Positions 1 to 64,000 of a stretch of 64,000 nucleotides of DNA are shown piece by piece. Every line of letters begins with the position of its first letter. Position 1 is the stretch's first letter. Source of the stretch: Hahellaceae bacterium (GTDB lineage Bacteria > Pseudomonadota > Gammaproteobacteria > Pseudomonadales > Oleiphilaceae); contig JACKOD010000001.1 in assembly GCA_024234505.1 (NCBI GenBank), forward strand, positions 783,166-847,165. Reading direction: 5' to 3'. The position numbers and the translations under genes are program-made. The notes under the pieces are model-generated. The model saw only the letters and a program-made list of their open reading frames with translations. It did no database searches and was not told the DNA's origin.

Positions 1-5
1 AAGAA

Positions 6-758
6 ATGGTCAGGAACCGTATTCCTTATGGCTTTCGACGTGCAGTCTTCGGATTTCTCGGTAGGGTTTATCCTAAACTTGATTGGATGCCGCGAATATT
101 CAGAGCAAAAACAACCTTTCAGGCCTTGGCGCGAAACTCTGTCGAGGCTTATTTCAATACGATCTCGATTCTGAAAGATGATCAGCGCGTTGAACTCTAT
201 TCCGATGCCTTTAAAAAGCAGCTTAATGGTTACAATGCGATTGAAGTATTTAACCGCCATGCTTCAGAGTGCCCCTCATCGCATCCGCTCAATTTGATTG
301 AGTATCTAGATCTTAAAACCTATTTGCCTGGCGATATTCTCACCAAAGTTGACCGTGCCAGTATGGCTCATGCATTGGAGGTGCGAGTCCCCTTGCTTGA
401 TCACAAATTAATCGAATGGATCAGTAACTTACCGCCTGAATTTAAGATAAAAGGTCAGGTTGGAAAATATATCCTGAAAAATACCATGGAGCCTCATTTA
501 CCTGAAGATATACTTTACCGCCCTAAAATGGGATTTGCTGTTCCGTTGGCGAGCTGGTTTCGAGGTCCGTTAAAATCCCATGTTCGTAAACAGCTTTTGG
601 GCGAGCGCCTGTTGTCTACCGGCTATTTCAATAAGGCAACGTTACAAAAACTGGTCAATGATCATGAAACAGGCAAGCGGGATTACAGTGCGCCCATCTG
701 GACGCTACTTATGTTTGATTCCTTCCTGGGCAAAGTGATGGACGGTACGGCCGTCTGA
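6..758 (+). CDS. Asparagine synthetase (AsnB)-family amidotransferase, C-terminal fragment (5' end outside window); exosortase-A-associated amidotransferase type
   Basis: Open frame from window edge. C-terminal AsnB-like synthetase-domain sequence (KVDRASMAHALEVRVPLLDHKLIEW). Lies within the PEP-CTERM EPS locus. Confidence 0.7.
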   Translation: MVRNRIPYGFRRAVFGFLGRVYPKLDWMPRIFRAKTTFQALARNSVEAYFNTISILKDDQRVELYSDAFKKQLNGYNAIEVFNRHASECPSSHPLNLIEYLDLKTYLPGDILTKVDRASMAHALEVRVPLLDHKLIEWISNLPPEFKIKGQVGKYILKNTMEPHLPEDILYRPKMGFAVPLASWFRGPLKSHVRKQLLGERLLSTGYFNKATLQKLVNDHETGKRDYSAPIWTLLMFDSFLGKVMDGTAV

Positions 759-793
759 TCATTTTTAAGATTCAGTAGCGAGATGGGTAACCA

Positions 794-2011
794 GTGAAAA
801 TTTTGCACGTTTTAGATCACTCAATTCCTTTACACAGTGGCTACACGTTCCGCACTCGTTCTATTTTGCGAGAGCAGCGTAAACTGGGTTGGGATACTGC
901 ACATGTCACAAGCGAAAAGCACAATCTGGCAGCGGGCCATGTTCCTGAAAAAGAAGTTGTGGATGGACTGGAGTTCTATCGCTCTGCGCCTTACTTTTCT
1001 TCCCTGACAGCTATCCCTGTACTTAATCAATGGCTTATCTCCAAAGGCCTGGAAAAGCGTTTGCTGGAAGTGGCACAGCTGGAAACGCCGGATATTATCC
1101 ACGCTCATTCACCGGCACTAAATGGTTTGGCCGCAGTTCATGTGGGTAAAAAGCTGGGAATTCCTGTTGTATATGAGGTGCGGGCGTTTTGGGAAGATGC
1201 GGCAGTCGACCATGGCACCACGACGGAAGGCAGCTTGCGCTATAGGTTGACCAAGGCACTGGAAACTTATGTGCTCAAGTCGGCTAATGCAGTGACTACC
1301 ATATGCCAGGGGCTTAAAGATGACATGGAAGCCCGGGGCATTTCTCCTGGAAAAATTACCGTCATTCCCAACGCCGTAGATATCGAAAAATTTGCCATTA
1401 TTGACTCGCAGGATCTGGCACTGGCGGAACAGCTACAGTTAACTGATAAGTTTGTCGTTGGGTTTATTGGTTCATTCTATGGATACGAAGGCTTACCTTT
1501 AATCATCGATGCATTGGTATTATTGAAAGACGCTCTTCCCGATTTGCATATCTTGCTGGTAGGCGGGGGACCAGAGGAGCAACGTCTTAAAGCCTATGTG
1601 ATCGAAAAAGGTGTTCAGGATCGTGTCACCTTTACGGGACGCGTCCCGCACGATGATGTAAACCGCTATTATTCTGTGATCGATGTGCTGGCGTATCCAC
1701 GCCAAAGTATGAGGCTTACAGAGCTGGTTACGCCGTTAAAACCGTTAGAAGCCATGGCACAAAAACGTTTGTTTATTGCTTCGGATGTGGGCGGACATCA
1801 CGAGTTAATCGTGGATGGTGTTACCGGCGTGCTATTTAAACATGGTGATGCCAGTTCACTTGCTGAAAAAATTGAATTACTCCGAAATAATACGGCGTTA
1901 CACGATAAATTAAAAAGCGAAGGGCGTAATTTTGTGGAAACGGTTCGCAATTGGAAAAATAGCGTCGCAAACTATCAGAACCTTTATGCAAGATTAAATG
2001 CTGGCGCATGA
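794..2011 (+). CDS. Glycosyltransferase family 4 (GT4), exosortase-A-system-associated type
   Basis: 405-aa ORF with GTG start. GT-B fold, C-terminal EX7E-like region (ELVTPLKPLEAMAQKRLFIASDVGG). Tightly packed with the next GT. Confidence 0.75.
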   Translation: MKILHVLDHSIPLHSGYTFRTRSILREQRKLGWDTAHVTSEKHNLAAGHVPEKEVVDGLEFYRSAPYFSSLTAIPVLNQWLISKGLEKRLLEVAQLETPDIIHAHSPALNGLAAVHVGKKLGIPVVYEVRAFWEDAAVDHGTTTEGSLRYRLTKALETYVLKSANAVTTICQGLKDDMEARGISPGKITVIPNAVDIEKFAIIDSQDLALAEQLQLTDKFVVGFIGSFYGYEGLPLIIDALVLLKDALPDLHILLVGGGPEEQRLKAYVIEKGVQDRVTFTGRVPHDDVNRYYSVIDVLAYPRQSMRLTELVTPLKPLEAMAQKRLFIASDVGGHHELIVDGVTGVLFKHGDASSLAEKIELLRNNTALHDKLKSEGRNFVETVRNWKNSVANYQNLYARLNAGA

Positions 2012-3183
2012 AAATTTTAACCTTGTCAAACCTGTATCCGAACAAGGTGAAACCAACGTTTGGTATTTTTGTTGAAAACCGACTTAAGGCGTTGTTGGCT
2101 ACAGGCGAGATCGAAACTATGGTGGTTTCCCCGAAACCCTGGTTTCCACTGTTTCGTTATTTATCGTCAGAATACGCAAGCCTTGCCAATATTCCGGCTT
2201 TCGAAGTGCGTGAAGGTATCAAAGTATACTATCCGAGATACTTGCACATTCCTAAATTAGGCATGCTATTTCAGCCCTTTTTTATGGCGTTGTGCTTATG
2301 GGGCCTTTGTCGGAAGCTTCGTAAGCAAGGATTTAATTTTCAGCTCATTGATGCGCATTATTTTTATCCAGATGGGGTCGCAGCCAGTAAGGTAGGGAAG
2401 TGGCTCGATACACCTGTTTTGATTACCTCCCGTGGCTCTGATGTCAATGAAATAGCGCGGTACCCAAAAGCAAAAGAAAAAATGCTTCAAGCGGCGGAGT
2501 ATGCGTCGCACCTGGTGACTGTGAGTGAGGCTTTGAGGCAAAAATTAATTAGTTTGGGAATCGCCCCAAATAAAATCACAACGCTTCGAAATGGCGTAGA
2601 TTTGGAAAAGTTCAGATGTTCGTTTGACCGAGAGGCGCTTCGAAAAAAATTAGGGGTTAAAGGCACGCGGGTGATTAGTGTCGGCAATCTAATACCTTTG
2701 AAAGGCCATCACATTGTTATTGAGGCCATTGAAAAAATACCGGATGCCGAGTTGGTGATTTGCGGTGATGGACCCTTGTTGAGTGACTTAAAGGTACTTG
2801 CCGGTAATTTAGGGTTGTCGGAACGAGTTATTTTCTTAGGACGTTTGGGTCAAGATGCCCTTATAGAGCAGTATCAAGCTGCAGATGTACTGGTTTTAGC
2901 TTCGGAAAACGAAGGTTGGCCTAACGTACTCCTGGAGGCCATGGCCTGTGGCGCATCGGTGGTGGCGACTAATGTAGGAGGCGTACCTGAGATTCTGGCT
3001 GGAACGGAACTGGGAGAAATATGTCAGCGCACGCCTGAGGATATTGCAAGGTCAATCCGGAAGATCATGGCGTTAGATACTCAGGGTGAACAAGCACGTT
3101 CTCACGCAGAAAAATTTAGCTGGCATGAAACAAGTGCCGGACAAAAAAGGTTATTTATGAAAGCACTGGATAATCGGGAATAA
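2008..3183 (+). CDS. Glycosyltransferase family 4
   Basis: 391 aa. GT4 C-terminal motif (EGWPNVLLEAMACGASVVATNVGG). Overlaps upstream stop by 4 nt, suggesting translational coupling. Confidence 0.75.
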   Translation: MKILTLSNLYPNKVKPTFGIFVENRLKALLATGEIETMVVSPKPWFPLFRYLSSEYASLANIPAFEVREGIKVYYPRYLHIPKLGMLFQPFFMALCLWGLCRKLRKQGFNFQLIDAHYFYPDGVAASKVGKWLDTPVLITSRGSDVNEIARYPKAKEKMLQAAEYASHLVTVSEALRQKLISLGIAPNKITTLRNGVDLEKFRCSFDREALRKKLGVKGTRVISVGNLIPLKGHHIVIEAIEKIPDAELVICGDGPLLSDLKVLAGNLGLSERVIFLGRLGQDALIEQYQAADVLVLASENEGWPNVLLEAMACGASVVATNVGGVPEILAGTELGEICQRTPEDIARSIRKIMALDTQGEQARSHAEKFSWHETSAGQKRLFMKALDNRE

Positions 3184-3185
3184 AT

Positions 3186-4460
3186 GTGGATCTTCGTAGT
3201 CTAATCATCTTGAGTATTGTTGTTGCCGGCTGCGTATATGCGCTTAAAAATGCGTATGTTGGTGCGTTACTTATGAGCTGGGTAGCGTATATGAACCCTC
3301 ACCGGATGTCGTGGGGATTTGCTTACTCCATGCCCATCGCACTCGTAGCAACAGCGGTAACAGCGTTGGCGCTTGTATTTTCCAAGGAAAAAAGTGCGCC
3401 GCCTTTAAGGGCGCCCCTGGTTTACCTCTTGCTCTTTATTTTTTGGGCAATTGGCACCTCATTCTTTGCATGGTTTCCTGACGAAGCGATGGAAGAATTG
3501 GTACGTTTTTTAAAAATCCAGATAATGATTTTGTTTACCTTAATGCTTTTTCAGAACAAGGAAAAATTAATCTGGTTGGTGCTGGTGGTTAGTCTGTCTA
3601 TCGGCTTTTTCGGTTTCAAAGGCGGTGTTTTTGCGGTGGCGACAGCCGGCAGCTATCGAGTATGGGGTCCGCCAGGGTCCTTTATCGAGGGCAATAATGA
3701 ACTGGCACTTGCTCTATTGATGGTGGTTCCACTGATTTATTTTTTACATGGGTATTACCAGAATAAATGGATAAAACGCGGTTTGATGTTAGTTATGGGG
3801 TTTAGTTTGCTTGCGGTATTAGCCAGCTATTCCAGAGGAGCTCTGTTGGCGTTAGCCTGCACTGGCGCCATGCTGTGGTGGAAAAGTGCTCATAAATTCA
3901 AAATTGGTGTAGTGGCAATCATTCTGGTGTTAAGTGTCATTCCGTTTATACCCCAGCAGTGGTATGACCGAATGAATACGATAGAAACCTATGAAGAAGA
4001 TGCCTCTGCCATGGGGCGAATAAATTCCTGGTATGTTGCCTACAACATTGCTTCCGATCGTATTGCAGGAGGGGGATTTCGGCATTGGAGTAAGGAAACC
4101 TTTGCATTGTATGCGCCTAGCCCGGAGGATGTTCATGATGCGCATAGCATCTATTTTGAGGTGCTGGGGGAGCTGGGCTTTCCTGGGCTGATTCTGTTTT
4201 TGCTGATGCATTTTTCCAATTGGTTTTTAGCATCCAGAACAATTAAATTATGTAGTGGAAATGAAAAGCTTGAATGGGCAGAGCAGCTCATGAAAATGGT
4301 TCAGGTTTCAATGGTTGCGTACGCGACGGGAGGGACTTTCCTGGGACTTGCTTTTTGGGATTTACCTTATCATTTGATATGTTTTGTTGTACTGACAAAT
4401 GTGATTGTTCGAAAAGAACTGGATCAGAGCGGTCAAAAAAAGAGTGGGCTTCGAATATGA
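3186..4460 (+). CDS. O-antigen ligase / Wzy-like polytopic membrane protein (putative O-glycosylation ligase of XrtA systems)
   Basis: 424 aa with about 10 hydrophobic helices. Wzy_C signature YSRGALLALAC. Confidence 0.7.
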   Translation: MDLRSLIILSIVVAGCVYALKNAYVGALLMSWVAYMNPHRMSWGFAYSMPIALVATAVTALALVFSKEKSAPPLRAPLVYLLLFIFWAIGTSFFAWFPDEAMEELVRFLKIQIMILFTLMLFQNKEKLIWLVLVVSLSIGFFGFKGGVFAVATAGSYRVWGPPGSFIEGNNELALALLMVVPLIYFLHGYYQNKWIKRGLMLVMGFSLLAVLASYSRGALLALACTGAMLWWKSAHKFKIGVVAIILVLSVIPFIPQQWYDRMNTIETYEEDASAMGRINSWYVAYNIASDRIAGGGFRHWSKETFALYAPSPEDVHDAHSIYFEVLGELGFPGLILFLLMHFSNWFLASRTIKLCSGNEKLEWAEQLMKMVQVSMVAYATGGTFLGLAFWDLPYHLICFVVLTNVIVRKELDQSGQKKSGLRI

Positions 4461-5095
4461 CCAATAAAACAACCTTTATAGTTGCTCACTTTTTTATATT
4501 CTCTCTTTTGAGTGGACTTAGTTCTGCGCGAGATAATGTAAACTGTGGTTCGCTTAAAAACGGGTATGGACCCTTTGATTATACAAACTATTCTCATCAA
4601 AGAGAGAAACTGCCCATCGTTGAAGAGCATCATTTCACGAGAGAAGTCGAGCAACTTCAACACGGTAAGGAAGGTCGTATTGAAGGTGATCTGGATTATG
4701 TGCTAAGAGCATTCCCTAATCACCATCGCGCTCTGTATGCGATGATGTTGCTGCAATTACGAAACGACAAGAACTTCGTTATACAGAGAGATATTTATAC
4801 TATGCAGTGTTACCTGGAAAGAGCCTTGAGGTTAAAGCCAGATGATGCTGTGGTGTATACCTTATACGGAATCTACCTTCATAAGTTGGGTAAACTCAAA
4901 GAAAGTGAAAGCAAATATCTTCAGGCGGTAAAAATCAATCCGAATGCTGCAGAAACCCGCTATAACTTCGGATTGTTGTATTGGGATATGAAACAGTACA
5001 GTAAAGCTTCAGAGCAGGCCCAGTTCGCGGAAAAATTGGGTTACCCACTTCGAGGCCTCCAGGAAAAGCTTCGCGCTAAAAATTTAACGCACTGA
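4458..5095 (+). CDS. Secreted TPR-repeat protein
   Basis: Signal peptide MTNKTTFIVAHFFIFSLLSGLSSA. C-terminal TPR-like repeats (AVVYTLYGIYLHKLGKLKESESKYLQAVKINPNAAETRYNFGLLYW). Start chosen at the ATG overlapping the upstream stop; the 273-aa track ORF start is rejected as an overlap. Confidence 0.55.
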
Positions 5096-5158
5096 TCAAG
5101 AGCTTTTAACCAGATTAGCTATAGCTCACCTTGATTTGCAATAGCATGGAAGTCATGA

Positions 5159-6640
5159 ATGTCGTCAATTCAAAAAAAGGTTTTAAACGGTGCAATATGG
5201 ATGGTTGCGCTCAGGTTTCTGGTTAAATCAATTGGCCTCGTTAGTACCATGGTGCTGGCACGAATTCTGGTGCCGGAGGATTTTGGGTTAGTCGCACTGG
5301 CCATGGCGGTCTATGCTTTTTTAGAGTTATTGAATCAGTTTGGGTTTGATGTTGCATTGATTCAAAACCAAAAGGCGACACGCGATCACTACAATTCAGC
5401 CTGGACGATGAAAGTAATTTTCGGACTGGTGGCCGGGCTAATCATGTGTTTTGCCGCGCCATGGGTGTCGGATTTCTATCATGATGAACGATTGACCCAC
5501 ATTATTTACATATTAGCGTTAGTGTTTGTCGTAGACGCATTTGAAAATATCGGGATTGTAGATTTCAGAAAAGAACTGAATTTCAATAGAGAATTCAAGT
5601 TTCAGTTGATCACCAAAGTGTTGGCAGTGACTGTCACAATCTCCCTGGCACTGTATTTTAGGAACTATTGGGCGCTTGTTATCGGTATTTTCGTTGGTCG
5701 CTGTATCTCTTTGGTTTTTTCTTACGTCTTATGTTCTTACCGACCTGGGTTCACGTTGGTTGAAGCTCGGTCGCTAATAAACTTTACAAAATGGTTGTTG
5801 GCCACCAATTTTCTGGCATTTATTAACGGACGTTCGAAAGAAATTATTCTGGGGAGAATATTTGAAGTTAAGGTGGTAGGACTGTATACCGTGGCAGAGG
5901 AAATTGCCAGTTTGCCCAGCACAGAAGTGATTGCGCCTGTAAATAGGGCCGTTTTTCCTGGATATGCCAAAGTTGCCGAAAATAAAAGCGAGTTACAGGA
6001 ATTATATTTAAACGTAATTTCTACCATTGCATTGATTGCCATTCCAGCAACTATCGGTTTATCGATTCTATCGCCCTTAGTGATTCCGATTTTGTTGGGA
6101 AAAAACTGGCTCGAAGCGGTTCCGATAATCGAAATTATAGCGATAGCAGATTGTTTTATAGCATTAAATACTAATGCCGCTTATTTTTTTACTGCGCTTG
6201 GCAAACCAAGAATTACGACCTTTTTGCTACTTATCAGGGTTCTTGTGTTAGTGCCACTTTTGATAGTTTTCAGCAAATCGTTCGGGCTAATTGGTGCCGC
6301 TTATAGTTTGCTTACCGTGGGTATGATGATGTTTCCCATTTACCTGGCGGTTATTTCAAGGCAAGTTGGGGTCTCGTTACTTAGATATATCGGGGCGGTA
6401 TATCGGCCAGCGGTAGCGGCAGCCATCATGTATTTTTTGATCAAACCTTATGTGTCTGTTATAGATGCCAGTCAACTTGATTTTATTGATTTGTTGATTG
6501 ATGCCCTTGGTTACTCGTTGCTTGGGGCATGTGTTTATATTTCTTCTGTAATCGCGCTATGGGTGCTTTCGGGTATGCCTAAGTCAATTGAGAAGGAAAT
6601 TCTGTTTAGAATATATGCAAAGCTAAACCTCATTAGTTAG
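5159..6640 (+). CDS. Polysaccharide biosynthesis protein, Wzx-like oligosaccharide flippase (MOP superfamily)
   Basis: 493 aa, about 12-14 TM helices. Typical Wzx N-terminus (LNGAIWMVALRFLVKSIGLVSTMVLARIL). Confidence 0.7.
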   Translation: MSSIQKKVLNGAIWMVALRFLVKSIGLVSTMVLARILVPEDFGLVALAMAVYAFLELLNQFGFDVALIQNQKATRDHYNSAWTMKVIFGLVAGLIMCFAAPWVSDFYHDERLTHIIYILALVFVVDAFENIGIVDFRKELNFNREFKFQLITKVLAVTVTISLALYFRNYWALVIGIFVGRCISLVFSYVLCSYRPGFTLVEARSLINFTKWLLATNFLAFINGRSKEIILGRIFEVKVVGLYTVAEEIASLPSTEVIAPVNRAVFPGYAKVAENKSELQELYLNVISTIALIAIPATIGLSILSPLVIPILLGKNWLEAVPIIEIIAIADCFIALNTNAAYFFTALGKPRITTFLLLIRVLVLVPLLIVFSKSFGLIGAAYSLLTVGMMMFPIYLAVISRQVGVSLLRYIGAVYRPAVAAAIMYFLIKPYVSVIDASQLDFIDLLIDALGYSLLGACVYISSVIALWVLSGMPKSIEKEILFRIYAKLNLIS

Positions 6641-6701
6641 AGAATTGACTATTAACAGCCTACCAATGCGTGGGTATTAATTGAAGACAAAGGATTTTTA
6701 G

Positions 6702-7955
6702 ATGTCTGGCAAGGCGCTTTTTGTTGCTTATCATTACCCGCCGATCGCTGTCAGCTCGGGGGTTCACAGGACGCTGGCATTTACGCGTTATCTAGCCGAC
6801 TGGGGGTGGCAGGTCACCGTGCTTACTGCAAAGCACACGCTCTATCCTCGATACGATCTTAGTCAGAACAAAAGTATTCCTGAGCAGGTCAATGTAATTC
6901 GTGCCTGGGGAAAAGATACAGCCAGGGATTTATCTATCGGTGGAAAATATCTCCAGTTTATGGCGATTCCTGATCGTTATCAGAGTTGGATTTTGGGGGG
7001 AGTGCTCTCTGGTTTGAAGTCAATTCGCCTCAATCGTCCCAATGTCATTATCTCCACGTATCCTATCGCGTCGGCACATGTTATTGCCTTTCTCTTACAT
7101 AAATTAACGGGGATTCCCTGGGTTGCAGACTTTCGAGATCCGATGGCACAAGAGGATTATCCTTCTAACCCAAGCGTTAAAAGAAGCTTTTTTTGGATTG
7201 AACGCCAAGCAGTCAAGTATGCTTCGAAACTCATTTTTGTAACTGAAAGTGCAAAGAATTACTATCTAGAGCGTTATCAAGATTGCGATACCAAAAAGTT
7301 TTGCGTCATAGAGAACGGCTATGATGAAGCAGTATTTTCCAGAGTGGAACTGCTTAGGCTTGGCACAGAGGTCAAGGCGACAAGTGATAATCTGTCATTA
7401 AACTTTCTGCACTCAGGAGTGATCTATCCTTCTGAGCGGGATCCACGTTTTTTGTTTCGTGCATTACAAGAGTTGAAACAGGAGGGTGGCATGGAAGGCG
7501 TCGCCATTCGCTTTACCTTGCGTGCGACCGGGCATGACGACTTATTTGAGAAATATATTAGAGAATACGGGCTGGAGAATCTCATCTCCCTGGAGGCGCC
7601 GATACCCTATGAAGCGGCAATATCTGAAATGTTCGATACCGATGTGTTGTTGCTATTGCAGGCCAACAACTGTGATAACCAGGTACCCGCTAAAGCCTAC
7701 GAATATATTCGGGTAGGTAAACCCGTACTTGCGCTTACATCAAAATCAGGAGAAACCGGTCGCTTGATCAGTGAAATTCCTAATTCGAAGGTTGCACCTC
7801 TTGATGATGTTATAGAAATTAAAAATGCTTTAAGAACTTTGATAGATGAAAAAAAGAATGGGGTGCTTTCTTCTGCACCAGCGGTAGAGAACAAATCATA
7901 TAGCCGTGAAAACGGAGCCAAGAGATTAGCTGAAATATTATCGGTTTTTTCCTAG
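6702..7955 (+). CDS. Glycosyltransferase (GT4-like)
   Basis: 417 aa. N-terminal GT-B signature (ALFVAYHYPPIAVSSGVHRTLAFTRYLADWGWQVTVLT). Confidence 0.65.
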   Translation: MSGKALFVAYHYPPIAVSSGVHRTLAFTRYLADWGWQVTVLTAKHTLYPRYDLSQNKSIPEQVNVIRAWGKDTARDLSIGGKYLQFMAIPDRYQSWILGGVLSGLKSIRLNRPNVIISTYPIASAHVIAFLLHKLTGIPWVADFRDPMAQEDYPSNPSVKRSFFWIERQAVKYASKLIFVTESAKNYYLERYQDCDTKKFCVIENGYDEAVFSRVELLRLGTEVKATSDNLSLNFLHSGVIYPSERDPRFLFRALQELKQEGGMEGVAIRFTLRATGHDDLFEKYIREYGLENLISLEAPIPYEAAISEMFDTDVLLLLQANNCDNQVPAKAYEYIRVGKPVLALTSKSGETGRLISEIPNSKVAPLDDVIEIKNALRTLIDEKKNGVLSSAPAVENKSYSRENGAKRLAEILSVFS

Positions 7956-7978
7956 TTTATCTGTCAGGGTAGTTTAGT

Positions 7979-9070
7979 GTGTTTAATGTATTTGGATTAA
8001 GTCTTAAACAATTTAAAGAGAAAAATTACGTCGCTGCATTTTCTGCAAAGGTGAGTCTGTTTTCTGATCCGGTCTGGTTTACCTTGCTTGATGAGCATGT
8101 AATAAAGGATACGGGGGAGGTTGTTTACTTTGTTGTCGAGAAAAATGAGCGTCCTGTATTTTTAATGCCTCTGATTATAAAGCCATTTGGCTTGCTGAAG
8201 CGGTATAAAGTAGCAGAGAGTTTAACAACTTATTACAGTACGTTTTATGAGCCCATTTACTTGGGCAATGAAGAAGATTTACCGGGCGCGCTGGATTCAC
8301 TTTTTAAGTATTTGAGAAATAATAGAGTTTTATATATTAAAGCCTATGGATTTTTAAGTGAGAGTTCGCTGTTACGCTCCATCGGTAATGCGGCAATATC
8401 ATCAAACTTTACTGTTGATCGGTTTGATTGTTATGGGAATTGGTATCTCAAGGTGAGTTCAAGTGACTATGATAGTTACTACAATTCACGACCTTCCCAG
8501 CTAAAAAATACGATAAAAAGACGTTCTAAGAAAATTCTGAAAGACTTTGATTCGGTCGAATATGTCCTTGTGTCGGATAATTCTGTCGATATAGAAAAAT
8601 ATATTGCGGATTACGAAAAAATTTATGCAAAGAGTTGGAAAATAGATGAACCCTATAAAGAGTTTATCCGTAATATTATTCGCTATCATGCCGGAAATGG
8701 TTCCTTGCGAATGGGATTGGCATACTTAAATCACACCGTAGCAGCTGCGCAAATATGGTTTTATATTGATTCTGTAAGTTATATTTTTAAGTTGGCTTAT
8801 GATCCTGATTACAGAGATACATCGGTTGGGACGTTATTGACTGATTATTTGTTCAGGCATTCCATTTCGATTGATAATGCGACAAAAATAGACTATTTAA
8901 CCGGCGATGATCCTTATAAGAAAGATTGGGTTGATATTCGTGATCAGGTAGTTGGCGTGGAATTGTTTAATACCTATAGCATTATGGGTAAGCTACTCGT
9001 TGTTTTTAATACGGCAAAAGCCAGATTAAAACCATTAGTTAATCGGTTGTTGAAGAAAAGCAGAAGCTAA
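7979..9070 (+). CDS. FemAB-related / BioF2-like GNAT-fold acyltransferase, PEP-CTERM system-associated type
   Basis: 363 aa. Length, composition and position match the FemAB-like protein conserved in XrtA loci. GTG start. Confidence 0.55.
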   Translation: MFNVFGLSLKQFKEKNYVAAFSAKVSLFSDPVWFTLLDEHVIKDTGEVVYFVVEKNERPVFLMPLIIKPFGLLKRYKVAESLTTYYSTFYEPIYLGNEEDLPGALDSLFKYLRNNRVLYIKAYGFLSESSLLRSIGNAAISSNFTVDRFDCYGNWYLKVSSSDYDSYYNSRPSQLKNTIKRRSKKILKDFDSVEYVLVSDNSVDIEKYIADYEKIYAKSWKIDEPYKEFIRNIIRYHAGNGSLRMGLAYLNHTVAAAQIWFYIDSVSYIFKLAYDPDYRDTSVGTLLTDYLFRHSISIDNATKIDYLTGDDPYKKDWVDIRDQVVGVELFNTYSIMGKLLVVFNTAKARLKPLVNRLLKKSRS

Positions 9071-10015
9071 ATGTTTATTCAATTGTTAGTTAAAAGCCTA
9101 TCGTTTAAAAATAAGCTGCCGATTCTAATTTATCATCAGGTCTTGCCTGATGATGATGTCATGCGCCCCTTCGAGATAAATAAGACACAGTTTGATTTGC
9201 AAATGGAAGTGATCCGAAAGTATTTTCGTCCGGTGACTCTTTATGATGGCGTGATGGCCGCCAAAGCCGGAAGGTTAACGCCAGGATCGATAGCTGTCAC
9301 TTTTGATGATGGCTATGAAAACAACTACTCGGTGGCACTGCCAATTTTGCAGAAGTATCAGATTCCTGCGACTTTCTTTGTTGCTTCTGATTTTCTGGAC
9401 GGCGGGATCATGTGGAACGATGCGATACTTGAAACGTTTCGTCAGGCTCCTTTGGGTGAATTGGATTTAGGTGGATTGGAACTGGGTAGGCACTGGATTA
9501 ATAGTGATGCTGATCGGTTTCCTGCAGCATTAAATGTGCTTACACAGCTTAAACATTTGCCATTTGAGGTTCGCGGGAAAAAAGTGACTGAAGTTACAAA
9601 GGGAGTCCAGCTACCCTCAGATTTAATGATGAGTTCAGAACAGGTTAGGCAGCTCAGTAGTGCGGGGATGGAGATAGGTGGCCATACGCTAACCCACCCA
9701 ATATTGACTAAGGTATCTATTGAAGAAGCCCGTCGCCAGATTACTGAAAACAAGCAGACGCTTGAGCAGATTCTGGGAGAAAATATTCGTTGTTTTGCTT
9801 ACCCGAATGGAAAGCCTGGTTTGGATTACGATATTACTGTTCGGTCGCTCGTTGAAAAGGCAAATTATGCTTTGGCGGTATCTACTAGTGCAGGAGCCGG
9901 TAGTCAGTCGTGTAACCCGTTTGAGTTTCCACGTTACACTCCGTGGCGACGTAACCGTGTTGGTTTCTTAGTCCAGCTTATATCTAATTATTTTACAAAA
10001 CCATCATACGCTTAA
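9071..10015 (+). CDS. Polysaccharide deacetylase (NodB homology domain), XrtA-locus subfamily
   Basis: 314 aa. NodB motifs TFDDG (VTFDDGYENNY) and HTLTHP. Start codon abuts upstream stop. Confidence 0.75.
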   Translation: MFIQLLVKSLSFKNKLPILIYHQVLPDDDVMRPFEINKTQFDLQMEVIRKYFRPVTLYDGVMAAKAGRLTPGSIAVTFDDGYENNYSVALPILQKYQIPATFFVASDFLDGGIMWNDAILETFRQAPLGELDLGGLELGRHWINSDADRFPAALNVLTQLKHLPFEVRGKKVTEVTKGVQLPSDLMMSSEQVRQLSSAGMEIGGHTLTHPILTKVSIEEARRQITENKQTLEQILGENIRCFAYPNGKPGLDYDITVRSLVEKANYALAVSTSAGAGSQSCNPFEFPRYTPWRRNRVGFLVQLISNYFTKPSYA

Positions 10016-10064
10016 GGCTAGGTTTAGGGTGGGCTAATTTCGGTTTAGGAAATAATTGCGCTTA

Positions 10065-11174
10065 TTAGCGTGTATGCCATCGTGATTTCCTTGTGTGCTT
10101 AAAAAAGAGCAGGAAGAATTCTTTGAAAAAATGTTTAAATTGACTCTTTTTGTTTTCTGTATAACGACTGAGTAAGTAAATAAGAATTGGCGTTAGTAGA
10201 TAAGACGAAAAAAAACTTAACGCACTATATTGATTAAACGGAAATATAGCCGAAAAGAAGTATAGTAAGGGCATGTGATACAAGTATAACGAAAATGTAT
10301 GAGAAGATAGGTTCTGAATGCGTTGCCCTGATTTAAAGCTGAAATACGGCTTGGCTTTAAATAAGTAATAACTTGAATTAATATGCAGTGCGACGAAGAT
10401 CGCAAGTATGTAGTCAGAAACAAAATTATGCGCTGAGGGTAGTAGCACATAATTTACATTGTAATTAAAAAAATCCTGTGTAGTCGTGCTAATGAATGCC
10501 TGAAGTGAATCTATCGAAAGTATGACTATCCCTGTAATTGATAAGATATACAAGCCGAAAGCGGTCTGGAAGGATAGCTTTATGCTGTTTAAATTTCTAT
10601 GACAGAAAACACCAAGTAGCCATATCGGTAGATATAACAAAATACTCGGCCCCATGATACTAAATATAATAGGGATTGCTATTAATCTGGTGTTTTTTCT
10701 GGCGTAAAACCAAACGCCGAAAAAAACATAGTATAAAACTTCGTATCCAAGTGACCAATACGGTAAATTGGTAAATACAGTAGTATCAATCCAGCTTTGA
10801 TTTATAAATAAAAGTGCCGAAGCAATAATCCAGAGTGGGTGATCCAATCTGGAATCTAATCCATCCAAATGCGCGATATTAACGTATTTTCCGGCATAAA
10901 ATAATATTAGGGTTAAGATCAGAGCAGGTACTGCAACCGAATAAATTCTTGCCATTCTATTAATGGTGTATTCGAATGCAGTTTCCTTTTTTTCGTTTGT
11001 GACAAACGAAATAACAAAACCAGACAATACGAAGAAGAAAACTACTGCTTCATGACCAAATCCGGCTATTTGCCAAAACCATCCACCTGTGAATCCCGGT
11101 AAGTGAGATATAAAAACAAAAAATGCAGCCAGAAACCGCAATAAGTCTAGGTAGATGGAATGTTGCTTGTTCAT
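10065..11174 (-). CDS. Acyltransferase family 3 (membrane O-acyltransferase)
   Basis: 369 aa, polytopic. N-terminal acyltransferase-3 signature (LDLLRFLAAFFVFISH...FFFVLSGFVISF). Confidence 0.7.
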   Translation of the reverse strand: MNKQHSIYLDLLRFLAAFFVFISHLPGFTGGWFWQIAGFGHEAVVFFFVLSGFVISFVTNEKKETAFEYTINRMARIYSVAVPALILTLILFYAGKYVNIAHLDGLDSRLDHPLWIIASALLFINQSWIDTTVFTNLPYWSLGYEVLYYVFFGVWFYARKNTRLIAIPIIFSIMGPSILLYLPIWLLGVFCHRNLNSIKLSFQTAFGLYILSITGIVILSIDSLQAFISTTTQDFFNYNVNYVLLPSAHNFVSDYILAIFVALHINSSYYLFKAKPYFSFKSGQRIQNLSSHTFSLYLYHMPLLYFFSAIFPFNQYSALSFFSSYLLTPILIYLLSRYTENKKSQFKHFFKEFFLLFFKHTRKSRWHTR

Positions 11175-11199
11175 GATTTCCCATGCAATCTAGTTTCAA

Positions 11200-13005
11200 T
11201 CATGAGAAATTTTGCTCGTGGGATTGCAACCAAAGTTCCAGCATCATCATTATCCACACTAATTCACCATAATAAGATGCGTGCACTTCATGGCATTTTC
11301 GCTCCGCTGTTTCGATGAATTCCACTTGAAAAATTTCTCTTTTTTTCAAACGATCTAATGCGTCAGAGGCAAGTTGTTTCAGCGAAGCGTCATGGATCAA
11401 CCATTTTCCAAAGGGTAGGCCAAAACCGTGTTTGGTTTTGTTGATGGTTTCATTGGGAAGTATAGGTGCCAGAGCGTATTTGTAAAAATCACGCAATTTT
11501 TTGCCTGGAAGCTTCATCGCAGGGGGGACATCCTGTGCCGATTGAAGCAAGCTTTCACCCAGAAGAGGGTAAACTACTTTAACCCCGGCCATCGCCGTCA
11601 TATTGTTGACCTTAACCAGGTCGTTATCGGCTAGCGTGAATTTCCAGTCAAGATAGAGCATTCGATCCACAAGAGGAGCATCGATTTCATTCCAGCGGGC
11701 CTGATACTGACCATCGGGTAATGACGGGTCAACTTCTTTCAGAAAGGACTCGGTGAATACGGAAGAGGGCGGATTCTGATGCAGAAAGTTATAGAACTGA
11801 AGGCGTTCCGGAACGGTTTTTTCAGCTTGATATATGTAGCTTGCAGCTTTGTCACTCAATGGAACATTTAATTTTTGTAGCCCGCGTACTGTCGCAGTAA
11901 TTAAAGGTTTAATGGCAGATGGCAGGTTTTCCCAGTAGAGAAACAACTTTTGTTTGGCGTATCGGTCGTTTCCTGCAAAAAGCTCGTCACCGCCATCGCC
12001 TGCTAGAAGCGTAGTAATTCCATGGGCTTTGGCTTCTTTGGCACAGAAATAGGCGGGCAATGCCGAGGAGTTCCCAAAAGGCTCGTCATAGTACGCGGCG
12101 AGGCTGGGGAGGCTACTGTAGATGTCTTCGGGTGTGACGTAACGAACATGGTGATCTGTTTCAAATGCCTTGGCGACAATGTCAGCAAAACCACTTTCGT
12201 CATAACCTTCTTCTGAAAATCCAATGGTAAAGGTTTTCACCGGCGCTTTACTGTTCTTTGCCAGATAGGCGGTAACGGTTGAGCTATCCAAGCCGCCACT
12301 GAGAAAGGCGCCCGTGGTTTCAGCGTTCTTTCCGTGAATACCAATTTCCTTTTGCAGGTTGTTTCTCAGTTCCTGAGCGAGTGCAATATTGGATTTTCGG
12401 GTTGTCTGACTGAACGAAGGCTTCCAGTAGCTGAAGAGCGAGTATGTTGCCGCGTTGTTCACAACCAGAGAGCGATGGGGTTCCAATTTATTTACGCCTT
12501 GATAGACCGTATAGGGCGCAGGAATGCAATGAAAGTACACATAGTTGTAAAGTGCCTGCTTATTCAGCTGCATTGGTTTTGGCAATCGTTCTGCCAGGCG
12601 GCTTAATTTGTTTGTTGCACTAAAGCCTCCGCCAATTTGTGTGTAATACAGGGGAATAGTGCAAAATTTGTCATTTATCAGGGTAATTCGGTCTTCCCCT
12701 ACATCGACAACGCCGACCAGAAAATGACCTTTAAGTGAATTGAGACCTTGGGGCCCATGCTGTTCGTATGCGCAGGCAACGGATTGCAGTAATTCGGATT
12801 TGCTGCTGACGCTGTCAGATAATTCTGGCTGTCCCAACAACCAATACAGGCAGTTGTTTTTTAACAGATAATCGGTATCGCATGAAAGTGTGGCATGAAA
12901 CGTAAGCGAGGTAGTCTCAAAACGGATCTCACTGCCGCTAATTGAGAGCGAATCCAGTGTGTTTAATTCCAATGGAGCGTGTTGGGATAGCACAAAGGCT
13001 TCCAT
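11200..13005 (-). CDS. Asparagine synthetase-family amidotransferase (exosortase-A-associated type) lacking the canonical N-terminal Cys nucleophile
   Basis: 601 aa. PP-loop SGGLDSS present. Glutaminase-domain similarity (FCTIPLYYT), but N-terminus is MEAFVL rather than MCGI. Good RBS AAGAGGA 8 nt upstream of the ATG. Confidence 0.7.
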   Translation of the reverse strand: MEAFVLSQHAPLELNTLDSLSISGSEIRFETTSLTFHATLSCDTDYLLKNNCLYWLLGQPELSDSVSSKSELLQSVACAYEQHGPQGLNSLKGHFLVGVVDVGEDRITLINDKFCTIPLYYTQIGGGFSATNKLSRLAERLPKPMQLNKQALYNYVYFHCIPAPYTVYQGVNKLEPHRSLVVNNAATYSLFSYWKPSFSQTTRKSNIALAQELRNNLQKEIGIHGKNAETTGAFLSGGLDSSTVTAYLAKNSKAPVKTFTIGFSEEGYDESGFADIVAKAFETDHHVRYVTPEDIYSSLPSLAAYYDEPFGNSSALPAYFCAKEAKAHGITTLLAGDGGDELFAGNDRYAKQKLFLYWENLPSAIKPLITATVRGLQKLNVPLSDKAASYIYQAEKTVPERLQFYNFLHQNPPSSVFTESFLKEVDPSLPDGQYQARWNEIDAPLVDRMLYLDWKFTLADNDLVKVNNMTAMAGVKVVYPLLGESLLQSAQDVPPAMKLPGKKLRDFYKYALAPILPNETINKTKHGFGLPFGKWLIHDASLKQLASDALDRLKKREIFQVEFIETAERKCHEVHASYYGELVWIMMMLELWLQSHEQNFS

Positions 13006-13385
13006 GCTTTAGATCCTCTTAACATTTAACCGATAGATTGTGGCGTTGGAAACGGTGGTTTTTATCGGGGGGTATTATGGCACGGATTGAGGCAAGGTTT
13101 GCGTATTCGGCCGATAAAAAGCCATGATATTTATGAATAAAAATAGGCTAGCTGGTGTTGTGCCTATTGTGAAGAGACTGTCTCAACAATGTTCGATAGC
13201 AGAGTTTTGTATGATGGCTACAAACAATGAGAACGCATGCGATATTAGCATCCAACTTCGAAGATGATTTTTAAGTCGGCGCTTTGCAACGATTATGTTT
13301 TTTTAAAACGAGCACGTATAATCTTTACCTCGCAATAACGATAGCACGGCGCTTAATACCGGCGCATTTAATTAGGGATATTTGC

Positions 13386-13631
13386 ATGAATGTAAGAGAA
13401 GTGGTTTTGTCATTGGTCGCTGACACATTACAACTGGACGGTACCAGTCAGTGGGATGATGAAACTCAGTTGTTGGGCGCCATTCCTGAATTTGATTCCA
13501 TGGCAGTGGTGAATATTATCACGGCAATCGAGGAAAACTTTGGTGTTACTGTAGATGATGACGAGATCAGTGCGGACACATTTGAAAATGTAGGCGCATT
13601 GGTTGCATTTGTTGCTGCCAAGCTTCAATGA
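13386..13631 (+). CDS. Acyl carrier protein (exosortase-A-locus ACP)
   Basis: 81 aa, acidic. Phosphopantetheine-attachment motif EFDSMAV. Start refined to internal ATG (MNVREVV) of the 115-aa track ORF. Confidence 0.75.
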   Translation: MNVREVVLSLVADTLQLDGTSQWDDETQLLGAIPEFDSMAVVNIITAIEENFGVTVDDDEISADTFENVGALVAFVAAKLQ

Positions 13632-13644
13632 CAGTGAACCCCTA

Positions 13645-14466
13645 ATGACAGTGAACCCCTATTTTTTTGAAGGTTCATCGGGGCGCCTTTTTGTATTGGA
13701 GCGTCAGCCTGATCAGCCCACTTGTGTTGTGATTTTTGTTCAACCTTTTGCAGAGGAAATGAACAAGAGTCGACATATGTTGACACAAGCTTCATTGGCT
13801 CTGGTGAATCAAGGTGCCATGACGGTGTGTTTTGATCACTATGCAACTGGAGATAGTGAAGGTGCCGGGATTGATGCTTCGTGGACTACGTGGCGCAAAG
13901 ATCTGACAGACTTGTCGTCGTCATTATCTGCCCGTTTTTCGTTGCCACAGTACTGGGTGTGTTTGCGTACCGGTGCCTTGATTGCTTTCTCAGCATTATC
14001 CGGGATGCCGGCTGAGGTAGATATCCGGCTGGTGCTTTGGAATCCGGTAGTCAACGGTAAGCAGTACATAAACCAGTTTTTCCGTCTCAGATTGGCCGGC
14101 GATATGCTGGTTTCGGGAGGAAAAAAAGTAACTACTGCCGATATACGTGACGAATTAGAACAAGGGTCGACAGAAATTGCAGGCTATCGACTTTCCAGTT
14201 CGTGGGTGGAAGAAGCCGAGTCATCGGGATTGGATGCTGCCTGTCTTGCCGGACTTTCCGGACGAAAAGTCGCGTGGATTGAAACCTCCCCCAAGGAAGC
14301 CCCATCGCTTCTGCCGGTGTCTACCCAAGTGATTAACACGCTACAATCGGCCGGATGTCACGTGAATGGATGGCCGGTGAGTGGTGACCAGTTTTGGGCA
14401 ACCCAGGAAATCACGCTGGCTCCTGATCTGATTTCTGCAACTTGTAAGTGGGTCGCGCAAAACTGA
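13645..14466 (+). CDS. Alpha/beta hydrolase, 'hydrolase 1, exosortase A system-associated' type
   Basis: Start MTVNPYFFEGSSGRLFV. Single alpha/beta-fold domain. Located immediately after the ACP. Start lies in the second copy of a 17-bp tandem duplication. Confidence 0.6.
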   Translation: MTVNPYFFEGSSGRLFVLERQPDQPTCVVIFVQPFAEEMNKSRHMLTQASLALVNQGAMTVCFDHYATGDSEGAGIDASWTTWRKDLTDLSSSLSARFSLPQYWVCLRTGALIAFSALSGMPAEVDIRLVLWNPVVNGKQYINQFFRLRLAGDMLVSGGKKVTTADIRDELEQGSTEIAGYRLSSSWVEEAESSGLDAACLAGLSGRKVAWIETSPKEAPSLLPVSTQVINTLQSAGCHVNGWPVSGDQFWATQEITLAPDLISATCKWVAQN

Positions 14467-14505
14467 TCTTGCGGATCAAGAACTTCAGTTTGTAAAGGGT
14501 TTCCA

Positions 14506-15399
14506 ATGATGGAACAGCCAATTGTATTTAACTCGGAAGGGAAAGCGCTTCTGGGGATATTGCATACGCCGGATACGCCTTCCAGATCTACCGGTATCGT
14601 ACTGGTGGTGGGGGGGCCTCAGACTCGTGTCGGTAGTCATCGACAGTTTGTCTTTTTAGCTCGTGCGTTGTGCCGTTCCGGGTACCCCGTATTGAGATAT
14701 GACTATTCCGGCATGGGCGACAGCGAAGGTGAAAAGTCTGACTATCTCGCGGGTTCGGCTGATCTTGACTGCGCCATCAAAACACTTAAAGAGCATGTAC
14801 CTGCCGTTGATGAGGTAGCCTTGTGGGGACTGTGTGATGCGGCGTCCTTGATATTGCTGTATCTCAGCCAAGAGCGCGCGGAAACCATCGGAACGATATT
14901 TTTACTAAATCCGTGGGTGAGACAATCCCAATCAGAAGCCCAGGTGTATTTGAAAAATTACTATTTGCGTCGGCTTCGGGATCCCGAATTTTGGAAAAAG
15001 TTATTAAGTTTCCGTTTTGATTGGAAAGGCTCTTTTCTGAGCCTGCTATCAACCGTACGCAAAGCTGTCGCGGTAAAAAAATTGCAATCCAGTGCAGCGG
15101 ACAGCGCGCTACATGCGTCCTGGCAAACATTTACGGAAGACGGCTATGTTTCGGCGATGGCCAAAGGACTTCAGCGCTATGCGGGAAAATGCTATCTCGT
15201 TTTAAGCGGGAACGACCTCACGGCTGATGAGTTTCGCTTATTACTGGCGAACGATCCAGCATGGAAAGCCTTGATAGATCAAAAAGTAGACGAAACGCTG
15301 ACCTTAAAAGACGCGAATCACACGTTTTCATCTGAAATGTGGCGCTCGGAAGTAGAAACTTTTTGCGTCGAAAGCATCAGTGTAAATAACGCAAAATAG
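14506..15399 (+). CDS. Alpha/beta hydrolase, 'hydrolase 2, exosortase A system-associated' type
   Basis: 297 aa (MMEQPIVFNSEGKALLGILHTP...YDYSGMGDSEGE). Pairs with hydrolase 1, as in XrtA loci. Confidence 0.6.
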   Translation: MMEQPIVFNSEGKALLGILHTPDTPSRSTGIVLVVGGPQTRVGSHRQFVFLARALCRSGYPVLRYDYSGMGDSEGEKSDYLAGSADLDCAIKTLKEHVPAVDEVALWGLCDAASLILLYLSQERAETIGTIFLLNPWVRQSQSEAQVYLKNYYLRRLRDPEFWKKLLSFRFDWKGSFLSLLSTVRKAVAVKKLQSSAADSALHASWQTFTEDGYVSAMAKGLQRYAGKCYLVLSGNDLTADEFRLLLANDPAWKALIDQKVDETLTLKDANHTFSSEMWRSEVETFCVESISVNNAK

Positions 15400-17600
15400 A
15401 ACAGGGTGGCAGGTCGGGGGGAGTCCAGCGGACTGCCGAACAAGCCAAACGTCAAGACGCAGACGATCCCTGTCAGGAGTGCTGCTTTAAACGCGCGCTC
15501 TGCAAGACTTGTTTGAGTTTTCAGAACAAGCGTGTTTCTTATTGCAACGCCCAGGCAGATTAAAAACGCAGTCAGGCCTAAGCCCCCCATGTCATAAAAT
15601 ATATTCAGGAACTGGTTTTTAATGTGCCAGGGAAGGTGTTGGAAATCATTGTAGAAATACCAGTGATCCAATCCCGACTCAAACGATCCATTGAGGATCA
15701 GATTGGTCTGTGAGCCTTTACGTGTTAATGAAAGGTCGTCTAGCGCCAATACGTTGTCTTCACTGAAATTTTTCAGATAGATCAAGGTGGGCCATCGAGC
15801 AGTGATAGGTTTAGCCCCCACATTTGTGCTGTCTAAATCCACAAGAATCGTTTGCCAGTGCTCTGGTGCTGCATCAATTCTGAGGCTTTTTGCCTGACAG
15901 TTGGCGATGAAATTAGACGCATAAATCTCGTTCCTTTCACATAAGAATACGGCCAATGAGGTGTTAACCTCCGCTTTAATTTTTGCGCTGAATGTGTAGG
16001 TTTGATTTCCCTCTATGGGAAGGCGTTGACCAAACGCAAGGTCTTCTCCACTCGATAAGTGAAGTAAATGATTTCCGCCTTCCTCGATAGAAGTAAAACT
16101 CCCCACGGTACGAAGTGTTTCAGGAAAGGTCACTGCGTAGTTACCTGCGAAAGTACCGGCGCCCATGCCAAATAGGTAAGTCTCTGTGTTGCGATCAAAG
16201 GTCGCAAGAACGTTACTCCAATGATCCAGACGCGTTTGCATATCTTGTCCCGCGGTGACAATTCTGGAGTTAATCTGATACCCGCCCGTCGCGATACCAA
16301 TGATCAAACTTATAATGGATATTCCCGTGGTCGTTAGTAGACGATAGGTTATTCTTGAATGCGTTTTTGGCACGACATCGAAGGTTGTTAACATGAAAAG
16401 TACAACTAATACGGCCACGATAGAAGAAGCTAATGTCGTTCCATCGGGCGTGACCCAGCGGCTGTTGAGATGGCCATAGGGTATCAGAGCCAGACCAATG
16501 CCGGTGGCCAGTAGCGCGATAGTCCAACGTATTGCCACACTCAGGTTGCGGGAGGAAAAGATTGTGGTACCAGTGATCGCCAGACTATAGCCCAACAGGC
16601 CAAAGTAACTGGATGATCTAAAAGCCCATATGCCTGCAATGATGCCGGCCAAGGCGGTCAGAAGGGGGAGAAGGTTGGTTTTGATGGTTGCGCTGGTTTC
16701 ACGCAGGGTCAGCAGCGGGAAAAGAGCCATGCCAAGAAAGAGCGATGCATAGGTGGCACGGGTAAACCCTGTCAGGATGGCGTAGGCGCAAACGGCAAAA
16801 CCTAACAAAGCAAAGATGCGATAAAACGACTTGAAAGCAATGATGCCACCCATGCTTAACGTTAACAGCAGCAGCATCATGCCATCAATCGATTCGCCAC
16901 CGGTATGCATATCACTAAACCAGGCGGTAATCCGATAGGAGGAGGTGAAATCCAGCAGGGAGGTGGCGATATGATACCAAGGCTGCAGCGTGAGAATTAA
17001 TGACAGCGTTTCCCGTTCCCAAAGGATAATCAGAAAGAGCGCAAAGCCCGCGAGAACACAACCAGCCAGCACCGAGTTTCGTGCTTTCTGGGGCTGGGTT
17101 TGGTGATAGTTTTGCCACATCAGGCTCAAGCAAAATCCCCAAATAATACCTTTGGAGACTTTGTAGCCATACATCCAGGTATAGTAGGCATTGGTTTCCA
17201 GCGGTTGCAGTAACTTTAACGCATTGCTCATTCCGGAAAGAGATAGCGCGGCAAATAAAAGAAACGTGGCAGCAACGGTCACTCTGAGTTTGGACTGATA
17301 ACCGGCATTGGAAAAGAAGTCGCCTCGGAACAAGCCATAGGCCAGCGTGGTAAATACAAAAAAATCCAGCTCATTGAAGACGAGCCTGCCGCTGAATGGG
17401 GTGAGGTCCAATACTACAAAAAGTACGGGAAGAACCAGCATCCACAGGCTTGGAAGTAGGCACATCCCAAGAAAATAGATGCCTGCGGCAAATAGCAATG
17501 GCACGTTGTAGACGGGAAAGAGGGTTATTGCGTAGGCAATCAGAGCCAGCAAGAGCAACGCAAACGACCTGCTAATCCACAGACCTAACGAATGAGGCAT
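15318..17600 (-). CDS. Large polytopic membrane protein: O-antigen-ligase/Wzy-like core plus C-terminal periplasmic carbohydrate-binding-like domain
   Basis: 760 aa. Many TM helices, with a Wzy_C-like FTRATYASL loop. An approx 250-aa hydrophilic domain carries a CBM4/9-like NGSFESGLDHW motif, followed by two terminal TM helices. The 3' end overlaps hydrolase 2 convergently by 82 nt. Confidence 0.5.
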   Translation of the reverse strand: MPHSLGLWISRSFALLLLALIAYAITLFPVYNVPLLFAAGIYFLGMCLLPSLWMLVLPVLFVVLDLTPFSGRLVFNELDFFVFTTLAYGLFRGDFFSNAGYQSKLRVTVAATFLLFAALSLSGMSNALKLLQPLETNAYYTWMYGYKVSKGIIWGFCLSLMWQNYHQTQPQKARNSVLAGCVLAGFALFLIILWERETLSLILTLQPWYHIATSLLDFTSSYRITAWFSDMHTGGESIDGMMLLLLTLSMGGIIAFKSFYRIFALLGFAVCAYAILTGFTRATYASLFLGMALFPLLTLRETSATIKTNLLPLLTALAGIIAGIWAFRSSSYFGLLGYSLAITGTTIFSSRNLSVAIRWTIALLATGIGLALIPYGHLNSRWVTPDGTTLASSIVAVLVVLFMLTTFDVVPKTHSRITYRLLTTTGISIISLIIGIATGGYQINSRIVTAGQDMQTRLDHWSNVLATFDRNTETYLFGMGAGTFAGNYAVTFPETLRTVGSFTSIEEGGNHLLHLSSGEDLAFGQRLPIEGNQTYTFSAKIKAEVNTSLAVFLCERNEIYASNFIANCQAKSLRIDAAPEHWQTILVDLDSTNVGAKPITARWPTLIYLKNFSEDNVLALDDLSLTRKGSQTNLILNGSFESGLDHWYFYNDFQHLPWHIKNQFLNIFYDMGGLGLTAFLICLGVAIRNTLVLKTQTSLAERAFKAALLTGIVCVLTFGLFGSPLDSPRPATLFYFALFTLMLSTQKVSTSERHISDENV

Positions 17601-17744
17601 AATCCTTTCCTTGTTGAATGTGCTCGATTGAATGCTAAAAGTCTCTATCTGATAGCCATGATTACCGTTGAGGATATGGTAACTTGATGTGTGACACTTG
17701 CAAGCCCGAAGCGGGTTTGAGAAATTTTCCGGTAAGGCAGACCC

Positions 17745-20093
17745 ATGTCAATAGTTAAGCGCAACATGATCTTTCTTATTTGCAGTCTATGTATGGCGCT
17801 AGTTGCGCTGTGTGCTGCGATGCTCTACGAAAGTGTCCGGGGTCATACCCGTTACCTGGATATTTCAACGGCATACCTTGAACGTTTAGGGATAGATATG
17901 GCTGGTGAAACGCTGGTACTAAAGGATCGTTATCCTCGCATTTTGCCCACCATGCTCGATGTGACAACCGCAAAAAAAATGTTTCACGATGAATTTGGAG
18001 GGGATCTGGTAAAACAATGCCAGCAGAAGGACGTACATTGGCTCGTGGTGTGCTACAAGCTGGGGATTTCTGCTCCCGGGTTGGCTCAACTCTATCAGCT
18101 GCTGGCGGACTTTAAAGTCCAGGTGCCTACGCTTGATGATCAAGCCAGTAATGCATGGGAATTAGCGGTTTTATATGATCAGGTCGCCTCGGAGCGTTTG
18201 CGTTTTCCTGCTTCGGATAACCAGATAAGAATGAAATTAAAAGCTACGTTGGATCAATATCTGAAGTTACTGCAGCGTGGTTCTGGCGCTTCCTTATGGC
18301 ATGGTCGCTTTACGCTGAGTTGTCACGCCTGGATTATTGCGATAGTCATTGGTGATGACAAACCGATTCTGTTAAAGCGAGCCTTCCGAGAGTTCAAAAA
18401 TGCATTGGATGCCATTTCGCTTACCGAAGGGTGGCCGGAAGGGTATAACTACTGGATAAATAACCGTGCGTTTCCTTTTGCCCTTGCATCGGCGGCCTAC
18501 CTCGCGGGCATAGTGGAAGGTCCTGATTCCGAAGCTCTCCAAAGTTTGCTGCGTCGGGTCATTCGTTGGCATATTTATATGACTCGACCTGACCATAAAA
18601 TCGATGCGATTGGTGATGAGGGCCCCAGAGTCGATCTTAAAGACGAAACCCGGAAGTTCATTGATCTTGCAACCAAATTGAGTAGTGACCCGATTGGTGC
18701 AACCTATTCTGCTTATCTCTTTAATCTGCACCGGCAAGAAAGCTACTATGCAGACTATCGATGGCTCTTCCCGCTAATTAAATCTTATGTTCGACCGCTC
18801 GCCGATCCTGGTAAAAGCCTGTCTGTATTCACGGGAGTGTTGCCTTTACAGGAGGTGTTTGGGCGCAACTATTATAATCAGATTGTGATGTTGCAGGGAT
18901 GGGGGGATCAGGATACCCAGATCAGAGTGCGCGCAGGTGACCAGTTCACGCATCATCAACCTGCGGATGTTGGGCATTTCACGCTGTTTAACGGTCGGCC
19001 ACTTATTTCGGACGGCAGCACCTACAGCACGATGTTTACTGAAAATCGCCTTTATTATGGGGTGCAGACCGTCGCAAAGAACAGTTTACTCGTGATTCAG
19101 CCAAACCAGCATGTTGTTCCCAGTCGACTTTATAAGCGAGATATCAATAGTGGCGGTCAACGGCTCATCATGCCGACCGGCAGCAGTATTGACGATCTGG
19201 CGTTTTGGCAACGAAATCTCTACAAAGGACTGACTCTGAAGAGGGCGACTTTGCTAAGAAGTAGCTTTAATAGTGGAGTGCATGTTGTTGATTTTGATAT
19301 GACGCTGGCCTATCCGAATACTAGAATTTCCCGGTCGAATGCGGTATTGAGCGAGGCTCATCGCGCCATGATATATATTTCGGCAATTGATAAGTTATTG
19401 ATTAAAGATTCGGTCGTTCTGGAAGGCTCTGGTGCGCTGATAAAGCAGGTTTTTCATGTGGCAAAGCCTCCCCTCGAATCTTTAAACCGCGGGGAATGGA
19501 TCAAGGGGGATCCGCTAAATGGCTTATGGCAATCGGGTGTGAACGAAAAATTAACCGGACTGTCATTCCAAAATTTGGAATTGACGGCTTTTGTTAATGA
19601 GCAGTCCAACGGATTTGTCTCTCAGCCAAACAGATTTATCTATCGAGCCGTTGGAGGGGAAACCTATCGTCACTGGGTTGAATTTATGGATGATGCCGGG
19701 CAGAGGCAAGCAATGTATGCCTCCGGTGGGTATGCTCCCCGGGGCTGGTTTGATGATCCCGCATGGCGAGTGGAGATTGAGCCTCAGGTAGATTCGAGGA
19801 ATCTCAGTATCATTACGGTGTTGGGTATAAATCGCGATCAAAAAGTTGAACAGAGCCCTGCGCCGCAGCTCATCGCATCCAACGGGTACCTGAGAATGGA
19901 CTTTGGTGATCAGGAATTAGTAGTTTTTGGAACCGCGTCGGGCAATCAACTAACGCATGCTATAGAAAAGAAAACAATCGTTGTCGCACCCGAAAATACA
20001 ACCAAAGTGCATCTTTCAGGCACAAACACCTCAATGCTATTAACTCATGGGATTGGTTTTGTGAACAATGTGGATGATCAGCATAAGCGTTAG
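17745..20093 (+). CDS. Heparinase II/III-like (polysaccharide lyase-like) protein with N-terminal signal anchor
   Basis: 782 aa. N-terminal hydrophobic helix. HxHxDxGxF-like motif (HHQPADVGHFTLF), typical of the heparinase II/III C-terminal domain. Confidence 0.45.
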   Translation: MSIVKRNMIFLICSLCMALVALCAAMLYESVRGHTRYLDISTAYLERLGIDMAGETLVLKDRYPRILPTMLDVTTAKKMFHDEFGGDLVKQCQQKDVHWLVVCYKLGISAPGLAQLYQLLADFKVQVPTLDDQASNAWELAVLYDQVASERLRFPASDNQIRMKLKATLDQYLKLLQRGSGASLWHGRFTLSCHAWIIAIVIGDDKPILLKRAFREFKNALDAISLTEGWPEGYNYWINNRAFPFALASAAYLAGIVEGPDSEALQSLLRRVIRWHIYMTRPDHKIDAIGDEGPRVDLKDETRKFIDLATKLSSDPIGATYSAYLFNLHRQESYYADYRWLFPLIKSYVRPLADPGKSLSVFTGVLPLQEVFGRNYYNQIVMLQGWGDQDTQIRVRAGDQFTHHQPADVGHFTLFNGRPLISDGSTYSTMFTENRLYYGVQTVAKNSLLVIQPNQHVVPSRLYKRDINSGGQRLIMPTGSSIDDLAFWQRNLYKGLTLKRATLLRSSFNSGVHVVDFDMTLAYPNTRISRSNAVLSEAHRAMIYISAIDKLLIKDSVVLEGSGALIKQVFHVAKPPLESLNRGEWIKGDPLNGLWQSGVNEKLTGLSFQNLELTAFVNEQSNGFVSQPNRFIYRAVGGETYRHWVEFMDDAGQRQAMYASGGYAPRGWFDDPAWRVEIEPQVDSRNLSIITVLGINRDQKVEQSPAPQLIASNGYLRMDFGDQELVVFGTASGNQLTHAIEKKTIVVAPENTTKVHLSGTNTSMLLTHGIGFVNNVDDQHKR

Positions 20094-20245
20094 GCAATAA
20101 CAGTGGGTTGCGTTTATTTTATGACGACAAAAGGCCAGGACAGGCAGGAAATTTAATCGCTTATTTCTCCTTTCGTCTTAAACGTTTATTATTAGCCCCG
20201 CTAAAGCTAAGATTATTTAAAGTGCGGTCGGAAATGTGAGCGGTT

Positions 20246-20662
20246 ATGTCGAGTGATAAGCGTAAAGTGGCAAGGATACCTTGGTTAAAATTTTCGGCTG
20301 AGGTAAAAGTAAGGCGATCCTTTTTCCATTCAGAATGGATTGAGGTATTTCCGTCTGACTTTACGCGCTTCGGTATGGGAATGCAGACTGATGAAGTCTT
20401 TGGTGAAGGTGAAATAGTTTTATTGAATCTCTCACTGGAAATGGAGGCGGGCGCTACCAAACTGGAATCGGTACCGGCGATTGTGAGACACAAAGTAAAG
20501 CACCATAGTCGATTCAATTACGGCATTGAGTTTGACGAAACATCGCGCACTTATGTGAAAAATAATCTTGAAGAAGAACTCGAACGAATTGAACTGGTGT
20601 TAGAGCGTCACGCGAAATTACAGGAACGATTGCTGAAAGCTACGCCAGGCGATTCGATTTAA
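20246..20662 (+). CDS. PilZ-domain protein (putative c-di-GMP receptor)
   Basis: 138 aa. RxxxR-like (RKVAR) and DxTxxG-like (DFTRFG) motifs. Confidence 0.45.
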   Translation: MSSDKRKVARIPWLKFSAEVKVRRSFFHSEWIEVFPSDFTRFGMGMQTDEVFGEGEIVLLNLSLEMEAGATKLESVPAIVRHKVKHHSRFNYGIEFDETSRTYVKNNLEEELERIELVLERHAKLQERLLKATPGDSI

Positions 20663-20718
20663 ACGATATCACACATTTTTCGCTATTTTTTAGATGGCAT
20701 CTTTTCGGAACACTTCTG

Positions 20719-21180
20719 TTGCAAAACAAAAAAACACCTCAGCGTTTTATGACGCTATCTGTCTTGTGGCTTTCTTATCTTTTGTCAGGGTGCCAACCCA
20801 ATTCGCAAATTGATGTCAAATTTGATGCGTGCACATTAAGCCAACAGGGTTGCCGTTTTCATGTGTCGGATGACTCAGGGGCGAAGCCTGTTGTTATCTC
20901 GATAGACGCCGAAAAAATTGAGCCTTTAAAGCCCTTTACCATAACGATTAGTGATCCCTTGGACCGAATTGATCGTATCGAATCTCGCCTGACGGGCGTC
21001 GGGATGGAAATGGGATCGATGCCGATACGCTTTGAAACCAGAACGCCGCACCTCTGGCAAGGTAAAGCCGCCACCACGGTATGCAGTGTCGATCAGCATA
21101 TGCGATGGGGTGTGGAAATTAAAATGGTACTTAAAGGCAATGTTTCCGTGCAATCGCGGTGGCTTCTGGTGGATGAGTGA
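20719..21180 (+). CDS. Hypothetical lipoprotein (lipobox LLSGC), upstream of SCO1
   Basis: 153 aa. Signal peptide plus Cys lipobox. 27-nt gap to the SCO1 gene. Confidence 0.45.
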   Translation: MQNKKTPQRFMTLSVLWLSYLLSGCQPNSQIDVKFDACTLSQQGCRFHVSDDSGAKPVVISIDAEKIEPLKPFTITISDPLDRIDRIESRLTGVGMEMGSMPIRFETRTPHLWQGKAATTVCSVDQHMRWGVEIKMVLKGNVSVQSRWLLVDE

Positions 21181-21207
21181 CCAGGCTGAGAATTTTGGGG
21201 ATTTTTT

Positions 21208-21819
21208 ATGAACGCAAAAAATAAAGGGTTGTTGGCCCTGATAGTGGTTTCAATGCTGGGCGGGCTGTTGTCCGGCATTTATTTTAGAATGCACACTCAG
21301 ATCCCGACAGCAGAGAGCCCCAAGCAAAGCCCTGTTAATAAGGCGCAGTTTCTGCAAGGAGGAGATTTCGAACTAGAGGACAAAGACGGTGTAGTTCGTA
21401 TGGCGGATTTTGCCGGAAAGCCATTGATATTGTATTTCGGTTATACGTATTGTCCTGATGTATGCCCAACCGGACTGGCCGTATTGCGTGAGGTGATTGC
21501 TGCGTCTGATGATAAATTACAAGTCGCGTTTATTACGCTTGATCCGCAGCGGGATACCGCTCCCAGAATGGCAGAATATGCCGGTTTTTTTAGTCCACAA
21601 ATTCGTGGATTAACGGGAAGCCAATCCGCCATTGAAGATGTGCTAAAGCGCTATGGTGTGTATTCGCGCAAAGTGATCAGTCAGGGCCGGGAAGATGACT
21701 ATACGATGGATCATAGTGCCGGCTTTTTTTTGCTGGATAAGCGAGGTCGGTTAGTGACAGTATTACCGCATTTTTCTACCAAAGACGACATCCTTCACGA
21801 ACTGGACGTCATCAATTAA
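21208..21819 (+). CDS. SCO1/SenC family copper chaperone (thioredoxin fold)
   Basis: 203 aa. CxxxC motif YCPDVCP. Conserved His near C-terminus. N-terminal TM anchor. Confidence 0.8.
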   Translation: MNAKNKGLLALIVVSMLGGLLSGIYFRMHTQIPTAESPKQSPVNKAQFLQGGDFELEDKDGVVRMADFAGKPLILYFGYTYCPDVCPTGLAVLREVIAASDDKLQVAFITLDPQRDTAPRMAEYAGFFSPQIRGLTGSQSAIEDVLKRYGVYSRKVISQGREDDYTMDHSAGFFLLDKRGRLVTVLPHFSTKDDILHELDVIN

Positions 21820-21858
21820 CCTTGGTTTTTTTGCAAGAATTGCACCGGCACTACAGGA

Positions 21859-22653
21859 GTGTTTATGCCATCGATCAATTTACCCACCGGGATGGTTCAC
21901 TATCAGGAATACGGACAAGGGGCACCACTGGTGCTGCTGCATGCCAATCCGGGAGACAGTCGTGATTTTGATGCAGTTATCCCTGAACTATCCAAAAACT
22001 ATCGCGTGATGGCTCTTGATTGGCCAGGCTATGGTCAATCGGTGATGCCGATTAATCCAGAGCAGATAGATGTTCCGTTTTACTATCAGGTATTTCAGGC
22101 ATTTGTAGAACGATTGGAGTTATCGGGTGTCATCATTATAGGTAATTCCGTAGGGGGGCTTGTGGCGGCAAGATATGCCAGCGAGAATCCTGACAAGGTG
22201 CGAGCACTTGTGCTGGTCTCTCCCGGTGGTTTTACTCCACACAATGCTTTGACGCGGTTGTTTTGTAAAATTCAGGGGAGTGTGCTTTCTCTCTCGCCCT
22301 ATCGATTTGCCAGCCTCTATTTAAAGCATCGCACCGCTACCGCCAGACAAATGCTGCAACGAGCCTCAAGTGTTCATAAGAGTCCTGAGCGGTTAAAACT
22401 GAATCGTGCACTGTGGCGAAGTTTTGCGCGTCCTGAAAGCGATTTAAGAACGTTGGCCACAAACATTACCGCACCGGCTCTATTACTCTTCGGAAAGCAT
22501 GATCCGGCCATTCCTGCCGGCAAAGACGGGTTGGTTGCTGCTAATGTGATAAGTCATGCGTCTTTCATTGTTTTACCCTGTGGGCATGCCTCGTTTGCAG
22601 AAATGCCCGAACGTTTTTTGCAAGAAACAGAAGGATTTTTAGCAGGATGTTAG
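21859..22653 (+). CDS. Alpha/beta-fold hydrolase
   Basis: 264 aa. HGxP-like region (LLHANPGDSRDF) and nucleophile elbow GNSVGG. Confidence 0.6.
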   Translation: MFMPSINLPTGMVHYQEYGQGAPLVLLHANPGDSRDFDAVIPELSKNYRVMALDWPGYGQSVMPINPEQIDVPFYYQVFQAFVERLELSGVIIIGNSVGGLVAARYASENPDKVRALVLVSPGGFTPHNALTRLFCKIQGSVLSLSPYRFASLYLKHRTATARQMLQRASSVHKSPERLKLNRALWRSFARPESDLRTLATNITAPALLLFGKHDPAIPAGKDGLVAANVISHASFIVLPCGHASFAEMPERFLQETEGFLAGC

Positions 22654-22715
22654 CCTGTCTAGCGGGTACGCAATTGAAGTCCAGCGAAAGAAACTTATTA
22701 TTTAACGAATACTTG

Positions 22716-22742
22716 TTGACAAAAAATCTGGTTTGATTATAA
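22716..22742 (+). promoter_or_regulatory. Putative sigma70 promoter of cspA (TTGACA, 16-bp spacer, TATAAT) followed by a long cspA-type 5' UTR
   Basis: Consensus -35 and -10 hexamers read directly about 145 nt upstream of the cspA start. Confidence 0.5.
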
Positions 22743-22889
22743 TTTACCCAGCTTGAAAGTAAGCCTATATTTATGAACACCATTTCGAAGTTCTAGTTTT
22801 AGTTCTCGTCCTGTTTCCATAAGTCATAGAAAACACTTCCAGCCGAATCGCCTTTTTTGGCACAAATTTATTGAATACAGGAAATGACT

Positions 22890-23096
22890 ATGTCAACTAC
22901 TACTGGCACCGTAAAATGGTTTAACGAAGCTAAAGGTTTTGGTTTCATTCAGCAAGAGTCTGGCCCAGACGTTTTTGCACACTTCAGTGCAATCTCTGGC
23001 ACAGGTTTCAAAACTCTGGTTGAAGGCCAGCGTGTTTCTTTCACTGTAACTAAGGGCCAGAAAGGTCCTCAGGCAGAGAACATCGTAGCTCTCTAA
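22890..23096 (+). CDS. cspA: Cold-shock protein, CspA family
   Basis: [20 protein letters not shown]... with RNP1/RNP2 motifs. 68 aa. Confidence 0.9.
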
Positions 23097-23148
23097 TTAT
23101 TAGAGGCAGTCGGCGCTGAAATTTATTTCAGCCCGAAGCGATAATAAA

Positions 23149-23181
23149 AAGGCAAGGTTTTATAACCTTGCCTTTTTTTAT
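23149..23181 (+). terminator. Rho-independent terminator downstream of cspA
   Basis: Stem AAGGCAAGGTT/AACCTTGCCTT followed by a T7 run. A smaller hairpin GCTGAAAT/ATTTCAGC lies just upstream, at about 23115-23135. Confidence 0.7.
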
Positions 23182-23278
23182 GCGTGTTTTATGACCTGTG
23201 CCATCTTCGCTGGCATAATGCCCACACCTTATGTTGTGGGCATTTTTTTGTCTGCGAAAAGCCAAATGGAGTCAATCA

Positions 23279-23905
23279 ATGAGCGTGCAAGACCCGGATC
23301 AGAAACATAAAAAAAAGATGCAAAAGCAGAAAGAGAAAGTTGATGCTCATATAGCGGCAGCGGATGTAGAACGGGGGGTTGTCATTCTCTTAACGGGAAA
23401 CGGAAAAGGTAAAAGCAGTTCCGGCTTTGGTATGGTTTTGCGTGCGCTTGGCTACGATCAGAAGGTTGGTGTAGTACAGTTTATCAAAGGTGTTCAGCTC
23501 TCTGGAGAAGAAATTTTTCTAAAGGAAAAAGCAACACTGCTGCCAAATTTTGAAGCATCGGATTTTTATCAGATGGGGACGGGTTTTACCTGGGATACAC
23601 AAGACCGGAGTGGCGACATAAAAGCGGCAGAGGAAACTTGGGCGGTGGCTGAGCGTATGTTAAGTGATCCCCGCTACCATTTGGTGTTGCTGGATGAACT
23701 CACCTATATGCTGGCCTACAAATATCTGGACGAGCAACGGGTATTGGATGCCATCAAAAATCGCCCTCCCGAACAAAGCGTGATTGTGACGGGACGCGGC
23801 GGCGGCAGTGCAATACAGGAATTATCTGACACCGTATCGGAAGTCAAAAATGTAAAACATGCCTATGACCATCATATCAAGGCACGTAAAGGAGTTGATT
23901 ACTAA
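23279..23905 (+). CDS. cobO: Cob(I)yrinic acid a,c-diamide adenosyltransferase (CobO/BtuR type)
   Basis: P-loop GNGKGKSSSGFGMVLRALG. Conserved FIKG motif. Start refined to internal ATG (MSVQDPD). Confidence 0.75.
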   Translation: MSVQDPDQKHKKKMQKQKEKVDAHIAAADVERGVVILLTGNGKGKSSSGFGMVLRALGYDQKVGVVQFIKGVQLSGEEIFLKEKATLLPNFEASDFYQMGTGFTWDTQDRSGDIKAAEETWAVAERMLSDPRYHLVLLDELTYMLAYKYLDEQRVLDAIKNRPPEQSVIVTGRGGGSAIQELSDTVSEVKNVKHAYDHHIKARKGVDY

Positions 23906-23962
23906 GGTTGGGGTACGGTGGTGGATTCTTCGCTTTCGACGGAATCCACCACACAGTGATGG

Positions 23963-25333
23963 CTAACGCGGTTTTTTGGGATTATTGCCCGCCGGTTTAC
24001 GGCTTCCCGGTTTTGCTGGATTGGTGCGTGACGGCGGTCTTTTACCTGCGTAAGGCTTCTTCGCTGACGGGGTGTGATCATGAACTTTATGACCCGCGGC
24101 AACTTCGCCGGAACGTTGCCCATCCCGATGCCCGGGCTTGGGTTTCTTGGGCTTTTTAGGACTTATCGGCCGATTAGGGAGTCGCGAGGGCGGTACGTCA
24201 TGAATGGGCTCAAACCCGTCGATCACTTTGCGAGTTAAAAGCTGATTGATGACTCGCTCAATATCAAATAGCTGTTTGGCTTCGTCGGCACTGACCAGCG
24301 AAACGGCCTGCCCATTGGCACCGGCACGACCGGTACGGCCGATACGGTGAACATAGTCCTCCGGAACATTCGGCAAGTCGAAATTAACCACTTGAGGCAG
24401 TTGGTTAATATCCAGCCCGCGCGCGGCAATGTCGGTGGCCACCAGCATTTTAACCGTGCCATTTTTGAACTCTTCGAGTGCTTTGGTACGTGAACCCTGG
24501 CTTTTGTTGCCATGAATTGCGGCGGCATTGATGCCACTGATTTCCATAAAGCGTGCCAGTTTGTCGGCACCCCGTTTGGTTTTGGTGAATACCAGTACCT
24601 GCTCCCATTTACCTTGTTTGACCAGTTGTAAAAGCAAATCAGGCTTTTTCTTTTTGTCGACCGGACTGATCCACTGGCTTACGGTGGTCGCTGTTTTATT
24701 GCGAGGGCTGACAGAGATTTCGACCGGGTTAGTCAGAATGCCTTTGGCCAACTGTCTGATTTCATCCGAAAACGTCGCTGAAAACAGCAGGTTCTGACGA
24801 TTTTTGGGTAACAGAGCCAGAATCCGGCGAATATCATGGATAAAACCCATGTCCAGCATTCGATCGGCCTCGTCGAGGACGAGTATTTCCAGCTGGTTAA
24901 ACTTAACCGCGTTCTGTTTATATAAATCCAGCAATCGACCGGGGGTGGCGACTAAAACATCAACACCTTTGCGAAGCTTCATCATTTGTGGGTTGATCTT
25001 TACGCCCCCGAAAACGACCGCAGAACGAAGCGGTAATCGCTGGCTATATTTGGAAACACTTTCAGCCACCTGGGCAGCCAGTTCTCTCGTAGGCGTAAGT
25101 ACCAGTGCTCGAACCTGATTGGGCTGGACTCGCTCGCCGCTTGATAAGCGTTCTAACAGGGGGAGCGTGAAGGCCGCAGTTTTTCCTGTGCCGGTTTGTG
25201 CGGCTGCCATGATGTCTTTGCCGGTAATGACCGCAGGAATGGCTTTCAACTGAATTGGGGATGGTTCTTTGTAGCCTTGTTCTGCTACGGCATCAACGAT
25301 TGGGGCGGACAGCCCCAGGGTGGCAAAACTCAT
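23963..25333 (-). CDS. rhlE: DEAD-box ATP-dependent RNA helicase (RhlE-like) with basic C-terminal tail
   Basis: Q-motif, GTGKT Walker A, DEAD, SAT and HRIGRTGR motifs. Lys/Pro-rich C-terminal extension. Confidence 0.85.
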
Positions 25334-25531
25334 GAACAGCTCTCGAATGACTTGATTAAATTTCCACCTATCAGGCGGTCGTGCAGCTTACAGCAAGTTT
25401 AATGCCTAAGCTAATACTGATTGTAAATTCAGAAGGTATTTTCGTCAGATCAGCGACATTTTTAGTGTGGGCTGGAAAATCACAGGCAAGCAGCCTAAGT
25501 TAACCTTGTAAAAATCAAACAGGAGCAGGTT

Positions 25532-27154
25532 ATGCATGGCCTAATGATGGGTTGCCCGTTGAATATTTCGGGAATTTTGAAGCATGCGGAGAGAAATCAC
25601 CCCAATGGCAAAATAGTAAGCCGTGAAGTGACCGGCGGCGTCTTTGAATACACTTATCGCGATGCGTCTATAAGAGCGCGTAAACTGGCGAATGCATTAC
25701 GTAATTTGGGCGTGGTTCAACAAGACAGGGTTGCCACGCTTGCCTGGAATACGCATCGTCACTTTGAACTCTATTTTGGCGTGTCAGGTAGTGGTTCAAT
25801 TTTACATACGATCAATCCGCGGTTATTTCCTGAACAGATCAGCTACATAATTAATCATGCTGAAGATCAGGTTTTGTTTGTCGACCTGACCTTTATACCC
25901 TTACTCGAATCCGTTTATTCCTCGTTGAACTATTTAAAGCATGTGGTGGTATTAACCAGCGAGGAGCATATGCCGACCACATCCGAACTGCCTTTACTCT
26001 GTTATGAGACCTTACTCAACGAGGCGTCTAGCAATTTTGAATGGCCTGACCTAGACGAAAACAGTGCAGCGTCACTTTGCTATACCTCTGGTACGACAGG
26101 TCACCCAAAAGGGGTTCTCTATAGCCACCGTTCGACCGTATTGCATGCCTGGGCGTGTTCGTCCCGCGATGCATTGGGTATTGCCAACGATACGACCGTA
26201 CTCCCCGTGGTTCCCATGTTTCATGTGAATGCCTGGGGTGTACCTTATTCTGCCACGATGAGTGGTGGAACATTGGTGTTGCCCGGGGCAGGGATGGACG
26301 GAAATTCATTGTATGAACTAATCGATGGCTATCAGGTCAATCTGTTGCTAGGTGTTCCCACGGTTTGGTTAGCGCTGCTTCAGCACTGTCAGAAAAATGA
26401 GTTAACTTTGTCTTCTGTCGAGAACGTAGTGATTGGTGGTTCTGCGGCACCGATATCCATGATTCAGGAATTTAAAGAGAAACATAATGCATTCGTTATG
26501 CATGCGTGGGGGATGACGGAGCTATCGCCCGTGGGAACGGTCAACAGCATGAATCGTTATATGGCCAGTCTGGATCAACATGCCCAATATCAACTGCAGG
26601 CAAAACAAGGGCGGTCGGTCTTTGGTATAGAAATGAAAATTATTGATTCCGAAGGGAATGTGCTGTCCCATGACGGGCAGGCGTTTGGTCGCTTGTTAGT
26701 GCGCGGCCCTTGGGTGGCCACCTCCTATTATAAGCACGAAGACAGAAGCGCATGGATTGATGGATGGTTTGATACGGGAGATGTGGCCACGATTGACGAG
26801 CACGGCTATATGTCGATTGTTGATCGCGCCAAGGACGTTATCAAATCCGGCGGTGAGTGGATCAGTTCGATAGATTTGGAAAACGCGGCGATGGGTCATC
26901 CAGCCATACTGGAGTGTGCCGTTATTGGCGTGCCGCACCCCAAATGGGACGAACGTCCTTTGCTGTTGGTGGTTCCAAAAGAGGGAGCCAATCCAACCCA
27001 GGACGAGGTGCTCAATTTTCTCTCTGGAAAAGTAGCGAAATGGTGGCTTCCTGACAGTGTCGTTTTTGTCGATCAATTACCTCATACCGCGACGGGTAAA
27101 CTTCTGAAAATGAAATTAAGGGAAACTTATCGTCAGGCGTTGATGTCTGATTAA
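25532..27154 (+). CDS. AMP-dependent synthetase/ligase (fatty-acyl-CoA ligase family)
   Basis: 540 aa. AMP-binding motif YTSGTTGHPKGV. C-terminal GxxxD/K motifs. Confidence 0.75.
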   Translation: MHGLMMGCPLNISGILKHAERNHPNGKIVSREVTGGVFEYTYRDASIRARKLANALRNLGVVQQDRVATLAWNTHRHFELYFGVSGSGSILHTINPRLFPEQISYIINHAEDQVLFVDLTFIPLLESVYSSLNYLKHVVVLTSEEHMPTTSELPLLCYETLLNEASSNFEWPDLDENSAASLCYTSGTTGHPKGVLYSHRSTVLHAWACSSRDALGIANDTTVLPVVPMFHVNAWGVPYSATMSGGTLVLPGAGMDGNSLYELIDGYQVNLLLGVPTVWLALLQHCQKNELTLSSVENVVIGGSAAPISMIQEFKEKHNAFVMHAWGMTELSPVGTVNSMNRYMASLDQHAQYQLQAKQGRSVFGIEMKIIDSEGNVLSHDGQAFGRLLVRGPWVATSYYKHEDRSAWIDGWFDTGDVATIDEHGYMSIVDRAKDVIKSGGEWISSIDLENAAMGHPAILECAVIGVPHPKWDERPLLLVVPKEGANPTQDEVLNFLSGKVAKWWLPDSVVFVDQLPHTATGKLLKMKLRETYRQALMSD

Positions 27155-27222
27155 ATAACAACGTAAAAAGATAAACAGTACCTATGAATTGCAGTATGGT
27201 TGTGCGACTCTTTTCATCAAAG

Positions 27223-27259
27223 CTAATTTGTCAGTGGGTCGCAGGATCGACTGACAAAT
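27223..27259. promoter_or_regulatory. Perfect 11-bp inverted repeat (AATTTGTCAGT-N14-ACTGACAAATT), candidate operator upstream of the 27289 hydrolase
   Basis: Read directly. No T-tract follows, so it is not a typical terminator. Confidence 0.3.
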
Positions 27260-27288
27260 TGAGATCCGGCTGATATCAGGATAACCCA

Positions 27289-28185
27289 ATGTTGTGGCGC
27301 AAAGGCAAATGTTTAGCAAACGGTGTAGAAATCGCTTGGGAAGAGAGCGGCAGCGAAACCGGTGAACCCATAGTGTTAGTGATGGGGCTGGGTTTGCAGT
27401 TGATACACTGGCCTGAAGATCTTTGTCAGCAACTTGTGGAACGTGGTTTCAGGGTAATTCGTTTTGATAATCGGGATGTGGGGTTGTCTGGTGCGGCCGA
27501 CAACGGGATTGAAGTGAATATGCCCCGAGATTGGTTGCGCTCCCGAATTGGACTGCCAATTAAAGCAAATTACAGGCTCCATGATATGGCGGCCGATACG
27601 GTCGGATTGTTGGATGCATTGGGTATCGGTAAAGCGCATTTGGCTGGTATATCCATGGGGGGGATGATCGCACAGATCGCCAGCGGCCTGTATCCGCAGA
27701 GGGTTCAAAGCCTCACCTCGATTATGTCCACCACTAATGAGCGAAGATTACCTGGACCGAAGCTGAACGTACTGATGCATATGTCAAAAACCGGCGCCAA
27801 TCCTACTCGTGAGTCGGTGATTGAACGCAGTATTAAGTTTTTCAATATGGTGGGGAGTCCGGCTTATCCGTCACCGGATCAGCGTCGCGCCGATATGGCC
27901 GGTGCCGCATTTGACCGGGCCTATCGCCCGGAAGGCGTGCTGCGCCAGATGCATGGTATTCTCGCCACGGGTGGCTTTTCGGATATTTCCGCCAGCATCA
28001 AAGCGCCCACGCTGATTATTCATGGCAAGGAAGATCCCTTGGTCAGACCCGAAGCGGGCAGGCGCTGCGCCAAAGTTATTCCCAATGCCCGGCTACAACT
28101 CTACAAGGGAATGGGCCATGATTTTCCAGCCCCGCTGTTTCCCGAGTGGGCGGAATTGATAGCGCAGAATGCGGCAAGGACTTAA
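27289..28185 (+). CDS. Alpha/beta-fold hydrolase
   Basis: 298 aa. Nucleophile elbow GISMGG. C-terminal HGKEDP and GMGHDFP motifs. Confidence 0.65.
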   Translation: MLWRKGKCLANGVEIAWEESGSETGEPIVLVMGLGLQLIHWPEDLCQQLVERGFRVIRFDNRDVGLSGAADNGIEVNMPRDWLRSRIGLPIKANYRLHDMAADTVGLLDALGIGKAHLAGISMGGMIAQIASGLYPQRVQSLTSIMSTTNERRLPGPKLNVLMHMSKTGANPTRESVIERSIKFFNMVGSPAYPSPDQRRADMAGAAFDRAYRPEGVLRQMHGILATGGFSDISASIKAPTLIIHGKEDPLVRPEAGRRCAKVIPNARLQLYKGMGHDFPAPLFPEWAELIAQNAART

Positions 28186-28850
28186 GGGTTTGATGAGTGC
28201 GACTGAACAAAATCTTTGGAAAGTGAAGCACTTGGCAATGACTTTTGATGTAAATTAATACCAAACTTTTCCCGCCGTAGCCAAAGCAAATACAGGGTAA
28301 AACAGGTGTAGCCTGCCGGACTGACCCAACCGCTTTTGAGTGACCACCAGTAATGCAGGCAGCCAAGCAGAGCCACAAGGTAAATGTAGTTGTGGAGTTT
28401 TTTCCAATTCCGGCCCATTTTCCGCATCAACTTAGGGATGGATGTTACTGCCAGCGCCAAAAGCAGCAGCAGTGCGCTGAATCCGACCAGAATATAGGTA
28501 CGCTTAACCAGTTCCTCGCCGATTAGCGACCATTCAAAAGTTAAATCCAAAGCCAGCCAAACGTAAAAGTGCAAGGCAGCCCACGCAAAACACCATAAAC
28601 CCAACGGTCGTCTCAGCTTCAATAACTGGCCGAATTTAAGCATTTTGGCTAATGGTGAGATGCACAGTGTCAGCAGAAGCAGCCTCAACGTTCCTATACC
28701 GAGAAAGTGAATCAGCTCCTTTACCGGGTCGCCACCGAAAACGCCCTTAGGTATGGCCCAGAACAGCCACAGCAAAGGAAGCACGGCACAAATGTGTACC
28801 AGTATTCGCAGGGTGAGGGCGGTTTTAGCGCCGGGTCTAAAAGTCATCAT
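28182..28850 (-). CDS. msrQ: Protein-methionine-sulfoxide reductase heme-binding subunit MsrQ (YedZ)
   Basis: 222 aa, 6 TM helices, conserved His residues. Coupled to msrP. Confidence 0.8.
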   Translation of the reverse strand: MMTFRPGAKTALTLRILVHICAVLPLLWLFWAIPKGVFGGDPVKELIHFLGIGTLRLLLLTLCISPLAKMLKFGQLLKLRRPLGLWCFAWAALHFYVWLALDLTFEWSLIGEELVKRTYILVGFSALLLLLALAVTSIPKLMRKMGRNWKKLHNYIYLVALLGCLHYWWSLKSGWVSPAGYTCFTLYLLWLRREKFGINLHQKSLPSASLSKDFVQSHSSNP

Positions 28851-28856
28851 GAATAC

Positions 28857-29885
28857 TCAATAAAATTTTCTTAAATCCATGCCCGCATAAAGACTGGCGA
28901 CCGCCTCTTCGTAACCGTTGAACATTAATGTTTTCTGGCGGGTACTGGAGAAAGGCCCGCCGGGGCCAATAAAGCGCTCAGAAGCTTGTGACCAGCGTGG
29001 GTGATCCACGTTCGGATTTACGTTAGCGTAAAAACCATATTCATTGGGTGCCAGCAAATTCCAGGTGGTAGGCGGTTGGGTTTCCATCAAACGGATTTTG
29101 ACAATGGACTTAATGCCTTTAAATCCATACTTCCAGGGCACCACTAAACGCACAGGGGCACCATTCTGCGGTGGCAGTGTTTTCCCGTAGAGCCCTACCG
29201 ACAAGAGGGTGAGCGGATGCATGGCTTCGTCGATGCGTAATCCTTCGACGTACGGATATTGAATGCCACCCCCGATACGGCGTGATTTTTGTCCCGGCAT
29301 TTGTTCGGGGTCGTACAAGGTTTCAAACGCCACATATTTGGCGCGGCTGGTGGGCTTGAATTTTTTCAGGATGCTCCCGAGCTCGACCCCCAGCCAGGGA
29401 ATCACCATCGACCAGGCTTCAACGCAACGCATGCGATAGATGCGTTCTTCAAGGGCCGAAGTATGGATCATTTCCCAGAGGTCAATCGTTCCAGGCTGTT
29501 CGACTTCACCCTCTACCGTGAGAGTCCAGGGTTGCGTTTTCAGGTGCTGACTATTCGCTGCGGGATCCGTTTTGTCCGTGCCGAACTCATAGTAATTGTT
29601 GTGACTAGTGACTTTATTTTCGGGGGTCAGTATCAGTCCATGGGTCTGATTGTCCTTGGTGTAGGGCAATGGAGAGCGTGGCGCCTCAGACGCGGGTTTG
29701 TCTCCCCCCAGCAAATCGTCGAAAACTCCGCCTCGGGCGTTCAGCGCGACACCGGAAGCAGCAACGATGCCGAGCGCCTTTAACACCGAGCGACGACTCA
29801 GGTAAATGGACTCGGGCGTAACCTCGTTTTCAGAAATGGCACCTATCTGTGGGCGTTTGATCAACATGTGAATTCCACCTTGCAT
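28857..29885 (-). CDS. msrP: Protein-methionine-sulfoxide reductase catalytic subunit MsrP (YedY), molybdopterin oxidoreductase
   Basis: Tat motif SRRSVLKAL. Sulfite-oxidase-fold similarity. Real start may be the internal MLIKRP ATG at about 29870. Confidence 0.8.
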
Positions 29886-29955
29886 TGCATGGGTAAGCTG
29901 TTATTGAACAGTCTAGGCCGTAAGGCGAGGTGAAATCATCACAACTTCATAACAT

Positions 29956-30546
29956 TTATATAAGAATGCTGCGGACCTCCATTAACGCAAAGCCCAATAA
30001 ATTCAATCCTGGCCAGTGTTCGGGTTCGCAAGCTTCCTTTGCGTAACAGGCAAGACCTATTCCCCAAACGGAGTCCACCGGACTCGCTTCGACCAGCACG
30101 CGCTGACCTGTCGACAGAATAAAAGTTTTAAGTGACTGATTTTGTGAAAATTTGGCGAGATTACCTGTCACGACAATATCGAAGCGATGTTGCTGCCACC
30201 GAGCTTCGTCGAAGCCCGCAATTTCACGTCCCAGCTTTTTCGCTTCACCTGGATGACCCGCTCGCAATATCTTTTCGGCGATGTCGTGATCACCAAACAG
30301 CCTTGCCTTTGCCGCCATCATGTAGTGTTCGGCGGTCGGGTAATAGATATCTTCTATAGTAAAACCCGCATCGAACCATTGGCTAAAGCAGCTTTTGTCG
30401 ATTGCTCCTGGTTTGTGCGGTTGATGTCCCCAGAAAAACAGGTACTTGGCCGAAAAGCCCTTTTGTATGGCAGTCACTAAGGACTGTGTGCTTTTAAAGG
30501 TAGCGCTTGTCATTTTCCCTTCCTTCTGTAAATCCTTCTTTAACAA
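29956..30546 (-). CDS. NADAR-family protein (YbiA-like, DUF1768; predicted N-glycosidase acting on ADP-ribose-derived substrates)
   Basis: 196 aa. YbiA-like conserved residues (FFWGHQ, TAEHYMMAAKARLFGD, WQQHRFDIVVTGNLAKF). Start overlaps the upstream stop by 7 nt. Confidence 0.65.
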   Translation of the reverse strand: MLKKDLQKEGKMTSATFKSTQSLVTAIQKGFSAKYLFFWGHQPHKPGAIDKSCFSQWFDAGFTIEDIYYPTAEHYMMAAKARLFGDHDIAEKILRAGHPGEAKKLGREIAGFDEARWQQHRFDIVVTGNLAKFSQNQSLKTFILSTGQRVLVEASPVDSVWGIGLACYAKEACEPEHWPGLNLLGFALMEVRSILI

Positions 30547-31490
30547 ACCAATTGTCCCTGTACTGGCCGCAAGGCGATATTCACTACGGCGCCGGCGTTA
30601 AACTCTATGCAATCATCCAGCATGCCATCGCTGAAAATCACGCCGTTTTCCGGCATGGCAGAGGCGATGGTCAGTGGTGCGCTATCCGACACCTGACCAA
30701 ACAGCATTCGCGTGCCGGTATTGCGGCTGGGGAAAGGTTCGCGGACCGAATACACAAGGCGGGCTTCGTCCCAACCGAAATTGGATAACGGTATTTGACG
30801 GTCATCTGTCCAGCCATTGGCCTGTGCGATGCCGAAACTTCCGGTAATGACGCTTTTCAGCCAGCCGGTGGAACCCAAGCCGGTGGACACAATAATGCCG
30901 CTGGAGGATTGGAATTCGCCCTCGCCAGACTGTAGTAAATGGTATCTGGCCGACGCATGCCCGCGCTGGCCGATAAAAAAGTCGTTTACCGCAACCATTT
31001 TTTGGCCATCATTGAGTTCTGCCTGAGCCATGGTAATGGATTTGCAATTGAATTTGCCCCTGAGTACGTCCGTTAAAACCTTCGCTGATTCCTTCACTTG
31101 AAAGGGCAGTAGAACCCCGTCAAAACGTGATGGATCGGGATTAATGGCAACCGTAGGCTGGCCGGACAGATATTTCAGGGTGTTGGCCACCAGTCCATCC
31201 TGACCCAGCACCACCACGATATCGTCCTGAGCGAATATAAAGTTGGCGAGAAAATCCCGATCCAGCGTTTGTACCCGTCCCAGCGCACTTAACGCCGTTT
31301 CGATCGCATTTAATGCGTTTCGATAACTCTGGTGTTCTTGTCGATAGTCGGAAAAGTCTTCCCCACGACTTTGAATATAAAACTCGGCTTGCTCCTCGGT
31401 ATTGTGTTTAAACACTAGTTCCTGCAATCGCGTGCGTCGGGTTACCAATATGATTTTCCGTTGCGAAGCCATAAGGTTTACCTCGTCCAT
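30540..31490 (-). CDS. ATP-NAD kinase-fold protein (NAD kinase / DAG-kinase-like catalytic domain), divergent
   Basis: 316 aa. GGDGT-like motif GQDGLV. NAD-kinase C-terminal motif resembling DGxxxxTPTGSTAYS (SGIIVSTGLGSTGWLKS). 5-nt gap to the upstream SPFH gene. Confidence 0.55.
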   Translation of the reverse strand: MDEVNLMASQRKIILVTRRTRLQELVFKHNTEEQAEFYIQSRGEDFSDYRQEHQSYRNALNAIETALSALGRVQTLDRDFLANFIFAQDDIVVVLGQDGLVANTLKYLSGQPTVAINPDPSRFDGVLLPFQVKESAKVLTDVLRGKFNCKSITMAQAELNDGQKMVAVNDFFIGQRGHASARYHLLQSGEGEFQSSSGIIVSTGLGSTGWLKSVITGSFGIAQANGWTDDRQIPLSNFGWDEARLVYSVREPFPSRNTGTRMLFGQVSDSAPLTIASAMPENGVIFSDGMLDDCIEFNAGAVVNIALRPVQGQLVC

Positions 31491-31495
31491 GTGGT

Positions 31496-32506
31496 TTACT
31501 TTGAATTACCCATCAGTTCGCGCATCAGGTCAGGCGAAATATTCAACTGGCCGATCTTGTCCGCGCCTTTGGCAATCTGACTAAAGGAGAGGGCGATCAG
31601 TTGTTCCGGTTTCATGCCGCTATTGGTAATGGCTTCCAGTACGCGGCTGTCGGCGGCGGCCATCGCGCGCATCGTGGAATCAATCGCGTAGGCTTTGGCG
31701 TCCGCTTCCTTACGCGCATTTTGGGTAGACAAATCCACCAGCATCTGTCGCTGTTCTTCCAGTTGAATGGTGCTTTCCAATTCCGCCCGCTGCATTTCCT
31801 GGCGTTTGAGCTGCACGGCCATTTTCGCTGCCATCTCGGCTTCTTTTACTTGCTGCTTTTTCTCTTCGACCAGTTTTTCGGTCTCCAGCTCGTTTTCCTT
31901 GATGCCGCGTTCCTGTTCCAGCGCAGCATTGCGGCGGTCGTAGATGGCTTCATCCGCTTCCTTCAAAAGTTGCTCGCGAATCGTGGACTCTAAGGCGCGT
32001 GCGGTTTCGGCATTGGGTTTGATTGCCAATATTGAAACATCCAGCACTTCGATACCCAGGCGATCTAACACCGGTGCGTTGGACAAGGCGTCGTTAAGCT
32101 GGTTGACCAGCCCTTCTGATGCCGACAGCGCTTCCTTCAGCGTGATGGTTTGAACAAAGTTGCGTGTTTGTACCTGCACCAGATTCAGCAGTCGACCTGG
32201 GAGCTTTTTAGGGGCTTCGGACGCGTAATCTGCCCCATTTTTTGCCAGCGTGAAATTCATGACGGCAGCGAGTTGTTTCGGATCTTTGATGCGATAAACC
32301 AGTTGGCCCTGAATCGACAAGGTCTGAAAATCGGCGCTGACTTCATTAAAGATAAAAGGCAGATCGCGGCTTTCCATGGGAATAGCCACCAGCGAGGTGG
32401 TTGGTGCAAAGTAAAAGCAACTCAGTCCAATGCCTTCCTTCACCAAACGGCCTTTGCGGTATTTCATTAGATAGGTGCTTGGTTCGGTTTTGATGTAGCG
32501 AAACAT
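31496..32506 (-). CDS. SPFH/band-7 (flotillin-like) protein with C-terminal coiled coil
   Basis: 336 aa. SPFH-domain N-terminus. Long Glu/Lys/Ala/Gln-rich heptad region. Confidence 0.7.
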   Translation of the reverse strand: MFRYIKTEPSTYLMKYRKGRLVKEGIGLSCFYFAPTTSLVAIPMESRDLPFIFNEVSADFQTLSIQGQLVYRIKDPKQLAAVMNFTLAKNGADYASEAPKKLPGRLLNLVQVQTRNFVQTITLKEALSASEGLVNQLNDALSNAPVLDRLGIEVLDVSILAIKPNAETARALESTIREQLLKEADEAIYDRRNAALEQERGIKENELETEKLVEEKKQQVKEAEMAAKMAVQLKRQEMQRAELESTIQLEEQRQMLVDLSTQNARKEADAKAYAIDSTMRAMAAADSRVLEAITNSGMKPEQLIALSFSQIAKGADKIGQLNISPDLMRELMGNSK

Positions 32507-32783
32507 AGTGAACTCCTTCTCTTGTTAGACGCTTTTTGACATGAATGTCTATTAATATTGGCAGTATGCCACTTATATTTAATTAATAGTGGCAAAGAGA
32601 CACTATGTTGTCAATGCCGGAAAGGTATCGTTTTTTTGTTAAGCTGTAAAATAAACGTACAATGCCCGTCCTAGCAGGTTTGACATCAACAGGGATACGT
32701 TTAGAAGGTAGGCGGCCCGTCCACGCCTACAGAATGGCAGCCTCTGAGTGAGCTAATGCGATAAAAAAGGTAACAGATTCATC

Positions 32784-34295
32784 ATGATGAATAAGAAAAC
32801 AAATAATGCGAAGTATCTTCCTTGGATTCTAACGGCGTCAGTAAGTCTGTTTACTGGTGCAACACAAGCCAGATTGATGGTGGGCGAAGGCGTGGCTGAC
32901 AGCCGTGAACAAGCGGGTAAACTGGCGTTGTCTGATCTGGCCAGCCAGATATTTGTGCAGGTAGAAAGCCGTGCCGATGTGCAGCAGTCCGAAAGTCAGG
33001 GCAGCTCGTACAGTCAGAATATTGCCACCCAGACCGATTTGCCGCTCATGGGCGCCAAGGTGGAATGCTATGAACAGTTTGGCAAACCTACCTGTCAGGC
33101 TTCGCTGGAAACCAGCGCCGCCACGGCCTTGTATCTGGGCAAAATGGACGATGAGGTGGCGAGCCTCAAGCAGGAATTGGCGGTGATGAAAAAGCAGCCC
33201 AAAGGCGATCACTATGCGCGCATCAATCGTATGTTGCAGGCCATCGACAGTTACGAAAAATACCGTACGGTACTGAACTTTTTTACCGGGGGCCAGACCA
33301 AGGTTGCCTCTTTGCCCGCCAGTCGCGCCGACTTGCTACAACAGATGGAGCGCTATCAACAGCAGGTTAAAAGCCTGCGTACGGCGGCCGACGTTATCGG
33401 GCAGGGTATCGGGCAGCAAAATCTTCTGATCAAGGCACCGACTCCGCAAGGCGTCAATGAAGTTACCCCTCTGGGGCGCGCACTGTACGATGAACTTCAG
33501 CGCAGTTTGCTTAATCGTCAGGCGAAAGATGAAAGTGGTGCTGATTATGTGTTGTCCGGGCAGTATGAAGAAGTGAAACAGGGCGTACGCCTGAGTATGG
33601 CCTTAAAAGACCAAACCGGCAAAACGCTGAGCTACAAAACCCTGTTATTAGACCCCGTTGCTTACGCCCAATTCGACCCCAAACCCCAGCACCTGGATTT
33701 CGACGCACTGGTCAAGCATGGCTACGTGCTGGACAACCAGTTCCGGGTCGAACTCACCACCGACAAAGGCCAGCGCCAACTGCATTACAATGCCTGCGAC
33801 CCAGTGCAACTGCTCGTGCGGGCCAACCGCCCCACCTGGTATTACATTGTGGGCCACACCCAGAACGACAAAGAACGCTTTTCCTACTTACTGGAGCTGA
33901 ACGGCTACGGTCAGGAAGGCAGCCCGGAGCGCTTTACCGGTAAAATCGGTGCGGGCAATCTCAATACCTACCAGGCCTTGTTTGATGGCTTTTACGTGAT
34001 TGCGCCCTTCGGCAACGAAACCTTCCAGTTGTTTGGCAGTGACCAGCCGATTGAAAAACGTTTGCCGAAAACCCGCGCGCAAGTCAGGGACGGTTATACC
34101 TATTACGTTTTGGTGGACAACGATGGCCAGCCCAGTGCGCCGGAAAAAGCGGTTAGCACCACGCGCGGATTAATAGCGGCGCATCAGGTGAAAAAGGCGC
34201 AGGGCGCGAGCCAGCCTGCACGCTATTCGGAATCGGTGTTGTCTTATCAGACTTACTCGACGTCACAGTACCAAAAACGCGGTTGTGATATATAA
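32784..34295 (+). CDS. Secreted protein with LPP20-like N-terminal region and DUF4384-like C-terminal region (partner of caspase-family protein)
   Basis: 503 aa. Signal peptide (...LFTGATQA). C-terminal region resembles the DUF4384 module that accompanies bacterial caspase proteins. Assignment by similarity from memory. Confidence 0.4.
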   Translation: MMNKKTNNAKYLPWILTASVSLFTGATQARLMVGEGVADSREQAGKLALSDLASQIFVQVESRADVQQSESQGSSYSQNIATQTDLPLMGAKVECYEQFGKPTCQASLETSAATALYLGKMDDEVASLKQELAVMKKQPKGDHYARINRMLQAIDSYEKYRTVLNFFTGGQTKVASLPASRADLLQQMERYQQQVKSLRTAADVIGQGIGQQNLLIKAPTPQGVNEVTPLGRALYDELQRSLLNRQAKDESGADYVLSGQYEEVKQGVRLSMALKDQTGKTLSYKTLLLDPVAYAQFDPKPQHLDFDALVKHGYVLDNQFRVELTTDKGQRQLHYNACDPVQLLVRANRPTWYYIVGHTQNDKERFSYLLELNGYGQEGSPERFTGKIGAGNLNTYQALFDGFYVIAPFGNETFQLFGSDQPIEKRLPKTRAQVRDGYTYYVLVDNDGQPSAPEKAVSTTRGLIAAHQVKKAQGASQPARYSESVLSYQTYSTSQYQKRGCDI

Positions 34296-34346
34296 CCTCA
34301 TTCGACGCGCCTGAAGAAATGCGAAATTGCAGGAGGAAAGAATACA

Positions 34347-36230
34347 ATGCCACAGGTTGTCCGTTATGGTCTGGTGCTAATTTGCCTGTTGGGTGGATTT
34401 ACTCAAGTATGGGCTGAAACCCGTACCGCGCTGGTGATTGGAAACAGTGCCTACCGGGATGCGCCGTTGAAAAATCCGGCGAATGACGCAACCGATGTCG
34501 CTAAATTACTGCGTAGTCTGGAGTTTGACGTCGTTCTGAAAACCAATGCCACGCAAGAGGCCATGGAAGACGCCATTCGCGACTTCGGCAAAGCATTGGA
34601 GAAAAAAGGCGGAGTAGGGCTGTTTTTCTACGCGGGGCACGGCGTGCAGTCGCAGGGTAAAAACTACCTGATTCCGGTGGATGCCCAGCTCGAACGGGAA
34701 AAAGATCTGCGCTACCGCGCCGTTAATCTGGGTCAGCTGCTGGATGAAATGCGCTTTGCCAAAAACGGCCTGAACATTGCCATTCTCGATGCCTGCCGTA
34801 ATAACCCGCTGACACGCAGCTTCCGCTCCAGTGAACGCGGGTTGGCCCCCACGACCGATGCACCAAAGGGCTTGTTTTTGGCGTATTCTACCTCGCCCAA
34901 CGAAGTGGCCGCCGACGGCGAAGGCCGTAACAGTCCCTTTACCGAGCAGCTCAAGCTGGCACTAACCAAACCGGGGCTACCTCTGGAACTCACTTTTAAG
35001 GAAGTGGTGAAAGGGGTTAAAAAAGTCACACAGGAAAAGCAGGTGCCCTGGTTCAACTCCTCGGTAAGTGGCGATTTTTATTTTAAACCCGCTACACCGG
35101 CGCAGGCTCCAGTGGTCACGCCAACCATTGGGCCCTCAGCAGTACCCGGCAAGGCGGTGGACGCACTGGCCTGGACTTATGTTGAAAACAGCCAGGATGT
35201 CAGAGACTTTGCGGCTTTTCAGAAGCAGTTCCCTAACTCGCAGTATGCTTTTCTGGCTAAGATTCGCGAGCAGCAATTGCAGCGTACCTCCGCGCCAGCG
35301 GCCCCGGTGGCAGAAAAATATGCCCTAACCGTGCAAGCTACCCCGGCTAATGCAAAAATCCGCATTCTCAATATCGGCCCCGCTTATCGTGACGGTATTC
35401 AACTGACACCGGGAGATTATCACCTTGAAGTCAGCGCGAGAGGTTACGAAATGCAAAGGGAATGGGTCTCGCTGGGTAATATCGACCTTACGCACCGCAT
35501 AGTATTGAACAAAACGTCTACGTCTAGCCGGGCAACCCAACTAGGGCTGGAATTTGTGACGATTCCGGCAGGCAGTTTTATGATGGGCTCCGATGACGGT
35601 GATAACGACGAAAAGCCTGTACGAAAGGTTCAGGTGCCGTCGTTTAAGCTAATGAAATATGAAGTCACCCAAGGCCAGTGGCAGGCGGTGATGGGGTCTA
35701 ATCCGTCGTATTTCAGCAGTTGTGGCCAGAACTGCCCGGTGGAAAATGTTAGTTGGAATAACGTTCAGCAGTTTATCCATAAGCTCAACCAGCAAACCGG
35801 CCTGACCTTCCGTTTGCCGAGTGAGGCCGAATGGGAGTATGCAGCACGGGCGGGTACGACCACTGCCTTTTCCTTTGGCGATCAGATTACGACCGAGCAG
35901 GCCAATTTTAAAGGAAACTATACCTATAATGGCAGTCAAAAAGGTGTTTACCTAGGAAAAACCGTTCGTGTAGACAGCTTCCAGCCCAATAACTGGGGGC
36001 TTTATAATATGCACGGTAATGTCTCGGAGTTGACAGAAGATTGCTGGAATTATTTTAATAAAGACTATATCAATAGTCGTGCCAGAAGTGACGGTGATTG
36101 CTCGCTTCGTGTGCTGCGTGGCGGCTCCTGGGCCAACGAACCGCGCTACCTTCGTTCGGCCAGCCGTAACAGTTTCTTCATCGGCTTTCGCGACTATTTC
36201 GCCGGCTTTCGTCTCGTGCAGGGCCTCTAG
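34347..36230 (+). CDS. Exported caspase-family (peptidase C14) protein fused to PEGA domain and FGE-sulfatase (SUMF1-like) domain
   Basis: 627 aa. Signal peptide. Caspase catalytic dyad context YAGHG ... DACRNNP. PEGA-like segment (YALTVQATPANAKIRILNIGPAYRDGIQLTPGDYHLEV). FGE-sulfatase motifs (MGSDDGDNDEKP, EAEWEYAARAG, WGLYNMHGNVSELTEDCW, RVLRGGSW). Confidence 0.75.
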   Translation: MPQVVRYGLVLICLLGGFTQVWAETRTALVIGNSAYRDAPLKNPANDATDVAKLLRSLEFDVVLKTNATQEAMEDAIRDFGKALEKKGGVGLFFYAGHGVQSQGKNYLIPVDAQLEREKDLRYRAVNLGQLLDEMRFAKNGLNIAILDACRNNPLTRSFRSSERGLAPTTDAPKGLFLAYSTSPNEVAADGEGRNSPFTEQLKLALTKPGLPLELTFKEVVKGVKKVTQEKQVPWFNSSVSGDFYFKPATPAQAPVVTPTIGPSAVPGKAVDALAWTYVENSQDVRDFAAFQKQFPNSQYAFLAKIREQQLQRTSAPAAPVAEKYALTVQATPANAKIRILNIGPAYRDGIQLTPGDYHLEVSARGYEMQREWVSLGNIDLTHRIVLNKTSTSSRATQLGLEFVTIPAGSFMMGSDDGDNDEKPVRKVQVPSFKLMKYEVTQGQWQAVMGSNPSYFSSCGQNCPVENVSWNNVQQFIHKLNQQTGLTFRLPSEAEWEYAARAGTTTAFSFGDQITTEQANFKGNYTYNGSQKGVYLGKTVRVDSFQPNNWGLYNMHGNVSELTEDCWNYFNKDYINSRARSDGDCSLRVLRGGSWANEPRYLRSASRNSFFIGFRDYFAGFRLVQGL

Positions 36231-36294
36231 CGTCTTTTGGCTAGCGGTTACCCTTTGCGGAGCGTTAGCGACCCTGGAAATAGCTGTGCGAATT

Positions 36295-36345
36295 CCGCTC
36301 AGGCGGCTTCGCCCGCGCGGCGAGGACACCCCGCCTGCTGGGTGT
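36295..36345. repeat. About 50-bp repeat, copy A (GCGCGGCGAGGACACCCCGCCTGCTGGGTGT core); direct repeat of 38041-38092
   Basis: About 85% identity to copy B in the same orientation. Confidence 0.6.
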
Positions 36346-36464
36346 TTAGCCGGTCCGCCGATTTTGCTGCATCAGAAATAGCAGAATTGGATGCCAAAGG
36401 TGAAGTAGTTGGTTTGGGTCGCTTATTGTCGCGGGTAATGGATCTGAAACTAGCGCCTGCTGCC

Positions 36465-36492
36465 AGTACTTAGTACTTAGTACTTAGTACTA
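36465..36492. repeat. Tandem heptanucleotide repeat (AGTACTT)x3 plus one imperfect unit
   Basis: Read directly. Lies between the convergent 3' ends of the caspase gene and the 36529 gene. Confidence 0.8.
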
Positions 36493-36528
36493 AGTGCTAA
36501 TAAGTTATCCCCCACAATGTACCTCGCT

Positions 36529-37851
36529 CTACCTGTTGCCCTGTATCATCGATAATATCCATTGACCCGGCCGCACAATCAGCACATAAAAAATGCCCCA
36601 AAGGGTGGTAAGTACAACATAAGCAAAGCACCAACCACCTGCCACTGGCAAGAACACCAGCAGAAATAGAGCAAAATGCAGCGGCCTGAGCAGTAAATAC
36701 AGTGGCCACTGTTGCCAATGCTCGGGTCGATGCAGGCGCCATATGGCATTCCAGGCACGCCAGGTAGTGAGGGATGCCAGAAAACCCAAAAAGCCGGAAA
36801 TGATCAGATAAGTCTGCAGATAGGTCGGGATAAACGGCACGATGCGCTGGTCAAGTTCCTGGCCTCGCGCTTCATTGGGTGCGGCCAACACAATCGACTT
36901 GACTACAAGATGTTTGGCCGTGTGGGCGGCTACATCGCCAATGCTTAAGCCGGCGTCGCTTGCGGCAGTCAGATTCGGTACAGGACGTGTCTGAATCAAA
37001 CTCTGGCTCCCTTGGCCTTGGGCCAACTGATAAACAAAACGCTCATCACTTAAACCGGCAAATTGTTGTAGAAAGCCTGCCGTGTGATTTTCGGCGAGAC
37101 TGCCGGACAGCATGACTTCAGTGTGCTTTTGCGCTTCTGCCAGTACCTTGGTGGGGTTGGGAGCATCAAGCATGATCAGTTGAATGTCGTGTGTTTCGGC
37201 CTGGGCTTTTAGCAAAATGCGACTGGCATCGGGCAATTGGTTGCCTGCCACGACCAGCGTTTTCCGCGACATGGTTGACATGGCGGCAAGTGTTTCCTGT
37301 AGCGAATCAGATGCTGAGCCGATTTCACGAAAACTGATCTGGCCGGGCTTCCAGGGGCGCTGCAGGTGCCATAACCCTGATTGCAATTGCGTGATGTCAG
37401 CCACGGGCATGTCGATATTGGAAAAATTGAGTTCCCAATTTGGATTTACGCCGGTCGGGCGCCTCAGCGTAAATACTGCGTCATTTTTGGTTTTTAGCAA
37501 GATTGGCAGACTGTCCGGCAGGTTCTCGAAGTGTTTCAAGGAGCCGGGTAAATCCCGCGCATCAAGAAGCAGCGCGTGGGGAGCCGGTTGCAGGCGGGCA
37601 ACATCTTCAATCGTTTTAATTACATGTAGCTGACCATCAGCTCCTTCCAGAATCCATTCACCGCCTTCACGCGGGCGCAGGGAGGCAATGTGTTTGTCGT
37701 GTAGACCTTCCGGTAGTTTCAGTTTGTGAAGGGGGACGTCGACATCGACGTGCCTGGCTACTTTGCCCACTTTGGTCAACTCAGACAGAAAACCGCCGTG
37801 GGCGAAGGATGTTAATAGGCTGATGAGCCAAATTATCCAAACTTTTTTCAT
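36529..37851 (-). CDS. Hypothetical exported/membrane protein (N-terminal signal, C-terminal 3-4 TM helices)
   Basis: 440 aa, no recognisable family. Flanked by direct repeats and microsatellites. Confidence 0.5.
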   Translation of the reverse strand: MKKVWIIWLISLLTSFAHGGFLSELTKVGKVARHVDVDVPLHKLKLPEGLHDKHIASLRPREGGEWILEGADGQLHVIKTIEDVARLQPAPHALLLDARDLPGSLKHFENLPDSLPILLKTKNDAVFTLRRPTGVNPNWELNFSNIDMPVADITQLQSGLWHLQRPWKPGQISFREIGSASDSLQETLAAMSTMSRKTLVVAGNQLPDASRILLKAQAETHDIQLIMLDAPNPTKVLAEAQKHTEVMLSGSLAENHTAGFLQQFAGLSDERFVYQLAQGQGSQSLIQTRPVPNLTAASDAGLSIGDVAAHTAKHLVVKSIVLAAPNEARGQELDQRIVPFIPTYLQTYLIISGFLGFLASLTTWRAWNAIWRLHRPEHWQQWPLYLLLRPLHFALFLLVFLPVAGGWCFAYVVLTTLWGIFYVLIVRPGQWILSMIQGNR

Positions 37852-37872
37852 GCTTTTTTACTATCGTCAGGT

Positions 37873-37914
37873 CGCTAAACGCTAAACGCTAAACGCTAAA
37901 CGCTAAACGCTAAA
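37873..37914. repeat. Perfect tandem heptanucleotide repeat (CGCTAAA)x6, 22 bp upstream of the 36529-37851 gene start
   Basis: Read directly. Unit length is not a multiple of 3. Located in the promoter/5' UTR region. Confidence 0.9.
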
Positions 37915-38040
37915 TATCTCGCGACTAATGTTCCGTTTAAAAAGATAGAAACTCCATTCGGACTAAAGTTTGACTTACCTGTAAGAAGAATAACACCGAC
38001 AATTGCGATCGGTCTTGCTGGGTAATGGTCATGGATGACA

Positions 38041-38092
38041 CCCCTCAGATGGCTTCGGCCTGCGCGGCGAGGACGCCCCGCCTACTGTGTGT
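38041..38092. repeat. About 50-bp repeat, copy B (GCGCGGCGAGGACGCCCCGCCTACTGTGTGTG core)
   Basis: Direct repeat of 36295-36345. Confidence 0.6.
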
Positions 38093-38137
38093 GCAACATC
38101 TTCAACTGGGTATAGTCGAATTTTCTTAACGCGCGGA

Positions 38138-38587
38138 TTAATGGCGGTGTAGCCCCGTTAAATGCGTGGGTGCTTCGGATTCCACCTCGGCAATGTTCTG
38201 ACAAGATAGCCCCTCAATAATTCCGCATTGGTTCACTTCGCGATGGTCTCCGCAATTCTGACGCAGGGTGCGTAATTGCGTTGAGAGTGACTGCAAGGCA
38301 TGGATGCGGGCCTCCACATGCTGAATATGTTCGTCGATCAGGTCATTTATTTCGTGGCAATCATCCTTAGGATGATCGCGCATGGCCAGTAACAGGCGAA
38401 TTTCTTCCAGACTCATATCGAGCGTGCGACAGTTGCGAATGAACAGCAGGCGCTCCAGATCTGCCTCGCGGTAAACTCGGTAATTGCCGTCGCTGCGGGA
38501 AGGTGTGGGTACGAGGCCTTCTTTTTCCCAGTAGCGAATGGTTTCGACCGGGCAGTTAATTCGCTTGGCGAGTTCTCCGATTTTCAT
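38138..38587 (-). CDS. MerR-family heavy-metal-responsive transcriptional regulator (ZntR/CadR/PbrR-like)
   Basis: 150 aa from the MKIGELAKR start. HTH (GLVPTPSRSDGNYRVY). C-terminal Cys residues. The longer upstream track ORF is rejected. Confidence 0.8.
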   Translation of the reverse strand: MKIGELAKRINCPVETIRYWEKEGLVPTPSRSDGNYRVYREADLERLLFIRNCRTLDMSLEEIRLLLAMRDHPKDDCHEINDLIDEHIQHVEARIHALQSLSTQLRTLRQNCGDHREVNQCGIIEGLSCQNIAEVESEAPTHLTGLHRH

Positions 38588-38669
38588 TTTTTGTTTCCTC
38601 TGGCCTATTGACCCTATAGTAGCTTCAGGGTGTCTACTGGACAACAGATCAATAGCATATGGAGTATCA
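38588..38669. promoter_or_regulatory. Divergent MerR-type promoter/operator: TTGACC, 19-bp spacer containing dyad ACCCTATAG..CAGGGT, then -10
   Basis: The 19-bp -35/-10 spacing and the imperfect palindrome overlapping the spacer are typical of MerR-family operators. Sits between the divergent regulator and ATPase starts. Confidence 0.5.
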
Positions 38670-40955
38670 ATGATGTCAGGCGGATGTGGTGAAAGCACAA
38701 GGTCTAAAGATTGCGGTGAAAGCACAGAGGCTAAAGCAAGTACTCGTTGTTGTGGTGCAGGTGAGGGAAATTCGCACAGTGAAAGCGCTTTGCCGCCCTG
38801 TTGTGCGGCCTCGCCTGATGAAAAGAAGGAGGCCGATAGTATCATCGACTTACCTGGTTTTGTCCGTTCGCAGTTTCGCATCGCGCAAATGGATTGCCCC
38901 ACCGAAGAGCGTCTGATTCGGGATAAGCTTTCGTCGCTTGCAAGTGTCGGGGCGCTGGAGTTCAATCTGCTGCAACGGGTGCTGACGGTCTTTCATGTGC
39001 CGGATGGGGTCGACGATATTGTGGCCGCCATACAATCACTCGATTTCACGCCGGAGCCTCTGACCGACAACGCACGGCCTCTTACACCTGTGCCGCACCA
39101 GCCGCTTTGGCCGTTGGTTTTGGCTGGCTTGAGTGCTATCGGTGCCGAAATCGCGCACTTTTTTGCATTGACGAACGACTGGGTTGTTGCTGCGCTGGCG
39201 TTAGTTGCGATTGCCAGTTGCGGTCTGGGTACCTATAAAAAGGGCTGGATTGCCTTAAAAAACCGCAACCTCAACATCAACGCCCTGATGAGTATTGCCG
39301 TGACCGGCGCGCTGCTGATCGGTCAATGGCCCGAGGCGGCAATGGTGATGGTGTTGTTTGTCATAGCGGAGTTGATTGAGGCCAAATCCATTGACCGCGC
39401 CCGGCATGCCATTCGCAAATTACTGGATTTATCCCCTCAGCAGGCCACAGTTAAAAGTGCCGATGGTCATTGGCATACGCAGGATATTCGACATATCGCT
39501 ATGGGGTCACAAGTGCGCGTTCGGCCGGGCGAGCGTATTGCGCTGGATGGGGTGATTCAGGATGGACAATCTTCCGTGAATCAAGCCCCGATCACCGGCG
39601 AAAGTTTGCCCGTGGACAAAACAGTGGGTGATGCGGTGTATGCGGGCAGCCTGAATGAGGCCGGCTCTTTTATTTACACCACCACGGCAGCGGCGGATGG
39701 AACCCTGTTGGCGCGCATTATTCATGCCGTAGAAAGCGCCCAAGGGGCGAGGGCGCCGACGCAGCGTTTTGTGGATCAATTCGCCAAAGTTTACACGCCG
39801 GTGGTGTTTGCGCTGGCATTAGCGGTCGCTGTCGTGCCACCGTTATTTTCAAGTGGTATCTGGCTGGAATGGATTTATCGAGCACTGGTTTTGTTGGTGG
39901 TCGCCTGCCCCTGCGCCTTGGTGATTTCAACGCCGGTAACCATTGTGAGTGGGCTGGCCGCTGCGGCGCGACAGGGGATTCTGGTCAAGGGTGGAGCATT
40001 TCTGGAAGCCGGTCGGCATTTACGTTATCTGGCGTTAGATAAAACAGGCACCTTGACGGAGGGTAGACCGAAGCAGACTGACAGCATCATATTGTCCGAT
40101 GAACCGAATGACTTTGAGGTTGTCGCGGCGAGTCTGGCTAACCGTTCGGATCATCCGGTTTCTCATGCCATTGCCAGCGCGTTTAGCGGCCAGTTCGTCA
40201 AAGTAGAGCACTTCAGAGCCTTGAACGGTCGTGGGGTGGCCGGGTCGGTTGCCGGTCATAGTTATCATTTGGGTAATCATCGTCTGATCGAAGAGTTAGG
40301 CCTTTGCTCGCCGGAACTGGAAGTTCAGTTGAAAGGGCTGGAACAGCAGGGCAAAAGTGTGGTGCTCCTGACCAACGAACACAAGGTGCTGGCCTTGTTC
40401 GCCGTGGCCGATACGTTGCGGGCAACCAGTCGGGAAGCCATTCAGCAACTGCACGAACTGGGCGTTAAAACGCTTATGCTCAGTGGTGACAATCAATACA
40501 CTGCCCAGGCCATTGCAGACGGTGCAGGTATCGATGAAGTTAAGAGCGAGTTGTTGCCGGAGGACAAGCTGGCGGTTATTGCTGCACTCAGCGGTGAACA
40601 TGACAAGGTAGGCATGGTGGGAGATGGCATCAACGATGCCCCGGCACTGGCCAGAGCCGATATTGGTTTCGCGATGGGCATCAGTGGCACTGACACCGCA
40701 ATCGAAACCGCCGATGTGACTTTGATGGATGACGATTTGCGTAAAATTCCGCGCTTTATTGCGTTATCGAAGCAAACGGCCACCGTACTTCAACAAAACA
40801 TTGCACTGGCGATTGGCATTAAAGTGGTGTTTCTAGGGTTGGCTTTGGTCGGTCAGGCGACTCTGTGGATGGCGGTGTTTGCCGATATGGGCGCGAGTCT
40901 GATCGTGGTTGCAAATGGGTTGCGGATGTTGGAAGCACCGACTGAGCGCGGGTGA
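38670..40955 (+). CDS. Heavy-metal-translocating P1B-type ATPase (Zn/Cd/Pb type)
   Basis: N-terminal Cys-rich region (CG, CC, CC) plus HMA-like domain with DCPTEE motif. TM CPC motif (VACPCALV). DKTGTLT and GDGINDAP motifs. Start set at MMSGG with RBS GGAG. Confidence 0.85.
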   Translation: MMSGGCGESTRSKDCGESTEAKASTRCCGAGEGNSHSESALPPCCAASPDEKKEADSIIDLPGFVRSQFRIAQMDCPTEERLIRDKLSSLASVGALEFNLLQRVLTVFHVPDGVDDIVAAIQSLDFTPEPLTDNARPLTPVPHQPLWPLVLAGLSAIGAEIAHFFALTNDWVVAALALVAIASCGLGTYKKGWIALKNRNLNINALMSIAVTGALLIGQWPEAAMVMVLFVIAELIEAKSIDRARHAIRKLLDLSPQQATVKSADGHWHTQDIRHIAMGSQVRVRPGERIALDGVIQDGQSSVNQAPITGESLPVDKTVGDAVYAGSLNEAGSFIYTTTAAADGTLLARIIHAVESAQGARAPTQRFVDQFAKVYTPVVFALALAVAVVPPLFSSGIWLEWIYRALVLLVVACPCALVISTPVTIVSGLAAAARQGILVKGGAFLEAGRHLRYLALDKTGTLTEGRPKQTDSIILSDEPNDFEVVAASLANRSDHPVSHAIASAFSGQFVKVEHFRALNGRGVAGSVAGHSYHLGNHRLIEELGLCSPELEVQLKGLEQQGKSVVLLTNEHKVLALFAVADTLRATSREAIQQLHELGVKTLMLSGDNQYTAQAIADGAGIDEVKSELLPEDKLAVIAALSGEHDKVGMVGDGINDAPALARADIGFAMGISGTDTAIETADVTLMDDDLRKIPRFIALSKQTATVLQQNIALAIGIKVVFLGLALVGQATLWMAVFADMGASLIVVANGLRMLEAPTERG

Positions 40956-40970
40956 GTTAATCGTCTCAAG

Positions 40971-42176
40971 TCATTTAGGCTTGGGTTTAGTTGATTTCAC
41001 TAAAGCCAGCCAGGTAACAACGCAAACGACTGCTCCTGCATAGAAAGTAAAGGCGGAGCCGTAGCTATCCCACAAATAGCCGGCCAGCACACTGGCTAGT
41101 AGCATAGCCAAGCCGCTGATCAGATTGAAAAAGCCAAAGGCAGTACCGCGTAATTCGGCAGGCGCGGTATCGGCGACCATTTTTGCCAGCAATCCCTGTG
41201 TTGCCCCCATATGGACGCCCCAAAGGGCGACGCCAATCAGCACGCCTAGCCAACCGTTATGTGTTGCCAGTACGAGGTCGGCGAGGATCAGCACGAAAAT
41301 ACCGAAACCGAGCAGGGACGTGGAAGACTTTCGGTCTGCCAGTTTGCCCAACGGGTAAGCGGTGAGAGCGTACACGATATTCATCGCGACCATCACGAGG
41401 GGAATCCAGGTGGCTGCCAAGCCCGTTTGTTGGGCGCGCAGTACAAGAAAAGCCTCACTGAAACGCGCCAGTGTAAAGCCGGCGCCGATAAAAACGACCT
41501 GCCAATAATCCCGTTCGAGTCGCTTTAGGTTTTTCAGCCGAATCGGGTTTTCTCGCGTTGAAGTGGCTACTTTTCGGGGCTCTTTTAAGCCAAAAAACAA
41601 CAAGCTGACGGCCAACGCACCGGGAATGACGGCAACCCAGAACACCGCGCGATAATTTTCTGCCCACAAAAACATCAGACCCACTGCCAACAGAGGGCCA
41701 AGAAACGCACCCACCGTATCCAGCGATTGACGCAGCCCGAAGGCTGCTCCGCGCATATGCGGCGGGGCGATATCGGCCACCAGCGCATCCCGCGGCGCAC
41801 CGCGAATGCCTTTACCAATTCGGTCCAGTAATCGTGCGGAGAGCACAATCCCTAAAGACGGTGCAAGTGCAAAAAGCGGTTTGGTGACTGCACCCAGCCC
41901 ATAACCTAGTACGGCTAAACCTTTACGCTTACCCAGGTAATCGCTGATCACACCGGAGAATATTTTTACGATCAAGGCCGTGGATTCGGCCAGCCCCTCA
42001 ATTAACCCTACCTGCAGCGCACTAGCCCCCAGCGTAGTAACCATAAACAACGGAAGCAGGCTATGTATCATCTCAGAAGAGATATCCATCAGCAGACTGA
42101 CAAAACCGAGAATCCAAATACCTTTGGGTAACTTCTGAAACGTTTGATTTGCGGAACCGGTCATCGACATATCCAT
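40971..42176 (-). CDS. MFS transporter
   Basis: 401 aa, 12 TM helices. MFS loop motif (GKRKGLAVLG). Confidence 0.7.
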   Translation of the reverse strand: MDMSMTGSANQTFQKLPKGIWILGFVSLLMDISSEMIHSLLPLFMVTTLGASALQVGLIEGLAESTALIVKIFSGVISDYLGKRKGLAVLGYGLGAVTKPLFALAPSLGIVLSARLLDRIGKGIRGAPRDALVADIAPPHMRGAAFGLRQSLDTVGAFLGPLLAVGLMFLWAENYRAVFWVAVIPGALAVSLLFFGLKEPRKVATSTRENPIRLKNLKRLERDYWQVVFIGAGFTLARFSEAFLVLRAQQTGLAATWIPLVMVAMNIVYALTAYPLGKLADRKSSTSLLGFGIFVLILADLVLATHNGWLGVLIGVALWGVHMGATQGLLAKMVADTAPAELRGTAFGFFNLISGLAMLLASVLAGYLWDSYGSAFTFYAGAVVCVVTWLALVKSTKPKPK

Positions 42177-42647
42177 TTTGAGTCGCGAGTTGAACCTTAT
42201 AACGCCAGCGCAGGTAAAATCATAGTGCGTTCTTCATGTAGATTTAAATCTTTTATACTGTCGAGTAGGCCGCCAAACCAATCACAACTTCAATTATCCC
42301 GAGAAAGACGGACTCGATTTGCTTACCCCTAAATATTGTAAATAGTATATATAAAACAATGGACTATCGATGTGAAAGGCGAACCGCTTTTGCCTGGATG
42401 GACGAATCAGGTTTGCAAAAAGCGCTGACGCGCAGTCATTTTTTTATAATGATTTGAAATTGCTGGAAAAGTTAAAAATCGACGTCTAGGGTAGGCGAAC
42501 TAGTGAAATACGAAATGACTACGGTCTGTTAAGAACATCAAAAGATAAGGACTCAGAGTTTTATTTTTTCCCCTGCATTCTGTTTGAAATTCTAATGACG
42601 ATTCGTTCTTCTATCGTTGTCAGTTCCGAAGTGCTGATCACAAAGAT

Positions 42648-43121
42648 CTATTGAGGCTCAATTGACCACTGGTACAAAACCGCTGCTTGCCCCCCATACA
42701 CATTTCGCTCATCTAAAAGATTCCAGACGATTGCATTGCTAACAAAAAAGCGCTTGCCAGTGGCGGAGATGCGCACACCTTGATAGTTGTCGATAAAGCC
42801 ATACTGGGTCACTCGTGCTAAGAGCCTGTCCCGTTCCGACTGAATTTGTGGTTCGGCGGAAAAGCGGGAGGGCAGTTTTGTGAAATCCTGCCAGTTCATT
42901 TCAAATAGGGCTTGGGCGGTTTTGTTGCCATAGTTGAAGATGGGATCGCTGTCTGTATTGTGTGACACCACCGCAAAAGGCGCATGGTAAAGTGCTTGAA
43001 AACGCGCATTGTCGGTTAGTGTCGGGTCTAGTAGCGGTTTACCTGTCAGGCGTAAAAAGCTCGAAAGCATCAGGTCTGCGTGTTTTGCCTGGTAATGGTT
43101 GCCGGTGCAGGGTTCTTGCAT
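42648..43121 (-). CDS. MEKHLA-domain protein
   Basis: 157 aa, similarity to the MEKHLA (PAS-like) domain. Recalled from memory. Confidence 0.45.
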   Translation of the reverse strand: MQEPCTGNHYQAKHADLMLSSFLRLTGKPLLDPTLTDNARFQALYHAPFAVVSHNTDSDPIFNYGNKTAQALFEMNWQDFTKLPSRFSAEPQIQSERDRLLARVTQYGFIDNYQGVRISATGKRFFVSNAIVWNLLDERNVYGGQAAVLYQWSIEPQ

Positions 43122-43146
43122 TGCGCTTTCCTGTTAAGTCTTAAAT

Positions 43147-43758
43147 TTAAATAGGCAGCTTAATTTGATTAAGCATAGTGTTAAGCCATTGACCATAAGG
43201 TGACACCAGAAACCCGAGTGCGGCGCCATTCATGGCAACCGTTAGCCAGAATATGCGTCTAAAGGTGCGTTTTTGCGATTTGTGCCGAAGCCACTGTTGT
43301 GCAAAGAGTGCGCCGGGCCAGCCACCGGCTAATGCCAGATAATGTAGTGTGGCTTCCGGGACGCGCTGTTGAGATTTCTGGGCTGAAGACTTGTCCAGCG
43401 CATAGAAAATAAGCGTCAGTAGACTAACCGCGCCATAGAGAACCAGGATAATGAGGGCGAGTCGATTTAAATGCGTTAATACACCTAATCCCGAGAGAAA
43501 CAGCGCACTGACCAGAAACGCATTAAATGCAGGCCCGCGAGGCAAGATTTGCCGGCAACGGATATTAACTGCTTGTATTTGGTTTTTGGATTTTTTACCT
43601 GCCTGGAATTTAACGCGGGTGCCGACGGAGGGGCGACGTGATTTATTCTGCACATCAGAAATATGGAAAAAGTAGCGCTCATTGCTGCGCTTTGTTTGAA
43701 TAAAGCCAAATCCTTTTTCATCATTCCATTGAATGACTTTACCTTTGTATTCCACCAT
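43147..43758 (-). CDS. Cold-shock-domain protein fused to DUF1294 membrane domain
   Basis: N-terminal CSD (KGKVIQWNDEKGFGFI), then a basic linker and 3 TM helices. Start refined to MVEYKG. Confidence 0.65.
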   Translation of the reverse strand: MVEYKGKVIQWNDEKGFGFIQTKRSNERYFFHISDVQNKSRRPSVGTRVKFQAGKKSKNQIQAVNIRCRQILPRGPAFNAFLVSALFLSGLGVLTHLNRLALIILVLYGAVSLLTLIFYALDKSSAQKSQQRVPEATLHYLALAGGWPGALFAQQWLRHKSQKRTFRRIFWLTVAMNGAALGFLVSPYGQWLNTMLNQIKLPI

Positions 43759-43894
43759 GAGGCCCCTATTGGTGAACAAAGCGCGTAAGCTAGCAACAGG
43801 AAGGCCGGACTGCAACAGGATGTCATTGCGCATGGGATTTTTCCGGCCGGCCAACCGAATAGGTGCTTTCGAATTAGCCGGCATGTGAAACAGA

Positions 43895-44467
43895 CTAGCG
43901 CCCATACCTCCAGGTAATCCGGGCTTTTTCGAGCGCATGTTGATTCAACATAAAGCCGACCAATGCGCCTGATGCGTGGGTGTCTAGCGGTAGGGATTCC
44001 ACGTCCAATGCAAACAAGGTTAATTGATACCGATGCGGTGTGGCACCCGGCGGCGGGCAGGCGCCCCCAAATCCCGGTGTGCCAAAGTCGGTGCGACTTT
44101 GCAGGGTGCCTGGTGGCAGTGCGGCAGTGTCCGCCGTACCTGCGCCTGCGGGAAGCGTGTGGGTGTTGGCCGGGATATTAAACACCACCCAGTGCCACCA
44201 GCCGCTACCGGTAGGCGCGTCGGGATCATAAATTGTAATGGCAAAGCTTTTGGTGCCTGCCGGGGCATCGGACCAGTTCAGTGCGGGAGATTGATTTTGT
44301 CCTTCACAACCGAAGCCCTTAAACACCTGTGCGTCGGGGAGGGTGGCGCCTTCCGGCAAGCCGGGGCTATGTATTTCCAGTGCTTGAGTGACTTGAGACG
44401 CTAACGCCAGCGAGGCACAAAGTAAGGTCGCCGCCGTTTGGCGGGTGTAGCGATGCAGTCTTTTCAT
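43895..44467 (-). CDS. YbhB/YbcL-family phosphatidylethanolamine-binding (Raf-kinase-inhibitor-like) protein, secreted
   Basis: Signal peptide. PEBP motifs (YDPDAP, GWWHWVVFNIP, HRYQLTLFALD). Start refined to MKRLHRY. Confidence 0.75.
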   Translation of the reverse strand: MKRLHRYTRQTAATLLCASLALASQVTQALEIHSPGLPEGATLPDAQVFKGFGCEGQNQSPALNWSDAPAGTKSFAITIYDPDAPTGSGWWHWVVFNIPANTHTLPAGAGTADTAALPPGTLQSRTDFGTPGFGGACPPPGATPHRYQLTLFALDVESLPLDTHASGALVGFMLNQHALEKARITWRYGR

Positions 44468-44587
44468 GGGGGACTCCTGTGTTGAAGCAAGTAACAGGAT
44501 GTATGTTACCGATGGCATTGCCTTAAAAAATGCCTGAAAGACGCAGATTCGTTCCTGAAATACGCATCTGTGATTGTACCGTGATTG

Positions 44588-45544
44588 TCACGACACAGGT
44601 TCGCGTGTGCGCCGCAACTGTGCCGGCGTCAACCCAAAATAGGCTCGGAAGCGCTCACTGAATCGGGCCAGCGATTGATAGCCGCATTGTTCTGCCACCT
44701 GATCCAATGAAGCGTGCGTGGTTTGCAACAGATTAAAGGCCTGCACCAGGCGCACGTCGTCGAGTATCGCGCGCAGGCCGCTCTGCTCCTCCTTCAGTTG
44801 GCGGCTTAAGGTGGCCACACTGCGATGCAGTTTTGCCGCCAGCAAAGCCAGCGTCCAATTTCGATCCGGTGCTTCCGCGACCAGCGCTTGTACCTGACAG
44901 GTGATACTGGCGCTACGCGGTTGCAGCAGTGGCCATATCTGCGCGTTTTGAATAATCCAGTGCAATAGGAGTTCTTGTAGGCGATGCCGGATGATCGCAG
45001 GGTGCAGTTGTGCCTCGGTCACGGAGCTAATGATGGCTCGCATGACTTGCTGTTGCTGTGGGTTGGGTTTGAGCGTACAGAACCCTCCGGTACTCATGAC
45101 CGGCGCGGGCGTCAGATTCAATTGCCGCGCCAGGCTTTCCACATCCTTTTGGCTCAGCTCAAAAGCCAATGCGCGATATTCGCCTGCTGTGGCATCAGGC
45201 TGATTTTCCAATTGACAGCGAATACCCGCCGGGATCAGCACCATCTCACCCGCCTGTACTTGCGTTTCTTGCTGGCGACACTGCAATCGTTTCACGCCGG
45301 TTTGCACCATGATCAGACAGGGCTGCCAAAACGGTAGATTCTTTATGGTCTGCGTCTGATAGGCATGAAAGCTGCCAAACGCGATAGGAGTATGAACCTC
45401 TTCTTGCGTGATGGAGGGTGTCGCGGATAGTCCTGAGGATCGAGTCATGCACAGACCTGATGAGTCATGGAAATAGTGGACATGTTCACTGTATTCGAAA
45501 TTGGGGTCAACCGGCCACGAAAATGATTTAGTAATCAAAGACAA
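44588..45544 (-). CDS. AraC-family transcriptional regulator (N-terminal cupin-like sensing domain)
   Basis: C-terminal AraC HTH (LDQVAEQCGYQSLARFSERFRAYFGLTPAQ). Confidence 0.75.
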   Translation of the reverse strand: MSLITKSFSWPVDPNFEYSEHVHYFHDSSGLCMTRSSGLSATPSITQEEVHTPIAFGSFHAYQTQTIKNLPFWQPCLIMVQTGVKRLQCRQQETQVQAGEMVLIPAGIRCQLENQPDATAGEYRALAFELSQKDVESLARQLNLTPAPVMSTGGFCTLKPNPQQQQVMRAIISSVTEAQLHPAIIRHRLQELLLHWIIQNAQIWPLLQPRSASITCQVQALVAEAPDRNWTLALLAAKLHRSVATLSRQLKEEQSGLRAILDDVRLVQAFNLLQTTHASLDQVAEQCGYQSLARFSERFRAYFGLTPAQLRRTREPVS

Positions 45545-45704
45545 ATCGCACGGTATTTTTATGTCATGGAATGCAGCAAAGACTAAACCGTATTGGTGCA
45601 GCTTTTCATAAAATTGAGCTGCAGGCGCTTAGCAATTGTCCATTATTTTTATCTGGCTATAATATGCGCACATTGTTCACGGTGTGGGCAATGTGCGCGT
45701 TTAA

Positions 45705-46049
45705 TCAATTAATGGTAGCGCGAGCTTCCTAAGTTTTCCGCTCGAAGCGATTGCATTTTATACCGGTGTTCCGCAATGGCGCTTCGGTGTAGGGGGACGT
45801 TATGTGATGAATCCAGAAGCGGAAGTCAAAGTTGACTATGATAAAGTCACTGTAAAATACGATGATACGATCGGATTTGTGACAGAAGTAGGTTATCAGC
45901 CAGCAGACAATTTTTGGATCAACATTCGTTATGTCGCCGAGCAATATGAACCGACAGATATCGAATTTAATGGCCTCAAGTATACTGTAAACTCTTCGGC
46001 AGAGATCAGCGGTAACCATGTCGGTATTAATGCAGTGATGATGTTCTAA
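45705..46049 (+). pseudogene. Possible C-terminal fragment of an outer-membrane beta-barrel protein (no upstream ATG; only a GTG at 45804)
   Basis: Frame open from stop at 45702. Alternating amphipathic strands and terminal aromatic (...GINAVMMF). Weak. Confidence 0.25.
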
Positions 46050-46279
46050 TCCTTAGAGCCGGTGTCGGCACAGGTTGTTGATTAACGCAACCTGAGTCGT
46101 CTCGAAGTACTTGGTTCCCTTCAAATCAACGGAGGAATTTATCCCCACCCGTTGATTTATTACACAAGGGATGCGCTGTTAATGGTGGAACATTGCAATT
46201 AATAGCGAAACATTGCGATGCTGTGTCGGCGTAACTCACATCAGATATTCCAAGGTGTTACGCCTCAATGCAGACCTGC

Positions 46280-49216
46280 TTAATCTGATGACTCAATTAG
46301 CGTCAGACCAGCAGGCAGCGCTTCGCCAAAGATCAGCTTGGTTTGCGCCGCATCATCGGGCTCGGTTTGGGTCAGCATGCGTAACCATAATGCCGGAGTC
46401 TTAACCGCCTGCAGGCGTTCGATTACCTGCTGGCGCAAACGCTCATCCAGATCGCGCTCGCGGTCGCCACTCAGCCGACACATTAAGATCGCCGCAAAGG
46501 CCAGGTTAGGGCTGCGTTGCCAGTTTTCCTGCAGTACCCGTGTCAGCCAGGTTTCGACTTGTTGCCGCGGGATGACCTGATGCAGGCTGGCATGGAACGG
46601 AATGCGCGAGGCAAGGCGGCCCAGCGCCCACCAACTGGTTTGGGTTTCACTGCTGTTTTGCAGGCGGGTTAACAGGCCGTCGCCAATGGCAATTTTGGCG
46701 CTGACCGGTAACAGCTCCAGCGAGCCGAGCAGGCGTACCATGTCTTCGTAAGAGTGTTGTTTGGCTTCGGCCTGGAGTTTACGGCTGCCGATGTTGGCGG
46801 GGTCGATGTAGACGGCCAGGTCGGTGTAGATGCGCGCTTGCTGATCGGCATTCAGGCCCCCGGCAGCGCGGCGCCAGAATGTCCACCAGTCAATCCAGCT
46901 CTGGGTTTCCTGAGGAAAGGCCAGACCCTGTTCATACAGCGGCCAGATTTTTTGCAGACGCCAGGCGTCCGCCGGGTGGCCGAAGCCGGGGCGCAGTCCG
47001 AAACCGGCCAGATTCAACCACAGGCGTTCGTGCTGCTGTGAGCGGCGGCGTTGGGCCTGACCTTGCAGTAGCTGGTCGAACAGGGTACGCAACAGATTGG
47101 CATCCCAGGTATCTCGTTTGCCCAGGCATTTCTCCAGATCGTTACGCAGGGTTTTAATCAGCTTCGGATCGCTTTTTTGTTTCTTCTCACCATACAGTGC
47201 GTCTAACAGCGTTTGTGCTTCCGGCCAGCGTGGCGGTAGCGCGAGGCGGTTGGTAGTGCTGTGTGTTGCGCCATGTGTTGATCCGTCATCTGTGGCGCAC
47301 TCTGCCGTACCTGTCTGGCGTACCTGAAATTCCACCTGCCAGCGCTGCGCGGGTTGATCGGCGGCGATACTCACACACTGTAATTGCAACGTGCCAACTT
47401 CGGTCAGGCTGGCCATCAGTTGTACCGGTACCTGTCTGGCGCTACCTTTGTTTGTGGTATTACCTGACTGCGGCGGCAGGGCCGCAATCAGCGGAGGCAA
47501 GGCAATAAAATCGTCGGCTAGTGTGGCCAGTTCGCCGGGCAGATAGGACTGATCGCGGGTGGTCGAGGTCAGATTGAAGATGACCGGTTGATCCAGCGTT
47601 AACAGAAATTGGCGATCCGTTAAGGCCACTTCGCACAGTTCCTCGGTGCCTTTGGGTAACAGGCATACCGTTTGGGCGCGCTCACCCTCGGCACCCGGCA
47701 ACACCAGAAAAAACGAACGTGCGGAACCACCGCCGATCTTGAGTTGCTGGCCACGTCGGGCCATGGCATAGGCCACGGCACCGTAGGCCACGGCCAGATC
47801 AGGATGCGGGTTGTCGAGACAAGTAACCGGCTGGCCTTGACGCCATTGTGCAAGTAAATCCTGCAGGCGCTGGTTTAACTGGCCGCTATTAAACACGCCG
47901 CCATTGAGTAGCAAGGCATCGGGAATGGCAGGTGCCGAATCGGCATCGGCGTTTAATGCATTATGATCATCCAACGCTTCGCGACAAGCACGCTCATGGT
48001 TACCAATAAAGGCGGCCAGATGCTTGCTGATGGCGGGGTCGCTGGCATAGGGCAGACCGAACTCCACCACTGCGCTGCGGCGTTTGTTTGGGCGCTGAGC
48101 AAAATCGCTGAGCGGGAAAAAACCGTCCAGCGCGATAGCTTGAACTTCGTCGCGGGTCAGTTCGCAGCTTTTCGCACCACCGATCAGTCGCGCACCGCTG
48201 CCCAACAGTGTGACCGTGGCCTGGGTGGGGGCGGTTTCCTGCAGCAAGCGCTCTTTGGCTTGGCGTGTCTGCTGGATCAACTGCGAGAGCTGTCCGGCAC
48301 TCAGTGGCTTGCCGGGGGCCAGACGCTGTTCTGCGAGATGCGCCAGCGCCAGGTCGATATTGTCTCCACCCAGCATCAGGTGATCACCGACACCGATGCG
48401 GGTCAGGTTGAGTTGCTGCTGTTCATCCAGCGCAATCTTGACCAGACTCAGGTCGGTGGTGCCACCGCCGACATCGCAAACCAGCAACAGGCGCAGATCG
48501 TTTAACAGTTGCGCGGCATTGGCTTGGTGCCGCGCGAACCAGTCATAACAGACCGCGAGCGGCTCTTCCAGTAACAAAATATGGGGCAAACCGGCGAGCG
48601 TGGCTGCCTCAACCGTCAGCACACGAGCGCCTTCGTCAAACGAAGCCGGTACCGTGACCACGATTTCCTGATCTTCCAGCAGGGCATCGGGGTGTTCGTG
48701 GTTCCAGGCCTGGCGCACATAGTGGAGATAACTGGCACTGGCAATCAGTGGCGATACCTTATCGGCCTCGGTGGCGGCAGACCAGGGCAGAATCGCGGCA
48801 CGGCGATCCACCTGTGGATGCGACAGCCAGCTTTTGGCACTGACCACCAGACGACCGTCGGCTTTGGCACCCAGCGAACGCGCCCAGGCACCAATAACCC
48901 GGCGAGGCAGGTCTTCGAAGTGCGCCGGACTGGCATCCTGCGACCAGGGCAGCACCAGATCGGCTTCAGCCAGTTCGCCGGGGGCCGGATGGTAGCGAAA
49001 CGACGGCAACAACGGCAGCTTGGCAACTTCACCCGGTGCTACCAGCTGCTCGATTTCGAAGATCTGGCGCTGCGCCGGTTGCATCTGGTCGCTTAGCGGG
49101 GCGTAGGACACCACGGTATGGGTGGTGCCCAGGTCAATCCCCACCAGATAGCGCGCCGCTGGGCGGCTTTGATCAACCTTGGAAGAGGGCGGGTTGCTGT
49201 CTGTTGTCTGTGTCAT
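46280..49216 (-). CDS. Hsp70-family (DnaK-like actin-fold ATPase) protein, long form with ~350-aa C-terminal extension
   Basis: 978 aa. IDLGTTHTVVSY phosphate-1 motif. DVGGGTTDLSLV phosphate-2 motif. Confidence 0.8.
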   Translation of the reverse strand: MTQTTDSNPPSSKVDQSRPAARYLVGIDLGTTHTVVSYAPLSDQMQPAQRQIFEIEQLVAPGEVAKLPLLPSFRYHPAPGELAEADLVLPWSQDASPAHFEDLPRRVIGAWARSLGAKADGRLVVSAKSWLSHPQVDRRAAILPWSAATEADKVSPLIASASYLHYVRQAWNHEHPDALLEDQEIVVTVPASFDEGARVLTVEAATLAGLPHILLLEEPLAVCYDWFARHQANAAQLLNDLRLLLVCDVGGGTTDLSLVKIALDEQQQLNLTRIGVGDHLMLGGDNIDLALAHLAEQRLAPGKPLSAGQLSQLIQQTRQAKERLLQETAPTQATVTLLGSGARLIGGAKSCELTRDEVQAIALDGFFPLSDFAQRPNKRRSAVVEFGLPYASDPAISKHLAAFIGNHERACREALDDHNALNADADSAPAIPDALLLNGGVFNSGQLNQRLQDLLAQWRQGQPVTCLDNPHPDLAVAYGAVAYAMARRGQQLKIGGGSARSFFLVLPGAEGERAQTVCLLPKGTEELCEVALTDRQFLLTLDQPVIFNLTSTTRDQSYLPGELATLADDFIALPPLIAALPPQSGNTTNKGSARQVPVQLMASLTEVGTLQLQCVSIAADQPAQRWQVEFQVRQTGTAECATDDGSTHGATHSTTNRLALPPRWPEAQTLLDALYGEKKQKSDPKLIKTLRNDLEKCLGKRDTWDANLLRTLFDQLLQGQAQRRRSQQHERLWLNLAGFGLRPGFGHPADAWRLQKIWPLYEQGLAFPQETQSWIDWWTFWRRAAGGLNADQQARIYTDLAVYIDPANIGSRKLQAEAKQHSYEDMVRLLGSLELLPVSAKIAIGDGLLTRLQNSSETQTSWWALGRLASRIPFHASLHQVIPRQQVETWLTRVLQENWQRSPNLAFAAILMCRLSGDRERDLDERLRQQVIERLQAVKTPALWLRMLTQTEPDDAAQTKLIFGEALPAGLTLIESSD

Positions 49217-49249
49217 GTGCCTGTCTGTATTGTATTTACAATTGGGGGA

Positions 49250-59299: not shown

Positions 59300-60568
59300 G
59301 TGATCAAAAAAATCGCTTTTTCGGTAGGTCTTGGTGTTCTTGCAACCTCTATCTCTGCACTTTCTGAAACTTTCAATTTTAGCAATTATTCAGTTAAACC
59401 AACTTTTGCTGCAGGTGTGTTGTCTGATCAGGGAAAATATGCGGTTGCGTGGCATAGCAACCAGTCAGAAGGCTGGATTGTTGATAACGCAGGCAAAAGT
59501 TATCAACCTTTTCAGCCGAACACGGCAGTATCGAATTTGCAGCCAAGTCAAATACTATCGTTAAATGACGACCAGTTTCTTGTAATTTACAACAAGGTGG
59601 GTTTCGGTAGTTACGGCGGGTATGGCCAAGTCTATGACGGCAACGGCATTATGTTGGGTCAAACTGTGAAACTCACGGAGAAAATCTCCAGTAACGTTTA
59701 TTCAACGGAAGATGTCTGGAGCGCGGTTTTGGCTAATGGAAATATTGTCGTAGCGTGGGCAGAACATCTTTACGATGACGACGGCGAATTAGATGGTAGC
59801 AGTGTGTATGCCCAGATTTTCAGCCCACACCTTCAAAAAATCGGCAATGTCATTGAAGTCAGCACTCCTTTCTCTGGTAGACCCGGAACCTATCGAAGCG
59901 ATACCAGGGTCGCCGCGTTTGAAAATGGTGATTTTCTCGTTTCGTTTGAAGCAGACAAATTCTATGGACGTCGATTTAATGATTCCGGATTTCCTAAGAG
60001 AAGTGAGGAATTTGTTATCGGAGATTCCGCATCCGTTGATCATGAGCCAAGCGTGTTAGCGTTGTCAGATAGCCGCTACATTGTCGCCTGGACGACCGGG
60101 ACGCAAGGAACACACGAAACCCACATACAAGTCATGAATGGCAATGACAAACGTATCGGTTCACCTGTAACCTTGACCCATAGTGGGGACACAAGAGTGG
60201 AAATCGAAGGCTTAACCAAGCGCTCGACCAGAAATTTCTGGGTTTCTTATGGCGTCAATATTAATGGCCTTTACACGCTTGCATCCCAGGCGTTCAGGCT
60301 GGAAGAAGACAATTCGCTGACATCACTGCAGGGAGATGAAGGCATGATTTTGGGGGCAGCGTTTGACCACGCTGATGACGAATATAATTTTATTCCTCAG
60401 CGAGCAGGAATTTTATTGCGATATAGAGGCAACCGGTATGTGAACGTACGCCTGAGCGACAGTAAAAAACTGATTGGTGAACAGCTCATTGGTGCTCAGT
60501 GTGAAGGTGCAGAAGGCGACTGGACTCAGCTTTGTGCGCTGCCAGCACCTAAAAGCGAAAACAATTAA
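59300..60568 (+). CDS. Secreted repeat protein (recurring ...VAW... beta-strand motif; beta-propeller-like?)
   Basis: 422 aa. Signal peptide. Repeated YAVAWHS / IVVAWAEH / YIVAWTTG motifs. Confidence 0.45.
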   Translation: MIKKIAFSVGLGVLATSISALSETFNFSNYSVKPTFAAGVLSDQGKYAVAWHSNQSEGWIVDNAGKSYQPFQPNTAVSNLQPSQILSLNDDQFLVIYNKVGFGSYGGYGQVYDGNGIMLGQTVKLTEKISSNVYSTEDVWSAVLANGNIVVAWAEHLYDDDGELDGSSVYAQIFSPHLQKIGNVIEVSTPFSGRPGTYRSDTRVAAFENGDFLVSFEADKFYGRRFNDSGFPKRSEEFVIGDSASVDHEPSVLALSDSRYIVAWTTGTQGTHETHIQVMNGNDKRIGSPVTLTHSGDTRVEIEGLTKRSTRNFWVSYGVNINGLYTLASQAFRLEEDNSLTSLQGDEGMILGAAFDHADDEYNFIPQRAGILLRYRGNRYVNVRLSDSKKLIGEQLIGAQCEGAEGDWTQLCALPAPKSENN

Positions 60569-60818
60569 TATCTGCAGAATCTTCAAAGCTTATAATGCTC
60601 CACCAACGGTATGCAATTAACACAAGTGTTGATGGAGCATTAAAATGTAGTTGACGAAAGTAGTCGTCCAATACATCGAGTACCCAAAGCAACGTTTACA
60701 AATAGATAGTTAACCTATGGACTGAATCGCCCGGAGATAAGAGATTCGTCTGTCCCGTCGTGTAGGGGAATAGGCATTGAGAGGCCTCTCGCTATTTCGG
60801 TCAACAGAAGTCAAATAT

Positions 60819-61110
60819 TATGAATATTGCGGAAGTTTCAAGTCACAATTTAACTGTTTACTTAGTCGCCCTCGCACAACCAAAAAAAACAGCAAATTCA
60901 GCCTAATACAGTAGTTATCAGCTAAACTAACTACAACATTTTGCTTATTCTTCATCAAATGGTTGCAGTTTTTTATGATCCCAAAGGAAAGGAAGCCCGA
61001 AAAACAGCGAGAACTCTTCAAACATTATCTTGAAGACATGATCGATAGGCGTCATGAACTGGTGTTATTAACACACCGAATTGACTGGGATGCCACAGCT
61101 GACTTTTTCG
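60819..61110 (+). pseudogene. Decayed duplicate: 5' and 3' ends of the 54330 GNAT-like gene (internal deletion) followed by a truncated 5' fragment of the IS5-family transposase gene
   Basis: Sequence parallels 54330-54380 and 54725-54960 at high identity, then diverges. Confidence 0.65.
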
Positions 61111-61704
61111 GACGCTCAATATCATTGGCTTGGTTTCCTGCACCAGATTAGATGATTCTGACAAGAGACCCTTAGCGGGAGGTTTTTATTTTCAAAATCT
61201 CATGATTGACTCTGAATAAACTGAAGGGCTATCAGTCTTTAGACTGAAGGAATCAATCATAGATATTATCGTCAGCGAAACGGTGGCCAAAAAACTGGAA
61301 GACAACGAGATTCAGGGAATCTTGCTAACGCCAGCTAGCACAAGCTGATTCAAATATTCGACCACGACCACGATCTTGCCAAGGCGGACGCTCTAGGTGT
61401 CACTGACACAGAGCTATCGGCACTACTAACGCAAGTCTGCATTGCGATGGCATCTCGTTAATGAGGTTTACAAATGCCTAACATCTCTAAGACTGCGGCC
61501 TGTTAAAAACACATAAGTTGGCAGGATCCCAAAAGATAAGTAAGCGATCAGCAAGCCTCATCTAAAAAGCCGATATCGACACCGTTATAATTCCGCCAAC
61601 TTCGTTAGAGGAAATCTGACTCCGGGGCTCTGAGTCGGACTTCGTGCTGCTAGCTATTGTGGGGCCATAACGGAATCACCAAATGGGTGGTCGATAACCA
61701 TTTT

Positions 61705-62136
61705 TCAGCCGCCATGTGGTTGACGGCGAAGTACTGCAATGGAGAGCGCACTGGATTCTCCTCCGTCGGGTTGCGGTGCAGTCCATTTCATCAGGTGCAA
61801 AGCGGTGTCGCCAGCGATAACTACTTCGTGAGCGCCATAAGTGAAGTTGATACCCGCCTCGGTGTACGACGCAAACATGGTTCGCAGCGCAGAATTGCCC
61901 GTCACCAATTTACCAGGCTCACCAACGACGACTGCCTCTGGCGAATATGTAGACATCACAGTATTAACGTCGCCCTTGGCAAAGGCAGTGGTCATAACAT
62001 CAATGAGGGCGAGTACTTCGTTTTTGTCTGGCATATTCATTTTGTCTTGCATAACACTCTCCTGGGTTTGGGCTACAAAGGACATAAGCATAAAAGTCGC
62101 AACAAACATCAATTTCCATAGGGATTGCATATCCAC
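61705..62136 (-). CDS. SnoaL-like / NTF2-like (DUF4440-type) protein with signal peptide
   Basis: 143 aa. NTF2-fold-like pattern (recalled). Signal peptide MDMQSLWKLMFVATFMLMSFVAQT. Confidence 0.45.
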   Translation of the reverse strand: MDMQSLWKLMFVATFMLMSFVAQTQESVMQDKMNMPDKNEVLALIDVMTTAFAKGDVNTVMSTYSPEAVVVGEPGKLVTGNSALRTMFASYTEAGINFTYGAHEVVIAGDTALHLMKWTAPQPDGGESSALSIAVLRRQPHGG

Positions 62137-62312
62137 CTCCTTTATCGTTGAACGAACTAATGCTAGCCTGAGTTGGTGTCAGAAAGTGGCAGTAGTGTTT
62201 TGAGGTTATGAGATACATTGGACATTGATAAAATGCGATTATAAGCGCGATGTTAAACGGGTTTTCTATTAGCTCGTTTGCTCGGTCGAGATCGTAGTCG
62301 TTAAAAATAATG

Positions 62313-62626
62313 AGGAAAATGAATGGAATCTATAAATCTTAGCGATAAGGAAATTATTGATATAGTAAGGCCATTAGCTGAGCATACGGAAAATGCATGG
62401 AATGAAAAAAATTACAGGGAATTTTGTCGGTATTTTATTGATGATGATTTTTCAGAAGAAGAATTTAATCGCTAGATCGAAGAAAGCTATGACGTATATG
62501 GCAAACATACGATGGCTGATTTAGTGGCTATCCATAGAAACCCGGATAATGTAATTGTTCTGTGGAAGGTAGCCTTGGAAATGCGAAAGGAACAAGGTTT
62601 GCTAATTTATGGCTTTAGAGAGCGTG
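62313..62626 (+). pseudogene. Duplicate of the 53685 gene with in-frame nonsense (TAG at 62464) and 3' truncation by IS3-family insertion
   Basis: Identity begins about 62297 (GTTAAAAATAATGAGGAAAATGAATGG) and ends at ...GAGAGCGTG about 62626, where IS sequence begins. Confidence 0.7.
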
Positions 62627-64000
62627 CGGCGTTTTTCAAGCTAGTTGTCACCATCAGCCGATTTAAGCGGCCTGATTTTCTACCTGTCTAATCGGCTCTC
62701 TTTCCGGGTTCAGCGTTGTTGGTCCCACCGGTGTGCAGTTTCGTACATCACGCGTTCCCCATCGATCTGGATTGGCTGCCTTCGCGGCTTCAATCCGATC
62801 TTTGCGCTGCGTCAGTATGTTTTTATCCTGTCCTGTATGGCGCTGGTGTGGCGTCACGAACCGCAATCGACTGTGTTTATGCTCGTAGTTATACCAGCGC
62901 GTAAACTTCAGGACCCAGGCTCTTGCTTCATCAAGGCTTTTAAAGCCAGCTGATGGCCAATCCGGCCGGTATTTGCAGGTTCGGAACAATGACTCGGCAA
63001 ACGGATTATCGTTGCTCACCCTAGGCCTGCTGTACGAGGTGGTCACCCCAAGTTCATACGCTTTCATGCGCATGGTTTGAGATTTCATCGGGGCGCCGTT
63101 ATCCGAGTGCAGCACCACACCACTGTGCAAACATTTTTCCCGTATCAGTGTTTGTTCCAATAGCTTCGCCGCGTAGGCTCCAGATTCTTGTTCATTCACT
63201 TCGTGACCGACGATTTTTCGGCTGAATATATCTTCCAGCATGTACAGGTAGTAAAACTGCCCACGCACCGTGCTGGGTAAGTAGGTGATATCCCAGCAAA
63301 ACACCTGACCAGGCCCTGTCGCCTGAAAAGTCTTTGGCAGGGCTAACCCTTTCGGCGCCATGCTTCGTCCACGATGATGCAACTGACCTCGGGCTTTTAA
63401 TACCCGGTAAAACGTCGATTCAGAGCCGTAATATTCACCATTATCCAACAGTGTCGGCACAATTTGTGATGGCGGTAAACTCGCAAATTTTGGCAGGTTA
63501 CACACCGCAATGATTTGTGCCTGTTCCGCTTCGGTCAATTTATTTGTAGGCGCAGGACGAACCGTATCCGGTCGTTTATCTGCACTGATCTGACCATCAC
63601 GATACCAGCGCCGATAGGTACGTAACGTGATCCCCACTTCTTCGCACGACTTATGCAGTCTGGCTCCCGACTGATTCGCTTCCTGTATCCACGACACGTA
63701 TTGTGTGCGCTGTGGGACTGAGGTTAATCGTCCTCGCTGTCGTTCTCCCAAAGCGCATTTAACTTTTTTCGAAGCACCAGTAAGGCGGCTGTTTCAGCTA
63801 AGGCTTTTTCTTTTTCTCGCAGCTCGCGTTTTAACTGTTTGATTTCTCTATGATCGGCCTGACGCTGCCGTTTTGCTTCCAGCTCTTGTTCACGTGAACT
63901 CATAAAACCTCTGAGCGAGTCGGCTTTCCAGGCTTTCACTTGTTCCACGTAAAGGCCTTTTTCTCGACAGTATTCGCTGAGTTCGGCTTCATTCAAACTG
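62627..64000 (-). mobile_element. IS3-family insertion sequence (partial; runs off window). OrfB (DDE integrase) at 62663-63751, OrfA 3' part at 63724-63996. Putative -1 frameshift heptamer A_AAA_AAG at about 63763-63769.
   Basis: OrfB carries rve/DDE integrase-core motifs. OrfA shows HTH/leucine-zipper-like sequence (...LKRELREKEKALAETAALLVL). Overlapping frames with a slippery A6G site. Confidence 0.8.

What the first reader, a model, noticed from the sequence alone, without database searches (positions are those of the whole stretch)
32784..36230. Exported caspase-PEGA-FGE-sulfatase fusion with a secreted DUF4384/LPP20-like partner
Both proteins carry signal peptides. The second fuses a peptidase-C14 caspase domain (His...Cys dyad contexts YAGHG and DACRNNP) to a PEGA domain and a formylglycine-generating-enzyme (SUMF1) fold. 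The partner appears to carry the DUF4384 module that typically travels with bacterial caspases. This is a periplasmic caspase-like module of unknown function.
Basis: partly seen in the sequence, partly recalled or inferred. Interest (0 to 1): 0.55.

Follow-up and report, generated by a model that had tools for sequence, protein, structure and literature searches.

The report
Exported caspase-like protease with lectin-fold tail and partner
Two adjacent genes of a marine Hahellaceae bacterium encode an exported caspase-like protease carrying a non-enzymatic, swappable lectin-like binding domain, and an exported partner protein whose relatives usually sit beside such proteases; it is a plausible but untested sensor-protease pair acting outside the cytoplasm.

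Summary
ORF1 (32784-34295, 503 aa) and ORF2 (34347-36230, 627 aa) are real, probably co-transcribed genes with N-terminal export signals.

ORF2 has four parts:
- Peptidase_C14 (E 1e-41; His98/Cys150 and Asp47/Asp148 invariant in 117 relatives).
- A three-helix motif.
- A PEGA-type beta-sandwich, just sub-threshold here, but all 28 homologous domains hit PEGA.
- An FGE fold (E 2e-50) that lacks both copper-binding cysteines (Asn597, Leu602), so it is not a formylglycine-generating enzyme.

In a ~99% identical strain the PEGA+FGE cassette is replaced by an Lcl_C/DUF1566 domain. DGR literature groups both domain types as C-type-lectin folds. The tail therefore looks like an exchangeable binding module.

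ORF1 gives no DUF4384 hit itself, but 71 of 97 aligned relatives do. Its model (pLDDT 87) matches LpoB and the H. pylori LPP20-family protein HP1454.

This partner family lies next to an exported caspase or CHAT protease at 10 of 14 informative independent loci (TPR, WD40, FGE or no identified extra domain). Conversely, none of 82 metagenomic loci with relatives of ORF2's caspase and/or FGE domains carries it.

The caspase-FGE architecture has been known since 2012. I found the partner pairing in none of the papers searched. Function is inferred: a sensor-protease acting on, or docked to, its partner.

The parts
32636..32663 (+). Candidate sigma-70-type promoter (TTGTTA-16-TACAAT) in the 277-nt intergenic region upstream of ORF1
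   Evidence: Consensus scan only. The number of sites found (5) is not above shuffles (3.7 +/- 2.0), so this is weak evidence.
32784..34295 (+). ORF1: exported partner protein, 503 aa (LPP20/LpoB-like x2, helical hairpin, DUF4384-type beta-sandwich)
32784..32870 (+). ORF1 predicted Sec signal peptide (aa 1-29, cleavage after TQA)
   Evidence: Read from the sequence (basic, hydrophobic, small-x-small layout). Modelled as helix 12-26. Hydropathy heuristic only; no lipobox.
32862..33113 (+). ORF1 N-terminal LPP20-like alpha/beta domain (aa 27-110)
33111..33287 (+). ORF1 long helical hairpin (aa 110-168)
   Evidence: DSSP on the model: helices 110-137 and 140-168, pLDDT above 90.
33366..33683 (+). 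ORF1 second alpha/beta domain (aa ~195-300; weak LptE/FlgO/LpoB-like)
33735..34133 (+). ORF1 DUF4384-type beta-sandwich (aa ~318-450)
34152..34256 (+). ORF1 conserved C-terminal tail: T-R461-G-L, a Lys/Arg-rich linker, then the (A/S)-E483-(A/S)-V-L-x-F-T-T strand. Candidate cleavage or docking site
   Evidence: Arg461 is present in 97 of 97 members and Glu483 in 96 of 97. pLDDT falls to 57-73 at residues 461-480. The role as a protease site is inference.
34331..34336 (+). Shine-Dalgarno AGGAGG for ORF2
   Evidence: Read directly from the sequence.
34347..36230 (+). ORF2: exported caspase-like protease, three-helix motif, PEGA-like domain, FGE-fold domain (627 aa)
   Evidence: It is 100% identical to an NCBI Hahellaceae MAG protein. 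The model has pLDDT 89.6 and pTM 0.47, meaning confident domains joined by flexible linkers.
34347..34415 (+). ORF2 predicted Sec signal peptide (aa 1-23, cleavage after VWA)
   Evidence: Read from the sequence. Hydropathy 2.84 over 10 residues. Modelled as helix 2-16. No lipobox.
34422..35081 (+). Peptidase_C14 caspase domain (aa 26-245). His98 is codon 34638-34640, Cys150 is 34794-34796, and the S1-pocket candidates Asp47 and Asp148 are 34485-34487 and 34788-34790
   Evidence: Pfam E 1.2e-41. Alignment to MALT1. Foldseek match to the MALT1 caspase domain 3v4o, TM 0.80. All four residues are invariant in 117 homologues. Codons.
35148..35288 (+). Three-helix motif (aa 268-314), recurrent in caspase-FGE relatives
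   Evidence: Helices 268-279, 285-294 and 301-314. A custom HMM finds it in many relatives. No Pfam name was found.
35310..35522 (+). PEGA-type beta-sandwich (aa ~322-392)
   Evidence: 19.1 bits against a cut-off of 20.8 when scanned alone. 28 of 28 homologous domains hit PEGA and CarboxypepD_reg. All-beta in the model.
35550..36218 (+). FGE-fold (C-type-lectin-like) domain lacking the catalytic cysteines. Asn597 (36135-36137) and Leu602 (36150-36152) occupy the places of human FGE Cys336 and Cys341
   Evidence: Pfam E 1.8e-50. Alignment to human FGE structures. Best structural matches are PvdO (TM 0.78), TvpA (0.71) and FGE (0.67). The Cys336 position is never Cys in the relatives aligned.
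35280..36274 (+). Exchangeable 3' cassette (PEGA+FGE and 45 nt past the stop), replaced in a ~99% identical strain by a linker plus an Lcl_C/DUF1566 domain
   Evidence: blastn of L002 against the window gives 98.8% identity over 28753-35279, then no similarity until 36275. Mismatches rise from 0-7 per 100 nt to 12 and then 50 per 100 nt. P0004 is Peptidase_C14 plus Lcl_C, E 1.8e-30.

Best explanation
This is a two-gene module that works outside the cytoplasm.

ORF2. It is a Sec-exported clan-CD cysteine protease with an intact His98-Cys150 dyad. The acidic S1 residues Asp47 and Asp148 are conserved, so it probably cleaves after Arg or Lys, as paracaspases and metacaspases do. Flexible linkers join the protease to a three-helix motif, a PEGA-type beta-sandwich and a C-terminal FGE-fold domain. 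That last domain has lost the copper-binding cysteines. It therefore acts as a ligand-binding (targeting or sensing) module, not as a formylglycine-generating enzyme.

ORF1. It is the protease's dedicated exported partner. It has two LPP20/LpoB-like domains, a helical hairpin, a DUF4384 beta-sandwich and a conserved basic C-terminal tail.

Most likely mechanism. The partner is the protease's cognate substrate, or its docking or regulatory subunit. Ligand binding by the lectin-fold tail localises or licenses the protease, which then cuts the partner in the invariant TR|G / Lys-rich tail.

Shown: gene structure, domain identities, catalytic-residue status, the cassette swap, and the genomic linkage of the partner family to exported clan-CD proteases. 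Inferred: export, P1 specificity, ligand binding, and any cleavage of ORF1.
For: Protease.
- Domains and dyad.
- In the MALT1 alignment Asp47 and Asp148 fall at the positions I recall as MALT1's S1 aspartates Asp365 and Asp462 (numbers from general knowledge). Both are invariant in 117 relatives.

FGE domain.
- The cysteines are replaced by Asn597 and Leu602.
- The first position is never Cys in the relatives aligned.
- The nearest structures are PvdO and the DGR-diversified binding protein TvpA. PvdO is described as lacking FGE's catalytic residues (my recollection, not checked here).

Exchangeable tail.
- A sister strain, 98.8% identical in the flanks, carries Lcl_C in place of PEGA+FGE. The break falls next to the interdomain linker.
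- FGE-sulfatase and DUF1566 are the CLec1 and CLec2 ligand-binding folds of DGR targets (PMC5758913).

Partner linkage.
- An exported caspase or CHAT gene lies next to the partner homologue in L004-L007, L009, L010, L012, L015, L017 and in the window. That is 10 of 14 informative independent loci.
- The proteases carry TPR, WD40 or FGE extra domains, or none identified.
- All those with a complete N-terminus carry export signals.

Precedents.
- Upstream effector genes with proteases fused to FGE sensors are described for Pepco (PMC12642450).
- DUF4384 is the C-terminal domain of some Csx30 proteins, which are substrates of the CHAT protease Csx29 (bioRxiv 10.1101/2022.08.17.504292).

Partner tail.
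- The invariant Arg461 sits in a low-confidence, Lys-rich loop.
Against: - None of 82 metagenomic loci with relatives of ORF2's caspase and/or FGE domains has a partner-family gene within 5 kb. Most caspase-FGE proteins therefore work without it.
- Four partner-family loci (L001, L011, L013, L014) have no adjacent protease, yet the family keeps Arg461 everywhere. The Arg may be structural.
- Only 14 informative loci were examined.
- Export rests on a manual reading of the N-termini, and ORF1's hydrophobic core is modest (1.79 by the heuristic).
- Loss of the FGE cysteines does not exclude some other chemistry. PvdO is named a dehydrogenase by NCBIfam.
- There is no experimental evidence of any kind.
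Confidence: 0.5

Rival explanations
1. Stand-alone exported protease. ORF2 acts alone, as most caspase-FGE proteins apparently do. For example it could be a periplasmic or surface protease directed by its lectin-like tail to a glycan or protein target, for envelope protein turnover, nutrient acquisition or cell-cell interaction. ORF1 would be an unrelated envelope protein that merely shares the operon.
For: 0 of 82 loci with relatives of ORF2's caspase and/or FGE domains carry the partner family. Contexts of close relatives differ widely. Four partner-family loci lack any adjacent protease.
Against: An exported clan-CD protease lies next to the partner family at 10 of 14 informative loci. These span Gamma- and Betaproteobacteria, with three different protease architectures and both gene orders. 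Coincidence is hard to credit. The 51-nt gap without a terminator suggests co-transcription.
Confidence: 0.2
2. The partner is an inhibitor or chaperone. ORF1 would hold the protease inactive in the producer's own periplasm, or trap it, as staphostatins or bacterial alpha-2-macroglobulins do, rather than being cut to produce an output.
Against: Resemblance to MG domains is generic beta-sandwich similarity at modest Z. No thioester or bait-region features were looked for or seen. Gene order is reversed in the Gallionellaceae loci.
Confidence: 0.15
3. Bifunctional modifying enzyme. The FGE-family domain is catalytic (an FGE-, EgtB- or PvdO-like oxidase), and the protein both cleaves and oxidatively modifies a substrate. 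This was speculated when the architecture was first noted.
For: NCBI names the identical protein 'SUMF1/EgtB/PvdO family nonheme iron enzyme'. The best NCBIfam hit is PvdO, at 119 bits. The speculation appears in PMC3501461.
Against: Both copper-binding cysteines are absent, and the first is never Cys in the relatives aligned. All NCBIfam scores fall far below their cut-offs: PvdO 119 against 500, EgtB 55 against 360. No DinB-type iron-binding domain was detected. A sister strain replaces the domain with a non-enzymatic Lcl_C lectin-fold domain while keeping the protease and partner.
Confidence: 0.08
4. Target of a diversity-generating retroelement. The FGE-fold C-terminus would be a variable region that is hypermutated, as in TvpA.
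For: TvpA is the second-best structural and sequence match. FGE-fold and DUF1566 domains are the commonest DGR targets (PMC5758913, PMC7159879).
Against: No template-repeat-like copy of the last 500 nt exists anywhere in the 64-kb window; the best chance matches are 14 nt or shorter. The difference from the sister strain is a whole-domain replacement, not adenine-specific substitution. ORFs were not systematically screened for a reverse transcriptase.
Confidence: 0.03

Closest known systems
Metacaspase/orthocaspase-FGE-sulfatase domain architecture (Asplund-Samuelsson et al. 2012, PMC3501461; also PMC4933709)
   Same: The same N-to-C order, Peptidase_C14 then FGE-sulfatase. It was already counted as the fifth most common accessory domain of prokaryotic metacaspases (33 of 671 sequences). 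7862 of the 8000 scored candidates matched ORF2 at E<=1e-3, and nearly all of the 120 listed carry Peptidase_C14 plus FGE-sulfatase.
   Different: Those surveys treated the FGE domain as a sulfatase-activating enzyme and reported no function, partner or localisation. Here the catalytic cysteines are shown to be missing. A PEGA-type spacer, a dedicated partner family and a strain-level tail swap are described.
MALT1 paracaspase (PDB 3v4o, 3uo8)
   Same: It is the closest solved structure to the protease domain (phmmer E 1e-18; Foldseek TM 0.80, 28% identity). The YAGHG and LDxCR catalytic contexts are shared. Asp47 and Asp148 align at what I recall as MALT1's S1 aspartates.
   Different: MALT1 is cytosolic, with death and Ig domains, and is activated by CBM-complex oligomerisation. 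ORF2 is exported and carries bacterial PEGA and FGE-fold domains. Arg specificity is inferred here, not shown.
Non-catalytic FGE-fold proteins: PvdO (5hha), Treponema TvpA (2y3c), PorK/GldK (9mzu)
   Same: These are the best sequence and structure matches to aa 400-627. As I recall, all are envelope or periplasmic proteins lacking the FGE cysteine pair. TvpA is a DGR-diversified binding protein and PorK is a structural ring lipoprotein.
   Different: None is fused to a protease. NCBIfam scores for PvdO and GldK fall far below their equivalog cut-offs, so this domain is orthologous to neither.
Protease-effector defence modules with sensor-fused proteases (Pepco, EACC1, MBL, alpha/beta-hydrolase; Evans et al. 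2025, PMC12642450) and the conflict systems of Kaur et al. 2020 (PMC7159879)
   Same: The grammar is the same: a small or medium partner gene next to a protease that is fused to a variable sensor. FGE-fold sensors are explicitly listed for the Pepco-associated proteases. Pepco is activated by cleavage in its C-terminal tail, which resembles the conserved tail proposed here.
   Different: As far as I read them, the characterised modules act in the cytoplasm and are triggered by phage proteins. Here both proteins, and every adjacent protease with a complete N-terminus in related loci, carry export signals. Neither DUF4384 nor LPP20 is mentioned in that paper's text, so the partner is probably not among its ten surveyed effector families. 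PADLOC gives no hit for ORF1 and only a generic caspase hit for ORF2. No defence-island context was established.
Type III-E CRISPR Craspase: Csx29 (TPR-CHAT) cleaving Csx30
   Same: A clan-CD protease with a cognate substrate encoded nearby. One group of Csx30 C-terminal domains is DUF4384 (bioRxiv 10.1101/2022.08.17.504292). TPR-CHAT proteases sit next to the partner family in L004-L006.
   Different: There is no CRISPR or Cas7-11 here. ORF1 was not tested for a Csx30 N-terminal domain. The system is exported rather than RNA-guided and cytoplasmic.
H. pylori LPP20-family protein HP1454 (4kzs) and the LpoB C-terminal domain (4q6l)
   Different: ORF1 has no lipobox. It has two such domains plus a helical hairpin and a DUF4384 sandwich. 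Sequence similarity is sub-threshold.

Membership tests
Peptidase family C14 (clan CD caspase / paracaspase / orthocaspase) | Profile match above the curated threshold | tested here: met
   PF00656 143 bits against a cut-off of 21.4, covering 2-233 of 233 model positions.
Peptidase family C14 (clan CD caspase / paracaspase / orthocaspase) | Catalytic His-Cys dyad at the canonical positions | tested here: met
   His98 and Cys150 align with the MALT1 YAGHG and LDMCRK contexts. Both are invariant in 117 relatives.
Peptidase family C14 (clan CD caspase / paracaspase / orthocaspase) | Proteolytic activity and P1 specificity | not testable with these tools
   Only inferred, from the conserved Asp47 and Asp148.
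Formylglycine-generating enzyme (SUMF1-type) | FGE fold | tested here: met
   PF03781 172 bits. Foldseek TM 0.63-0.68 to human and bacterial FGE structures.
Formylglycine-generating enzyme (SUMF1-type) | Pair of copper-binding catalytic cysteines (human Cys336 and Cys341) | tested here: not met
   The aligned residues are Asn597 and Leu602. There is no Cys after residue ~585. The Cys336 position is never Cys in the relatives aligned.
EgtB / OvoA sulfoxide synthases, PvdO, GldK/PorK (other named FGE-fold families) | Equivalog-level profile score; for EgtB/OvoA also a DinB-type iron-binding domain | tested here: not met
   PvdO 119 against 500, GldK 101 against 350, EgtB 55 against 360, SenA 55 against 420, OvoA 27 against 400. 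No DinB-type domain was found by Pfam.
PEGA domain (PF08308) | Profile match above the gathering threshold | tested here: inconclusive
   14 bits in the full protein and 19.1 bits for the excised domain, against 20.8. 28 of 28 homologous domains hit PEGA, best E 6e-10. The model is an all-beta sandwich.
DUF4384 (PF14326) | Profile match in ORF1 | tested here: inconclusive
   ORF1 itself gives no hit even at E<=10. 71 of 97 full-length homologues hit, best E 1.3e-8. Homologue P0264 passes the cut-off (27.7 bits against 27) in the segment aligned to ORF1. Membership therefore rests on homology, not on a direct match.
LPP20 lipoprotein family (PF02169) | Profile match above threshold, and a lipoprotein signal | tested here: not met
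DGR variable protein | Template repeat matching the 3' end of the gene, and a nearby reverse transcriptase | tested here: not met
   No repeat of 35801-36300 longer than 14 nt anywhere in the window. The rest of the 852-kb contig could not be searched, and ORFs were not screened for a reverse transcriptase.
Linked protease-effector anti-phage modules (PMC12642450) | Effector gene adjacent to a protease fused to a sensor | tested here: met
   ORF1 lies 51 nt upstream of ORF2. Adjacency recurs at 10 of 14 informative loci, with variable extra domains on the protease.
Linked protease-effector anti-phage modules (PMC12642450) | Match to a known defence-system model, or a defence-island context | tested here: not met
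   PADLOC gives nothing for ORF1 and only a generic caspase model for ORF2 (52 bits). The neighbours are MsrPQ, SPFH, NADAR, and a MerR regulator with a P-type ATPase.
Linked protease-effector anti-phage modules (PMC12642450) | Site-specific cleavage that activates a toxic effector; protection against phage | not testable with these tools
   Needs experiments.

The most novel reading that the evidence does not exclude
ORF1 and ORF2 represent an extracytoplasmic counterpart of the cytoplasmic protease-effector immune modules. An exported clan-CD protease would use an exchangeable lectin-fold, TPR or WD40 sensor to detect a foreign or damage-associated molecule in the periplasm or at the cell surface. 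It would then cleave the conserved basic tail of an LPP20/DUF4384 protein, switching on an envelope response such as permeabilisation, signalling or abortive infection. This would be a protease-effector family not among those currently described, and one that surveys the envelope rather than the cytoplasm.
Probability: 0.2. Interest if true: 0.75.

Novelty: new variant of a known kind. Interest (0 to 1): 0.45.

Why it matters
Caspase-FGE fusions are among the commonest multidomain bacterial caspase homologues, yet no function is known for them. Databases label them 'nonheme iron enzymes' or 'formylglycine-generating enzyme'.

This analysis shows that the closest relatives lack the FGE catalytic cysteine pair, and that one strain swaps the domain for another lectin fold. 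The domain is therefore better read as a binding or sensing module, and that annotation is misleading.

The link between an undescribed exported LPP20/DUF4384 family and exported caspase or CHAT proteases gives a concrete protease-partner pair to test. If the partner is a cleaved effector, proteolysis-gated signalling of the kind now known from cytoplasmic anti-phage systems would extend into the periplasm.

Tried and rejected
- DGR target: blastn of the last 500 nt of ORF2 against the whole window found only 11-14 nt exact matches plus a few imperfect matches of 15-27 nt at 81-93% identity. Rejected for this window.
- True FGE, EgtB, PvdO or GldK orthology: rejected on catalytic residues and on NCBIfam scores.
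- Partner as a general companion of caspase-FGE proteins: rejected, 0 of 82 metagenomic loci. The contexts of P0006 and P0008 differ.
- Known defence system: PADLOC gave nothing specific.
- The search for related loci with the 97- and 12-sequence partner alignments failed for lack of a conserved stretch. A 4-sequence alignment worked.
- Exact look-up of the identical NCBI protein P0003 found no contig on record.
- Intrinsic terminators: none on the + strand between or directly after the two genes.
- Literature: seven papers in the library mention DUF4384, and those I read describe no function for it.

Full report
**What is there**

The window carries two same-strand ORFs at exactly the reported coordinates: ORF1 at 32784-34295 (503 aa) and ORF2 at 34347-36230 (627 aa). 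They are 51 nt apart. An AGGAGG ribosome-binding site precedes ORF2, and there is no terminator-like site between or directly after them on the + strand. They are probably one transcription unit. ORF2 is 100% identical to a protein of a Hahellaceae metagenome-assembled genome, which NCBI names 'SUMF1/EgtB/PvdO family nonheme iron enzyme'. Base composition around the pair is unremarkable.

**ORF2, the protease**

Pfam finds two strong domains:
- Peptidase_C14 at aa 26-245 (E 1.2e-41).
- FGE-sulfatase at aa 402-624 (E 1.8e-50).

The closest solved protease is the MALT1 paracaspase. FYAGHG (His98) and ILDACRN (Cys150) align on MALT1's YYAGHG and LLDMCRK. The model superposes on the MALT1 caspase domain with TM 0.80. 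Asp47 and Asp148 fall where I recall MALT1's S1 aspartates (Asp365, Asp462) to be. His98, Cys150, Asp47 and Asp148 are invariant in all 117 caspase-bearing relatives examined. The protease is therefore predicted to be active. Arg/Lys specificity follows from established knowledge of paracaspases and metacaspases; it is inferred, not shown.

The AlphaFold model (pLDDT 89.6, pTM only 0.47) shows confident domains joined by disordered linkers at 257-267 and 316-320. The order is:
- signal helix;
- caspase domain;
- a three-helix motif (aa 268-314);
- a beta-sandwich (aa 325-386);
- the FGE fold.

It scores 14 bits in the whole protein and 19.1 bits alone, against a cut-off of 20.8. All 28 homologous domains from relatives hit PEGA and CarboxypepD_reg, with a best E of 6e-10.

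**The FGE fold is not an FGE**

In the alignment to human FGE structures, the motif GGSYM-C336-HRSY-C341 corresponds to GGSWA-N597-EPRY-L602. Among the relatives aligned, the first position is never Cys. The second is Cys in 34 and Leu in 42.

NCBIfam scores for PvdO, GldK, EgtB, SenA and OvoA all lie far below their cut-offs. The best structural neighbours are PvdO, the DGR-diversified binding protein TvpA, and then FGE itself. Recent literature treats such FGE-fold (C-type-lectin-like) domains as sensor or binding modules of conflict systems (PMC7159879, PMC13581612, PMC12642450).

**A strain-level cassette swap**

Two Logan contigs (L002, L003) carry ORF1 at 99% identity in the same neighbourhood. 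L002 is 98.8% identical to the window from 28753 to 35279. Similarity then stops and resumes only at 36275. Mismatches rise from 0-7 per 100 nt to 12 and then about 50 per 100 nt at codon ~311, which is the end of the three-helix motif.

The sister gene (P0004, 498 aa) keeps the signal peptide, the caspase domain and the helical motif. It ends in an Lcl_C/DUF1566 domain (E 1.8e-30) instead of PEGA+FGE. FGE-sulfatase and DUF1566 are the two classes of C-type-lectin-fold variable domains of DGR targets (PMC5758913). One ligand-binding fold has thus been exchanged for another while the protease and partner stayed fixed. This is the strongest argument that the tail is a specificity module. I found no template-repeat-like copy of the gene's 3' end in the window, so a DGR is not involved locally.

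**ORF1, the partner**

On its own ORF1 gives only sub-threshold LPP20 (20-22 bits against 25.9) and LptE hits, and no DUF4384 hit. The word-indexed search found only two relatives. An exhaustive HMMER search found 293 cluster representatives, mostly 455-490 aa long and aligned end to end.

Evidence for the domain assignments:
- Of 97 aligned members, 71 hit DUF4384 (best E 1.3e-8), 25 hit LPP20 and 5 hit FlgO.
- One homologue's DUF4384 hit passes the Pfam cut-off in the segment aligned to ORF1.
- The model (pLDDT 87, pTM 0.83) shows an alpha/beta domain, a long helical hairpin, a second alpha/beta domain and a beta-sandwich.

The family's most conserved feature is its C-terminal tail. It consists of T-R461-(G/A)-L (Arg in 97 of 97 members), a Lys/Arg-rich linker, and an (A/S)-E-(A/S)-V-L-x-F-T-T strand. 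Model confidence is low at residues 461-480.

**Genomic linkage**

Fourteen genomic loci of the partner family were fetched, plus L001. L008 and L016 are uninformative because the contigs are short or truncated. That leaves 14 informative independent loci, counting the window.

A clan-CD protease gene lies next to the partner at 10 of the 14:

| Locus or loci | Adjacent protease | Position relative to partner |
|---|---|---|
| L004, L005 (Psychromonas), L006 | Lipoprotein TPR-CHAT | Immediately downstream |
| L007, L009, L012 (Gallionellaceae) | WD40-caspase | Upstream |
| L010 | Caspase | 2.7 kb upstream |
| L015 | Caspase | Downstream |
| L017 (Psychrosphaera) | Caspase-FGE gene, split | Divergent |
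| Window | Caspase-PEGA-FGE | Downstream |

Four loci (L001, L011, L013, L014) have no adjacent protease. Every adjacent protease with a complete N-terminus has a Sec or lipoprotein signal.

The converse does not hold. None of 82 metagenomic loci holding relatives of ORF2's caspase and/or FGE domains has a partner-family gene within 5 kb. Two close relatives of ORF2 also sit in unrelated contexts. The partner family is thus tied to exported clan-CD proteases in general, but most caspase-FGE proteins do without it.

**Export**

Both N-termini have the classical layout of basic residues, a hydrophobic core and a small-x-small cleavage motif, and neither has a lipobox. A hydropathy heuristic finds such N-termini in 109 of 120 ORF2 relatives and in 128 of 149 partner representatives. 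No dedicated signal-peptide predictor was available.

**Interpretation**

The best-supported reading is an extracytoplasmic sensor-protease with a dedicated partner. Its grammar matches the cytoplasmic protease-effector modules:
- An effector gene lies next to a protease that is fused to a variable sensor.
- Those sensors include FGE folds.
- Pepco is activated by cleavage in its C-terminal tail (PMC12642450).

It also recalls Csx29-Csx30, where some Csx30 C-terminal domains are DUF4384.

Whether ORF1 is a substrate, an anchor or an inhibitor cannot be decided here. I favour substrate or docking partner. The reasons are the invariant Arg in a basic, flexible tail and the predicted basic specificity of the protease. 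The main rivals are a protease that acts alone, an inhibitor or chaperone partner, a catalytic FGE-family domain, and a DGR target. They are weighed in the structured fields.

**Novelty**

The caspase-FGE architecture has been catalogued since 2012 (PMC3501461) and is very common in sequence databases. ORF2 as such is a new member of a known kind.

The papers I read do not describe the following:
- the loss of the FGE cysteines across the closest relatives;
- the lectin-fold cassette swap between strains;
- the exported LPP20/DUF4384 partner family and its linkage to exported caspase and CHAT proteases.

Only seven papers in the library mention DUF4384 at all. PADLOC has no model for ORF1. All functional statements remain inference from sequence, models and gene context.

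Noticed in passing
window 36311-36345 and 38058-38092; also 36465-36500 and 37873-37907: A 35-nt direct repeat (89% identical; its 22-nt core has 0 matches expected by chance) flanks the convergent ORF 36529-37851(-). That ORF is 440 aa, with a signal-like N-terminus and hydrophobic C-terminal segments, and has no significant family hit (only a sub-threshold DUF7346 match, E 0.031). The sister-strain contig L002 ends inside this repeat. Nearby are a palindromic AGTACTT repeat block and a CGCTAAA x5 tandem repeat.
   Followed up: partly
window 29956-32506 (- strand): Divergent from ORF1 lies a three-gene run: an SPFH/Band 7 protein (31496-32506), an NAD-kinase-like protein (30540-31490; NCBIfam only, weak) and a NADAR protein (29956-30546). 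The NADAR protein hits the PADLOC candidate defence model PDC-M42C at E 4.6e-42. The trio is conserved in the sister strain (L002).
   Followed up: partly
P0229, P0264 (relatives of ORF1): One partner-family protein (P0229, 827 aa) is fused to a C-terminal DUF900 alpha/beta-hydrolase. Another (P0264, 637 aa) has a Ser/Thr kinase N-terminal to the partner's C-terminal half, including DUF4384. The module therefore also serves as an appended extracytoplasmic domain.
   Followed up: partly
L007 2018-2548 and 4939-5544: In a Gallionellaceae MAG the partner homologue lies between two small related ORFs and downstream of a WD40-caspase. The downstream ORF (4939-5544) has a clear lipobox and a Pfam LPP20 hit (E 1e-11). 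The upstream ORF (2018-2548) shares sequence with it but was not scanned against Pfam. This suggests a larger envelope gene set in that lineage.
   Followed up: no
L001 1794-2534 (-) next to 2866-4299 (+): The partner homologue P0002 has no adjacent protease. It is divergently adjacent to a gene with a Sigma70_r2 hit. This recalls the Csx30-RpoE link but was not examined.
   Followed up: no
L017 3768-5655 (-): In Psychrosphaera algicola the caspase-FGE gene divergent from the partner homologue is split into at least two ORFs (caspase 4948-5655, FGE 3768-4493). This may be a frameshift or a pseudogene. The partner homologue in L015 is likewise broken into three ORFs.
   Followed up: no
L018 3789-10827: A metagenomic contig carries three consecutive caspase genes: caspase-TPR, caspase-FGE-FGE (956 aa) and a third caspase protein (644 aa). 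A very large TPR protein follows. This is a caspase paralogue array with different tails.
   Followed up: no
window 38138-40955: A MerR-family regulator (- strand; the domain starts only at aa 127 of the listed ORF, so the real start is probably further in) is divergent from an ORF of 805 aa (38538-40955). I read that ORF as a heavy-metal P-type ATPase by eye only; it was not scanned. The two listed ORFs overlap by about 430 nt, so the mechanical start codons are probably too far upstream.
   Followed up: no
window 22726-23178 (+): The only Rfam match at gathering score in the window is a cspA thermoregulator (83.5 bits against 78). No tRNA genes were found in the 64 kb.
   Followed up: no
window 46001-54000: There is a sharp compositional step. 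GC is 0.56-0.62 at 46-52 kb (large minus-strand ORFs of 978 and 626 aa) and 0.395 at 52-54 kb, against about 0.45-0.51 elsewhere.
   Followed up: no

Follow-up and report, generated by a model that had tools for sequence, protein, structure and literature searches.

A strain-variable envelope-protein gene between diverged direct repeats, with a heptamer tract upstream: a candidate contingency-like accessory locus in an uncultured Hahellaceae bacterium

Between a caspase-family gene and a merR gene, the stretch of DNA analysed here (64 kb, hereafter the window) carries a gene for a 440-aa protein that is enclosed by two diverged copies of a short GC-rich repeat. Comparison with independently assembled contigs shows that this gene is present in some near-clonal strains and absent from others, with one of the junctions falling inside the repeat, at position 38054. 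The reading that we favor, at a probability of roughly one half, is that of an accessory, strain-variable module that was joined or lost by crossover within the repeated element and that carries a heptamer tract tuning the expression of its gene. Taken as a whole, this is plausibly a contingency-like accessory locus, and we put it forward as a candidate for one. The positions of its features are collected in Table 1.

Table 1. Features at and around the 440-aa gene, in window coordinates.
Feature	Position	Strand	Description	Basis or remark
Caspase-FGE gene	34347..36230	+	Peptidase_C14 (caspase) and FGE-sulfatase domains	3' half in variable block
Strain-variable block	35141..38053	.	2913 nt	Window compared with contigs L019/L006
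Repeat copy A	36295..36345	.	Intergenic, flanked by the 3' end of the 440-aa gene and that of the caspase-FGE gene	
(AAGTACT)n tract	36465..36500	-	29 nt past the stop codon of the 440-aa gene; 3 perfect and 1-2 decayed units	
440-aa gene	36529..37851	-	ATG start; strain-variable envelope protein	ORF
(TTTAGCG)6 tract	37873..37914	-	Perfect, given in gene orientation; -63..-22 relative to the ATG	Sequence
Promoter candidate	37913..37941	-	Best sigma-70-like candidate, TTTAAA-17 nt-GATATT, 8/12 matches	Lenient scan; inferred
Terminator-like hairpin	37995..38013	-	Hairpin with T-rich tail; repeat B on one side, promoter candidate on the other	
Repeat copy B	38041..38092	.	Between the merR stop codon and the upstream region of the 440-aa gene	
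merR	38138..38587	-	Cd/Pb-type MerR regulator; conserved right flank	
P-type ATPase gene	38670-40955		Divergent from merR	

The locus is a chromosomal one from an uncultured marine-type gammaproteobacterium of the Hahellaceae. No tRNA genes were found in the 64-kb window, searches of PLSDB for a plasmid origin gave neither a protein nor a DNA match, and Rfam, at permissive as well as gathering thresholds, returned nothing at the locus. The caspase-FGE and CspA products have no exact match on record, and a search with the caspase N-domain for more alleles retrieved only proteins of at most 64% identity. The terminator-like hairpin listed in Table 1 may serve as a stop for merR transcription; the number of terminator-like sites in the scan was not above the expectation from shuffling. 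An inverted match of 18 nt, which pairs the flank of repeat A with positions 38762-38779 inside the ATPase gene, was judged to be due to chance.

The 440-aa protein has hydrophobic segments at its N-terminus (residues 4-22) and in a C-terminal block (382-427), and is predicted to have a signal peptide or signal anchor together with a C-terminal membrane anchor. The first-pass annotation, made from the letters of the window, had described it as belonging to no known family. This holds for Pfam, NCBIfam, PADLOC and PHROGs, none of which yielded a family assignment, but not beyond them, since a profile search retrieved full-length relatives in 449 cluster representatives; judged by these similarities, the protein is a member of a widespread undescribed family of about 450 clusters and not an orphan. 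Its fold has no match in the PDB. A second allele, on contig L001, also carries the gene and its leader and is 2.5% divergent, with a dN/dS of 0.146. Because this ratio indicates purifying selection, the gene is, on the evidence of the two alleles, functional, and by its predicted segments it encodes an envelope protein of the undescribed family. The homologue loci L003, L015, L016 and L020, which represent the nearest relatives of the protein elsewhere, have neither flanking repeats nor heptamer tracts, the upstream region of L003 being adapter sequence; this counts against the reading favored here. The family also has cultured members, among them homologues adjacent to Sua5.

As the first-pass annotation had it, the gene is bracketed by direct repeats of about 50 bp that are about 85% identical: copies A and B agree at 44 of 52 positions, with one gap, and lie 1747 nt apart from start to start. 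The source of the window is a metagenome-assembled genome, and several alleles co-occur in samples, circumstances in which one might suspect the whole arrangement of being an assembly artefact, either a chimeric genome or a mis-joined repeat. We find this scarcely credible in view of the independent k=31 assemblies of sample SRR14234112 from Logan, in which one contig (L002) spans repeat A and the AGTACTT tract and another (L004) spans repeat B, so that both repeat junctions and the whole gene are recovered at 100% identity. The second allele, with its own copy of the gene and leader, points the same way.

The absence of the gene was seen in a sister strain (Logan, SRR12358675) whose flanks differ from the window by 0-1 mismatch. 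Coming from the right, contig L006 is 99.98% identical to the window from 43284 down to 38054, beyond which it enters one hybrid copy of the element and then a caspase gene whose C-terminus is Lcl_C; coming from the left, contig L019 of that sample shows 100% identity as far as 35140, and its overlap with L006 is k-1 = 30 nt. In the window, the variable block takes in the caspase gene's linker and its FGE-sulfatase domain, then repeat A and the 440-aa gene with a heptamer tract on either side, as well as the right 13 nt of repeat B; in its place, the L019/L006 strain has 1007 nt made up of a linker, the Lcl_C domain and one repeat. This single element is identical to copy B on the merR side (39/39 nt) and resembles copy A on the other side, with a sharp switch after GGCCGAA. 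In the window, the merR-proximal 39 nt of copy B are followed by 13 nt belonging to the insert. Copy A, a diverged version of the element, is bordered on its caspase side by sequence (36275-36294) that L006 likewise has next to its single element. In five further samples, contigs end at 38054-38058 or at 35140; since the contigs of SRR14234112 run through both of these points, the breaks reflect co-occurring alleles and not a genome-wide repeat.

The other junction of the polymorphic block does not coincide with repeat A but falls at about 35140, inside the caspase-family gene, which makes the block 2.9 kb long. Because this left edge is within the caspase gene, the comparison strain does not offer a clean empty site, and the comparison is compatible with insertion as well as with deletion. 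The earlier description of the locus as a single-gene cassette is therefore borne out only in part: the presence and absence of the gene, the junction at 38054 and the single hybrid copy agree with it, while the junction near 35140 does not, and no cassette machinery was found.

A left junction within a gene is also what would be expected from homologous replacement, and it leads to a different explanation, in which the element would be an intergenic repeat of low copy number, REP-like or of the 3'-end type, unrelated to mobility, the 440-aa gene is ancestral and was lost elsewhere when a foreign caspase C-terminus came in by homologous recombination, and the tracts are neutral slippage. In the gene-lacking allele, the element indeed sits between the convergent ends of merR and the caspase gene, the classic position of a REP, and, as is the case for REP/BIME sequences, it is short and GC-rich (83% GC in copy A against 48% for the window and the genome). 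GC and GC3 of the 440-aa gene equal those of the neighboring genes, and heptamers were the commonest long SSR class in many genomes according to Mrazek 2007, as reported in PMC4679880. Nevertheless, the copy number of the element is very low, and one copy is duplicated around a gene, unlike REP/BIME. Within the window the 22-nt core has exactly two occurrences, both at the 440-aa gene, compared with zero occurrences expected from 100 shuffles, and word-7 blastn found no third copy of the 52-nt element in the 64 kb. Searches with the core likewise retrieved no related copies from 185,579 species genomes, JGI metagenome contigs and IMG/VR, among which the window's genome is not included; four core matches in these collections were dismissed as chance, lying in DNA of 67-75% GC with unrelated flanks. 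The first-pass annotation had suggested looking for a REP-like family in the genome, and within the scope of the window and the public collections, no such family emerged.

The predicted structure of the element is ambiguous as regards a REP hairpin. GC-rich stems are predicted, but there is no convincing palindrome, the z-scores range from -1.8 to +0.45 and each copy is predicted to fold in its own way, so that no conserved or significantly stable fold is apparent. Moreover, the hybrid single copy, with copy B on one side and the flank of copy A on the other, fits a crossover within the element, and the only two heptamer tracts of the window both flank the 440-aa gene. We thus consider the REP-like explanation unlikely. 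A role of the repeats as terminators was considered and discarded, as they have no U-tract and were not flagged by the terminator scan.

The hybrid copy and its sharp switch point could also have been produced by a true site-specific cassette, comparable to those of integrons but with a different site. The ~52-bp element would then serve as an att-like site for a recombinase encoded elsewhere in the genome, and excision would release a 1747-bp circle. There is one gene and one copy of the site per unit, and the two copies are only 85% identical despite clonal flanks, which is what one would see had the insert carried a site with it. Like an integron cassette, the locus has a single gene between similar short sites and is variably present across strains. 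Unlike an integron cassette, the gene is oriented opposite to expectation relative to copy A, from which it points away, it has its own upstream region, and it is not part of an array. The core sites of an attC pair, R'' (RYYYAAC) and R' (GTTRRRY), are absent from both intergenic regions on either strand; no ORF of at least 180 aa across the 64 kb was found to encode intI or another tyrosine or serine recombinase domain, and mobility genes there are limited to DDE and rve transposases at a distance of 17-25 kb; and neither an array nor a second cassette was found in public collections. We regard a site-specific cassette as very unlikely. A bolder proposal, and to our minds a long shot, is that the element is the recombination site of an undescribed, non-integron cassette system with its recombinase encoded elsewhere, in which single genes with their own promoter and mutable heptamer tracts would move as small circles and whose hotspot would also shuffle lectin-like caspase C-termini. 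An insertion sequence or transposon was rejected: the sole ORF encodes an envelope protein, there are no terminal inverted repeats, and the duplication is 52 nt long and 85% identical, not 2-14 bp and identical.

The accessory-module reading places the gene in a recombination-active gap that extends from the caspase-family gene to merR. A GC-rich intergenic element of ~52-75 nt stands in this gap, with two copies in the window and one in the gene-lacking strain. A 1747-bp unit consisting of one element copy, the promoter, the heptamer tract, the gene and the 3' tract would have been gained, or conversely lost, via a single reciprocal crossover between two diverged element copies, in an event resembling Campbell-type integration or an exchange in which the short element acts as portable homology. 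The vicinity appears to encode no dedicated recombinase, and, because the longest identical run common to A and B is at most 13 bases, the two copies are a poor substrate for RecA. The donor copy of the element is a conjecture, as no second locus with the element is known. The 'minimal mobile elements' of Neisseria are islets exchanged between conserved flanks, and the present locus is similar to them in that accessory DNA is swapped in a clonal background, with crossovers in conserved flanking sequence.

With regard to expression, a perfect (CGCTAAA)6 tract does lie upstream of the start codon, at 37873-37914 (42 bp, 100% perfect), as the first reading of the window had noted; the distance to the minus-strand ATG is 21 nt (37852-37872) and not the 22 bp given there. 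A scan for perfect tandem repeats with units of 4-9 nt and at least three copies found only the two heptamer tracts in the 64 kb. Read in the orientation of the gene, (TTTAGCG)6 is non-coding, because TAG or TAA stops occur in every frame. The count of six units is that of the window's assembly, and the Logan short-read contigs all break at or near the tract: at k=31, L001 and L002 both begin at 37883, and L004 stops at 37938. A lookup via a small upstream ORF for contigs spanning the tract gave only a contig already found. The 11 nt of the tract that are visible in the diverged allele L001 are identical to the window.

A stricter scan found no promoter upstream of the gene, and the candidate in Table 1 comes from the lenient one. 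Its -10 box abuts the tract, and therefore, if this promoter is right, the tract is mostly transcribed as 5' leader; we accordingly take (TTTAGCG)6 to be a probable part of the 5' leader. Its 42 bp exceed what a -35/-10 spacer can accommodate, and a change in its length cannot shift the reading frame. When folded in silico, the leader hairpin gains about -3.4 kcal/mol per TTTAGCG unit, and the RNA of the tract is predicted to pair with itself, leaving the AUG unpaired. The position of the tract makes a role in tuning expression plausible, and phase variation through the tract is, as far as its sequence and location indicate, plausible as well, although to call it a 'classic' slipped-strand switch, as had been done initially, overstates the case.

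Comparable repeats are on record in well-studied pathogens. Upstream of hmw1A and hmw2A of Haemophilus influenzae there are 13-38 copies of 7-bp repeats, for which both length variation between strains and an effect on expression are described as documented in PMC2651432 (citing Dawid et al. 1999); the same source mentions an (AACAACC)1-7 tract that precedes a TonB-dependent receptor gene by 13 bp. What the present locus shares with hmw is a non-coding 7-nt array just upstream of an envelope-protein gene, where a frameshift is impossible and any effect would be graded, through transcription or the leader. What sets it apart is the sequence of the unit, the copy number (6 against 13-38) and the host, an uncultured environmental or host-associated gammaproteobacterium. 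The (AGAT)n repeat in the 5' untranslated region of Moraxella catarrhalis uspA2, whose function is reported in PMC4679880 to have been proven experimentally, is similar in lying between the probable promoter and the start codon, where copy number could set the expression level. It differs in having a 4-nt unit and not a 7-nt unit, and the promoter position in our case is a weak consensus match.

A perfect array in such a position could instead be a set of fixed regulator-binding sites, acting at the transcriptional or post-transcriptional level in physiological control and not as a mutable switch. TAACTGA heptamers recur as direct repeats 5' of start codons in Beggiatoaceae, cyanobacteria and Bacteroidetes, with as many as 169 loci in one genome, and for those of Beggiatoaceae and cyanobacteria binding of a regulator at either of these levels has been proposed (PMC4679880). 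The tract at hand is similar to them as a short heptamer array (2-6 copies) directly 5' of a start codon in a gammaproteobacterium, with an A-rich leader and no Shine-Dalgarno sequence at the ATG, and its perfection and the identity of the 11 nt seen in L001 are what fixed sites would show. However, the unit is TTTAGCG and not TAACTGA, the tract is the single tandem locus of the 64 kb, and no protein emerged as a candidate for binding it. Outside the tract, TTTAGCG/CGCTAAA occurs on both strands of the window as eight scattered single copies, none of them tandem, and hence there is no regulon-like distribution. We consider fixed binding sites quite unlikely. Under the accessory-module reading, (TTTAGCG)6 would most likely be a slippage-prone tuner that, in the manner of the hmw and uspA2 repeats, grades expression as copies change, whether by the length of the leader, by growth of the 5' hairpin or by the spacing to upstream promoter DNA.

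The second tract, first noted as (AGTACTT)3-4 on the 3' side of the gene, was likewise found, at 36465-36495. It has three perfect units at 36465-36485 and, counted imperfectly, 4.4-5.1 units to 36495/36500. Since each unit of (AAGTACT)n holds the palindrome AGTACT, the tract is self-complementary, and its RNA is predicted to form a hairpin of -14.7 kcal/mol (z -1.3). This hairpin-forming tract is either a 3'-end structure or else neutral.

The comparison in a clonal background captures a very recent change of gene content at a defined short sequence. If the upstream tract proves invariant and the element a common intergenic repeat, the locus is an ordinary one. If, on the other hand, the tract varies, the locus would be of the contingency type, in an uncultured member of the Hahellaceae and thus beyond the well-studied pathogens, and it would control a member of a large, uncharacterised family (about 450 clusters), giving that family a first biological handle as one of envelope proteins subject to fluctuating selection.

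The 440-aa gene lies between two direct repeats of about 52 nt (copies A and B of "the element", see table), as the first-pass annotation had proposed. The copies are identical at 44 of 52 positions with one gap, start 1747 nt apart, and share a 22-nt core that occurs twice in the window but in none of 100 shuffles. No third copy was found in the 64 kb by word-7 blastn. The element is the window's most GC-rich intergenic stretch (83% versus 48% overall); its fold is neither significantly stable nor conserved (z from -1.8 to +0.45), and no U-tract, Rfam match or attC core sites were detected. The core was absent from a set of one genome per species (185,579 species), from JGI metagenome contigs and from IMG/VR, bar four matches, all in high-GC DNA, which were judged to be due to chance.

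Features at and around the variable locus
Feature	Position	Strand	Remark
Caspase (Peptidase_C14) + FGE-sulfatase gene	34347-36230	plus	one side of locus
Copy A	36295-36345		direct repeat
(AGTACTT) tract	36465-36500		three perfect and one or two decayed units; 29 nt past stop codon
440-aa ORF	36529-37851	minus
(CGCTAAA)6, perfect	37873-37914		plus-strand reading; (TTTAGCG)6 in gene orientation
Copy B	38041-38092		direct repeat
Cd/Pb-type merR	38138-38587	minus	other side of locus; divergent from P-type ATPase gene
DDE transposase (DUF772/DDE_Tnp_1)	54819-56186		17-25 kb from locus
rve-type transposase	62663-63751		17-25 kb from locus

To compare strains, we used short-read contigs (k=31) of eight metagenomic runs, retrieved via neighbouring proteins. 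One contig of run SRR12358675 (L006) follows the window over 5231 nt, 43284 to 38054, with a single mismatch; position 38054 lies within copy B. Beyond this point it carries a single element followed directly by the caspase gene, i.e., the 440-aa gene is absent. A second contig of the same run, L019, shares an overlap of exactly 30 nt with L006 and matches the window at 100% identity as far as 35140. Given this near-identity outside the segment, the background is otherwise clonal, with 1007 nt in place of the window's 2913 nt (35141-38053). In a three-way alignment, the single element of L006 equals copy B over the merR-proximal 39 nt (ACACACAGTAGGCGGGGCGTCCTCGCCGCGCAGGCCGAA) and then continues as the flank that copy A has on its caspase side (CTGAGC.GAATTCGCA....TATTTCCA); copy B has no such flank.

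Contigs of five other runs stop at 38054-38058, and one stops at 35140, whereas those of SRR14234112, the window's own strain, continue through both places. The breaks are therefore best read, from the assemblies, as co-occurring alleles rather than as a genome-wide repeat. A third haplotype (L001, L007-L009) has the gene, 2.5% diverged within it, and shows 13 differences in 710 nt (38086-38796, from repeat B through merR into the start of the ATPase gene), then none for 3 kb. The diverged block thus stretches from the accessory gene across merR, and gene-bearing alleles are accordingly old relative to their flanks.

The caspase gene itself differs between these near-clonal strains: from about residue 265, the FGE-sulfatase C-terminus of the window (35141-36230) is replaced in L006 (5536-6238) by Lcl_C (PF07603, E 3e-31). 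Among relatives of the caspase domain in the databases, the C-terminus is likewise Lcl_C, CBM_4_9, FGE-sulfatase or something else, and the variation resembles domain shuffling in which a ligand-binding module is exchanged. On the other side of the locus, the P-type ATPase gene contains, just within its 5' end, a pair of 84%-identical direct repeats of 25 nt spaced 27 nt apart (38685-38736); they may code for an N-terminal metal-binding motif that has been duplicated.

The hybrid nature of the single copy would follow from a reciprocal crossover between two diverged element copies. Copy B would then consist of the chromosomal left part and the insert's right part, and copy A of the insert's left part and the chromosomal right part. 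The event may have been an insertion or a deletion, and may have used a recombinase or short homology. The gene-lacking strain also differs to the left of the element, so its locus is not a clean empty site. The single-gene cassette originally suggested is partly supported: the accessory gene varies between strains and is joined at a short element that is duplicated, with a gene-lacking strain that has a hybrid copy; its status as a mobile cassette is putative. A non-integron site-specific cassette system seems to us very improbable. The window's ORFs of at least 180 aa yielded no tyrosine or serine recombinase domain, and mobility genes in the window are limited to the DDE and rve transposases.

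The window is ordinary chromosomal sequence of a metagenome-assembled 'Hahellaceae bacterium' genome, with polysaccharide synthesis genes, MsrPQ and a DnaK-like trio, among others. Seven of ten window proteins checked by exact sequence are identical to records among MCP5160741-753, encoded on a contig of 852,402 bp, and the other three fall into the same 90% clusters as that genome's proteins but differ in length. The three genes at 46280-51873 encode two Hsp70-like proteins (one with DUF3731), both weakly matching the PADLOC candidate defence model PDC-M61B, and a DUF2760 protein. An Rfam cspA thermoregulator match above the gathering score (22726-23178, 83.5 bits) is located upstream of the ORF for a cold-shock protein of 70 aa (22884-23096), with which it overlaps.

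The 440-aa protein had been described as of no known family, which holds for Pfam, NCBIfam, PADLOC and PHROGs, none of which gave a match. A word-indexed search found only three relatives; an exhaustive profile search found 449 cluster representatives, 228 of them at E<=1e-30 and nearly all full-length (about 450-540 aa), which indicates a member of an undescribed family and not an orphan. In two unrelated contigs (L015 6001-7545; L016 2096-3640) a homologue sits between Sua5 (Sua5/YrdC) and short-chain dehydrogenase genes. Another contig, L003 from ENA, encodes a homologue with 32% identity (P0002) but opens with a poly-C/poly-T run and Illumina Nextera adapter (1-117), so the region upstream of that homologue is artefactual. 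The confident AlphaFold model (40-sequence alignment, pLDDT 88, pTM 0.80) has a hydrophobic helix at the N-terminus and a domain of mixed alpha/beta type, and its long helices at the C-terminus fall on a hydrophobic block of 46 residues; no relative of the modelled fold was found in the PDB. The 98%-identical L001 allele, from another sample, differs by 21 synonymous and 10 non-synonymous changes (dN/dS 0.146), and the gene's GC and GC3 equal those of neighbouring genes; by these measures the gene is functional and native in composition.

Both heptamer tracts were also confirmed, the one before the gene occupying -63 to -22, i.e., 21 nt from the ATG rather than 22. No other perfect tandem repeat with a unit of 4-9 nt reaches three copies in the window. 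All six reading frames of both tracts contain stop codons, so neither is coding, and the 5' tract is predicted to be untranslated; at 42 bp, it cannot act as a -35/-10 spacer. A strict scan found no promoter. A lenient scan gave TTTAAA-17-GATATT as its best candidate; the -10 box of this candidate directly adjoins the tract, so that most of the tract would fall in the 5' leader. That leader is A-rich with no Shine-Dalgarno sequence, and folded in silico the tract RNA self-pairs, gaining about 3.4 kcal/mol per unit, with the AUG region open. The 3' tract includes four consecutive AGTACT palindromes (36465-36492); elsewhere in the 64 kb this hexamer has six sites against about 17 expected from base composition.

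Contigs L001 and L002, from different samples and strains, start at the same base (37883, 11 nt into the 5' tract), and L004 ends at 37938, 24 nt short of the tract. With k=31, contigs of one fixed allele would break 30 nt into the tract, and these ends differ, which hints at nearby heterogeneity but is no proof; the cause could be local heterogeneity, e.g., in the A6 run before the ATG, or assembler graph clean-up. The pure 5' tract beside the decayed 3' tract would be compatible with ongoing slippage. Repeat arrays in a like position are known: in Haemophilus, a 7-bp unit is repeated upstream of both hmw1A and hmw2A, and a TonB-receptor gene has an AACAACC tract 13 bp before it (PMC2651432); uspA2 has repeats in its leader (PMC4679880). 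The Beggiatoaceae TAACTGA arrays are proposed regulator-binding sites (PMC4679880). A phase-variation switch at the 440-aa gene is a reasonable hypothesis, and we would class the locus as contingency-like and repeat-associated, an accessory locus within a recombination-active islet.
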